Part shown: positions 1 through 64,000 of the stretch, piece after piece | How positions within the stretch are numbered: the stretch's first letter is position 1 | How the letters are laid out: every line of letters begins with the position of its first letter | NCBI GenBank assembly: GCA_030248215.1 | Contig: JASANG010001329.1 | Coordinates: 1 to 64,000, forward strand | Source of the DNA: Enoplolaimus lenunculus | Lineage: Eukaryota | Direction: 5' to 3' | DNA: 64,000 bases | Notes under the pieces: model-generated | Told to the model about the DNA's origin: nothing | Seen by the model: the letters and a program-made list of their open reading frames with translations, nothing else | Databases searched by the model: none | Translations under genes and position numbers: made by a program

Positions 1-373
1 ACATACGGCAATTCTAGATGGAAACTGAAGGCAACGTTTAATAATTTTTTGATGTCTTCAAATCTGAAATTAGTCTCGGAGCCAATTGCATAAGTTTGGC
101 CAACCCATATATCCCACCAAAAGCAAAGAGAATCAAACTTGTTTTGAAAAATATCCTCATGTTAACGATGTACATACAATCTATTTACACGGCCAATAAA
201 AAATGTTAAACACTTTAGCTTAGGCTCTGGCTTAAGAACTGCTGCAATTTAGTTCGGCTGGCCGCATGCCCCGACCCGCTTATACCCGTGGGCCGAAAAT
301 GTGAGCCCAAATTGTGAGCCCGGGTTCGGCTCGGGCCCGCGGGCCTTGACCGGGCCTGTTCGAACCCTGTGGG

Positions 374-596
374 GGTCAATGTAAAGAACAGGTGCAGAAC
401 AGTATTTATAAAGTTTTATTCCTTATTTATAAAGTTTTATTCCTAAGCCTAAGCGTAAGCCTAAGCCTAATAAGCCTATGCGTAAAAATGTTATTCTTTA
501 ACGTAAGCCTAAGCCTAAGCCTAAACTAGGCAAAAAATTAGTCTAAAGCTTGAGCTTATTCCACTCTAGTCCCACAGAAAAACGTTTCGGCCCTGA
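374..596. mobile_element. Same telomeric-repeat MITE family (right end truncated)
   Basis: GGTCAATGTAAAGAACAGG start, two AAGCCT arrays, CTAGTCCCACAGAAAAACGTTTCGGCCCTG end. Confidence 0.7.
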
Positions 597-2674
597 AAAG
601 AATGTTATAAAATTAGGATTAACTTAGAATTTTTGCAGAGTCCAAAAACAACGCAGTCGCTCTCCTGAATTGCGGGCATAGTGCTCAATGCATAATATCT
701 TGAAACTAACATAGTCTTTAACAGAGACTATGCGCTAAAAAATTCCAAACCACTATGCCAAAAAATTTTATAAAACGAAAGATCGCGAGGTGGTGGGTAT
801 TAATGTCCTGCTGCGCCCCTGCAGCGTATGGCAAATCTTATATGATGACGATTCCTACCAGGGTATAACCACAGGTTTACCTTCGGTTCTGGCTCCGGCA
901 GAAAATCGACCACCGGCCCCTGCTGGATGCAACCGGAGGTGAAAAATACTGGAGCCGGAGCTGCAGTCAGAGGTCAACAAAAGTTGCCGGAGCCGAAGCT
1001 GCAGCCGGAGCCGGAGGCGAAATAAAAATGATGATCAATATGGGTTAATTTTAGCTAATATCTGCAATTGTTGATAAGTTGTTTGGTTTTACGCTAATTT
1101 TCTGCAAAATTTCGGAAATTCTTCCCTGAAAATTGAAACAAAAGTAAAACAAAACGCTCTAAACAGACAAAATTTTGCAAAGTTATGCAAAATTTTACTA
1201 CCGAAATTGCCGGATACGGCAAAAATGCTGCAGGAGCCGGAGCTCGATTTTCTGCCGGAGCCGGAGGCAGACCTCCGGTTGGACCCTGGGCTCTGGCTGG
1301 CAATTGTGGTATTGAAATTAACAAATTATATCTGGTTAGTGCGTTCTGTATTACTTTTCGCATATAAATTTGAGGAAAGAATTGCGCAGATTTCATAAAA
1401 AAATAAGCGTAAAACCAAACAATCCCCACCTGCAGCTTCGGAAAGTTTTGTTGACCTATGGCTCCGGCTCCTTTATTTTTCACCCGGTGGCAAACAAGAA
1501 AATTGCAATTAAGTTTGCAGGGTGTAGCCGATTATAATGTAATATAGGCCAAGACTACTTTGGAATCAAAATATAAGCGTTTTAACACATAACTCTCACA
1601 TCTGCCGCATACTCGGTCATAAAATTGAACGATTGTCCGTCCTCATTATTTTGGTTTGCTTAGTTTTGTGAAGACATGAGTTTAAAGAGTTTTGAATAAT
1701 ATGCACTGTACGAATAGTTTAAAAGATTTGTTGAATAGCAATACTAGCTGTAATTTACCTAGCTAGGCGTAAAGTTTTCTAATGTTTCAACGTTGAATCG
1801 TGTACAAGTTGTTTATCTCTACTAGCTGGCAGTGTGCGACCGTATATTAGCTTTACTGGACACCGAAACCGAATACGGATATTGACTTGTTTACTGGAAA
1901 CGGAAACGGGATATTGCATTATGTTAAATTAATTTATATTTTCGCTGTACTTTCAGCGTGCTTAAGGTTTTCATCTGTTATAAAATTCATTATTGCTGCT
2001 AATAAAATAAAATTATTTAAAGTAACACGATAAACTACTCGCTCGCTTCCATAAGCTAAAAGTAACTGAAAAAGTATCGAATTTTGAGCTTCATTTAGTC
2101 ACTAGTCAGCTGTGTTCATGTTTGAGGTCAGGCAATGACAGATGATAAATCGATTGCACGCAACAAAGACACACTCGAAGGTAGGCTGATACCAGTCGTA
2201 GTGGGACTACATTTATTGAGCGAACCTCGAACACACGATATCGGTTTTGGCGATTTGTGAACAATTTATTCAGATTCCTCGCACCGAAAAACCCTTTAGT
2301 GCCGAAATTAGATTTTAACCTTAATAATAAGTGAAATATTGTAAAAAGTCCTAATTTAGGCCGCAAGTAGTACTAAATTGGCACGATGAAGTTTGGCTTT
2401 TTGTTTAAAATATGCAATCAAACACCTGGTTACGGCATTTTTTTAAAATCCTGCTGAACCCTATTGTAACATCAGAATGTTGGAATTTTATGTTGAACTA
2501 TTTATTTTGACGAAGCTATTTTAAATCAGAAATAATGTGGGGGAGAACAAACTCACAAATTTTAGATCTGATTTTTGCTTTAAAGGTACGTGAAATGAAC
2601 CCGTCAGCAAACTTAATATTTAATTACGGGTGCATTTGCATATATATACGTATGTATATACATATTTCTTATAG

Positions 2675-3020
2675 AAATTTTTCAAATTTCGGAAATATTG
2701 AATACTGGACTTGACAAAGAGTCCTTAGCGTTGTGCATTCAATTGATTGAATCAGGCGTTAATCCGGACGCACTCAGTCGGGCTATAGTCGAGTTACGAA
2801 AGGATACGGCTGACCATCGTGCTGCGACTAATTTAAAGGGTAATATTTATGACTGTTTCATGCAAACGAAGCCAAAGCTGCGGAAAGTGACGAGGATTCT
2901 TTCAAAATCTCTTGTCTCAATCAAATTTTACGACTTTATTTGATAGAGCTACAACATTTAAAAGCAAATACGACCCGGAAGTTTTTAAAACGGAAATCTA
3001 AAAAGGCACGAAGATTTTAG
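2675..3020 (+). CDS. MZT1: Mitotic-spindle organizing protein 1 (MOZART1/GIP). Core exon 2675-2839. Start exon not resolved. 3' end either splices to 2947-3020 or reads through to the stop at 2943
   Basis: After the acceptor ttcttatag the frame reads IFQISEILNTGLDKESLALCIQLIESGVNPDALSRAIVELRK, matching the MOZART1 signature (EIS.ILNTGLD.E.L..C..L.E.G.NP.AL...I.ELR). Donor G|gtaata at 2840; AATAAA at 3221. Confidence 0.88.
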
Positions 3021-5128
3021 GACGAACAGAGTAATACGCAGCGAGACCGGTTTTACGATATCCAAGGCCTACCAAACGATATCTGAGAGTGTCAACGAAG
3101 ACAAAAAATGAATATCAAATTCATTTTGTATTTTTGCCCAAATACGTGATCACCTGAGAGTGATAGGAAGCACTGTCGATACTCGGCAGCCCATATAAAC
3201 GTTTATGTACATATGTATTTAATAAATTGAAATGTGTGTAATATATTACAATACAAGTGCTGGTGGTTTGCTCATACAGTTCACACAGAAGCACTAGTTA
3301 CAATGAAACAAATCTTGCGAGCGAGAACCAACGCATTTTATCGATGGCAGCAAAGCCGACCGAACACCCAAAAAGGCAACCGTAGAATTTAATATCCGGT
3401 TAGATCCGTATAATTAATCCAAATGTAAAACTAAACGGCATTCAAATATCAGAATAGCTAACAATTCTTGCTTTGAATACCCGGTCCGCGATACAAAAAT
3501 AGTACTAGCACATTATAAGTTTAAGCTATAATGTATTGTCAAAAATATGGACATATACGTACTGTATGTGTGGTTTAATTTTAGACAAACAACAGACATC
3601 TCAACATCAAAAGTAACGCGATATTTGAGCGCACAATTTACTTGGTTTTCATGGAGGTGGACCAAACAGACTGTGATACAAGTGCAACATCTGTCACAGT
3701 TTCGGCCAACATTACTGGTAACATTACCAAAATTGATACAGATGCAGATGGTAATCATTATGTTGATGTATTTATTTTTAGTTAAGTCCTCGTGTGTTTG
3801 AATTCGTGAAAAAATTCACACTACCAGTCAAAAACAATCTGAAGATTTAGAGTTTGATCAATTGGTGATCTTGTGTTTTTGTGTACTAGGATCCGACAAG
3901 ATAGCAACAAATACCGGTGCAGGATGCGTGAATATCTTGCTTCGACAGGAGACGGCACTGAAGTTCGATATTCAAGTGCATATTTTGTCAAAAGTTAAAA
4001 ATTGATCACATAATTTTGAATTACCGGCTACAATTTCGTGTCATTTTGTTTTACTAAATGTTTTATTAACTTCTACCGTTTCAAGAAAACGTCGCTGTGA
4101 ATTATTGTTGTTTTGGTCATTAATAATAGTTGAATAATATTGTGTTATGCCTTTTGTTTTTAGCAATAGATATCCACTATCCAGCGATGCTGAATACCGG
4201 AGCCGGATATTTGGTCGCATCCAGTTGTACACGATATAGTTTCTCATAAAAACACATTCACGCAGACATAAGTAGTGATGTGTCGATAATACCGAAATTT
4301 TTGCCGATACCGATTCCTATTTTCAAATTTTGCCGATTCGGATACCATTGTCGATTCCAATTTTATTACACGATGTTTTAGGATAGAAAACTTAAGCCTT
4401 AAACACCATAAACAATTATATATAATTTTATTAGAACGGTTCATTTCAATCAATTAACCAGAGGTCTTGCTCCGGCTCCGGCAAAAATCGACCTCCGGCT
4501 CCGGAAGTATTGCTGCTCTAGGTTCCAGCAGTTCGGTAGTTAAATCTTGAATAGTTTTACAAAATTTATTTGTTTGGTGCGTTTCGTTTTAACTCTTGGT
4601 ACATTTTTGCGGAAGAAATTGCCCATATTTCGTAAAAAATAAGCGTAAAATCAATAGATTTAATAATATCTTACAGATATTTTTTAAAATTAACAAATTA
4701 AACATCAATTAAACTGCCTCATTTCGCGTCACCTCCGGTTTCGGTAAATTTTATTTATATCTGGCTCCGGTATTTTTCGCCCCCGGTTGCACCCTGAAAA
4801 GAGATAAGTTCCCGTGATCAGCCGCAGTGATATACGCCGACAAGTATAATTGGATAGCATTCCAACTTACTGTTAAGTGTCAAAATACCGGCAAATAATC
4901 GGCATTTTTTGTAGTGGCGATGCTGATGGCGACACTACCGAAAAGCGTCAATATTGGCTGGGTTTCTGAAATCTTACTTAAGTATTTACTTAAGTTATAC
5001 TTAAGTAATTACCTAAGTCGCCAATTTAAGTAAATACTTAAATTTTCGAGCAAAAACAAATAAATACAAAAATGTCAGCCATGTCGTAACAAAAGAGTAA
5101 TAGTTTTGTTTTATGTTAAGGAGACATC

Positions 5129-6031
5129 ATGAGTCTACAATTTCAATTAGACCAAGGTTAGTATACCTGAACAGTTAATCTGCAATATATCAAATTTGTT
5201 CCGCGACTTAAAATATTTACTTAACTTATTACGGTTATAAAAATGACAAAATGGTTATGTAATTACTTTACGCGTACTTAAGTTCTACGAAAGTTTCATT
5301 TGAACTAACTAATTTTTCATTGATTTTATGTGGTTGGTCACCTGCAAACAGTACAGGGGTTATTCCTTCAAAAACACGACTGAATGTGAGAATATTAAAA
5401 TGGAACGCAGTTGCAACTTGGCGCTGGGTCGCTAATGATGATTCTTGCGGTATCTGTCGTATGCCTTTTGACGCATGTTGTTCTGACTGCAAACTTCCAG
5501 GTAAAAATGATGCGCAAACATTACATTGCAGCGGTGCATTTTTATCTGCTTTAGTTTTGAAGGTTGTCTCATACGTTTAAGCTTAATAATTACTGTTAGT
5601 GGTTAAACAGTAAATTGTAAAATGTATTAAGGAAGGTTCACATCCGAGTCATCGAAAAGTAACTAAGTCTGGTTTAACCTATATTTCGTGTTTTTGATAG
5701 ATTAACTGCGCAATAATGTTGAAAGATATTTTAGGCAAAATGATTTAACATTTTTGTAACAACGCGTTGACTTAAAATTTTCATTGAAAAATATGGTTTT
5801 TCGCAGGAAAAATTCCTAATTCCTTTTGTCTTTAAGCTATACTTCTGAAATTTAAATATTAAGTTAATTCTTATATATAATTCATGCATGGTTTCAGGTG
5901 ATGAATGTCCGCTGGTTTGGGGTAAATGTTCGCATTGCTTTCACATACATTGCATTGTGAAATGGCTGCATTCTCAAAATGTCCAACAGCAGTGTCCCAT
6001 GTGTCGACAGGACTGGGAATTCAGAGAATGA
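5129..6031 (+). CDS. ANAPC11: Anaphase-promoting complex subunit 11 (RING-H2); exons 5129-5156, 5357-5500, 5898-6031
   Basis: Spliced product MSLQFQLDQGVIPSKTRLNVRILKWNAVATWRWVANDDSCGICRMPFDACCSDCKLPG|DECPLVWGKCSHCFHIHCIVKWLHSQNVQQQCPMCRQDWEFRE*. GT-AG introns in compatible phase. The first exon is less certain than the other two. Confidence 0.95.
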
Positions 6032-6444
6032 GCACTTATCTGGTAACTGGTCGAAGTCAAAATTGGTACCTGTGGAGGGATAATGTTGGTTTGGGTCTGC
6101 ACTGTTCCAGGGTGTAAACGAATAGTAATAATAACGGAAATGGGTAGTGATGAAAATAACGAAAACGAAAAACAGTTATTGAAGTATACATGCTTCAAAC
6201 GTGTTATATATTCAAGGCAAGTCACAGCTTGATTGCACTAGCAAAATTCTTGTAACATCATGTGTTGAATGTTAGTACATGGTACAATAATCAAAATAAT
6301 GTTTAAAGTATATTTTGCATTTCCACATTGTTTGTTGGCTTGCACGAAATCAAAATTCTTTTTAATAATATATGTCATACTGGTCTTTGGAATTCATTAC
6401 CTTAGTTCATGCACCCTAATTGTTCATCCCATCACAAGAATTCG

Positions 6445-6872
6445 AGGTATGATCGAAGGTGGGATTTTGGAATTTCAGTATATGGTGGAATTTGAGATTT
6501 TGGATATGGTCGTAGGTGGGATTTCAGGATAATATCGAAGGTGACATTTTCGGATTTCGGGATATGGTGTAAGGTGGGATTTTGGAATTTCAGGATATGG
6601 CCGAAAGTGGGATTTTGGGATGTCAGGATATGGCCGACGGTGAGATTTCGGGATATGATCCAAGCTGGGATTTTGGAATTTCGGGATATGGTCGAAGGTG
6701 GGCGATTGGGATTTGGGGATATGAACGAATGTGGATTTCGGTATATGGTCGAAGGTGGGATTTAAAGATTTGAGAATGTGGTCAACGATAGGATTTTTGT
6801 ATTTTGGGTTTTCGGGATATAGTGGAAGGGGGATTTTGGAATTGGGATTCAGGGATATCGTTGAAGGTGGGT
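6445..6872. repeat. ~33-bp degenerate minisatellite (GGGATATGGTCGAAGGTGGGATTTTGGAATTTC)n
   Basis: More than 10 tandem units visible, with shorter ~25-bp variants. Confidence 0.9.
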
Positions 6873-7718
6873 TTTAGCCTATTAAGCCTAAAACTTAAGC
6901 CTATGCCATTTACAGTCTAATCCCAAGGGTCATTTAATAATCTGTCTAAACCAAAGCCTATTTCTAAACCCTCAGCCTAAACCTAAGGTTTAGTCCAAGG
7001 GTCGTTTAAGATATAATATATAGGAGCGGAACGTTTTTCTGTGCAACTAGAATAGAGAACCTTAAGCTTTAGACTATTTTTTTGCTTGACTTCGGCTTAG
7101 GAATAAACTCATTCATACGCTTATGGGCCTTCGTTGTAATGTATAGCGGGGTATACAACCTGCCTCCGTCTCCGGCAGAATATCGACCTCCGGCAGAATT
7201 TTTGGCGGAGGTTTCAGCAATTTTGGTAGCAAAATTTTGCAAAATTTATATATTTAGCGCGTTTCGTTTTACTTTTGTCACAATTTCCGGAAAACGATTT
7301 CCGAAATTTTGCAGAAAAGCAACGTAAAAAAGCAAACAACTTAACAACATATTGCAGATATTGGCTAAAATTACTAAAATTAACCATTTTTACTACCTAA
7401 TTTCGCGTCACCAAGCTTCGTTGACCTCCGGCTCCGGTATTTTTCACCTATGGTTGCACCCTGAATGTATATATAGTAATTTTGGTAAGTAAATGTGGCG
7501 ATTCTTACTGAACGTAAAGAGCTGTTAGATTGTTTGACATTGTTTTTTGCATATTGCGCAGTGTATAAATATTAACTCAATTTGATGTTTTAAACCTGAC
7601 GTGAAACGAAATGATTGTGTTGGATTTATCTACGGATATCAAAATTGCATAACGTCGCCAAATATTTAACTGCGGCAATGCCCCATTAAGCGAAAAATTT
7701 TCAGTTTACTATCTATAA

Positions 7719-7981
7719 CCCCTTCTCACATTGAGTTGCCTACAGGCAACTCAGCGCAGTGTATATACGTAGAATAGTATCTATCGCACCGTGTTTAACA
7801 ATTGCCACACGTATACATAGTACTAAATCACCACAAGACGTGAGAGCCCCCTCGAGCTCGAGCGTCAAGCTCCTATAGCTAAGCGGTGATGGTATACGCC
7901 TCCCACTCCAGTCACTGGAACTCGAATCCTAGCATAAAAGTAGGTCTCAGGGGAAATAGAAAATATTCATGTGAGAAAGGG
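7719..7981. mobile_element. piggyBac-like MITE (263 bp) containing tRNA-type A/B boxes
   Basis: TIR CCCCTTCTCACAT / ATGTGAGAAAGGG, flanks ATAA/TTAA; near-identical copy at 37623-37885 and partial copy at 11245-11356. Confidence 0.75.
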
Positions 7982-8689
7982 TTAATTAAGCGCAAGTTTA
8001 ATCGTAAGCAGTGGTGTGCCGAGAAATTTGGATTGGGGCCGGATTCGTGCGTTAGGTTTCCACCAAAAGTGCAATTAGAACCGTTTAACAGTGACCCATC
8101 TAAATTTTTGACGTGGGTGTGACATATGAGATTGGTCACGATTTCATAGTCGGCTCCGACCCAATTTCAGAGTTCTTTTATGTCCTTTCAATTTTCAACG
8201 GGCTGGGTAAACTGGGCCAAACCAAATTGTTCGTTACGTAAACATGATTTGAAGAAAATATCGCGAGCGAGAACCTACACGCTATTTAGCTTTAATTCTA
8301 GTATAAAACTTCAGTGTAGGGTCTTTGTTGGCGTACTTTTGGCTTAGAGGTTAAACAGTGTAGGAAATCTCGTAGCTACTATTTAGAGTGAGTTGAAGAA
8401 TTCGCGACCGAGATGCTATACATTTGTTCAGTATTAAATCCCTCTGTATTAGAGTCTCAAAACGTTTCTGAGCTTTAAGCTGATTAGTTTAAGAAATTAG
8501 GCGATAAAGTTTTCCTTTGAACAGCGCCATAGGCAAAGTTTTTTTGAAAATTGAACAAAATTAACAACCTCACGAACGAAGTGACTGTTAAGTTAGGCGC
8601 ATTTTGTATCTAATATAAGTTGACACACAAAACTAATCCCGATTGGGGGGCACGGTTTCCCGGCCCCCCTCTCGGTTCGCCCCTGAAGC

Positions 8690-9014
8690 CAGGGTACAAC
8701 CGAAGGTCTACCTTCGGCTCCGGTAGAATTTTTGCCGGAGGTTCCGGCAATTTCGGTAGTAAAATTTTGTGTAATTTTACACACTTAATGCATTTAGCGC
8801 CTTTCGTTTTACTTTTGTCACAATTTTCAGGAAGGAATTTCCGAAATTTCGCAGAAAATTTGCGTAAAAACCAAACAGCTTATCAACATACTGCAGATGT
8901 TGGCTAAAATTAACTATTAAAAATCGTTTTTACTACCTAATTTCGTTTCACCTCCGGCTCCGGCAACTTTCGGTGGCCTCCGACTCCGGAATTTTTCATC
9001 TCCGGTTGCACCCT
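8690..9014. mobile_element. CAGGG-type MITE with CTCCGG subterminal repeats; related copies at about 859-1490, 4459-4796 and 7146-7463
   Basis: CAGGGTACAACCG ... CCGGTTGCACCCTG; near-collinear internal sequence shared among the four loci; 7146-7463 is flanked by AATGTATA on both sides. Confidence 0.75.
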
Positions 9015-12000
9015 GCCGTAAGCGTATAAGCAAAGCATAAGCTTAGTCTTGCAAAAGTAATATACTAAATCTACGTGTTTGTTAAGTTTTGAGAACGTAA
9101 ACGAGTCGCCGAAAAATTTTAAGTGAATCTGTTTTTCGAAGTTTATGCCGGATAAGAATAAGATTAAGCAAATTTATTTTTGACCACTATTTTTCTAGCA
9201 TAACCAGGGAATCGAAATCAGTGACTGGCTTTCGTTTAGACATTTTCTGGCAATCATGGTATCACATGTGTTAGTTTTCCGCGTGAAGAACCGTATGAAT
9301 ATTTTTAAATTAATTCTCCATTGAAAGATTTTTACGCGGAGCTGTCTTGTACAACATAGGGCACAATTTGTACTAACAATTAGAGGCTCGCAAACAGTTC
9401 ATGACCACATTGTTATTTTCCCTCACATCAATAGCAACCGACACTTCAGCGAAATGGCATGCGCCATTATTTGTAAATAAAACCATTGTGTCTCAACAAG
9501 AAATTCACACTTCTTACATTTCCTTCTGTAAACTTACATTTTGACCGCAAGCAAGATTTCCTCAGATACAATTGCATGTCTATAAAAGAACTTTCCCCAT
9601 CATTTTCTTCTGCTTTCAGTTTTACTCAAATATTAAGTATCATTCATCCGTAAAGCTATAAAGCTGTTTCGAAGATGAGTTGGGTAAAAACATTACACCC
9701 GAAAAGTTTGGAAAAATTCTTCTACTGCTAATTGTAATATGTGTTCTACAATATCACTATTGCTGAAAGCTTCTTCGCCAACTTAATGTTTCCTTAATCT
9801 TAAAAGAAACATCAATCGATTCACATTTTTCTAATCTATATTTGGCAATCTTAACCACCTAAATTTGAGCTAAGATAGAGAATGTCTATCTAAGTTTAAA
9901 AGCTCATGATGAGTACATTCAATTTCATATCAACCTACATGATGACGATAATACATATAAAGAAATTAAACATGCACAAATATTACATAGATTTTGTGTA
10001 TATTCTACCATAAAATATGATAGTCCGCGGAGGGATTTTCAAACTTAACTTTCTGATATAGTATCCTGGGATGTTTCCAGTTTTCCGGCAAATCGAACCC
10101 AGGTTAACTTAGCCATATAACATATAATCTAATTCTTGAAACAGCGTAATCGGCGTAATCTAAAACGGTTTAAACATGAAAAATGCAACCCAAAACTTGT
10201 CTTCCCGGCACAGCGAAACTTTGATCTGTATGTGCTATGGTTCCGATACATTTTTGTAACCGGGTTGCTAAAACTTTTGCATATAAATCAAAATCTAAAT
10301 TCAACATCGTAATTGGTCGCCAGTTTGAACGCTCTGATCGGCAGGTACCAGCGATAATTTACATGCGACCAACATTTTATTCAGTAATTTCACATTTATA
10401 CATTAAGACTCAAAAAGTATACTATATTGTTGCCTAATTTCCTTTATAATACCCTGAGCATTAAATACCTCCGTACCGTTACGCTTTTTAATGGAAAAGC
10501 GATTACTATTTTCACAATGCTTGTGTTGTTTAGATTTGGCTGTATATACATAATGCCACTATGTGATTTATAAAATTGTTATAATACGTGCTAGTAATCT
10601 GTAGTCGCACATATGTGCAACTCTATTAAAACACACTGTGTTTTGGCATATGTTTAGAAGGATTTGTTCAAGCAAGTATGTACTTAATAATTCTGTATTC
10701 AATTCAATACAATTTTTTACGTGTGTGGGTCCGGTAGGAATGATAGATCACGGTATCCACCATCTGAGTGGAAAATCGTTACAAATTGATGCCTGCTTTA
10801 TATACAATTTCATGTTAAAATATACGCATGAAGGAAACGGACTTCGTCTGCAAGAACAACACAAAGAAAAAGTAGACGAAAATCTATTTATCTTTAGAAT
10901 TTTTAGAAGTATAGAAGCAAGTTTGCATATGGATATAAATATCTGATGGAACGCTGCCCAAAATACGGATGTGTAGAGCACCAGCTTTAATACATAGATT
11001 AATGCAGCATGACGCTATTGTAGTGTTGTTAATTACTGCCGTCTCGTTTTCTAATTTATTTAAGTAAATCTTAGGCTCTAAGTTTTCGGTCAACTTCATA
11101 TTTTTAACACTTCCCATCTATACTTAAAAGATTTTAGTTCTGCCGCACGTTTTCAGCCATTGCGTTTACCTTTTAAAATTTCCCAGTCACAAAACAATTC
11201 CCTGTATTTTAAGATATTTTAATCCTTAGAGGTAAGATAACATCTTAGCTAAGTGGTGATAGTAAACGCCTCCCACACCACTCGCTGGAGTTCGAATCCT
11301 AGCATAAAAGTAGGTCTCAGATGATATAGAAAATATTTATGTGATATAAGATTAACTTAAAATAACCTTATATATCAAGCATTTCTATTACGAAAACGGA
11401 CACCGATTTTTATCGGAAACAGATATGGGGTTACACAGTGTTTCTTTTTCACGGAACTGCAATTGAATAAACTGAAGCTTCAGACTAATTTTTCCATTGG
11501 CTTAGGTATAATACGAATAAGCTAGCGAAACCTTCGGCAAAAATTTCACCAAAGCCAGAGGTCGATTTTTTGCTTAAGCCGCAGGCAGCAGCTGTTTCTA
11601 CCCTCATATGAACACATAACAAAATTTATTGGAAAAGGCAAAGTATGTACAACGGTAGGTGAAACATATTGAAACCAGAGGTACGTAAAATTTGACGGAA
11701 CCAGAGTGAAGCAAAATCTAGTGCTTAATCGATGACGTTGAAATACCAAAATTTTATTACAGAACTTTTCGGACAAATCGTAACAGCGGTAATTAAACAT
11801 TGAAATATTACCAAAAAAATCAAAATCACTAAACACTCAACATTTGAAAAGTTGTCAATAATTCTTGCGGAGCTGAAGCAATAGGTGAATCTACTGTTGC
11901 ACACTGATATAAAGCGTAAACTTTTCGAGATCTGATTCAGCGAATTAGAATTTAAGTCGATTTAGTAATAGTTTTCAAATTTATGTAATCGTAGCAAAAT

Positions 12001-12087
12001 ATTGCAATACATCGGTATAAACGATTCGCAAAAGCAAATAATACTTATAGTTTGGTGGTATTATATTTACACATTGCTTCTATTAGC

Positions 12088-14392
12088 CTACTTCAAACGA
12101 GTTGATCTAAAGGAATGTGGCGAGGATGACCGTGAGGCAGGCGTCAAATCAGCTGGACAAAAGGACGCTGCACTCCCACTACGATTTTTTCGTTTCATAA
12201 GCGGCTCGGCTTGCTCTGCAACGTTGGCTTCTTCCTATAATATTATGTAATTACGCTTTAAAGTTTATATTGAGCGAAGATCGAAGTTTCACGAAACGTT
12301 TTATGTTCCGTATTCGGGGGTCGAAATGTGGGTGTCTGTGTGTCCGTCCGAAAAATCTCATGAGTCTAAGTACCGGATTTGATAAACTGTTTTGTTTGAA
12401 AGTTTATTATCCTGAGGTGTTAACCACGCATAGGGTTTTTAAATGTTTGAGCCGTTTATTAGCTTACAGGCTAATTTGTATAATTGGTTAAACCGACATT
12501 AAAACTACAGTATTTCACAAACTATTATGGTTACAAGCAATCTAATTTCAGTACTAAAAGGTTTTGGGTACGCGAATCTCAATAAATTGTTTCTAGCTAG
12601 TAACTAATTTGCATGTTGGCTAAATTGGTTAAGCCTAAATAGTACTTTTTAAATTATATAACTGATTATTTGGGTTACAAGCAATCTAATTTCACCACTG
12701 GGTGGTTTTTCGGTTGGAGGCGTCATAACAAATGGTTTACAAACCTCCAAACCCGATAATTGAATAGTTAGCTAATAACTAAATTCCATATTAACTTAAC
12801 TAATGAGCCTAAATTAGGAGTTTTTACAGTATTTCACTGATTATTCGGGTTGTTAAATGGTTTCTGGGTGCGAGAAATCTGAAAAAATTGTTTATACACC
12901 TCCAAAACCGATAACTGAATAGTTTGCGAATAGCTAGTTTGCATATTATCTTAATTAGTTAAGCCTAAAGAATGACTTTTAAAATTAATTCACTTATTAT
13001 TAGAGTTATAACTTAGAAGCAATCAAATTCAGTAGTAAAAAGTTTTCGGGTGCGAGAATTCAAAATAAAATGTTTATAATCCTCCAAAACCAATCAACGA
13101 ATAGTTAGCTTATAACCAGGGTGCAACCGGAATTACAATTTACCGGAACCGATAAAATGAAAAATTCATGCCACCGAAAATTTATTTAATTTTCTTTTTT
13201 TTGCAATATTATTGGTGAAATAACCCTATTTTGAGATAGGTATTCACTTTATCTGCTGTATTTTAGATTTTCATAATCCAAGGAAGCGATATCTACCTTC
13301 GATGGTTTATGTTCGGCGATTGTGAAGGTTTGCATACTATACTAATGAAATCTATTTATTTATTATCGTCATCTTTTAGTAAAATATCTTAATTTCCTGC
13401 GACAAAATTTTAAGTCAGGTCAAAATTTACCGGGACCGGACGGTGAACAAATCCCGGAACCGGAATTCTGGTTGCACCCTGTTTGTAAATAAGTTGCATA
13501 ATAGCTTAATTGGAAAGTAAATGGATTAAACTGTCCGTTTGTATTTTATAAGGTTGGAATGTTAAACTAGCCTGATTAAAAGTAACTATGTCCGAGCGTC
13601 GCCCAATACATGCAGTTCCACTACGACTGGTTCTTTTACTCCGAAGCATAAATAGCCTGATATAGTTATTTTAAACAATGTAAATCCAACTTTGCTTTGT
13701 ATAACTAACATATGGTAAAATGAAAATACAAATCCATTGTACCTTAGCATGCATGAGTTGACCAAATTCTCCTTCTGGTAGGTAGAAATCTGCTTCTTTG
13801 TTAGAAAAAGGTAATATTTCAGCCTCGTGTAAAGCATTCATTTCGAATAAATTGTCGAGGTATTTCCAAATCTGAAAGCATCGCATTCAAAAACTCACAA
13901 GTTAGAAATAAAATTATGCCTGTAGAATATACAGCACTATCAAAGGGCAAATGAGTTATATAGTTATAAAATAAAAAATATTACATATATAGCCTGGTAA
14001 ATCATAGTTTTTGAGCGAAAGTATAATCCGCATAAGCACAATGATCACCGAAAGTGCATCGTACATGGCCGTTACACTATAAATTTGCAACACTGCACGA
14101 GCGAATATTATAATATAAGTCCATATTTTTATGTCACCGACACTGTCAGATACGTAGAAGGTAGGTGCAGTATGTATTAACCTCTTACATCATGCGTTGT
14201 CATTCCGGCATTTTCCATTTGACCCGATGACATTAATTCGTGAATGCAAAACATGTGAAAATGACGGTTAATTCCAACTGGTTTGTGAACACATATTGCA
14301 GAGAACAGTTGTATTTCCTGACGAATTGGCCAGCGTTCGTACGATGCACCCACATTCTTGATGTCAACAACAGGATCTTTCCTTGAAGCCAT
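12088..14392 (-). CDS. MRGBP: MRG/MORF4L-binding protein (Eaf7/CT20 family, NuA4/TINTIN subunit); exons 14392-14189, 13871-13743, 12234-12088; about 159 aa
   Basis: WPIRQEIQLFSAICVHKPVGINRHFHMFCI...|IWKYLDNLFEMNALHEAEILPFSNKEADFYLPEGEF matches the Eaf7 domain (KPVG.N.HFHM..I; IW..L...Y.L..L.E.E..PF......F.LP). All junctions are phase-0 GT-AG. Confidence 0.92.
12266..13632 (+). mobile_element. DINE-1/HINE-like non-autonomous Helentron element filling MRGBP intron 2; partial copies at 2191-2375, 21912-23095, 27185-27785 and 28280-28500
   Basis: Subterminal inverted repeat TATTGAGCGA..T/CGC(T/C)CAATA, GTCY-type microsatellite near the 5' end, internal ~120-130-bp tandem units, 3' hairpin GTAGT(C/T)CCACTAC then GACTGGT, T-rich flanks. 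Confidence 0.65.
13117..13481. mobile_element. CAGGG-type hAT MITE nested in the HINE-like element
   Basis: TIR CAGGGTGCAACCGGAATT / AATTCTGGTTGCACCCTG; related sequence at 17760-17909 and 46960-47120. Confidence 0.75.
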
Positions 14393-16197
14393 ATTACAGC
14401 CAAACCCACTAACCCGAGTTAGCAGCAAACACGAGCACTATTTGCGTAACAAAACAGGAAGAATACCTTACACTTAAACATAAGTCGGAAAAGAGATTTT
14501 GCTATCGACGACGCGCTACAAAAAGTCCAGATTTCCATTGCGAAAAACTTCTGAACAAACGTGTTCAGATACTATAGTTCGCCAATAGTTTAAGCATATC
14601 GGAAAATGCATTCGCTAGTCCACGTGCATGCAAATGCTATGAAATGCTCTGTATTACGGTGCTGTTTATGACCAAAATTATAATACACTAGAGCGAATTT
14701 TGTTCGAGATAACAGAATTAGGACTGCCAATCAACACACTTACCAGAAAAACTCATGTGGAAACAAAATAAATTAAATGAAGCAGTACTTTAAGGTTTAG
14801 TTTTCACTATTGCACTATCGGTGTTTTTGTTTCCAGTCGCATCCTGCCGAGGGGTAACGGTATAATTACTTTCACGATATGTTCCTTTATTCTCAATCGT
14901 TGGCTAAGTAATTATCTTGTGCTGCAAGTCCATTATATTGCGATATCTGGAGTCCGGGTATCGTAGTCTTAGATTCTTTAAACCTGCTTGTATTTAAGAC
15001 GTAAAATTTCTGGAATATATTAAAGTTTGTCATGCAATGTATTAAAAGTCGTTATTTACTTAACCATCCTGCCTGCTGAAAACCCTTTCATGCTTACGGC
15101 AGAAAACTTAATTTTTCCAAAAATCAATGTTTTAGTGAAGTCTGCGTTATTTTGAGCTGCAAATTGTGAAATTTTGAATAAGGACAGTTGGCATCGCCTG
15201 GATCTGCTATAACTTGTTAAAAACCGTTGTTAGGGGACCTAGCAACTGGTAACTGATTGTAGTATGCTACGCACTTGTGCGAATACGGGCAAAAAACTAA
15301 ACACCACTTCGGTTTATAGTAACCCTTCAAATATCAAAAAAAATTGCCAAAAACGCGCTTCAAAACTGTATATTTTCAAAATACCAAAAACATACCTTTG
15401 CATCAAAACACCTGGATTCGCCTGCGCTCAACGTGGTCGCAAGGTGTCCAGTCCGAGGTACATTTGCTTCCCTGTGTGTTCCTGATATTTTTGCATAACT
15501 TATGAATGGAAGCGGCCCTGTTCTGACATGAAGGACTAGTCAGGTTTCATCTAAATTCGGAGGCAGTTTCGGAGAACTACACCTAGTTCTGACCCATGGC
15601 TTAAACTTTTTAGCGCCTTGTACAGGCCTTATAAATGTTTATGTTATGGTTTAGCCAATGGGTATATGCTTAGCTAGTAAGTAGGTTTGGATAACTTAAT
15701 TCTGAAATGTGCGTGCATCTATCTTAAAATTCACGCAATCAAAGTTTAAACCTGGGCAACGTTTCTAAGTTCAGTATCTCTTGGCTCGAAAATTACAAAG
15801 TCATTAACCAGCTGGCAACATGTGCTAAATGCATTTGAGTTATAATTGAACATTAAACATTTGTAACAGCTTTTCAGCTCATTTATGTAGAGAAAATAAA
15901 TTCCAAATCTGCTTTGTCATGGTTATTGGTATTAGATATTATGCGGTACTAGTTTGCAAATGTCTGAAGGTTCAGAGAACCATGCCTGCATTGGGCAAGG
16001 TTTTACAGTTTTGATTACGTATTTGAAAATATCGCAACTACTAATTCTTCCCAACCCAAATTACTAGTTTAGATCCTATTTTAACTTACGTCGTCCATTT
16101 TCTTTTGTTGTTAAGAAGTAAATGGTAGATAAATTCTTTAAAACTCACACGTACACTACGTTGTGCTGTATTAATGAATCAGAACAAAGAAACATAA
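14393..16197. promoter_or_regulatory. Head-to-head intergenic/5' region shared by MRGBP (-) and LTV1 (+)
   Basis: Start codons diverge 1.8 kb apart; no specific promoter motif identified. Confidence 0.4.
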
Positions 16198-19100
16198 ATG
16201 GTTAGTCTTAGTTGTGTCAGTCTACGTAGGAACCGGGATTTCAGACCCTTATTGTTAAACAGCTGCAAAAGCGGGTTACCGGTGGTTCCGAACTAGCGAC
16301 CTTCTGCGTGTCAGGCAAACGCTGTTACCACTGGGTCACGTAGCCCGCCTCGCCAATTGCTTTCTTCATCGACTATATATAAGTCGACCGTATGCTGCCG
16401 GCAAGCATACTATACAATGTGCATTGCATATATTGCATATGCACCAGGTCAAGCATGTCTCATGCTTACAAGTTGCATATGGAGACACCGAAAATTGACT
16501 ACTATTGTATTATATAAATTGGATCTGTCAGCACAGCATTACTAACGTGCTATATGTAATTTTTTGAGTAATTCGATATGTTAATAAAATAACTTTATAG
16601 GGTCGAAAAAACAAGAAAAAGTTTATTGAAAAGAAGAAAGCGGTCACGTTTAACTTAGTTCATCGCAGCCAACGTGATCCTTTATACGGAACGGATGCAG
16701 CAGGACAGCATGTCCTGGTCGAACAACAACAACAACAACCATTAGTACGTGTTTTATGTTTGCTTAAAAATTTGTTTGGAATCTTTTATAATTGTAACAA
16801 TTTCTTCGCATCTGTTCGTCGCATTGTTTGCAAATGAATTTCTGTTTATACATAGTTGAAGGACTTTTTGACTAGCAACGAGATTACATTAAACAATTTT
16901 GGGTGAGTGATAGAAACCTGACCTTAGTCAGTTGACTTATATGTGTTTCGCGAAGCTATAGCTAGAGCCTAATATAGCATTTTTCACAGGTTCCTGGACG
17001 TTAAAGCAATCGTTAACCAAGCTATCTTTGACTTAGATGATAGATACTAAACTTAAGTGAAATGTCAAATTACCAACTTAAAATGAGGCATATGTCTCTG
17101 TATCCCGACCGTTTCAACCATTCCTAATTGAGCATTCTTAATCGCAACCCAAGTATATCTGCTTACGTTAAATTACTCAACAAAGGTGAAGCCTGTTGAC
17201 CAACTTGTTCCTGATGCAGCTTGCTTTTACATACGACATGCAATAGTTGTGTTAAGAGTCATGTTGGATGTGTTTCGTTTCTAATGTATGCCTAAGTGTT
17301 TCACACAGTTAGTGTTGGTTGTGCAAATAATCTATTTTAGGTACGATACAGTTACTATTCAGAATGTAGTCGTGGGATGTTAACAAAATCACTAAGCTAA
17401 TTTTGTTCCGGTTATTTTGTCCGTGTGTTTTTGCAATACCCGGACCCGGACCCGGAATAATGTTATGAAAACCCGAACCCGGACGCGGAATTTATTGAAG
17501 CGAAAACCCGGATTTAACTCTAATGTATGTATGTATGTACGTATGTAGGTACGTATGTATATATACGTATATATCATTGTGCAGTTCAATATGTACTCAT
17601 TTAGGATTGTTACCTAGTTCAGTTCAATTTTCCGTTTTGGTTTTGTAATTAACACTCGTTATGACCGCATTAGTACAACAAATAAGTAATTTCATTCGTA
17701 TAGTATATAAACCCTGGCAATCGCCGAAAATAAACCATCGAAGGTAGCAGATATAGTGAATACCTATCTCCAGCTAGGGTTTTTTCAGGAATAATATTTC
17801 AAAAAAGAATATTAAAATGAATTTTTTGGTGGCATGTGTTTTCCGGTTCCGTTTTTGGTAATTTTTTCAAATTCCGGTTCCGGTACATTCTAATTCCGGT
17901 TGCACCCTGATATACATCAGGGTGCGACCCGATATCCGGCTCCGGCAAAAATCCACATCCGGCTCCCATTGCGGCTTGTACTTCTCCCATATTATTGTCG
18001 CCAAATCGGTAGCAAACGTTTCGAATTGTTCGATTTCAATAATAATTGTGATTAGCTTGGTGACGGTGTCATCGTTTCGACTCGCACAACGCATTGTATT
18101 TGTCAGCCGCACCGTTGAAATACACATTCCACATTCGACGTCGACAGGGGTTTTAAGGACATCGAGATTACTCGGCTGAGATCAATCAACTTGATGTGCT
18201 CAGTTTTCCTTCAGATAACATGTCAGGTGAAATAATAGATGAACCGACATGGAATGTGTTGTTTCCATCTAGAGCATTTTGAAATAATTTTATAAGAGAT
18301 TTTCAAAGGAATGACGATATAGTATGCTACACAGATGGCTCTGTCGTTCAAGGTGCAGCAAGGAAATTAGCAGGTGCTGGAATTTTCCCAGAGCACTTCA
18401 TGGTTAGCCGATCACTAGGAGAGTATGTTTCAGTTTTCCAGACAGAAATCCTTGCGATCAAAATATGCACTGAAGAGTTAACAGGAAGGAAGACTGCTGA
18501 AAAAAGAATACTCATTATTTCGGACAGTCAGGCAGCACTGAAAGCTTTACATAGTATCAAAATTAGATCTAAAATAGTTAACGAGTGTAGAATAGCAATT
18601 AAAGAACTGTCACAATTAAATGAATTTTTACTAGTGTGGGTTGGGTACCGGGTCATTCAAATGTAATCGGTAATGACTTAGCGGATGAATTAGCAAGCCG
18701 TGGATCAGGTAGACGATTTATAGGACCAGAACCGGTACTGCCTAGATGTAAGCGGGAGGTTCGCTTAAGAATTACATCGTGGATGCACAGAAAATTTATA
18801 TATAGATGGATAAATCAGAAAATCTGTAGATTTACAAGATCAATAATTCAAGAACCAAACATAAGAAGAAGTAGATTTTTATTAAAGCTTAATAAAGACA
18901 AACTTAGACAATGTATTGAGATTTTATCAGGACATTGTTGGTTAAGTTATCACTTATTTAGAATGAGAGTAGCTCAAGATAAAAATTGTTCAGAATGCAA
19001 TGTAAGTGAGACCGCTGAGCACTTTTTATGCGTCGGTAATGACTTAGCGGATGAATTAGCAAGGCGTGGATCAGGTAGACGATTTATAGGACCAGAACCG

Positions 19101-22100
19101 GTACTGCCTATATGTAAGCGGGAGGTTCGCTAAAGAATTACATCGTGGATGCACAGAAAATTTATATATAGATGGATAAATCAGAAAATCTGTAGATTTA
19201 CAAGATCAATAATTCAAGAACCAAACATAAAAAGAAGTAGATTTTTATTAAAGCTTAATAAAGAAAAACTTAGACAATGTATTCAGATTTTATCAGGACA
19301 TTGTTGGTTAAGTTATCACTTATTTAGAATGAGAGTAGCTCAAGATAAAAATTGTTCAGAATGCAATGTAAGTGAGACCGCTGAGCACTTTTTATGCGTA
19401 TGCAAGCGGTGGAAAGACAAACGCGAGCAATTTCTTGGTAGGAAGACGTTAGCTGTTAGAGAAATTAGATCTCTTGATATAAGGAAAATCTATAATTTTA
19501 TTGTTGAAACAGAACGTCTAAAGGTTAATGTAGAGTGACACACAGAGTATATAAGGTCGTATGATGTCGCTATGGACAATGTTTTGAATTTGTCTACGCG
19601 AACGCCCACAGTGGCGTCATATCCTCTTTCTACGTTATCTATCTATCTATTTATTTGTTCTAAATACGCTTTAACAATGCGTCGCAGTAGGAGCCGGTCG
19701 CGTAAATACGGAGCATTGGTTTTCAGCGGTCGGAGTAGCAGAGTCTTTGCTGTCCAGACCCTCACGGGTGTCTGCAAGAATATTTAAATCTTCGACTCCA
19801 GTTGATTGATATGGTCACGAAGCTGGTCGGCTATGCCCAGTGGTCCTGCTACAAATACGCGCCCCATAGTCCATTACAACGTGCAACATATTCCGTTGGT
19901 TTACCATAAAAGTTAAAAAGATCTTGCTTGTTGCTTCACATCGACGTTGAACTTTGGCAAGTCAACTAGATCTTGCTTCGCATCGGCAGCTAACGTTCGC
20001 AAATCGTCTTTCCGTCAACATCTACAGACATATTTTCTACGGATAACACACGAAACCGTCTTAGCTGCTTGCGATCGTTGGGTAAAAGATAAGAGGCGAA
20101 TTGTTCCATGAACGCATTTGGTGCGCCGGATTTTTGTTCGTCTGTGTCGGTGAACAGTTCGTGCAAACTTTGATCACTGGGTTGCAGAAACTCGACAAAT
20201 CGACCTTCACGAAGTGCTTTTTGTACAATAACACATCGGTCAATGGAGCCTTGATATTCGCTCAGCTATTTGCCTATCACCTCTGTTGATGTCATTAATT
20301 GGATGACGGGGATAAGAATGTATCGTTTTAAAGCAACGTTTGCTGTTGGCGTCAGTAGCGGTATGTCGAACATGTAAGACCGTCATCGCCATAGCCCTGT
20401 GAAGCGAACCTTCCTTGGCTAAGAAGTCCAGTTCGCTTTCCTATTTACGGCTCATTGACCCCCCTTGAACGTCTTGTCCACCTCTGGTGACATCGTGAAA
20501 AACGGAGCATTTTTGTGACTTCGTAGTGATCGAACAAAAATTTGGACTGTTTGCTGGTCTGTTTTGCTGCAAGCTGAATGCGGTGTGAGCCAGGATGGCA
20601 TCGAATCCACAATTTTTCCCAATTCGAATCCAGTGCTAAGTTTATCAAAACTTTATTGCTTAAAAATGAACAAAATATTGCCGAACATTGTTGGATTCGG
20701 TTTTGGATTCGGCTTTATCACAACGGAATCCAATTCCGAATCCGAACCACAAATTTTTGCCGAATCCGAATCAGAAATTGTTGCCGAATCCGAATCCTAA
20801 CCATTGTTGCCACCTGGTTTGAGCCACAACGTCAGTCAGTGGTCCTTGGTTTGTGTTCTCGAATGTGACAGTTTGCACTAATATCGGAACAATAGGACGG
20901 AGAGTTTTTGGACAGAAGTTTCATCGGGCCATTAGGCGGGGAGAAAAACGCGCAAATTGGACACAACGACTCCATGAGGACGTTGAACCATTCGATGTTT
21001 TCGGACCATTAGGCGCGGAAAAAGAAAGGGCAAAGTGCACAGAACGACTCCGTGAGGACATTGAACCATTCGATGTAATCAACGATAGGCGCCAGGATAG
21101 CATCTGTCTTTTTCGATGCCCGTGCCAATTTAAGCAAACGTTCGCAAATTTTGTCTGCTTTGTGATTCAAAACATACCGCACGCAGACAGCGAGCCACTA
21201 ACGTGTCCTCTCAGTAGACGCCAAATCGACCATAATACCGAACGTTATGTTCTCGTGGTGTTCACAACAACAAGTGATTTAAAAATAGAGACCGTACATC
21301 GACGCCAAGTGAAGGCGGTAGGTCAGCTCTTGAATCGATTGTTGTGAGGCATGTTGTCCTTTGAAATGGACCACCGGCTGCATGCCAAAAGACTGGAGCC
21401 ACCAATTTTGCGTTCCCAGTTCGTATGTGCTTTGTTGACAAAACCATCGCTCGTCCACATAACTTGCTCATGTCAACTTTTCGCTTAGTGGCAGCAACTT
21501 GGCGACACGTTTTGCAAATGATTCCAATAATCGATCCGTCTTTGTTGCCGTTCCGGTACACAAATTGGATCCACAAATACTCAAGGGCCCACTCTATTCT
21601 GACTCGCTGATTTTTCTACATATTCCCCTTAGGGACGTAGAGCACAGTTCTCGCGACAACAATATCAATTGGATCAACGACGTACAGATCCTTTGTAAGC
21701 CTGAAAGAGTAACCTGCTGCTATCAAAATATTAAAAATGCGCGACAATTTGAGGGGGGCAGCACCCTTTCCTCAATTTTTGGGCGCGGCCAACTCAGGTC
21801 GCCTTCCCCAAATTGTTGTTGTGTCAACCTATTTGGGGGGAGTTAGTTCTCAAAATGCCCTTCTCAAATTTTGACCCCAGGTAGAGGCCAAGGCCAGTAT
21901 ATATAATATGTACCAGTCGTAGTGGGACTACATTTATTGAGCGAAGCTCAAACACACGTAAGCAATTAAGGTAATACTCAAATTAGTTATTAGCTAACTA
22001 TTCATTTATCGGTTTTGGAGGTTTGTAAGCAATTTGCTTACCAATTATGCTTATATATGCAAATTTTCTATTAGCTAACTATTCGATAATCGGTTTTAAA

Positions 22101-25100
22101 GGTTTGTAAACAATTTATTCAGATTCCTCGCACCCAAAAAACTTCAGTAAACCCTAATAATTATTGAAATAATTTAAAAAGTCCTAATTTTGTCGTCAAT
22201 TAAGCTAATATGCAAATTAGTAGGGTTCCAACGAAATTCCGATTCCGGCTAAAATTCCGAAAAAATTTGGGTTCCGACTCTGATTCTGACTGGCTTCTAT
22301 TCCAATGCCAGAATTCCGATTTTTCGGTTATGAGTTTTTAAACTGATTGAACTTAAATTTTGCCTATTTTTTCGTTTGTTTGCAAATCTGTTTGTTTTTG
22401 TTAGTAAGCATTCTCAGTAGCAGAGTAAATTATTTCGCTGACTGTCAAAATGTGACTGCAATTCAAAACTATAAGCTCTACCTTTAAACGAATAACAAAG
22501 TCTAAACTTAAAATTCTACTTCATAGCGGCAAGCAGTGATGTTAGCCCCACTATGTTCTCAAATATAGTTAGATATTTGGTTCAACAGTATCCTTACTGT
22601 AGTGCAAACGACGCTCCATTGAATTGCAGAATTTTTAAAAATCTGGGTCCTGCTATTTCTGATTTCATAAGACTGCATATTTAAGTTTTGAAATGCTCAA
22701 AATGCTTAACTGCATTTAAACTTAAGGCCACGTTGTTCCTGTGCTTTGAGAATTGACAGGCTGCTCTTAGAATTGGCAGGCCTCCATTAATATCATAATT
22801 TTACAGGTTAGTAGATCGCTAATACAGTCAGCTAACAAAAAGTCAAAAATAATAGACTTTAGTTTTTGATATAATTACTAAAACTTAAATTCCGATTCCG
22901 ATTCTGGTTCCGACAAAAAAATTTGATTCCGATTCCACTTCCGACAAAATTTACTTCCGGTTATTCCTCGCACCCAAAAACCCTTCAATGCTAAAATTAG
23001 ATTGCTTCTAACTGTAATAATTAGTGAAATAATGTAGAAAGTCCTAATTTAGGCTTAATTAATTATGCAAATTAGCCTGTAGCTAATAAACGACTTACGG
23101 CCGGAATTCCTGCAAGAATTCAATTCCTGTTCCTGCATTTAAAGATGTAGGAACCGGATTTTTCGGTTTTGTGGCAAATTATGCCTAGTCATTTAAACAT
23201 TGGAAACTTTGTCTTTAAAAAATTGTAATTTCGACATGAGTGTTTTTCCAAAAACTTCAATTTTTAATAAACTGTTTCTGTTGTGTTTTTACAAAACTTG
23301 ATTGTAAGATAGCTCAAAGTTTGCTTAATCCGTTTTTGGTGAAGTTTTCTGAAAAGTCCAACAGTAATTCGGTGATGAAAATTATTTCAAATTCCGGTTC
23401 CTGTTCCGGTTCCTGCAAAAAACGCAATTCCTGTTCTTGTTCCTGTTCCGGCAAAATTTAGTTCCTGTTGAAACCCTGCTAGATTGCATTCAAATATCAG
23501 AACGTATCTTATAATTATTCCTTCTGTGGCTGAAGGCACGCAAAGTGTTTACGTGGCAAAGTTTAACATCTCACGCCGATGCATTTCTAACACTTTAACA
23601 ACGTCCGTATTATACTATTCTATGTTTATGTATCGTTGCGGTTAGTTGCAATATTTGTTTGGCCCGTGTTCTTTTTAGAGGCATCCAGTTTCTCGGAGGT
23701 ACTATATAACAAAAGTGGCTAAGATCAAGGATGGGAGTCTCGGTCTCAGCCTCGCTAAGGCCCGGCATTTGGCAGGTCTCGTTTTCTTGAGTCTCGGTGG
23801 TTTGGAACCGACACTAGAAGTCGAGGATTCAGCAAATGCTGGTGAACCTTTAAAAAGCAGAACTTAATATTGTCGAAGCAAGTAAGGCCTGATGAATAAA
23901 ATTTCGCTATGAATCTGTGAATTTTCATACTTATGCAATAATTATTAGCATGTCTTCTGAAAACACAAAAAACTAAAAAACGCAAAAAACTGCGGAAAAA
24001 TATAAGAAATAGTTTGTTTTGAAATTTTTATTTCTTTCGGTGATGACTAAAAGTTGACTGAGACCGAGACTTTTCATGGCAAGGCTCCGCTCATCCCTCG
24101 CTCTGATTAAGGCTATTATTTTCATTTAGGCGTAAGCTTAGTTATAGGCACATTTTTACGCTGAAGTTTAGGCTTAGCGTTAAAAATAATAGAAATATGC
24201 TGAGATATAGTTTGGTACACCCATTCTTAACACTCGTCACCTGTATCTGGTTTTTTAGCGTTATTGTAACCCAATAACAATTGTGAACATACACGGTCAC
24301 ATGCAAACATTTACTGTACATGTGTGATAGAAAAAATATGTAAAAGTAAGTCAAACAGTTTGATGGTACTTGGCATGAATACGAACCGGTGGAAATTCTG
24401 TCAAGTTTTTAAAAATAATATCCGGCAAGTTAAAATACCAGAGCCGGAGCCGGGCATTAGGTTTTTTGCCGGAGCCGGGTATTAGATTTTTTGCCGCAGC
24501 CGGAGCCGGATATCCGGTCGTACCCTGATATATATTGGGCGTCTGTGATCAACTTTCATTTTGTTTCGGTGATATTTTACCGCTTTTTATTTTTTGGTAA
24601 CAATTTCGACTGTTTCCCCCCTTAGCTACGTCTTTGACTTTACTCTTCTTTTTCAGAAAAATTCGGATAACAATTCTCGGGAGGAACAGATTAAATACGG
24701 AATATTTTTTGATGATGACTACGACTATTTGCAACATTTAAGAGATGTGAACGAAGTAAGTGCGGATGTAATGTTTATTACGTGATTTACTTTAAACAAT
24801 ATTTACTGGACTATGTACGTATATATTACCCCGCAGAAATCTTAAATTTGTTCAGCATTAACGTGTAGATTCTGAGTATATTGGAACGACAAATATTATT
24901 TAGAATTGGAATGGAATTGCTATGCAATGAGGGATCGAGATAAGTAATAATGTTAAAGTAATAATAGGCATGCTTCGTATTTTGTTTGATAAAAGCTTCG
25001 ATGAAAAGTATTGACAATATATTTTTGTTTAGGTAGCATCACTGGAGCCTGTCGAGGAGCGCTTTAGAATCAGTACCGATGGAAAAATCGTACCGTTGGA

Positions 25101-28100
25101 TATTCCAGTAGGTGAAAATGCATTTTTCTGTTGACATCAATGCTATTACTTAAAAGTTTTTTCTGTGGGAATTGACACGTTCCAAACCTTTACAACTCAC
25201 AAGGCTTAGCGAGCATGTTTTAGTTCATGTCAGGTTCTTGTGTTATCTTAGTTCACGCCTGTAAGCGTTGGTGGAAAATTGGTGTTCAAGTTTGTGGAGG
25301 AATAGTTTGTTACGTTGTGACTGTGTCCTAAAATTAGTTTTCGTTATACAGCACAAGGCTTAAAATATAATTTTTTATGATTTTTAAGATTCAACCCCTA
25401 AATAGTAGTGCTTAGGCTTACGCTTAGGTTACAATTTTGTTACAAAATTAAAATGTTCAAATTACTGAAAATCAACCTGCAACGATACACTCCCTTATAT
25501 AATATCATGTGTACACTGTTGAAGCAAACGTTAAATAAACAACATTGGAACAATGTCAGATATAGTTTGTTACGTACAACTGGCCAAGATTTTTCGCAGC
25601 AGTAAAAATTTAGTATGTCCGGAAAATTTTCCTCGCCTTCTGTAGAAATGTGCCAGCTGCCTCTGCTAAGAATTCCTAGTGGCAGGACTGTAAATATTAT
25701 GCGGATGTTCATAGTGCAAATCGAGAAATACGGCGCCTCTGGTTAAACTCGTATAAATCTGGATAGTAATTATAAATAACGATTGTGTTTTTGAGTTTAG
25801 ACTTCATCCAACATTAATTTATCATCATCTGTGTTCGAGTCTTGTGTAGAACGCGAAACTGGTGTTTTGGAACGGGCTATAACCGATACTGGTATTTTTA
25901 TTATTTTGACATATCTTTTTTGATTTGTTCATTTGTATTTACACTTTTTGTCTTTTTTGCTATTGTGTTTGTATATATTCTGTACTGATGTAAGCTTTTT
26001 GTGCGTATCGATAAGCGTCATGATTTATCAAATGTCAGTGTGCCTAGTTGATTGCTTACAGCTGAATTTCAATTTTAGGCTTACATTTGGATTGGGATCC
26101 AGACGTTATGGCAGCTCTGGATGACGATTTTGATTATGAAGCTCCGGGCAATGAGCTTGAAGATGATTTTGTGGAACTTGCGAAAGGCGATAAAGACGCC
26201 AGTAACGATTCTGTGATGCAACCAGAAACTAACGAATCGAGTGAACAAACTATGCAAAGGTTAGTAAGTGGCGCAGTATTGGCATGATCTTAAGTTGAAA
26301 ATTTTGGTTACTATTACAGTTAAAAGTAAAACTCCTAAGTCAGGAAATTACAGTTCTAACATTTATGTGTGTAACTGCAGGGATCGACTGAATATCCGCT
26401 ATATCCGGTTAACATCCAGTTAAGGTGAAAAAATTACTATCCGGCTCACAAGATTCCGGTATTTAACAAAATTAATGTCCGGTAGAGTTTAACACATACC
26501 TTTGAGCTTTATGTTCGTACATTATGCCGAATTCTGATAATTGCACCTAGCTGCTTACAAATCATTGCTAATTTCGTTTTATCGCGTCAAATTGTAAGAA
26601 AGGTGATGTTACACCCTTTAAAATTAAATTGAAATATTGATATCAAAGTGATTGCCAAGTTCTAATTTGAAATTTGGACTTAATTTCGATCAAATGTCAC
26701 ATTATTGTACAAGAAATAAGACCAACTTATCTCTTGTTGCAGTTATCTGGGCTCTGTTTTTACCACTGATAATCAAGGAATTGTTAATCAAGCAGCTGTT
26801 ATTTTTATTTCAAGGTTTTTGAAAAGTATGCATCTTAGCGAAGAAAATTCAACAGAGATATCGCAGTTTGTTGCAAGCGATAGCTCATCAAATGAAAACA
26901 CCAATAGAACTATGCCAGCGCAAGTTAATGATAGTCAGGTATCTCGTTCTGATTCCGACTCATCGTGTTCTGAAGAAGGCAACATATCTACAGAGGGCCC
27001 CGAGATGGGAGTTATGTTGCCGGAGGTAAACGAATTAGAACACGATGGCTTTGAAACAAAATCACGGTTCACCGAGTATTCGCTAACCTCATCGGTAATG
27101 CATCGAACTATGGGACTTCAAATGGTCGACCAAATATTTGAAAAGGTTGGTTGTTTATGATAACTGAAACATTCTATTTCATTTAGGATTGATTTTCTAG
27201 TTTAAGTAACATATTAGCTTAATTGGTTAAGCCTAGATTAGGGCTTTTTAAATTGTTTCACTGATTATTAGGGTTACAAGTGATTTGATTTCAGCACTAA
27301 AGGGTTTTTGAGCGCAAAACTAACTACTAACTAATTTAGATATTAGCCATGCCAGCTATAGCAGATAGGTTGGGGAATATATCATTTTTATAAGTGTTTG
27401 TGCTGGGCATGAGACATTTAAATAGCATTTTGCAGTTGGAACACTTTCGAATTATTTAGCTACTCAACAATTAGTATGTAGTTGTGTAAGTTGTGACAAT
27501 AAGGCTAGTCTCTTATACCAACGGGTTTACTATACAATGAAGTGTTGCGGATCATAGTGTGCTAAGTTTTCGAAGAACTTAACTTTCCAAGTAAATGTGG
27601 TGTAGTGCTTATTTTCACTTAAAACGTGTGAACATGCGTTATAAGCTTGCAAGTTCAACTGGGCAAGTAGAAAAAGGTAAATTGTTCTTTATAAGCTTGG
27701 CTGTTTAACTAGACTGATTAAAAAAGTAAGTATGTTTAAACTGCACTCAATATAATATGTAGTTTTTTTCAACTACGAGTGTTTAATTTTATTTTCAGGT
27801 TTAGTCGGGTGTTTGACTATAACGGGCTAAAAACTGCAGATTTTTACGATACGTAACAACACGTTACGTCAGTTTAGACAACATCATGTACCAGCCAGAT
27901 CTAATGATTTTGTACATTTTGTTAGCTTTGGCCATTTTTTGCGGTGATTGGCAGTTTTATCCACTTGGACCCAAGTGTCACCTAGAGTTTTAGTTAAATA
28001 CGGACGCCAACCGTCATAGTTAACAGACATTAGGTGCAAACCTTCTGCTTTAATTGTATATAAGCCTAGAATAATGCAATTTGATAGGCGTATTGTATTT

Positions 28101-30310
28101 TTGATTATTGCAGTTCTATGAACAATATGACGATGAAGAAATTGGCGAGTTGGACGATGACTTTTTGCCAGAACCTATTCAAGGTCATGAGGATCCAAAT
28201 TCTAACCGGATTGCAAGTCTTTGTGAGCAATTTAAAAACGTCGAATCAATCTCGAGGTAAAAACCAAAATTTCTCAGCCGTTCATTAGCTAGAGCCTAAT
28301 TTGAATCAAAGGTTTTTGGGTACGTGGAATCTGAATTTAACGTTTATAGGTCTTCAAAACAAGTAAGTGTATAGCATATTTTAAGGTTACAAGTGAGTTG
28401 ATTTTAGTACTAAAGCGTTTTTTGGTGCGAATAATTTGAACAAATTGTTATAAATACAAATAAAACAGATAAATAATTAGGTAGCTACTAACTAACTTCA
28501 AATTTCGCACTCCATGAGCTCGAGACTTACCGGACAGCGATTCCACAGATCAATGGCGAAGCTTCCTGGGTTGACACGCAATTTCTGTTTTCAAAATCAT
28601 CTGTTGTGTTTGCGCAAAATCATCTGCGCTAACGTTCGGTGTCTGCTAGATGTTACTTTCTAAGCTTTCTATTGCCTAACGCAATCATGAAGCACCCCAC
28701 CCTTGTTTTATTATGTTGTGTTTGCTGTCTTTAGTTTTGACATTCTTGATAACTCTTAGATTATTATACATTCTAACCCTGTAGTTTGCATTGGTCTTTT
28801 TGTTTTCTATAGGTTTGCAGTACCCGAGCCTCAAGCGGATCAAGCGGAGCTATCTAAACAACTCAGTGAGCGCCAAGTGGAAGAAATGTGTCAAGTCATG
28901 GTCGACGAAGAAAACGCAGGGAAACAAGATAAATGGGATTGCGAATCAGTTTTGTGTAAGGTCGAATTGGGTAGCAAAGTACACTGGGTCGGGCTACTCG
29001 GTATTTCTAATTATTCGTGATAGTTTTATATTTTTAATGTATCCCATGGTTGCGTGCAAGCATTTCAACATTTTTTGCGGTAGAAAGATAAATTTAGTAC
29101 TGTGTTGACACGACTGTACTGGAGTTTTTTCGGTGAATTAAAACCAAGGTCACTTTATGTACTATGTCAGATCGATGATTGTAGAGTCCCCCTCATTTAT
29201 ACTTGGCATAAAAAGGCTTACCTGTGCCTGAGGGTATTGTGGAGAAAAGTGTGCAATAGCTGTAAAATGCAGTAATAACAGGCGCAACCGCGATTACTAA
29301 GTACTTGATTCTGACCGTGACTGTATGACTTTCATTGTTTGTATTTCAGCAACATACTCCAATATGTATAATCATCCAACCCTAATCAAAGAAGCGCCCA
29401 CCGGAAACGGTAAACGTCGAAAAAGTCTAAATCAAGCTCCTGCTCTTCAAGTCAATCCTAAAACTGGTTTGCCAGTTGGGGTGCTGAGGTCTAAAACTTT
29501 GCCAGTGGAACAGCTGAACTTAGAAAGTGAAGTCCCACCCTCAGGTTTTGATCAGCGCACAATGGCAACTGGTATTTCTGGAAAAAGTCAAGCATCAACG
29601 TTTAGGCCGAAAAACGAATCGCTGGGAGACAAGAAAGTTCGGAAAAATGCAGTGAAGGAAGAGAGAAAGGTAAGCTATTACGTTTGTGTTGTTTTTAAGG
29701 GGTGAAATTAACAAACATTGAAGCGTTTTGGTAATGTGAGAATAGTACCGTTTTTTGAAATTTAAGCATTGCAATAGCCGATCCTAGCGATTAAATGACC
29801 GAATAAATTTTAAATTTTGATTTCGGGGTATGCGTGTTAGCAATGTCTATCGACTTAGTACAGCACTAAAATTTGCTATTTCACGTCTTTTCGACATTGT
29901 GCTCATATACAAGTTAACGTAGAATATGTATTTCGATTATTTTTGGAAACCCAACTTCGGGCTGTGTTGAAAATCTTTGTGAACTTAGTGGAGGTATTAT
30001 GTGTTGTAGCAGAGGTGCCATTGCGATATGCATCTTGACTGTTTTATTTCACACACATTACAAATTATTTATTAGTACCAAATTTCGAATGAACTAACAA
30101 TTCGGGCAAAACGGTGATGTGATGTAAACCCTGATGTTCCCTATTTTCTTGAAAGTGATCGGTAATTATAATTGCGTAGAACAATTTCTTTTTCAGCAGC
30201 GGAGAATCGAAAAGAAAGCTAACAAGATAGCATTTAAAGAAGAGTCAATGAGACTAACTGCGGAACGTTTAAATGTTGCCTCGAACTTGTCTGGTGTTAA
30301 ACTTTTATGA
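16198..30310 (+). CDS. LTV1: Protein LTV1 homolog (40S biogenesis factor); coding exons 16198-16200, 16601-16744, 24657-24755, 25033-25107, 25801-25891, 26079-26259, 26815-27145, 28114-28256, 28813-28955, 29350-29669, 30197-30310
   Basis: Motifs in order: KKKFIEKKKAVTFNLVHRSQRDPL, YGIFFDDDYDYLQHLRD, DWDPDVMAALDDDFDY..NELEDDFV, ETKSRFTEYSLTSSVM, YDDEEIGELD, KWDCESVLSTYSNMYNHP, KKVRKNAVKEERKQRRIEKKANK.AFKEE. All junctions GT-AG with matching phases; AATAAA near 30524. Confidence 0.96.
16273..16346 (-). pseudogene. Degenerate tRNA-Val-like sequence (anticodon GAC) or SINE head in LTV1 intron 1
   Basis: Minus strand GGGCTACGTGACCCAGTGGTAACAGCGTTTGC-CTGACAC-GCAGAAGGTCGCTAGTTCGGAACCACCGGTAACCC followed by GCTTTT. 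Anticodon stem pairs; D and T stems are defective. Confidence 0.65.
18212..19655 (+). mobile_element. 5'-truncated non-LTR retrotransposon fragment (RNase H plus C-terminal zinc motif; I/R1/LOA group) with an internal 366-bp tandem duplication
   Basis: YTDGS, SVFQTEILAI, IISDSQAAL, WVPGH..GNDLADELA (RNase H); LSGHC..HL...CSEC..ETAEHFLC.C; frameshift near 18640; (ATCT)n tail at about 19637-19650. Confidence 0.88.
20591..20816. mobile_element. hAT-type MITE with (GAATCC)n subterminal repeats inserted into the transposase; relative at 38992-39362
   Basis: CAGGATGGCATC ... GTTGCCACCTG; TSD GTGTGAGC/GTTTGAGC. Confidence 0.7.
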
Positions 30311-30555
30311 TAAAGCGAACGTTTTATATTTAATCGCGGTTTGGCACGCTAATAGTAGGACAAGACTTGAAACGTGAGTCTTGTTTTGGCATTAAATCAA
30401 TGTCAAATTAAGGTCTATCACTTAATTTTTGTAAAATGCTCCCGTATCTTTAGCACATTTTTTAAATTTAATGGGCGGAAAATGTTCAAAAGAAACTTTT
30501 GTCAGCGCTAAAACATTGTGAAAATAAATAGCGTGCTTCGTCGTACCCCAGTGTT

Positions 30556-30726
30556 GGTCCATGTATACAACAGGGCCGGAACAGTAGTATAAGCATATTC
30601 CTAAGCCTAAATCTAAGCGTATGGATGAGCCTATTCCTAAGCCTAAGCAAAAAATAGTCTAAAGCTTAAACTGACTCTATTATAGCACCTCCGGAAAACG
30701 ATACGGTCCTGTTCTATACATGGGTC
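30556..30726. mobile_element. Same telomeric-repeat MITE family, just upstream of the LINE
   Basis: GGTCCATGTATACAACAGGGCCGGAAC ... CGGTCCTGTTCTATACATGGGTC; CCTAAG repeats; degenerate TSD. Confidence 0.75.
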
Positions 30727-30811
30727 TTAGTATTGATAATATGTTTTGTTTTTCATTGGTTTGAGAATATTATCAATATCAGGGCATTAATATTTACTTT
30801 TATATTAAATA

Positions 30812-32584
30812 ATGCCTACAACCAGTGATCACGATGTCATTGGTATTGCTGGAGGCGGCAGTATTTTGTCGGAGGAGACTTCCACCTTAACTGATCAACC
30901 ACAAACCCCAATGGACACGGCAGCAATTGATCACAATCAGGATTACGACGTCGAGGGTAATAATGATGCAAATGAATTAAAAGGGGACTATGCGAACTTA
31001 TTACGGTCTAGAACACTCTATGTAACTAATCTTAAATATCATGGTCTTAATAACTTAACGTGCGTAGAAGTGCTGAACGCTGTTAATAAGGTTTTCACTG
31101 TCCAGGGTGGTGAGAAGTTTAGTAATAGTGTTAAAATTATTTTCCCATCCAAGGACATTGCATCTATAGCAGCGGGTAAATCAATTAAAATTGGGGACTC
31201 GGAGGTAATTCTAGAAATTCCTCGCGACGCAACATTGCAATCTCCTTTTATTGTTCGAACTTTACATCTATATGGCGTCCCCTTTGAAGTTCCGGATAAA
31301 GCGCTACAGTCGTTCTTAGCTGCTCAAAATATTCAGTGCTTGCAACCTGGTCGTTTCATCAAGCATCGAGGAAGTGAATACATCTCAAGTGGTCGAAGTT
31401 TCTTAGTCCAGATCCGCCGCGACTATAAAATACCTCCTCGGCTCCAATGGTGCGATCCTCATTTTAGGCGCGGATATATTATAATTCGGGCATGGTACCC
31501 GGGTATGGGTCGGTATTGCAAATCATGTTATAAATTTGGACATGAACAATTAGATTGTGTTGATTTTCCTGCTTTGAACAACACTGAAGTGGACACGAAC
31601 TCAGCTAAACAACAACAAGAAGAGCAAGAACCCAAACAACAGTCACAACAACAGCAGCAACAGAAACAACAAATACAACAACAACAATTACAACAACAAC
31701 GGCAACAAATGAAAGCCGGGATAGACAAGGATCGCAGCAAGTTAAATACAAACAAGCAGTTTCTTGATATCAGTAACTTTATTATGGGGTTAATCAAAAA
31801 TATTCAGTCCAGCATTAACAATGATATTATTGTGAGAGAACCATTAGCTTTAGTCATCAATGGAAAGCTGGATTTGACTAAACTGCCAGAATCCGGGAAA
31901 TCTTTTCTCAATTTTTCTGCTTGGTATAGATATTTGCATTTGAAACGATCGATGTCTCCGCCATTTCACCCTGAGGGTGAAGACGTTAAAACATTTTTTG
32001 ATTCGAAACATCCAAGCAATTATCGTCTCTCGAATTTCCATGTTGACAATCCAGTATCTGTTTGGGGCGAGTCTTTCTCATCTCCTGAAAAATTTGTCGC
32101 AGTGTGGAAGGCGAGATTCAGTGGTCGCAAAGATATCGAAGAGAAGGTTTGGGGAACAGACGATCCTAAATCAATAAAATTTTTACATAGTCAGATAGTT
32201 TGGCCGGGCACAACGTTACATTATTTGTGTATCGTTTTCGAATTAATTTATACGATTTGTTTTGCACGAGCACAACAATGTGATGTGATTGGGCGCACAC
32301 TATTGTCAACAGAGGGTCTATTGGTTGAGACTGTACCTGGGCCGGGGCCTTGGAGCTGCGGCCGTGGACACTCTGATAATCGAGCTCAAAATAGAGTTAC
32401 CTGGCGTCCTGGCAGTTTAAACTTAAATGGTGACTGTCAGACTCTTGTGCGAGAACACATTATGTTACGAAAGGTGAGAACAGTAAGCACATCGTCTGAT
32501 ATATCTTCTCGCGTTACAGGTGTTAAGCGGTTGTATGAAGAGTCAGATGTGATTAGTGGCAAAAAGCCAAACATTGCAATGTGA
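30812..32584 (+). CDS. LINE ORF1: RRM-like region, CCHC zinc knuckle, poly-Q tract and C-terminal NADAR/YbiA-like domain
   Basis: TLYVTNL and TLHLYGVPFEVPDKAL (Tx1/L1 ORF1 RRM-type); CKSCYKFGHEQLDC knuckle; Q-rich run; then FF...LSNFH...G..FSSPE...KA...LLST..LLVE...W..G...N.NG...VRE. Confidence 0.85.
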   Translation: MPTTSDHDVIGIAGGGSILSEETSTLTDQPQTPMDTAAIDHNQDYDVEGNNDANELKGDYANLLRSRTLYVTNLKYHGLNNLTCVEVLNAVNKVFTVQGGEKFSNSVKIIFPSKDIASIAAGKSIKIGDSEVILEIPRDATLQSPFIVRTLHLYGVPFEVPDKALQSFLAAQNIQCLQPGRFIKHRGSEYISSGRSFLVQIRRDYKIPPRLQWCDPHFRRGYIIIRAWYPGMGRYCKSCYKFGHEQLDCVDFPALNNTEVDTNSAKQQQEEQEPKQQSQQQQQQKQQIQQQQLQQQRQQMKAGIDKDRSKLNTNKQFLDISNFIMGLIKNIQSSINNDIIVREPLALVINGKLDLTKLPESGKSFLNFSAWYRYLHLKRSMSPPFHPEGEDVKTFFDSKHPSNYRLSNFHVDNPVSVWGESFSSPEKFVAVWKARFSGRKDIEEKVWGTDDPKSIKFLHSQIVWPGTTLHYLCIVFELIYTICFARAQQCDVIGRTLLSTEGLLVETVPGPGPWSCGRGHSDNRAQNRVTWRPGSLNLNGDCQTLVREHIMLRKVRTVSTSSDISSRVTGVKRLYEESDVISGKKPNIAM

Positions 32585-32638
32585 ACGTGCATTTTTTTTT
32601 GTTTTACATGCCTTAAATTGATATGAAAGAGAGTCAAT

Positions 32639-35600
32639 ATGGATCTGCCAAATTTCTTTTCTTTTTCCAGTTTAAATTGCAGATCCATTAAGCATTTTCG
32701 AAAAGTGTCGATAGTTTTTGAAAGGATAAAAGATTTGGATTTGATTTGTCTGCAAGAGACACATTTTAAAAACAATTGGGATGCAGAGATTTTTGATAGA
32801 ATTTTTTCACGCAATTTTAAAATATTTCACAGTTTCGCAAGCGAGGAGAATAGTAAAACAGGGGTAACGGTCCTTATAAATAGGACAGCTCCTGTTGGTC
32901 AAATTGAAAACATTTTTAATATTCAGGGTAGGGCGGTCACGATTGCTTTTAGTATTGGCTCTCTTTCTTTTTTCTTAATTGGTATTTATGCTCCCGCGAA
33001 CGGCGAGCAGCGAGTAGTTTTTTTCAACCAGCTGATGCAACAAGTGCAAAATTCGTTTTGGTTTGATTATAAATGTGTTATTATGTTGGGTGATTTTAAC
33101 TTAGTTGAGGACCCGGTTTTGGACCGATCACGGCCGTCATATGATCAGCAGCAAGGCCTGAGAGAGCTTTATTGTTTGAAGGAACTGTTGGTGATATCTG
33201 ATGTTTTTAGGGAGACACATCCAAATAAAAACGACTTTTTTACTTTTCTTTCAGACATTCATGGAAGTCAGTCTCGTATAGATCGGATTTATATGCCGGC
33301 TTTTTTACAACCGGGCGCTTTGTGTACCGCTCGCGCAGTGAACAAGACAGATCATAGGTTGTTTAGAGTTAAGATTCGCTTACCTAATTTAAAGAGAGGT
33401 AAAGGATACTATAAGATGAATACAATGCTTTTGGGTGAAGTCGGCGTACAGACCTTTGTTTTAACGCGGCTCAACCATTTAATGAACATTTCCACAGGGT
33501 TTTCTATGATGTGGGAAGTATTTAAGGCTGATGTTAAAACCTTCTTTGTAAAGTTGGGTAAAAATAAAGCTAAGGAACGCGACATGTTGAGGAAATCATT
33601 AGAGAGCCAAGTTATTAATGTACAAATGCTGATAGGACAGTATCCAAACAATCCGAATCTCAGATCGGGTCTTAAAAAGCTAAAAAATGAAATCGAATTA
33701 TTGAATGCATTTTATATTGCTTCTTGCAGGCATAATACGTACTACGGTAGTGAGGTAAATGACAACGCCTCTTTAGCAACAGTCAAGTCTCTTCAACGTA
33801 AGAGCTGGGAAGCCAGGCATATAAGCTCGATCGAAAGGTCTGATGGCACGTTAGTAACAGACTCAGATGCAGTTCTAGGTGAAATTACTGAGCAGTATTC
33901 CAACGTATTCAGATCGGAAGGGATAAGCGGAGAAGATCTCACTTTTTTTCTGGCACAAAATGGTCTTTCCAAGTTGAGTGAGGTGGAAAAAAATACTTTA
34001 GAGGGACCCATTACGTCAGTTGAAATAGCGAGCGCTATTAAATCTATGCAGGGTAAAAAGACGCCGGGATACGATGGTATTCCTGTTGAATTCTATTGGC
34101 TGTTTTGTGGAATATTATCTGAATTTTTGTGTAAAATGTATAACGCGTTCTTGGATGATTTTAAGCTCAATTTCTCCGCATATGATGGTGTTATTACCCT
34201 ATTATATAAAGGGAATGGAAGGAAAACGTGTCGCGATAATTGGCGGCCAATTACGTTGCTGAATATAGATTATAAGATTTTTACGAAAGTTTTGGCAAAA
34301 AGATTAGAATCGGTCATGAAATCTTTAGTCCACCCGGATCAGACAAGCTCGGTTCCCGACAGAATTATCCAAGACAGTGTTGCACATGTCATGTCTGTTA
34401 TTCATTATGCCAATGAAAGCAACGCAAAGGCGTTGCTGCTATCAGTTGATCACAAAGCCGCTTTTGATTTGGTGGAGTGGTCATTTATTTTTGAGACACT
34501 TAGGGTCATGAATTTTGGCGAAAACTTTTTAAACATGATCAAATGTATTTATAAACCCGGATGTACAAGATCATCTGTTATAGTTAATGGTTTTAAGTCA
34601 GAATTTTTTCATGTTTTCCGTGGAATTCGACAAGGGTGTCCCTTATCGCCGTCATTATATGTCATAACAGCGGAAGTGGTAGCTCATTATCTTCGAATAA
34701 CTTCAAGAATTTCGGGGATACCACTATACGGCATTAACACCCGAGTGACTAAGTTTGCCGACGACACTAATATTTTTCTAAGTAGGATTTCAGATATAAG
34801 TGTGGTTTTTGATGTTTTTGAAAAACTTCAAAAGGCCTCTGGCAGCCGACTAAAGGAAACTAAAACACAGATACTATTAATGGGCGATCTAAGGAACGCA
34901 CTTGTACCCCATCAATATGCACGCTTTATTGTTGAAAGAGTGAAAATTTATGGCCTTTGGTTTGATTCAAAGGGACTCGATGTTCCTGAAAATTGGATAA
35001 AGTGCTATGAAGCAATTGCAAGTCTTGAACAGCGAATACCGCCCCGAGGTATCTCTGTTTTTGGAAAAATCCATCTTGTTCACATTTATTTTTTGTGTAT
35101 GTTTAATTATTTGATAAAATTAGTAACACCCCCTGAGCAACTAGTGAAGGAAACTATCAATGTGGTTTATAAGTGGTTGTGGTACCCGTCCACCGCTAGT
35201 ATTATTAGAAGGGATATCCTGTTTTTACAACCTAGTCACGGCGGGATAAATTTCCCAAATATTTTTGTCAGACTGAAAGTTAATCGTTTAATGTTTTATA
35301 TTCGAATATTAAGAGGTACCGAAGTTGTGAGTTGGAAGAGATGTTTCGAACATTTCTTTCGGCAAGTTCAGTTTTCGACTAAACGTCAACTGAGACGCAT
35401 TGATGTACCGGAGTTATATAAAGAGATACGGATTGCAATGATTGAGTCATCTTTTAAAATGGATGGAAATTTTTGTTGGTTTTTTGGCGAAAAGTTATCC
35501 TTAAAAACAGTGTCGGCAAATAAATTGTATAAAATGTGGATACACGCTGTGTATAAGGGACTCATGCATCCTAAACATGTTTTTTGGCGAGACGAGCTAG

Positions 35601-36175
35601 GAGTTGAACCTATTTTTGTCGAGCGATCATGGATATGGGCAAAAGCGAAATATGTTGACGGCTCTGCGCGAGACGTCCATTTTAGGTTAAGACACAAGTC
35701 ATTGTATACTAATCACCGCACTAGTCATTTTACAGATGGGACAAATATATGTTCGTTTTGTTATTTGGATGGAATTGAAGTGCGGGAGGATAATGTTCAT
35801 GTGTTTATTTATTGTTTGCGGGCGCAAGAAATTAGTTTTTTCATTACTCCCGTTTTGCAACAGGTAGCTGGAGTAAATGAAATAACGATTTCGGATTTAA
35901 TTTTGGGACGAAATATTCACGACCCATTAAAGAGAATAGCTTTTAATTTCATCGTCCAACATGCACAATTGGCAATATGGAGTGCTCGATGTAAACTCGA
36001 GTTTAACAATGAAAATGTCTGTGTTGTTGATGTTTTTCAGGAAAATGTTTATAGAAATTTGTGCAAACTTAAGCTGTATCTAAAAGAAGAATGTTTTTTT
36101 AAGGTTTTTGGAACAATAACCCGACAGAATGATAGCATGCTGGGTTTTCGAATGTCTTTTTCTCAGCGTACCTGA
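32639..36175 (+). CDS. LINE ORF2: APE endonuclease, reverse transcriptase and C-terminal cysteine-rich motif
   Basis: SLNCRS, ICLQETH, GIYAP, MLGDFN, SRIDRIY, TDH (APE); KTPGYDGIPVEFY, NWRPITLLNIDYKIF, DHKAAFD, GIRQGCPLSP, FADD (RT); CSFC..EDNVHVFIYC. Confidence 0.97.
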   Translation: MDLPNFFSFSSLNCRSIKHFRKVSIVFERIKDLDLICLQETHFKNNWDAEIFDRIFSRNFKIFHSFASEENSKTGVTVLINRTAPVGQIENIFNIQGRAVTIAFSIGSLSFFLIGIYAPANGEQRVVFFNQLMQQVQNSFWFDYKCVIMLGDFNLVEDPVLDRSRPSYDQQQGLRELYCLKELLVISDVFRETHPNKNDFFTFLSDIHGSQSRIDRIYMPAFLQPGALCTARAVNKTDHRLFRVKIRLPNLKRGKGYYKMNTMLLGEVGVQTFVLTRLNHLMNISTGFSMMWEVFKADVKTFFVKLGKNKAKERDMLRKSLESQVINVQMLIGQYPNNPNLRSGLKKLKNEIELLNAFYIASCRHNTYYGSEVNDNASLATVKSLQRKSWEARHISSIERSDGTLVTDSDAVLGEITEQYSNVFRSEGISGEDLTFFLAQNGLSKLSEVEKNTLEGPITSVEIASAIKSMQGKKTPGYDGIPVEFYWLFCGILSEFLCKMYNAFLDDFKLNFSAYDGVITLLYKGNGRKTCRDNWRPITLLNIDYKIFTKVLAKRLESVMKSLVHPDQTSSVPDRIIQDSVAHVMSVIHYANESNAKALLLSVDHKAAFDLVEWSFIFETLRVMNFGENFLNMIKCIYKPGCTRSSVIVNGFKSEFFHVFRGIRQGCPLSPSLYVITAEVVAHYLRITSRISGIPLYGINTRVTKFADDTNIFLSRISDISVVFDVFEKLQKASGSRLKETKTQILLMGDLRNALVPHQYARFIVERVKIYGLWFDSKGLDVPENWIKCYEAIASLEQRIPPRGISVFGKIHLVHIYFLCMFNYLIKLVTPPEQLVKETINVVYKWLWYPSTASIIRRDILFLQPSHGGINFPNIFVRLKVNRLMFYIRILRGTEVVSWKRCFEHFFRQVQFSTKRQLRRIDVPELYKEIRIAMIESSFKMDGNFCWFFGEKLSLKTVSANKLYKMWIHAVYKGLMHPKHVFWRDELGVEPIFVERSWIWAKAKYVDGSARDVHFRLRHKSLYTNHRTSHFTDGTNICSFCYLDGIEVREDNVHVFIYCLRAQEISFFITPVLQQVAGVNEITISDLILGRNIHDPLKRIAFNFIVQHAQLAIWSARCKLEFNNENVCVVDVFQENVYRNLCKLKLYLKEECFFKVFGTITRQNDSMLGFRMSFSQRT

Positions 36176-37622
36176 TTTGTAGTTTGTTTTGAAACTAGGT
36201 TTCTTGTGTGCTTTTTAACATATTTGCTCTGAATAATATCCTTGCAAGCAGAGTAGAATAATGGGTAATTTTCAAGGACCTTTGTTATGTTATGATAATA
36301 TGTTGTTGCCTTCTTTGGTTTATATAATTGCTTTCGTTGATGTAAATGTGGTTTATCCTTTTAATAAAACCCGGGGTGTTCGGCAAACGAGCGCTTCGGA
36401 CTTAAACTTAAACTTTATTAAAATTGTTTTCATTATATGTGAGTGCTTAACAAATTTCAAGCCAACTTTTGGCCTAAAAAAAAATAGGGGGGGACGGTTT
36501 CCACTGGATTAGAAAAAAAAAAAAGACACGCCCTTACAAAAATTATATGGAGGCTTCTTCTGGGCTTCCCCCCCCCCCTGTGGGGGGGAGTACTCTTTAT
36601 ACTACCGCTTGCGGGCGGGACCACAAAAACCACAGAGATTTTCCCTCCTTTTCCGGCGACACACGCCGCCGAGGCCGCGGCGGTTATCGCCCCACCATCA
36701 CTACCAACTAAACCACACACACCCACCCACACACACCACTGGGTGGGGAGATTCTAGAAACCAAACAAGGGAGAGCACAACACAGAACAAGCCGCGCGCG
36801 TCCGCTGTCACACATAAAAACTATTAAGATCACGCACCGCCACCGCGACGAGGCGGCAGCAAAGCAACACCAAAACAACAAAACACCACCACCACCCCAC
36901 CCCCCCCTCCCCCCCTTCTCCCCGCACCAAAACTGAAATTGTAGGGAGCGCAAGAAAGGAGATAAAAAAAAAAAAAAAACAAACACACCACCCAAAACAA
37001 AACACACCGCGCACAACGCGGAGAAAAAAAAAAAACCAAAAAAAGAGCGCGCAACCCGGGCAACACCCCACGAAAAGCAGCGGAAGCCACAGTAGCCCAG
37101 GTGACGGCGACTAAAAACTCGCATAAACGCGAGAGGAATCGAACTTGCGTATGCATAAATCCAACTCAGCGCGATTAGCAAACGCGTGGGACAACGTTGA
37201 ACGCTAGCTTGAAAGCACGGCCGACTACTGGTCAGAGCGTAACGATTCCAGCCTAATGCAACGACTGCTAAATGCATTTGATATGCAATAGCAACATTTG
37301 CAATACCAATAACTTGGCAGTCAAGCTGGCGGTATGTAAGCACAGTTCGTTCTGTTGTTGGGGATTTTGACCTGGAAAAATTGGAATAAATGTCTAAGCG
37401 CAGGCAGGGGTGTAGAAGAGAGTAACAGAGTGGGACTTAATATTGAACATATACACGGGTCGGGTAAAAAATTTCAGTCGCGGGTTTACCCGTACGTTTG
37501 CATTATGCGGGTAAAACTGACAATTTTTATCCACGCCAAACTTCTAAGTGTTAAGGTGCAAAACATACAAAAAACTGCGGCAATGGCCCATTAACGAAAA
37601 ATTTTCAGTTTACTATCCATAA

Positions 37623-37885
37623 CCCCTTCTCACATTGAGTTGCCTGCATGCAACTCAGCGCATTGTATATACGTTAAATAGTATATATTGCACCGTGTTT
37701 AACAATTGCAACACGTATACATAGTACTAAATCACCACAAGACGTGAGAGCCCCCTTGAGCTCGAGCGTCAAGCTCCTATAGCTGAGTGGTGATGGAATA
37801 CGCCTCCCACTCCAGTCAGTGGAGTTCGAATCCTAGCATAAAAGTAGGTCTCAGGGGAAATAGAAAATATTCATGTGAGAAAGGG
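37623..37885. mobile_element. piggyBac-like MITE, second full copy
   Basis: Collinear with 7719-7981, same length, ends GGG-TTAA. Confidence 0.75.
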
Positions 37886-38207
37886 TTAAGAGACCGTAGT
37901 AAAACTTCCACATGGCATAACCTGATATTGTCTTTTACTTTGTTTTGCAGAGTTATATCGGTGGTTTAATACTTCGGTTTGATATGTTGTTTCTGGTAAC
38001 CTTTCAAGTAATAAAATCCATTGGAGCTTTGTTGAAGTGCTAATCACTAGCGGTCTTTAAAATACTGGATTAACTTCAAGCGCGAGTAAAAGGTTGGTTG
38101 CAGTTAGGTCTTTTTAACTCGGGTATTCTTATTTATGTGGGTAAAGCGCGGGTCGGGAACTCCTTACCCTCATCCCACTTTGGTGTAGAAGGTGCAGGCA
38201 ACCTCTA

Positions 38208-38416
38208 CACTGCAAAACATGGTGAGTCACATTGACTCTCTCAGAAATAGGCTCTACGGGTCTACACTAACTGACTCAAATTCGTCTCCGCCAGAGTCAA
38301 ATTCGACTCACTCAGCCGCATGTTTGACTCGGACGGAGTCGAATTTGGCTCAGTTTGCGTTGTCCCGTAGAGCCTATTTCGGAGAGAGTCAATTGTACTC
38401 GCCATTTTTTGCAGTG
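38208..38416. mobile_element. CACTG-terminal palindromic MITE with GAGTCA/TGACTC repeats; relative at about 60235-60396
   Basis: CACTGCAAAACATGGTGAGTCACATTGACTCTCTC ... GAGAGAGTCAATTGTACTCGCCATTTTTTGCAGTG; internal inverted repeat AAATAGGCTCTACGGG/CCCGTAGAGCCTATTT. Confidence 0.75.
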
Positions 38417-39604
38417 TGCCCATCGAATGAGTATGAAAAAGTTATTTTGGTTAATGTGGTATATGTCAGCGTGAGACAACCCGACTAAAAACTGAACCAT
38501 ATAATACTTAATGTCCGTGGCTTGGCTGTGTTCTTATAAACCAGAGTTCTGGTTACGCCCTGGATCGCGCTTTCGTTGTCAGTTCAACATACTACCGAGG
38601 CACAAAATTTTCAAGAGGGGCAGGCAATATTTCAAATGATTTATGTATATCTATAAGGTTGAAACTTTTTTGGCAGCTGAACCCCTGGCCCACTAGTACG
38701 TGCCCGTGTAATAAGCGATACGTTAAACTGACGGCTTCGCTGAGATTATACGTGATTTGTAAATAGTTCGTTTTATTTGAAGATTGGCATATGCATTCGA
38801 TAATTTTGGACTGTTATAGAATGGCATATTGTGCCCAATGGCGAATCTATGTGGGAGGGCCACCCCGGCCGTGGCCTGGCCCGCCCAACAGCATCTCGAC
38901 AAAAATTATATAGAGGGTCAATTGCTGTTCTACGCTATTTATTGTTATTTCAGTGCAGTCTCGGATGATTTGTTGTTTTGTCGTCACTAAGCAGGGTGGC
39001 ACCGAACCAATAATTTCACTAATTCCGAACCTTGATTCTGAAATTGTTTTCATATAGATAAAAGTACATTTATATATTCTATAAAATCAACAGTGGCCAA
39101 TGCCAACAGTACAAGCCGAAAAATATGCAGTTAATAGAAACGTGTGAATTTTGAAATATGGAGAACAAAAATTCATTGAAAATAAATTGAAGTCCATAAC
39201 CACGAATGCTAAAACATTTTCCGAAAAAAGCAGGCAGTTCTAGAACCAGATGTTGCTGAAGCTGACTTTATTTTGCTTTTTCAAAACTGAATGGGCTTTC
39301 GTATCCGAGCCTTTAAATTTGTGCCTGTTTGAAGTCAGATCCGAACTTATGTTGCCACCCTGTTGTTTAGATCTAAATTGCGTTGATGCGGTACTTTTGT
39401 TTGTGATTCATCTCAATTGAACGAACGTAAAGAAGTCAATTTTATGGCAATAGTTCGCGGTGTGTGTGGGTTCAAAATAAGTTTATTACTTGTAAAATTT
39501 TGCCCCCCCCATTTCGAGATCCTAGATCCGCCACTAACTGTGCCTGTGAGTATCATGTGACATATGAATGTGATGTTTAATTTTTGTTTGTCTACCTTGT
39601 AATA

Positions 39605-39937
39605 CTGTAATTACCCGAATAAGAGGGGGGCTGATATTTATTTGGCCGCTCCAAAGGTACCCCTATTATTCGGTCACGGACTGTTATTTATTTTTAACCC
39701 ACGCTCCGCCACCCTTCGTTACTGATATGTATCCGGTACTGCAGTTATCCGTTGAATTAAACGTTATTTGTCTTGTGTCAGTAGCTATTACAATCGGGGT
39801 AATTGACATTATGGACTCTAATTAGGGTTAGAGACTCTATCCGCTTACGGACTCCTGTTAGGGATACCGACGCTTATTGATTGGGCTCACAATGGGGACC
39901 CCCTCTTATTACACCTCTCTTATTTGGGTCACTACAT
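39605..39937. mobile_element. TA-flanked MITE, same family, inverted
   Basis: TA-CTGTAATTACCCGAATAAGAGGGGGG ... CTCTTATTTGGGTCACTACAT-TA. Confidence 0.8.
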
Positions 39938-42900
39938 TAGTCGAACAAAATTTCACGTTTACATTAAATACTTACTTATATGTAAAGCACTGCAATTTTA
40001 CCTGTTCGCCGATTCGTCAATGGAATATTTACGTAGAATATAGTTGTAAGCGCCTTGAAATAGCAAATGACATCCGGATATCATATCGATAAACGATGCG
40101 TTGGCAAGTAGCCAGTTTGAAGTTCGTTTGCGTAAACACCTAAAAATCAACAAAACAAAACCGTAAGTTACACAGAACTCGAAGAATAGGCACAATACTT
40201 CAAGTATTGTAGCGTGGGGATGTCTGAAATTTTTAAACGATAACCTCTTTTAAAGTTTATAGTACTTTTGTGCCTATGCTATTGTTATGCCCCTGTTATA
40301 TACATTGGCTCCCTTTTTAAAACGAGAAAAATTTTCATGTTTATCCCCCTGTCGTAATGTTGTGTTGTATGTATTTTTTATGTATGATTTTTATCCTAAG
40401 GGTTGTTGTAAAGCGTGTTAGCAGCGCTATGGGTTATGTTTTTGCGCTGCATGTAATATATTTAGCATGTACTGTGCTGACGGTTTTTTATCTGGTTTGT
40501 AGTGTGTTGAGGGCTTTACTATACAGCTTGCAGCGGTATATTAGATCGTAAGCGGGTTTAGAGTGCAGCTTACAACCGGAGTGGTCTTGGATGGTTCTTT
40601 GTAGTTTAAAATTCAGACTATGAGGCTCGCGCCATCTAAAACTATGTAGCACTTCAGAGTAAGCCTTGTAGAAATTTCTCCGCCCTTTTTTTCAGTTTAC
40701 CTTCTGGCTACTACTATTTTATGTTTCAACGCATTGTTTTGCGCTTATACCTTGAAATTGGTAGAGAGACATACTTTTACAATTTAGTTTTGTGATTTCA
40801 TGATGTAAATTTAAGGTTTCCTTACGGATTATGGTTAAGGTAGCGTGGTACTTTTTTACCCGGAATGAATTTTTGTTTTGAAGTACAGGAGGAACCTTGA
40901 AACAACCCTTGGAAGCCAAAACATGGTTTTTAGGTAAATTTTTGAAGTTTATAGTTAAAATTTTGTTTTGAAAGTCTGGGCTTTCGTCAAAATACAGTAT
41001 TTGAGAGTGTTTAGGCAATTTGAAAGATCAATTTTGTTTTTTAAAAAGTACTCTGGTCACAACAATATACTTTGGATTTTTGAGCTATTTTCAAAGTTTT
41101 AATTTTAATCTAAAAACTAAATTTTTATGTCAAAACAGCTTTTTGTTAGATTTTAACAAAATTTTAAGTTAGAAATTTTTAATAATAACTTGTCGTTGCG
41201 ATAAAATTAGCAGTCTTCAAACATTTTTGAAAAATTTAAAAATTTATCGTAAAATTCCTAGAACTCGATTAACCTTTCGATTTAGGAAAATATAAGCGCA
41301 GAACAAGTTGGGTTTGTGGGCTCAGTGTTATACGGGAGCCAGTTGCTGCCCGATGGCTTAGCGAATTTTGTGTTTTGGAGTTTATGATTTTTAGAGTTTT
41401 TCGCTTTTGGGGAGCGATTTGTTATAGTTGCACGCGAAGTGGACGTTTAGAGTCCGATAACTGTACTGTATTATTGAGACAAGAGTATTCGGAGCCCGTT
41501 GTGTACCGTAATTTGTGAGCCTAGAGTTTCTCAGTAGTTTTTGTGTGAATTGGAACTTTTGTGAAAATTAGTGTGCGAGATTTATTGCCAAGCCGGCTTT
41601 GGGAATTTTTTGTCACGCCAGAGAGTCTGTTGATTTAATTTTAGGATTGGAGTATCATTGCATACATACGAGAATTTCTTCCGCAAGGAGCTCCTAAGTT
41701 TCAAATAATATTTAACAAGTACGTAGTTGTGTAGTTTACCTGGTTAGACAAGAAGTTTCTTGGTTTATAGGATGTCGATTACAAGTATTTTGGAGTGTCA
41801 ATTAGTGCTATTTTGGGGTTTTAAATGCTCTACTGAGTTACCTAGTGTTCATAGTGTGAACTTTAACAGTGTTTTGTCCTTCAAGGGAGCCGTAATTTTA
41901 TTGTTCTATGTTTGGTTGCTGGATTCTGAAAATGTTATTTTGTGTTGCGTGATCTAAGACATTTTTGGGGCACTGAAACGTTTAAGCATTTGCTTCCACC
42001 ATAGGGCTTGAGTTTCATAAAGTTATTTAGATTTATCTTCTGTTGTATTTTTGTAAGAAGTATTGAGTTTGCGCATGCTTTGGTAACCTTCCAACTTAAT
42101 TAAGGAGTTGTTCTCCAGAGTGCTGAACGAATTGAATTTAATTTTTTAAGTTCGCGGTGTTACAGTATTTTGTAAAGTAACGGTTAAGTATCTCAATCCC
42201 ATTAATTAACCAAATTTGATTTAATACAATACAACATATAAAACACCATAGAAAGCATGCTTTACCAATGTTTAACTCGAACAAATTACCAAACCCACAC
42301 AAAATATTATCATCGCTAATCTTTTTACTTACCGGCAGTGCGAAGTACACCGTCAATAAAGACTATCTTAAAAGTTGTGGAAAAAGCTTAGGACCATTGC
42401 GGTAACCGAACTTAGGACGTCTTGCATCCAAGTCAAGCATGCAAACATTTTAGAGCAAGTAGTCCGTGCAACGCCTTATACCGGTATAGGTATATGTATA
42501 CTGCATAAGCATTGAAATCTTTTTACTTTACATACACTTATCTTGCACATATGCCGACGGCTGTCAAGCACTTAACCGGAATAACGTACAAAATTCAGCT
42601 TTAGTCAGCTAAATCACATCGGTAAAAACAGGTTATATCTGTGAAGTGCAATCACAGCAAAACATATCTCAATCTTACGTTTTTTAATAAATGAAATGGC
42701 GAAAATTTTTAAGAATATTTGACGTAAACAATTTTAAAACAAAACGAAAAACTTTGTTGCAACAGTTATACGCCGCAAATTTTTTTTGCTGGCAACGCTG
42801 ATCGTCGTTCCGGGTTACCTTCTACGACGCATAATGACCAAAATGAAAACATTTGCCAGCGTTGTGACGATAAAGAACGAAACACGAAGCATGAATACAA

Positions 42901-45251
42901 TATTGAAAATGGTATTTGGTGATAATAATTCATTCATTATTCTTTATTTGTAGTTTTAAGCGGTACTAGCTGTGAAAATATTTTCAAATTTTAATTGTTC
43001 AAATTTACCTTTTTGTTTTAAACGAGATAAGAGTTTTGTTTTTTGTCACAATTTCTTAGATATGCTAAATTGATATTATAAATCGAAGAAACTTTTAATC
43101 AGAACGCCCCTTAAACATGGGCCCACAATACAATCACTCAGCGGCGAATTAAGAAATTTCTGATGGTGAGCAGGCAGGCTGGCTAGTGTTATGAACAAAA
43201 TTTTTACTGTATGCTATATATCTGATATTAGCAGCTAAGAATGGTAACGTAGGGACCTTATCATTATATCGCAAAAAAGTTTCCGAGGGGAAAAATTATA
43301 CTTAGCCTTATTATATCACAATAATTTTCTGACAGGAGCATACGCCCCCCCTTCCATCTGCATTCGTCAGTGCAGTCGCTTACAATTTACATCAGGCCTT
43401 CAATAATTTTATATTATAACCTGGTCGGTTATCTTCAAGCCGTGATTTGTTCAAACATATTTAACATCTTAGCGTGAGCAAAGAAATTTGAATAAAGTTT
43501 TATTTAAAAAATTTAACTAAGAGTACCGAGAAAATATCGAAAACAAAAAGATCTCAATTTATATTTGATATTTTAAATCAATCTAAATGTGTAAAATTAA
43601 CTCTGTTTAAAATGTTGTTAAGCGACTGTTTTTGCATCTTGTCAGCTTGCATTCAAATAACCAACCACTAAGTGCCTTATTTAACAAAATTTGAAATTTA
43701 ACAGGGTTTTTAGCGATATAGTAACCCAGTCTAGCACAATCGAATTCCCGACAACCTGCAATAAAGACCTTTTTAGCTAAGTAAGCAAACAAAAGGTTGC
43801 AATAATGTCAAATATAAATGTTTAATCAAACACAATATTCCCTGGCATGCCTGCTGTCGGTCGTTTTATAGAAGAATAATAAGAAACTGGTGACATTTAG
43901 TCAGGCTCGAAATCTCAATCAATCTTTATCATTTCCTGATATATAATATAATATATACCGTTTTCTGCAATGGGGATTCCAGCAGAATTGCGTCTATATA
44001 TTTGCGTGAAGAAAAGTTATATAAAAGAAATGCATGTATAAAAATTGCAAAAATAAAAGATCTACTAAACACAAAAATTGCCTTGAAAGTTCAACACTCT
44101 TATACTTTCTAAAATTTTCAAGACTAAATGTCTGCAATTTTAGATATTAAGCTCAAAAATTCGTTTCTGAAATGTTAAAACGTGAATGTCTTATACTCAA
44201 AAAATTATTGTTGCCTATTTTTCAGATTTTTATATGTGATCGAGTAATAATCGATTTTTCAAGTATATTTTGGGTTAAACTCAAGTTCCACCCAAGCTAA
44301 GTTTACGTCTTGAACGTATGTTGTAAAGTTAGGAAATTGGATTGAGCTTAGTTTCCATTTTTGGAGTCGTCTTACCTGGCCAGTGTTTATTTCTAACACA
44401 TATGGGTAGAAAATAAACAAAGCGACTCTTTATGTTTCAGACACATTTGTCTTTAAGTTTGCGAAACATTTGTGTTAATCGTTTATGGAGCAAAGGCTTA
44501 AATTTAGAAGCAAAATTTTACAAAATACCTAAAATTTCGAAAATAAAACCAAACACTTATGAAAAAAAAATTTCAAACAATATTTCTTAATTATCAGACA
44601 ATTTGCTTTGTGTATACATAAGTGTTGTTCACCGTTTGACTTTCATTTTGTCTATACTGTACTAAACAACGGACTGAAGACGTACAAAATAAGCTTTGAA
44701 GCCATTGTTATAATAGTCAAAACCGTTAAAATTCGCTGGCTATGAGGCCAAATGAAATCAAAACAGCTTATTAACATTTTTTCTTCAGAAATTTTAGGGC
44801 ATTTGGTAATTTAAACGTATTGGCCTACGTATAGATGTAGGTCGGAGCATTTTTCTCGAGAGTTAAGCCTCAGTTTGTAGATTAACTTTTTTTGGCTATG
44901 TTTCGGTTAAGTCTTAGGTATATAATTATTACGCTGATGCATTGGCTTAGGCTTAGGAATGTGCTTATACAATGGCTCTCAGTTATATTGGCAAGTTTCG
45001 AAGTAAAACAATTACAGGTTAATTGATTTAAAGCTTAAGTCTACTTCTCTGACAACTAAAAATAGAAATTATTGCGGTATCTCTTGTGAGCAGATTAGCG
45101 AAAACTGGGGTCTGGAAATACATTTACAATGGTCAGTGTTTATCAGTTATTACGAGCATATATGTACTGTACGGTACAAAATTTTCACAAAATGTGAGTC
45201 CGTTCAGGATCCAACATCATGCTCGTATGATCGAGCGTTGAGGGTAAAATC

Positions 45252-47120
45252 CAGGGTGCAATCGAAATTCGGGTTCCGGTTAGGGCATTTTTAACCTTCC
45301 GGTTCCGTTAAATTTTTACCAATTTGGTCGGTGGAAATTAAGATATTTTACTAAAAATGACGATAAAAATGAAATAGATTTTATTAGTATAGTATGCAAA
45401 GCTTGACAATCGCTCACTAAAAATATACTTAAAATTAAGTAAATCTGTTGCCGAATTTAGTGTCGGTTTTAGTTACTATGGTGCTTGGCAAAGTTTTACT
45501 TACTTTTAAGCAAACACAATTTTCAGCTTTATATTTACTTAATTAATTAGGAAATGACAGCAGTAGTTAGACTTATTTACATTTTTACCAAACATTTACT
45601 GAATATTTAATAAACTTATACTTAAAAAAAGTTGGACAATGTTACTCTGAGGGGCGTCCCGTTTTCCGCGGGACAGCAACAGACCAGCACTCTTGCCCAT
45701 ATATTTGTGCTGGGACTGAGGGACACCTTTGAGCCTATGTTTTTGTAGGGTCGGGCGGGATAGCCAAGACAGCTTCGAGCGTGTGTTCTTGTTGGGTTGG
45801 TCGAGACAGCTTCGAGCCTATTTTCTTCTGGGTCGGCCGGGTCAGTCGGGCCAGCTTCGAGCCTATGTTTTTGCTGGGTGGGGCGGGACAACCGGGACAG
45901 CTTCGAGCGTGTGTTTTCGTTGGGTCGGTCCGGATAGCCGGGACAGCTTCGAGCGTGTGTTTTCGTTGGGTCGGTCGGGACAGCCGGGACAGCTTCGAGC
46001 CTATGGTTTTTGGTGGGGCGTGCGAGACAGCCGGGACAGATTCGGGCGTGTGTTTTCGTTGGGTCGGTCGGGACAGCCGGGACAGATTCGACCCTATGTT
46101 TTTGCTGGGTCGGACGGGACAGCCGGGACAGCTTCGAGCCTATGGTTTTTGCTGGGGCGGGCGGGACAGCCGGGACAGATTCGGGCGTGTGTTTTCGTTG
46201 GATCGGTCGGGACAGCCGGGACAGCTTCGAACATCGGCTTTTGCTGGTTTGGTCGCGACAGCCGAGACAGCTTCGAACCTATGTTTTTGCTGGATCGGGC
46301 GGGACAGCCGGGAAGGCTTCGACTGCTTTGTATTTTTTCAGGATGAGTAAATTGGTCATCCGTGGTCGGAATGCGCTATTTCTGGTATTACAATGTTTAA
46401 GGCTAACCTGTTTGAAAATGTATTTGAAACACAATAACAGTGTTTAATACAATTTCAACGTAATGTAAATTGTCTAGTGTGTGGGAGGTTCTAAGGGCAA
46501 AATCCTTTCGAGAACACAATAAAAGACAACTTCCCGAGATAAAACCATTCATCCAAAGCTACAAAGACAAAGTCAAAAAATTTTGTTCCAACAAGGAATT
46601 GCTTTGCATGAGGGTTTGGGGGTCGACAGCCCCTTGAAAACGCAATAAAAGAAAATCTTTTTGTGTCAGTGTTCTATACATGGGCCCGATCCATGCTGTT
46701 CTGGCTGTCCCGACCGATCCAACAAAAACATTGGTTTGAAGCTGTCCCGACCGACCCAGAACAAACAGGTTTGTAGCTGTCCCGACCAACCCAGCAAAAA
46801 CATTTTACTCCGGGTATATTGCTGTTCCGTGGGTAAATGGGACGCCCCTCAGAGTAACATGGGCCAAAAGTTAGTAAAATATAACTATAGTATTTAAAGT
46901 AGAGTGCCAAAAATAAGATGCGTGGATTATGAAAATTTAAAATACAGCAGGTAAAGTGAATACTTATCTGCAACTAGGGTTATTTCACCAATAATATTGC
47001 AAAAAAGAAAATTAAAATGAATTTTTCGGTGGCATGTATATATTTTTCATTTTCCGGTTCCGTTTATGGTAATTTTTTGAAATGCCGGTTCCGACAAATT
47101 GTAATTCCGTTTGCACCCTG
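45252..47120. mobile_element. CAGGG-type hAT MITE hosting nested insertions
   Basis: CAGGGTGCAATCGAAATT ... AATTCCGTTTGCACCCTG; flanks GGTAAAATC/GGTAAATC; internal sequence similar to 13117-13481. Confidence 0.7.
45634..46865. mobile_element. 1.2-kb non-autonomous Merlin-like element with internal ~40-bp tandem repeats
   Basis: TIR GGACAATGTTACTCTGAGGGGCGTCCC / GGGACGCCCCTCAGAGTAACATGGGCC; TSD-like (A)AAAAGTT on both sides; repeats GGGTCGGTCGGGACAGCCGGGACAGCTTCGAGC.. at 45720-46325 and inverted at 46700-46800. Confidence 0.8.
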
Positions 47121-47671
47121 GGTAAATCACAAATTGAAATTGGGTGTTACAGACGAAATGGAAAATATATAATCATGCGGGAAAGTGTTAGCGGAAAAAT
47201 ATATAATATAGTCGATCGGCGGCGGTTAAAGACTACTGTATAAAAATCGGTGGGCGAAAAACCAACGCAAATCACTGGTTATCGTTGAAAAACAATAGAG
47301 CCGAAAATACTCAGTTAACGAATTTCAGTCCTTTTAAAATTGATATTGAAAGAACCTCTCAAGCGAAGCTAGCGAGAAATTAAACGCATTTTTAAACCAT
47401 GATGTTCGCTTAGTTCTACAAGTGGTTCCTGAAGCCAAAGCACCAGAGTATGTTCAGTGGTTTGTCTGAATATACTGATACTCTAAACGGTTAGTAATAT
47501 TATCTGAAGTTTTATTTCAAACACACAATCATCACTGCAATAAAGCGTTAACTGCATGGCAGCGGTAGAAAACAGAACTGCAAACTTTATCAAGGTGTGA
47601 AATGTGCTTATTATGTTGAAACAAATATTGGCGGAAAATTATGCTAAAAGAGTTAATGTACCTTCCCACGT

Positions 47672-50600
47672 TCACTTACTGACGGAATACCCTGGTAGCG
47701 TTTCTGACGTAGATACTTTATTTTAAAGTTTTAATTTAATTTAAAAAAATTAAAATTTATGACGGGTGCACAGGTCTACCCACTGTTTCCAAAATTTTGA
47801 TATTTTGGTGTCACTGTAACGTAAGATATTGGGTTCTTGGGCTTCAGCAACGACTTAGGCGAAGACTTCAGGCTTAGGTTTAAAGCTTGCGAGACCGAAT
47901 GTGGAAGCGACAATTAATGTTTTTTGAGGCTATGCCGTATTTCAATCAGGTCGACGTTTGGATCTGCCGATTTTTCAATCAAATGCAGCGCCATAAAATT
48001 CATCTGAGCTTTGTTTTCAGAATATTGAGTCAATTTTAAATTGTTTTTAAAACTATGAGTATTCCGTCAAGTACGACTATTCTTGCATGGAGCTGCAATC
48101 CCACATTTTATCTAAAAATTTTTTAGCAGAATTTTAAAAAACATATAGTTTCAACATTTCGTCAGGGGCGTAGCCACTATTTCATTCCAGAAAGGTATCA
48201 CATAAAAGTTAGAGAACACCATATTCTAAAGGAGCTATTTTCTTGTCTCCAGAAATTTCCAAAAGCGATATATACCCGGTATCTCTAGTTGTATGAACGC
48301 CCCTGGTTTTCATCTGATCACAACTTTACCCGCAGGATTCGATCCAAAAATCAACGGAACTTCAAGCTGAAGGCCAGTCGGTTCAATTTCAAATATCAAA
48401 CTGTACTCAATGTTCACTGCACAATTGATTTGCGTTGGAAATATGCGAATTTCAGCTCCGCCTACGCCGGTTGCATACAATGGGACCATTTCGTACTCGA
48501 AAATCTGTCGCGTTCTTGCTGGGATTGCTCCCCAATCTTTGGAGCCAACCAAAATGTTCGACTCCTTCATTTCGTCAGTTTGTAGGAATTCTGATTGCCC
48601 GTAAAAACGAATGTGTTGAATGATTTTGGCGTTAACGCTTGTGATCGAGCGCCGGCTACGGTTTGCGACTTCTGCGGATATTAGGACCGGATCTCCAATA
48701 CCAGTACCTAATTGATGTAAACGAAGTGAAGCACGGATGTGTCCGGTACGTATGCAGCAACACGAATAAAAATATAGCATGTCTTCAGTTTCGACAGGTC
48801 TGAATATAAATTCATGCAGTCTTTAGTATTCAGCCGAGCTTAAATTTCTAGCGATTATCGATTACTGTATTAGCCCGAATAAGAGGGGGGTAATAAGAGG
48901 GGGGCCGCCAATTTGGGTCCGAATCAATAGGAGTCCGCATCCCTAATAAGAGTCCGTAAGCGGATAGAGTCCCTAAGCCCTAATTAGAGTTCATAAATGT
49001 CAATTAACCCTAATTGTAGCACACAAATGACTCCAGGACCAAATAATTTGAGTTTGAAACTTTAAAGCGTACTTAAATTTTGAAAGTACATTCCTAAGTA
49101 TAACCTTTTATTATCGCTCAAACTATTGAAACGAGACAAATATACGTATAATTCAACGGATAGTTGCAGTCCCGGATATATATCAGTAACGAAGGGCGGC
49201 GGAGCGTGGGTTAAAAATAAATAACAGTCCGTAACCGAATAACAAGGGGGGATACCCTCTGGAGAGGCCAAATAAATATCAGCCCCCCCTCTTATTCGGG
49301 TCAATACAGTAATCTTAAAGCAATAAATTTATGAAAAGAAATCACCGAAGGTGTCACACAACTTTCGAGATATTTTATAGAACAATTTAGCAAAAAACAG
49401 CATAAATATCGTCAACATAAGCATACGATAAGACAGGCGTTATTTTAGTTTTACACTCTTTTCAAAAGTATCAAAAAATTTAAGCTCCTGAAATCAAAAT
49501 GCCAATGTCAAGAACAGGGACAGAACAGTATTATAAGCTTATTCCTAAGCTTATGCCTGACTACGCGCAAGAATGAGCGTATTCCTAAGCCTAAGCCTAA
49601 GCCCAAGCCTAAGCGAAACAAAAAAATTAGTCTAAATCTTAAGTTTACTCTTTTCTAGTCCCACAGAAAAATGTTCCGCCTCTGATCATTACATGGGCCA
49701 ATGAAAACAAAGATACCGAGCCGCCCTCTGGGAACACGTCCGATGGCTGTGTATTAATCCTACGGGCATCAGGTATTTAAATAAGTTCGAAGAATTGAAA
49801 ATTTGAACGCTTTCCATGGTAGAAACGAAAACTATGTTTTTCCAGCAAAATTTTCTCTAACTGACGGGTGTGCTTAAGCTCATTTTGTAACCGCTTTGGT
49901 GAAACTAAACAATACGTAGTATTAACCAAGAAATCACGTTTACCAATAAAATTATTTCAACACTCAGATGCCGCCGTATTTACCTTGAATTGAGTGGATT
50001 GAGGCGTAAATCTAAAACTGTTGTGATGTTGAGATCAATACAAGCGTCGATTGTGTTACTGTGTGGATTAATCCCGAGGACGGCGCAAACTAAATTGCGC
50101 TGACCAGATACGATAAGAACTGCCCTGAGCTAAAATAAAAAAGAACGCAAACTTCATATATACTTTTTTAAAACAGACTCGTCACGAAGTATTGTTGTCC
50201 TTAAAATTCACAATATTAACTTTCTATTTCCCGGCCCATGTAAAGATCAGGGGCGGAACGTTTTTCTATGGAACTACAAATAAGTAAAATTAAGCTTTAG
50301 ACTAACGTTTTTGCTGGCATAGGCTTAAGCTTAGGCTTTGAAATATGTTCATTCTTACGCGTAGGCTTAGGTTTATTGCTAGGAATATGCTTTATATAAT
50401 ACTGTTCTGCCCCTGTTCTTTATATTGGCCTATTTCCCGAAGGTGCAGCTCGTTTGACGATTCGGGCTGTTTACTGCTGCGTTCGTTCAAGAACATACTG
50501 GCTTAAGTAGAAACTTCGCTTAAGCTTTGTAGCTTTGATTTAAGTCCGAGGTTTACAATAAAATTTTGTGATTGCTAAAATAGTTCATGTTGCAAAGTCG

Positions 50601-51265
50601 TTGCACTAATTTTTGGCATCTGTCCCTGGTTTCTAAGAGAAAAAACTTGAAGCAGTACTGTGCATATACCTAAATTTTTCCCTTATATATCCTGAGATCG
50701 TTTTCGGACTTTAAGTCGAAAATCGAGTTAAGTCATAGTTCGACTTAAAGAATGTCTCATTAAGCCAGTCAATAGCTTCTATTCTATGGAAACATACTAA
50801 TTGCATACGGCGTATATTACCAAAACCCCTCCTCTCCTTCAGCCGCTTTTACGCTAAAAAGTCCTCTCAGCTAGCCACACTTGCGCTTACCTTATACCTG
50901 ATATACCCCCATTCTCCTTCAACCGACGACGGCAACTCGAACGGTAATTGAATTCCAAACGGAAGTACATGACTACCAGGTGGAATTTTGGCTCCTCCAG
51001 TGTCAGGTTCTGAGCTTTGTGATATCAAATGTCCAATCGGGATGTCAAGAACCCGGTCAATATAGGTTTGATTGAACGTAAACGCTTGCTCAGATGTTTT
51101 ATTCAACCACGACGTGCTACCTTCGCCTTTGATGTGAACGTATAGCTGTTCTAAGTCGATTTCATCGCTTGCATTGAGCAACAGGTTGCCTGCGATTTGT
51201 TCACCGGCAAAGTATGCGCCGTTCTCGCGCGACACAATTAGTTCAAATTTGTCGATTCTTGTCAT
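47672..51265 (-). CDS. Alpha-arrestin / arrestin domain-containing protein (ARRDC-like); exons 51265-50891, 50129-49984, 48799-48330 and a probable 47703-47672 (or read-through to the stop at 48310)
   Basis: Arrestin_N motifs YFAGEQIAG, IKGEGSTSW, PPGSHVLPFGIQLPFELPSSVEGEWGYIRY. Arrestin_C motifs CCCIRTGHI, GDPVLISAEVANRS, INCAVNIEYSL, LEVPLIFGS. Phase-compatible GT-AG introns. Confidence 0.88.
48865..49309. mobile_element. TA-flanked MITE, same family as 59089-59538, in an arrestin intron
   Basis: TA-CTGTATTAGCCCGAATAAGAGGGGG ... CCCCCTCTTATTCGGGTCAATACAG-TA. Confidence 0.85.
49500..49699. mobile_element. Same telomeric-repeat MITE family
   Basis: Matching TIRs; TSD AATCAAAA/AATGAAAA; (CCTAAG)n core. 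Confidence 0.8.
50233..50430. mobile_element. Same telomeric-repeat MITE family (opposite orientation), in an arrestin intron
   Basis: TIRs GGCCCATGTAAAGATCAGGGGCGGAAC ... GTTCTGCCCCTGTTCTTTATATTGGCC; perfect 8-bp TSD TATTTCCC. Confidence 0.85.
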
Positions 51266-53101
51266 TTAATTGTGGTCATTGGTAAGAATTTTAAACGCGA
51301 TAGTTGAACATTGTACAATATTACAAAATATATTAATTTTCTACTTAAATTAAATTTAACTGGTTATATTAAATGAACAGTAGTTTGTTAAAATAATATA
51401 CATTTTGTATATAACAATAAGGTCGGCACTAAATATTTGTGTCACTTATTAATAGCTGAAACTAACGAAAATTTTGAGGCAATAATTTTACCTAATAATG
51501 ATACTATTAATATTTCTTTGACATTGGTTACAAAATGAGTGAAACTTCAAAAAAGATTTTAGGCACTGTATTGCTGTACACTCAAAATAATATTTCTGAT
51601 ATTTAAGAAAATTTCTTACATTTAGGAAATATAATTAGCAAGTTGCACTTGAAAAGTATTTCTGTTATAACAGAAATGTTTTCAAAAACGCTTTGAAATA
51701 AAGTTTGAAAATAAACGTTTTCCAGTTATTTTTACAAAAATTATCTTAAATATCAGAAAAACGTTTCAGATTTGCCACAGAAAATAGTTTTCTGAATAAA
51801 TTCAGAAATACTTTTTTATGTGTAGTGACCCGAGTACGAGGGAGTAATGAGAGGGGGTTCTCATATTGAGTCCCATCAATAGGAGTCCGCATCCCTAATA
51901 AGAGTCAGTCCATATATGTCAATTATTCATAATTTTAATGTATAAATGACTCCAAGGCCAAATAAAGTTGAATTCAACACGTTAAAACATACTTATGTTT
52001 TGAAAGTTTATTCCTATTAAGTACAACCTTGCATTGTCGCGCAAGCTTTTTTTGATACAAGACAAATCAACGCTTCAATCCAACGGATTGCAATATCGGA
52101 TATATTAGAAATGAAGGGTGGCTGAGGGCGGGTTAAAAACAATATCATTTATTAATAATGACAACTGGAGAAAATTTTTGACGCAGTAGTTTAGCATTAT
52201 TGGCAGATGACTTGACGATTTCTTTTGTAAGCGGAATAATATTAGTTGGTTATAATATGATCTAAAAGTTGCTAAAACTCGTGTGTAGTTCCAGTTTTAA
52301 ACACATTTTGTAACCGCACTGTGAGCTCTAATTTCGATTATTCGTTAACAAATTGACAAATTTTTTAAAGTGACGTGGCATTGATTAATAAAGGATTCTA
52401 ATCCATTAATTTATTAGCGAAATAATGTTAGCTTGAAGTATGATTACAAAATAAGTATACACTTTGTAAAACGTTTCAGCTACAGTACATTCAATGTACG
52501 CTGACAATGTATGAGTTTGACAGTGAAAAAGTTACTCATATTTGCTAAAAAATGTATTGTAGCATAGTTATAGGCCCACTGCAATTGGCTTGACCAACAT
52601 GCCTGCTATACGTCGTTCTTGAGTCGTTAATACTGAAAATGTTGACGCTATAGTATATTAACACGGTAGTTGATGCCAGTATAAATTTTGATATTTGGTA
52701 GCAAAAACTTTGTGCTTCTTTACGCAGCCTTAATGCGAATGAAATAGCTGTTTTTTTCAACATAGCAAAACTCTCCTAGTTGTGTTACGCTAAACGTATC
52801 GTAGTTTAGTACATATTTCGTTATTCAATAAATTTTCATTAAAAAACTTTTTAAGTAAGAAAACATCAGAGGCATACGCAAATTGCGATATTATATACGT
52901 AGGATTCGTTATAATAAGAGATCGATGAATAAAATGGCTTAGTAGAAGTATGTTCTGACAGAAGGGCACCAGTTCAGTGAACACTGCGTCATATTACAGT
53001 AAAGGGTTCGAATTTCCATTTTTCCACTGGTTAAAAACGAGTAAAAACAAAAAATTAATATACAAAATGAGCGTATTGGCTCTATTGAAGTTTACTGATT
53101 A

Positions 53102-53447
53102 TGGGTCATCCACGTTAAAATGCACGCACATTTGTAAAAAATGTCCCTTCCTTTTGGGTGCCCACGTTGTCCCTACCCACTCTGTCTATACACTGTCTGA
53201 GATGTCAATATGTCATTGTCTGAATCTTTAGACAATGAATATGCTCTAGGCCTAAATATATACTTGTCCTGACATGACAACATGTATTTGAGTCCCTTCC
53301 GACGGAGTCAAGACAATTAACACTATGTTAGTACAGCTATGAAACTGTACCTTGCCTCCAGGTAGTATGTGTACTTTGATGCTGTTCCGAATGTGGTGGG
53401 TGGAACATTTATTACATCGGCGCGTGCATTTTAACGTGGATGACCCA
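53102..53447. mobile_element. PIF/Harbinger-type (Tourist-like) MITE
   Basis: Perfect 26-bp TIR TGGGTCATCCACGTTAAAATGCACGC; 3-bp TSD TTA/TTA. Confidence 0.8.
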
Positions 53448-56098
53448 TTATGGTTTAGACTAATTCTACATATGTACGCGTAAAAATCGCTTCATGTTAG
53501 CTTTTATACCATAGCACTGTCGGTTCAATTGAAGGTTTTCCTACCGACAATTAAGGGTGGCAACTTGAATTGATACCATGAGGAGGGTTAAACTTTAGTT
53601 GATACTATCAAGTTAGTTTAGCGCATATTTGCAAAAATTTGGTTGTTCAGTTCGTGAAATTTTAGGTTACATGTAATCCTATCAATATTAGTAGGTAGTT
53701 CGGACAAAGGCTGCTGTAAAAAAATTACCGCTTATGGATTAAGCTGTTCTTTGATCAGAGGAATGTTTTCTAAGGCACTTTCTAGATAGCTATTCATACA
53801 AGACTTGTTCTAATAAAGCTGGCAACACCTCTCATAACATCTCGCATATGCTCGTGTGGATTTTGGGGTTGTCGCAGCAACAACAAGTATGCATCGTATG
53901 GAACACTGCTTCACGGGCCTCCGAAGTCAATTTAGAGCAAGAAAGGTACCACCTAGTCAAGCCCATTTAGTTCCCGCAATGAAAATTTCTCATTCGCCCC
54001 ACTCAACATTCTGACTCTTTTGAGCAATTTAAATCATTAGGGGGAAATACTTTAATTGATACCCCTGGAGTAGAGGGAGTAGCTTTAACTGACATCTCAA
54101 ACGGGATTTTATTTGAACCGTTCTGTCTTTGTAAAAAGGCTATAATAGGTCCACGGGGACAATTGCGTTCAATGGTTTTTTTAAAAAATTTTCTTTCGTC
54201 TAATATGTTAGTTGAGATAAACTGCGTTCACGCACAGCTAAATCATATACGCCAGCGCTCCGTAACTTTTCCCTGAACCGTTCGCACCGCTGCGGTGCCT
54301 GCATCAACGTCATCCGAACGATGCATAATCAGCGAAAAAAATAACGCCGTATTTGAACGCTGATTCCGCTAATGCCGTTGAGCTATAAAATTCCATTTTT
54401 CAGAAACAGTGCAAATAGCAGTACAGCATGGAACGAAAACGGATTTGACCAACGTTGCACCAGAGGTAGATATTTGAAATTATCTTCTGATCGCAGAGAG
54501 TTAGCAGCTTCACGCAAATTTTACTCTTCAAGTCAAACAGTAAAGTTTCAAAATTAATCATCAGTCCAAAAAACGTACACATCTTTTTATATAACTTAAG
54601 TTCATTCTGACACTGGTTCACGCTTATATTCGCACGTCAATTGTCATTGGACGAATCCATTTCGTATCGCGGTTGAAACCACAAATCCTGACTACGATCA
54701 CGTTACTAGGAGGGTTGTTTGTAGCTTTAATTTAGTGTTTCAACATAAAAACTAATTAAAACCATTTTTGCTTAAATCAGATCGGCCATGTGCTCGTAGG
54801 CAGCTCAAAGTAGAAAAAGGGGCTTCAAGTTTTCGCAAAGTTTATGTAAAAACGTCAAATGACTTGCAAACAAAGTTGCAAGTTTCGGTGCCCTTACGCT
54901 GTCTAAAGACCTAACCAGACGGTTTCAATACGATTTGTTTAGCACCAAAACCATAAACCAGGAATGCGTGCTTGATGTAGCCGAACGCTAATGATCCCAC
55001 GAGCCCTAAACCAGTTTTTTTCGTTCATTCGGCGTGATTCCGCCACTACAATTGTTGATTAGCTTGCGTCTAGTTTTCCGCGCAGACATCGGGTGCACGA
55101 AAATCAATGCTTAGTAAAGCTTATGAAATAAAATTTTGTAATGTTTAAGTCTCAGTCGTGACCAGAGTGAATATTCTAGAAACATTCTGTGTTTGGTTAA
55201 CCTCTCGCACAGATGAGTGCTGATTTGAAAAGCAGTTGAGACTGAGCGGCAAGTGAGGCTAAAAATTTTCAATTTTTGCCTCAGTGTAGAAACCGTACTT
55301 CTGTATCGCATATACTCACTCCCTTTAACGAGCTTAGACGTATACGTTTGGCTACATTTTAGTTTACAGTTATCAAAATAGCTGTATCAGCATTATTTTA
55401 AACACCCTACTTATGCTTGACATCCGATTTCGGTATTTTTCACCCTTGTGAAACCCGAATAACCCTGACATATTCTCAAGTTTATTGCACCCGGTGAATG
55501 TCTGGGACTGTTATAATGACATCACCCTTTGAACTCAAGGTTCACACTTCAATCAAATTCTGTAGCTTGAGTGCAGTATTGTCAAAAATAAACATAATAA
55601 CACGCGACAACAAATGAGTTCGTTTTTTTAATTAATATGTTTTAGTGGCGAAAAAACGAAACTTAAAACCAGCTGAAAGCGCAACGGTAATGCTAACATT
55701 ATTCAGCTTACAGGCTAAATGTATTTAATGACCGGAATCAATAAAATAAATGCGATCTTGAAGTTTCTATGAGAAAATAGCTTTAAAGGTTCTTTCCTGA
55801 ATGTTTTGTACTACGTGAATTACAGCAGAATCGCTATTCTGCTACCTGAAGCTTGGGGGGCAGGTGGGGCTCATTCCTCCGAAATTTTTCGACCCTACGT
55901 GAAATATGATTTCACATGTAAGTTGTATAAAATCTTTGCGCGCTCCGCTTAACATTCTATTGCCGTTCTTGTTTACCGTACAAAACATTTGCTAGCAACA
56001 AACCAAGAGGTGGAATTGAAAATTCGAGTGAAATCTAAGCGCTATTGTAATAAATTTCAATCGGAACCAACAAAATAAATGCAATCTGTAGGTTTCTA

Positions 56099-56691
56099 GC
56101 GTCTGTTCCGCTATTCCCCCAGCCCGCGTTTACCCAAAAATCGTTGGATTTAAATTTTTTTGGCATATTTGAGCTTTTCCTGACCTCCCCTGATCATTCC
56201 ACGCCTAAGTTTGAATTTATGAAAAATTCGATTTTAAGGCTTTAAGGTCTTGTCTTCCCTTCGGAACCAGAAAAATTTTGCCAAAAAGTTCGACAAATTA
56301 TACATCGTTCGATGCAGCTTGCGGCGCTGTGTGCAATGGGGTTAAGTTTTTGCAATCACACGATTGGTTAACGAGTTATTGTGAAATAACTGATTTAACA
56401 CTGCCAACAGATTTGTGTCGGCGCCAAATCAGTTGTTGGACCATAATTCGTTAACCAATTGTCTGATTGCAAAAAAACTTAACACCATTACACTTAGCTC
56501 CGCAAGCTACATTGAATGGTATCTAATTTGTCAAACTTTTTGGCAAATTTTTTTGGGTCTTCCAATTTTTAAAAAAATCAAATTTAGACATGGAAACACG
56601 ACAGGATGTCAAGAGAAGCTAAAATATTCGAAAATTTTCAAAATAGAACTATTTTTGGTCAAACGCTGGCTGGAGGATAACGGAAAAAACC
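56099..56691. mobile_element. Foldback/MITE-like element with long imperfect inverted repeats
   Basis: TTCCGCTATTCCCCCAGC ... GCTGGAGGATAACGGAA ends; inner arms AAAATTTTGCCAAAAAGTTCGACAAATTA / TAATTTGTCAAACTTTTTGGCAAATTTT. Confidence 0.6.
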
Positions 56692-56893
56692 CAGTTTCAA
56701 AACGCTAAACTGGGACGTATAAATATTTGGTTTAGATGAAAACGATTACGTTGGTCACTGATTTGGTTAGGTGTACTTTTGGACGAAATATAAAAATAAA
56801 AACAGTTTGCGATTAGGTTCTAGGTACCTAATTCAGCACAGTCTACAGTCTAGCATTAAATGTACAAATTTCAGCACAACCCTAACCTCTGGT

Positions 56894-57080
56894 GGCCAAT
56901 ATATAACACAGGGTCGGAACGATAGTATAAGCCTAAGCCTTAGCCGAAGCCTAAGCCTAAGCGTAGGATGAGCATATGCATATGCCTCTAAGCCTTAGAA
57001 AAAAATTAGTCTAAAGCTTTAAGCTTTCTCCAATGAAGTCCCGCGGAAAAATGGTTCGCCCTTATAATCTTTACATGGCC
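56894..57080. mobile_element. Same telomeric-repeat MITE family (diverged)
   Basis: GGCCAATATATAACACAGGGTCGGAAC ... TCTTTACATGGCC; AAGCCT array. Confidence 0.7.
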
Positions 57081-59088
57081 ACATTCGTCTTAATAGTATG
57101 GCTCAATTTTGTCGCGCACAATTTTAATTATAAATGCAATTAAAATAAATTGCTTTTACCCTGTTTGTTTTTGTTTTTCGTTTATAAAAATTTACCTCAA
57201 ACAATTCTTGAACCGATTTTCGGGGCTTATAAAACTCCTACTTTAACCAACTCGCAACGACAATCGGGTTGTCCCACATGCGTTGGCCGAGGATCAACTT
57301 TCACCCAATGCAGTAAAAAATAGATGTGGATGAAATCGTTTGGCTGGCACCATTTATTAAATGAAAACATGAAAAATTATACTTGAAATTTATACTAAAT
57401 TACCCTGTTGGTTTGTTTTATTCACTTGTTTTGAATCAATCCGACTCAAAGTCCGTTTATCTTACATATAAACGTGTTCAGATGTTTTCAGTCAGGAGTC
57501 TGCTGCAAATGCATGGACATCTCTGCGGGGGGGGATTGGGAGGCCGAGGCCTCGAAATTCAGTTGGTGTCCTCCAAATTGGACTCGGTCAAAAAGTAAAC
57601 AATCTTGAATTGCAATTGTAGGGGCCCTCCAAAATTATTCTGTGTCCCTTAAATACAATTTTCTGACTTCGCCCGTGTGTAGACAGGGCAATAGGGGTCC
57701 AGGGCGTTTGCCCTTCTCAACTTAAAGAAAAAGTGATGCCATAAACATAATTAGCGACATTGAAAACAAGTAGATGTTAAATCGAAATAAAAACCACGAA
57801 AAGTGATGGTACAAGAAGTTATTGAAAACTTCAATCATTTAGACTCCTGTTTATTTTATGATACGAAGCAATAAAGATTGTGCAGAGTCCACCAAACCCA
57901 ATCATCAACGAGTATGATTGTTGATATTCTGATTGCACCAAATTACTAATTATTTATGTATATCGTTTGTGAGCAAATTCATTTATCTTAATAAACATTT
58001 TCAAAATTTTTTTTCCAAAATCAACGCAGGAACCCAAAGGTTTGTTTTTTGATCCAACCGAGTCCATAGCCACGGATGCGGAGGCAGGGGGTCTCAGACT
58101 CTCTCCGGAAGAAATTTTGGCCCCCTAGAAAATTTTCAACCTTGCGTGTAAACTCAACAAAAATTCTTGTATGCCCCTCTTGAAAATTTTTTAGCTCCCA
58201 TAACAAGCGAGCTGGCGGCCTGGATACAACTTTGGTTGTACTATAAGGTTACACTAATGCATACAGATTCGATTCAAGCCCAAAAATGTGTAACAAGAAC
58301 AAGTTTGGCCTTAACGAAGTAGCAGCCAATTGATGACAGTGGTAACAACTTTCAATTTGTTACACAAAAAGCTTCCGCTCCATTCGAAGGTTCTTACAAA
58401 CTTTGATTTTCTAAAATTACAGAGAAACCCGTGGCTTGGTATCATTGTAAATGTTTAAATTCAAAAATGAAAAGCATAAAAACAAAACGAAAGAGTCGAA
58501 CAAAACTGTACATAAAATAAGTCCGAAAACAACACTGTTAATACGGGTTTGTGTAAATAATGTATCGCATACATATTTTTCCTATTAAAGTTACCATATA
58601 CGCAGCTGTGTTTTACGGAAAAAATATTGTTAAATAAGGTTTGTTTATTCATCTATGAGTGGTAGAAGGGGCTACAAATTGCTAAAAGGGCAAATTAAGA
58701 TTTCATCCGATTTACAATTTTACAGGCATACAAAATCAATTTTTGAGGGACAGAGCACTAATGCCGTCCTCTGGCTACGGGCTCGGGTTAAATATTATCT
58801 TTTGAAGTTGAAGCAAAAAACAAATAAAGTTTCGCCTTTTTGCGTAAACATTTTTTATTCGTGACTCAAACAAACAAAACACGCACGGGTTTAAGTCACA
58901 CGTTGCGGGTATTAATCATTGAAGAATTAACAGCTACATGCAATAGTTATAGTCTGTAAAGTATTGTAGAATGTCAACTTAACAGCTTGTAACATAGAAT
59001 AAGCTTAGCTCGATGAACAATATTACATTTTGAGTGTACTTATCGCAAAATCAATTATTCCCTGATATACGTACAAGCGTAAAGCCTA

Positions 59089-59538
59089 CTGTAGTGACCC
59101 GAATAAGAGGGCGCAGGGTAATAAGGGGAGGTCCGTCGTTTTGAGTCCCAACCAATAGGAGTCCGTATCCCTAATAAGAGTCTGTAAGCGGATAGATTCC
59201 CTAAATCCTAATTAGAGTTCACTAAGGTCAGTTATTCTTAGTTGTAGTGCATAAATGACTCTAGGACCAAATAAAATTGAGTTCAAATCTTTAAGGCGTA
59301 CTTAAATTTTGAAAGTACATTCTTAAGTATAACCTTGAATGATCGGTCAAGCTATTGACGCAAGACAAATAAACGTTTAATTCAACGGATAATTGCAGTA
59401 CCGGATATAGATCAGTAACGAAGGGTGGTAGAGCGTTGGTTAAAAATAAATCACAGTCCGTAACCGAATAACATGGGGAGTACCCTCTGGAAAGGCCAAC
59501 TAAATATCAGTCTCCCCATCTTATTCGGGTCACTACAG
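59089..59538. mobile_element. TA-flanked Tc1/mariner/pogo-type MITE; other copies at 48865-49309, 39605-39937 (inverted, internally deleted) and about 51821-52140 (partial)
   Basis: TIR CTGTAGTGACCCGAATAAGA with TA on both sides; internal sequence collinear among copies. Confidence 0.85.
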
Positions 59539-62500
59539 TACGGAACCATTACAAACTTTTTTCTTTCCATAATCCCAAAAACGTCAAACACAAATTTCGA
59601 ACGCAGCCTGCGAGAATGTCTGAACGAACTCCTGGTACATGGAACTGTGTTTTTAACTGATTACCCCACTGCAAACTAATTTTTTTTGCTTACCACGAAG
59701 TCATAGAGCTGTGAGCTGTGAAACATTTAATTAGGGACTTTTCGGACCAGTTTAGGGAGGGATCCGACTATCCTAACGACGGCCTGATTATCTCCGCGTA
59801 ACTCGCTGATAATACACACAGAACCCTTCAAGCATCGTTCGTTATGATCCAAGCACAAGAACAACTTTTGCTAGTACATCTTGCAAACTTTTATTGTTGC
59901 TATTCGCTACAGCAGAGACAGGAAAAGTCAATTAGGCTAAAATTAGCGTTTTTTGCGTGCAAAAAATACCGTATTGCTCTTCAATCCGAAGACACATGAC
60001 ATAAAAAGTGCAAAGCTGATAAAATTGGATCTGGTAAAGCTTCGAAGAACCCTCACAGGCAATTAAAGGTTATCTTTATCATATACCTTGGATTACTAGT
60101 AATGAAATTAGCAACAATCTATAAGCAGTGGCGCTGCAACCAGGGGGACCAGCGTGGGATCTTTCCGAGTCGTAAAGTCAGAAGATTTTGCATTTGCAAA
60201 AACGTTGAATGAAAATTTGAATTGTAGATACATAAACTGCAAAAAATAGTTAGTCAAATTAACTTTGACCGAAATAGGCTCTACGGGCCTACATAAATTG
60301 AGTCAAATTCGACTCCGCCAGAGTCAAACATACGGCTTAGTGTGTCGAATTTGACTCTTTTGGAGAGAGTCAATTTGACGCACCATTTTTACACTGTAGT
60401 GAAACATATGTGAACAAGCATTGAAGGAGCCTAGATTAGTCTCGTGTTGGGTAGCAATTTTGAGGCCTTCAGCGTCACCGACAGAAGTTTAATTTTTCAA
60501 AAGTTTTCTCTTTTAACCAGTCCAGTGTTCTTACTTGATCGGGGCAGCCTCCAACTACCAACCCAAAATTCAGGTTTGTATAGTGGAAAAATTTCAATTT
60601 GCCAAATTGCAACCTTTAATCATGACATTATGCTGCTGAAATAGTTCACAACCAACAAAACGAATATTATATAATGCGGTAATCAAAACCTTTCGTCAGT
60701 CATAAAATAATAATTAATTTTGAAATCAAAGTTCGCAACAAAAAATACGAACGCTTGGTTTACAGTATAATTTTTTTAATATTTCAGTCTCATTTTTGAT
60801 TAGTGAATAACGCAAAGTTATCCGTGATGTATTTTACTGAGCAATAGACAAGTGTGTGGTATATTTATTGCGACATATTTCGACAGCGAGAAACTGAAAT
60901 TGGGTTTTGTTAGGACGTAGGCTTCTTTAGAAATACTAATCGATTCATTTTCTACTTTTACTCTAAAAGCTTAAACTAACTCTATTTAAGAATAAGCTAA
61001 TCTAGCAGAGTTAAACTAACTGTCTAGAATAGGTATATAACTGGTAGGTTACTGCTAAACTCATTTTTAATATGGCATAATCTTAGATTAATGTAAACTT
61101 AATTAATTCTAAATACGATATAATTTGTGAGCAGAGGTTATATACCTTAAATCAAAAATAAGTTTAGTTTAAACCGTTTTAAACTTAAAAATATGTTAGT
61201 TAAACTGAAACTTTAAAATTTTCGTTTAGTCCGTCCAGCCATTTATGTTCTCTTAAACACATATATATTCAAGTTTAGTTAAGCTATAATTCAAATTTAA
61301 GTTTTTAAAAGGTATGAGCATAAAACAAGCCATCTATTCTACAGTCTGCCGTTGCATGCAACAATTGCCGTATATTAAGGCCTGTCAGCAATACACAAGT
61401 ACATTATTGTCTCATTTGTCTTAGTTTTAAAGGTACAAATTAATCCTACTTATATTGCAAAAACGTAGAACATTAGGACTTAAAGCTTAAAATAAATTTC
61501 AAATTTGCTCGCCACATCGAAAACCAGCAGCATTCGTACTGCCGCTGTCTTGAGACTTAGCCTGCGGCGCGGAATACAACCTAATATTCAGAGTTAATCT
61601 AATCTTATTTCACAAGATTATACACATAGTGTTTTTCCTGTCTGCTCAGCACAGTTTTGCTTTTTTTGGTTTGCTCAACTTGCATAAAACTAATCTTACG
61701 AAACATATAAAAGTTATTTTCGTTTAAAACTTTTTTCATGGTTTTAAGGCGTGCATAGTCCGGCCTTTTCTAGAACGATAGTGTTTTGTTCATTTTGTGC
61801 TATTTTTAATCTAACGTGAGACGAACGCGGACGGTATTAAATTTCCAAGCAGAATAAAATTGCAAATTTTTTCAATTTTTTCTATGAGAGAAAGCTTCGC
61901 ATACATCATAAAATCGATAACGTCTAAATTTCTAAACCTTCAAATTTCGGTGCGAAATAACTCAACGCTGTCGAGCGAATTTTATGACGATGCAAAAAAT
62001 TTCAAAAAAATAATGGTTTTGGACAACAATTGTTTTCCCCTTTTACCGTAACTTGCCACTGATACTTGAGCGCGAATGTGCCAAATTCAACCATTAAAGA
62101 AAGAATCCAGTAAATCCTAAAATTTCGCTGCATCTATTTCTACGATCGGCTCTGTGCATGGCTTTTCTAGCGGACCCGGAGCGAGAGGGGGCTAGGGAGT
62201 GCTCAGCCCCCCTAAAACAAATTACCCCCTTAGAAAATTTTCAATCTTGCTTATAAGTCATCGAAAGCTTTTATATATGCCCATCCTTAAATAGATTTGG
62301 CCGGCGTAGCATGATGAGCTTACTACAGGGCCGGTTGCTAGTCAACGTGAAGACTAAATGACCAGAGGTATGGTATATTCTAGTATCATAAGTGAGTTCA
62401 ATTGCAGTGTCGCTCCATACTCTTGTTCCACTGTTTACCCAGTACATACGGGCCGAGTAAATAAAGCGCACCTATAAACGGACTAAATTCAAATTCAAAT

Positions 62501-62796
62501 GTTTGCTAAGACATCAATAGCATGACGAACATCAGACAGCAGAAGAAAACGAAAAAATGAGAAACAAACATAAACAAAGCCACTGGGTATAATAGTATTT
62601 TTCTGGCTTAAGTTATCAGATCACTACTGTTTTTATTCTAAAACTGTAGAAGGATATCCCTTTACATCCTACCAGTCACTGTATAGGAAACCTCCAAAAT
62701 ATGACAACGCAACGATTTTAGAAAAAATTTTCAGTTGTTTAAAATAATATCTCATGGGAATGTTGAAAATAAACTAAATATTGAGTAAAAAGTCTG

Positions 62797-62984
62797 GGCC
62801 AATGTAAAGAACAGCGGTGGAACAGTATTATAAGCTTATTCCTAAGACTAAGCCTAAACCTAAGCCTAAGCCTAAGCTTAAGCCTAAGCCTAAGGTTAAG
62901 CCAAGCAAGAAAATAGCATAAAGCTCAAGCTTATTCTATTCTAGTCCCACAGAAAACGTTCCGCCCCTGATCTTTACATGGGCC
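62797..62984. mobile_element. Merlin-like MITE carrying (GCCTAA)n telomere-type repeats; reference copy
   Basis: 27-bp TIR GGCCAATGTAAAGAACAGCGGTGGAAC (4 mismatches between ends), perfect 8-bp TSD AAAGTCTG, internal degenerate AAGCCT array. Confidence 0.85.
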
Positions 62985-63569
62985 AAAGTCTGAAACTTAA
63001 TCCGCTTTTTTGTCGTGTCTCGGAATAAAATTTTAGTCAAAATATAAAATTAAAAAAGCCTGAACTGTAACAGGACGATAGCAGCGCAAATTGATATAAA
63101 TTGTAATAAATTGTTTAGCGATTACCTGAGCTTAATTTTTACTATTCGTTTATAGTCTATAAACTTTATTCAGATTCAGATTATATACGTGGATCGATCT
63201 CATGTTAAAAATTGCACTTTCTAGCAGGACAAGACCGGTGTGTGTATGAAAGACAATCACCCCAGAATCCGCAAACAAGATCCACCAACGATAATGGTTG
63301 AAAGTGTACCGTCGATTGTTTTGACAATTACCCCTAGCACTACGGTTAGTTTTTTTGACAGCCTACCACAACGAAAAAGCGAAACACAACACACATTGTA
63401 CCCGGAGTCGAATAACTATAAAAAACCTGCTTCGTGAGCACACAACTTTTGTGGTCTATTTTGCGTATAAAAAAATGGGCGTGAATTGGGTCGTAGTGGT
63501 GGTGCTCTCTCTGGGAACGCACTAAATTACCGGATAAAGCCATGTGGTGATAAAACTAAATACAGATAC

Positions 63570-63690
63570 GCTATATATATAGATATATATAGATATATAT
63601 TATATATATTATATATATACAGATATATATAATATAGACATGTAAATATAAAATGTATGTATAGAATCAATGTATGTATGCATACTTAAT
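63570..63690. repeat. (TA)n/(TATG)n low-complexity microsatellite
   Basis: Direct inspection. Confidence 0.85.
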
Positions 63691-63724
63691 ACACATTTAA
63701 AGTAAATATATAAATAAACAAATA

Positions 63725-64000
63725 TTCGTATACATTCCGAGGGATGCCAAGGAATGAGAGGCTGAAACGTCACCACGGAGACACAGCTGTAAAGTTAAAG
63801 GTGAAAATTAAAATTGCTGCCCACTCTCAGCTCCCTGAACTTCACTAGATGGTGGCCCTTTAATCAGGATGAGAGGGCACCCGAGTCCGGAGTGGGTACA
63901 TCCCTAGCCGACATCCTTGGAGATAATCGCGAAACTCCATAAGGTCCAGTGTGTATGCAGCAAAAGCGAACTAACGGAATCCGAACCCCCGACGAGCGTT
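63725..64000 (-). mobile_element. Probable tRNA-derived SINE running off the window end
   Basis: Minus strand B-box-like GGTTCGGATTCC followed by CGCTTTTGCTGC, a GC-richer body, ending at the (TA)n/(CATA)n simple repeat. Confidence 0.45.

Follow-up and report, generated by a model that had tools for sequence, protein, structure and literature searches.

The C-terminal domain of the ORF1 protein in an L1/Tx1-type retrotransposon of Enoplolaimus lenunculus is a NADAR domain of the YbiA type, fused to a LINE ORF1. From comparison with its relatives, the domain is conserved and probably enzymatic, with base-linked ADP-ribose as the likeliest predicted substrate. The element lies in a window of 64,000 nucleotides (assembly GCA_030248215.1, contig JASANG010001329.1, positions 1-64,000, forward strand), to which all coordinates below refer. 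It is intact, as the first-pass annotation of this DNA had claimed, with ORF1 and ORF2 both unbroken from start to stop, and it is likely a young, recently inserted element.

Layout and extent of the element

The following features compose the element:

30780..36413, + strand: L1/Tx1-type non-LTR element, likely extent 5634 bp (putative empty-site contig, run X1)
30812..32584, + strand: ORF1, 590 aa, RRM-RRM-CCHC-polyQ/helix-NADAR (open from start to stop; Pfam; model)
30974..31228, + strand: first RRM, predicted, ORF1 aa 55-139 (VIA match of the AlphaFold model)
31241..31498, + strand: second RRM-like fold, predicted, about aa 144-229 (secondary structure of the model, pLDDT >90)
31517..31558, + strand: CCHC zinc knuckle, aa 236-249 (pattern match)
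31608..31708, + strand: poly-Q tract, where a long predicted helix (aa 279-333) begins (sequence and model)
31994..32461, + strand: NADAR (YbiA-type) domain, ORF1 aa 395-550 (Pfam, TIGR02464, PDB profile, ESM Atlas, Foldseek, VIA)
32639..36175, + strand: ORF2, 1178 aa, with APE endonuclease, reverse transcriptase and a C-terminal Cys/His motif (open from start to stop)
32714..33301, + strand: APE-type endonuclease PF03372, ORF2 aa 26-221 (E 3.1e-6, above gathering score)
34232..34930, + strand: reverse transcriptase PF00078, ORF2 aa 532-764 (E 3.5e-32)
35750..35815, + strand: C-x2-C...H-x4-C motif, ORF2 C-terminus (read from the sequence)
36363..36413, + strand: 3' end of the element, AATAAA at 36363 and a two-copy hexamer tail to 36413 (sequence and joint)

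An ORF1 followed by an ORF2 with APE endonuclease, reverse transcriptase and C-terminal Cys/His motif is the layout of the L1 clade, and the latter motif is common to the relatives P0001, P0002 and P0004. ORF1 also falls within the definition of Type I ORF1p (at least one RRM and a CCHC knuckle), its RRMs being predicted. The RRM-like region, CCHC knuckle and poly-Q tract that had been proposed upstream of the NADAR domain could all be located, the first of these as two RRM folds in the model. The first RRM (aa 55-139) has no Pfam match; by VIA, its model resembles the RRMs of FIR (Z 10.2, rmsd 2.8, 81 aligned) and TUT1 (Z 10.2, rmsd 1.7, 76 aligned). Tandem-RRM matches in Foldseek and VIA (UP1, nucleolin) cover model residues 4-175.

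The extent of the element is derived from a contig of run X1 in which position 30779 is joined to 36414 with eight other letters between them. Its shorter side is 54 letters long and its depth (9.55) is flank-like. This joint, read from one contig, is likely an empty site, and on that reading the element measures 5634 bp with a 5' leader of 32 nt and a short hexamer tail. A poly-A run is absent from the 3' end (36363-36413). No target-site duplication longer than 8 nt was found; the best candidate, of 8 nt, lies away from the joint and is taken as chance. Many Tx1 elements insert at specific target sequences. At the one insertion site known here, the search for an RNA gene in Rfam gives two weak matches of chance level, far below gathering scores. 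A second copy of the element was not found in the window.

Three public sequencing runs (X1, X2 and X3, from one study and at most two samples) yield contigs that cover the element almost without differences. Over ORF1, the depth of the contigs exceeds that of a flank contig by a factor of about 35-100 (268-444 versus 7.3 in X1, 2485-3526 versus 43 in X2 and about 1200-1300 versus 13 in X3), and depth is still greater at the 3' end of the element. Such a profile agrees with a young multi-copy family subject to 5' truncation, depth being no copy number. Between this copy and the near-identical contigs of the runs there are 10 differences, of which 4 are synonymous and 6 are not, too few for dN/dS. 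Loose ends occur in X1 at positions 33806, 35566 and 36261, with sequences that we take to resemble a cDNA template-switch adapter. Transcripts may therefore contribute to the depth, and the run, guessed to be DNA, may be or contain cDNA. There is no RNA run among the sequencing runs listed.

The surroundings hold further features. An intron-rich LTV1 gene (ribosome biogenesis) lies on the + strand at about 24573-30310, with three exon frames matching Pfam LTV; its last exon apparently ends at 30310, and the element starts some 470 bp past the LTV1 stop. Just before the element lies a MITE-like repeat of 165 bp (30559-30723) with terminal inverted repeats of 20 nt and internal CCTAAG repeats, which shows very high run depth and is related to six or more other stretches of the window. 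Downstream, a homopolymer-rich stretch (36500-37060) has almost no cover in X1-X3 and is possibly poor sequence or gap fill. A related reverse transcriptase is present in broken pieces on the - strand at 9944-10331. The other long open frames of the window are explained by a 46 nt minisatellite of 11 copies (45720-46322) and a 366 nt tandem duplication (18667-19399).

Identity of the NADAR domain

The residues quoted in the first-pass annotation for a NADAR domain at aa 395-550 are present, and the Pfam profile PF08719 aligns there from position 2 to 162 out of 163, with an E-value of 5.1e-6 for the whole ORF1 and 8.3e-7 for the domain alone. The HMMER check proposed at the time thus returns the match over the whole profile, but at 27-30 bits, below the gathering score of 35.1. 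TIGR02464 behaves similarly (E 2.9e-6, far under the cut-off of 73.7). Searching the PDB with a single sequence (phmmer) returned no NADAR and only chance matches to a solute carrier, while a profile of four sequences retrieved the Phytophthora nicotianae NADAR 8BAU (E 2e-21) and E. coli YbiA 2B3W (E 1e-14). In the ESM Atlas, a feature search places NADAR clusters at 0.92, with 193 of 256 features in common.

An AlphaFold model of aa 55-557, built on an alignment of 88 rows, has a mean pLDDT of 87.5; single-sequence prediction gave a pLDDT of 35 and was unusable. As had been anticipated, YbiA and 8BAU are the top two matches of the model, both in Foldseek and in VIA. For aa 390-556, VIA gives a Z of 15.8 to 8BAU (rmsd 2.4, 162 aligned) and of 13.7 to 2B3W (rmsd 2.6, 150 aligned), both higher than any other row. 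This fold match is partly guided, because 28 of the 88 rows are free NADARs; the NADAR profile matches are independent of that alignment. The modeled part matches the YbiA fold, a helical core with two small sheets. The Ser, Glu (E43) and Lys (K50) that line the substrate channel in the NADAR superfamily are present as S407, E426 and K433, and the mark of the YbiA family, a Glu rather than Asp or His in the last strand, is present as E506.

Conserved and replaced active-site residues

Residue numbers follow the Phytophthora NADAR (PMC11543638) and were transferred through the 8BAU alignment. The ORF1 domain keeps E43 (E426), K50 (K433), K75 (K456), E125 (E506) and W133 (W514) in addition to the Ser of the SNF motif. 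Five positions are changed, with H459 in place of G78, S460 of R79, Y471 of W89, V475 of R93 and P511 of D130. The description of the domain as a NADAR "motif for motif" was therefore too generous, as the Asp before WG is Pro511 and the Gly78/Arg79 pair is His459/Ser460. Among the residues that contact the pyrophosphate in 8BAU (K50, R79, W89, R93, W133 and D130), K50 and W133 alone are kept. With several of these contacts gone, a plain eraser or reader of ADP-ribose, as first put forward, is not supported.

These positions were compared across 33 relatives with the same fusion. E43 is found in all 33, E125 in 32 out of 32 covered and W133 in 31 out of 31 covered, while K75 is a Lys in 28 of 33 and position 50 is K in 18, R in 12 and M or L in the remaining three. 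Position 79 is R in one, K in five and E in 16 of the 33; position 93 is A or S in 31 of 33. D130 persists in 20 of the 31 relatives in which it is covered and is lost in the subgroup nearest the element and in the metagenome locus L001. As a comparison, 115 free bacterial and phage NADARs were chosen from 160 loci. The fetch patterns fixed E43, D130 and W133, with E125 added for the genome scan, which makes the counts at these positions circular; R79 and R93 lie outside them. R79 is an Arg in 112 of the 115 free NADARs, while position 93 is mixed (C in 32, K in 31, R in 29 and A in 15). Across the relatives the NADAR is conserved to the same degree as the RRM part (mean identity 24% versus 22%), and the linker is mostly unalignable. 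With E43 and E125 invariant and several phosphate contacts replaced, the ribose-cleaving side is therefore conserved and the pyrophosphate side rebuilt. Phosphate-binding R79 is lost across the fused family, and the subgroup that holds this element is fast-evolving.

The part played by these residues is known from other NADARs. R79 covers the pyrophosphate in 8BAU (PMC11543638). The equivalents of K50 and E125 are required for activity in the NADARs tested (PMC11543638; PMC12945103), and K50R is active in vitro (PMC11543638). The E43 equivalent mainly places the ribose, the effect of E88A in vitro being minor (PMC11543638). Decay of this particular copy was considered as a source of the odd residues and rejected: the deep run contigs do not differ from this copy over the domain, and since no difference falls inside the NADAR part, the odd residues are a feature of the family and not of this copy.

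Distribution of the fusion

A full HMMER search with ORF1 yields 78 representatives, 33 of which combine the N-terminal part, the knuckle and the NADAR domain (domain presence: E <1e-3 within the set). The fusion, for which the first-pass annotation had asked whether this copy stands alone, thus extends well beyond it. The CCHC knuckle sits between N-terminal part and NADAR in all 33 fused relatives, and Pfam NADAR matches each of them, in 30 cases above the gathering score, including the nearest relatives P0085 and P0087. They share at most about 50% identity with one another and 18-39% with the NADAR domain studied here. As the sequences come without genomic context, their status as LINE ORF1s is inferred from the layout. 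An earlier word-based homologue search with aa 385-555 found none among 117 candidates and was too insensitive, as judged from the later HMMER search; pattern scans of genome and viral contigs found no relative either.

Genomic context is available for 79 metagenome loci with a related ORF2. At these, 69 upstream frames out of 118 non-ORF2 frames were scanned, and three bear a NADAR (L001, L009 and L018). L001, where the NADAR-bearing ORF1 lies beside a related ORF2, falls inside the reverse transcriptase clade of this element (SH-aLRT 99), whereas L009 and L018 are placed among elements with a coiled-coil-type ORF1. A single clade for the NADAR-bearing sets is rejected (AU p 0.0005; 27 reverse transcriptases chosen from 97), in a test whose grouping was named after the first tree had been seen and on a tree without ORF1 data for P0001-P0003. 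These three are the closest ORF2 relatives, with 47-50% identity. P0078 and P0079 are apparently two further coiled-coil ORF1s with NADAR. In reverse transcriptase trees without a named Tx1 reference, the element stands among those with a CCHC-type ORF1, the deep forks not being resolved. The NADAR-ORF1 fusion is thus old, and a second LINE lineage with a different ORF1 type bears the domain as well. Either LINEs have therefore acquired the domain on two or more occasions, or it was exchanged between lineages; the deep part of the NADAR tree has too little support to decide.

Other domain fusions were encountered along the way. The ORF1 at L007:37-1341, of the coiled-coil group, has an IMPACT/UPF0029 domain at its end (PF01205, with an E-value of 2e-7 that passes the gathering score), a further case of an enzyme-like accessory domain in a LINE ORF1. 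NADAR domains also occur inside RPB2-like RNA polymerase proteins and together with a phosphatase-like domain (P0080, P0083, P0084, P0081 and P0130), and in one protein of 4240 aa with six stretches that match.

Predicted function

LINE ORF1 proteins coat their own transcript through RRMs and knuckle. Such coating would set many NADAR copies along the element RNA, where the domain may take base-linked ADP-ribose, placed by a host or symbiont transferase, off the RNA or the new cDNA and so let reverse transcription proceed. In our main reading, to which we give a probability of roughly 0.4, the NADAR is an active N-glycosidase on the element RNP, predicted to erase base-linked ADP-ribose and to keep the template copyable. 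The changed pocket would fit this role if the substrate were held in cis by the RRMs, which would lessen the need to grip the ADP part.

Guanine ADP-ribosylation is reversed by every NADAR family tested, and cytidine ADP-ribose, RNA included, is a further substrate of YbiA-type enzymes and of a sponge enzyme (PMC12945103). NADARs recur in nidovirus polyproteins (PMC11848433). Their occurrence in two LINE lineages, a brown algal Gypsy Pol and nidoviruses suggests a use connected with RNA-based replicons, and the equivalents of E43, K50 and E125 kept across the relatives count in favor of an active N-glycosidase. Against an eraser of ADP-ribose count the replacement of R79, R93, D130 and W89, the M or L at position 50 in three of 33 relatives and the sub-gathering Pfam score. 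Endogenous ADP-ribosylation of G or C in eukaryotes has not been shown, as PMC12945103 discusses. A broader version, in which invertebrate LINEs repeatedly captured NADARs as a counter to a host system that marks G or C in the RNA or cDNA of retroelements, and the RRM-CCHC lineage refitted its phosphate pocket, across the family, to a eukaryotic mark unlike bacterial ADP-ribose, would be unlikely on our estimate.

The pocket could also belong to an active N-glycosidase whose substrate has no ADP part, such as a ribosyl or phosphoribosyl adduct, an RNA end or a small metabolite, which we regard as possible yet rather doubtful. The invariant E43/E125 side next to a pyrophosphate/adenosine side that is remodeled family-wide, with the charge reversal from R79 to E in 16 of 33, would suit such a substrate; E. 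coli YbiA cuts riboflavin intermediates (PMC11125620), and processing of RNA intermediates has been proposed (PMC12477816). However, the phosphate-holding K50 (K or R), K75 and W133 are kept, and no such substrate is known in the LINE cycle.

Somewhat less probable still is a non-catalytic module that binds RNA, ADP-ribose or a host protein and aids RNP assembly or trafficking. The fast evolution of the subgroup and its loss of D130, G78, R79 and W89 are in line with mere binding, for which SNA-3, a NADAR protein in nematode trans-splicing, provides a precedent (PMC11125620). Yet the two glutamates of the buried site, Lys50 and Trp133 are kept at about 20-40% identity, and a pure scaffold has no need of them.

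The first-pass annotation had further suggested an interface with PARP-dependent repair during target-primed reverse transcription. That the NADAR tunes such repair at the integration site now looks improbable. According to the review PMC11140550, human L1 integration sites recruit PARP2, which aids integration, and a preprint that PMC12945103 cites states that PARP1 can modify cytidine in vitro. Precisely because PARP2 aids L1, erasing its mark would bring the element no obvious gain. Moreover, the NADARs tested cut base-linked ADP-ribose on G or C, and among the Table 1 entries considered, it is PARG, TARG1, macrodomains and ARH3, not NADARs, that are listed for the phosphate-end and adenine marks made by PARPs (PMC12945103). 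Finally, that a single family picked up the domain as a neutral passenger is very improbable and largely refuted, since 33 clusters with less than 50% mutual identity keep the NADAR with the same active-site residues, even if most LINEs lack it, as the three out of 69 upstream ORFs from the 79 related loci illustrate.

Relation to known systems and significance

The fusion of NADAR and LINE ORF1 had been presented as new among LINE accessory domains, but it is already in print for oyster elements: several Crassostrea gigas Tx1 LINE families in Repbase carry a YbiA-family NADAR in ORF1 (PMC12477816, Genome Biol 2025). These are likewise L1/Tx1-type elements with the domain inside ORF1; the passages on them hold no active-site analysis, and the comparison with the oyster families is by description only. 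The same source reports a NADAR in the Pol of one Ectocarpus Gypsy lineage. This lineage IV shares with the present element that the NADAR is borne by a retrotransposon, but it is an LTR element with the domain at the N-terminus of Pol and close to bacterial NADARs (PMC12477816). Among the matches listed, in a search with subscription journals and Repbase outside its scope, there is no further paper on a NADAR in a retrotransposon; bioRxiv 2026.07.01.735732 was rejected, as the match was to the name of a university.

The Type I ORF1p of L1/Tx1 elements (PMC5203782) has RRM folds and a CCHC knuckle upstream of an APE-RT ORF2, as here, and the present element adds a C-terminal NADAR to that layout; the word NADAR does not occur in the main text of that survey. 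The free-standing 8BAU and YbiA share the fold and E43, K50, K75, E125 and W133 with the ORF1 domain at 17-19% identity, yet have the G78-R79 pair, D130 and an R or K at position 93, all of which the ORF1 domain lacks. The antitoxins of DarT1-NADAR (DarTG1) systems belong to the same superfamily and share the type of reaction, but their last strand has an Asp and they are coupled with a DarT toxin, whereas the ORF1 domain has a Glu and the element encodes no linked transferase.

Base-linked ADP-ribosylation is a system of bacterial defense. What this analysis adds to the printed record on NADAR-bearing LINEs is the complete arrangement of domains, the range over which the family extends and the observation that the catalytic residues are kept beside a rebuilt phosphate pocket. 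A NADAR that is kept over deep divergence on the protein coating LINE RNA, and that is found in two LINE lineages, Gypsy elements and RNA viruses, would indicate an as yet undescribed pressure on retroelement RNA. The intact and likely young element of E. lenunculus offers a direct test system for base-linked ADP-ribosylation in eukaryotes.
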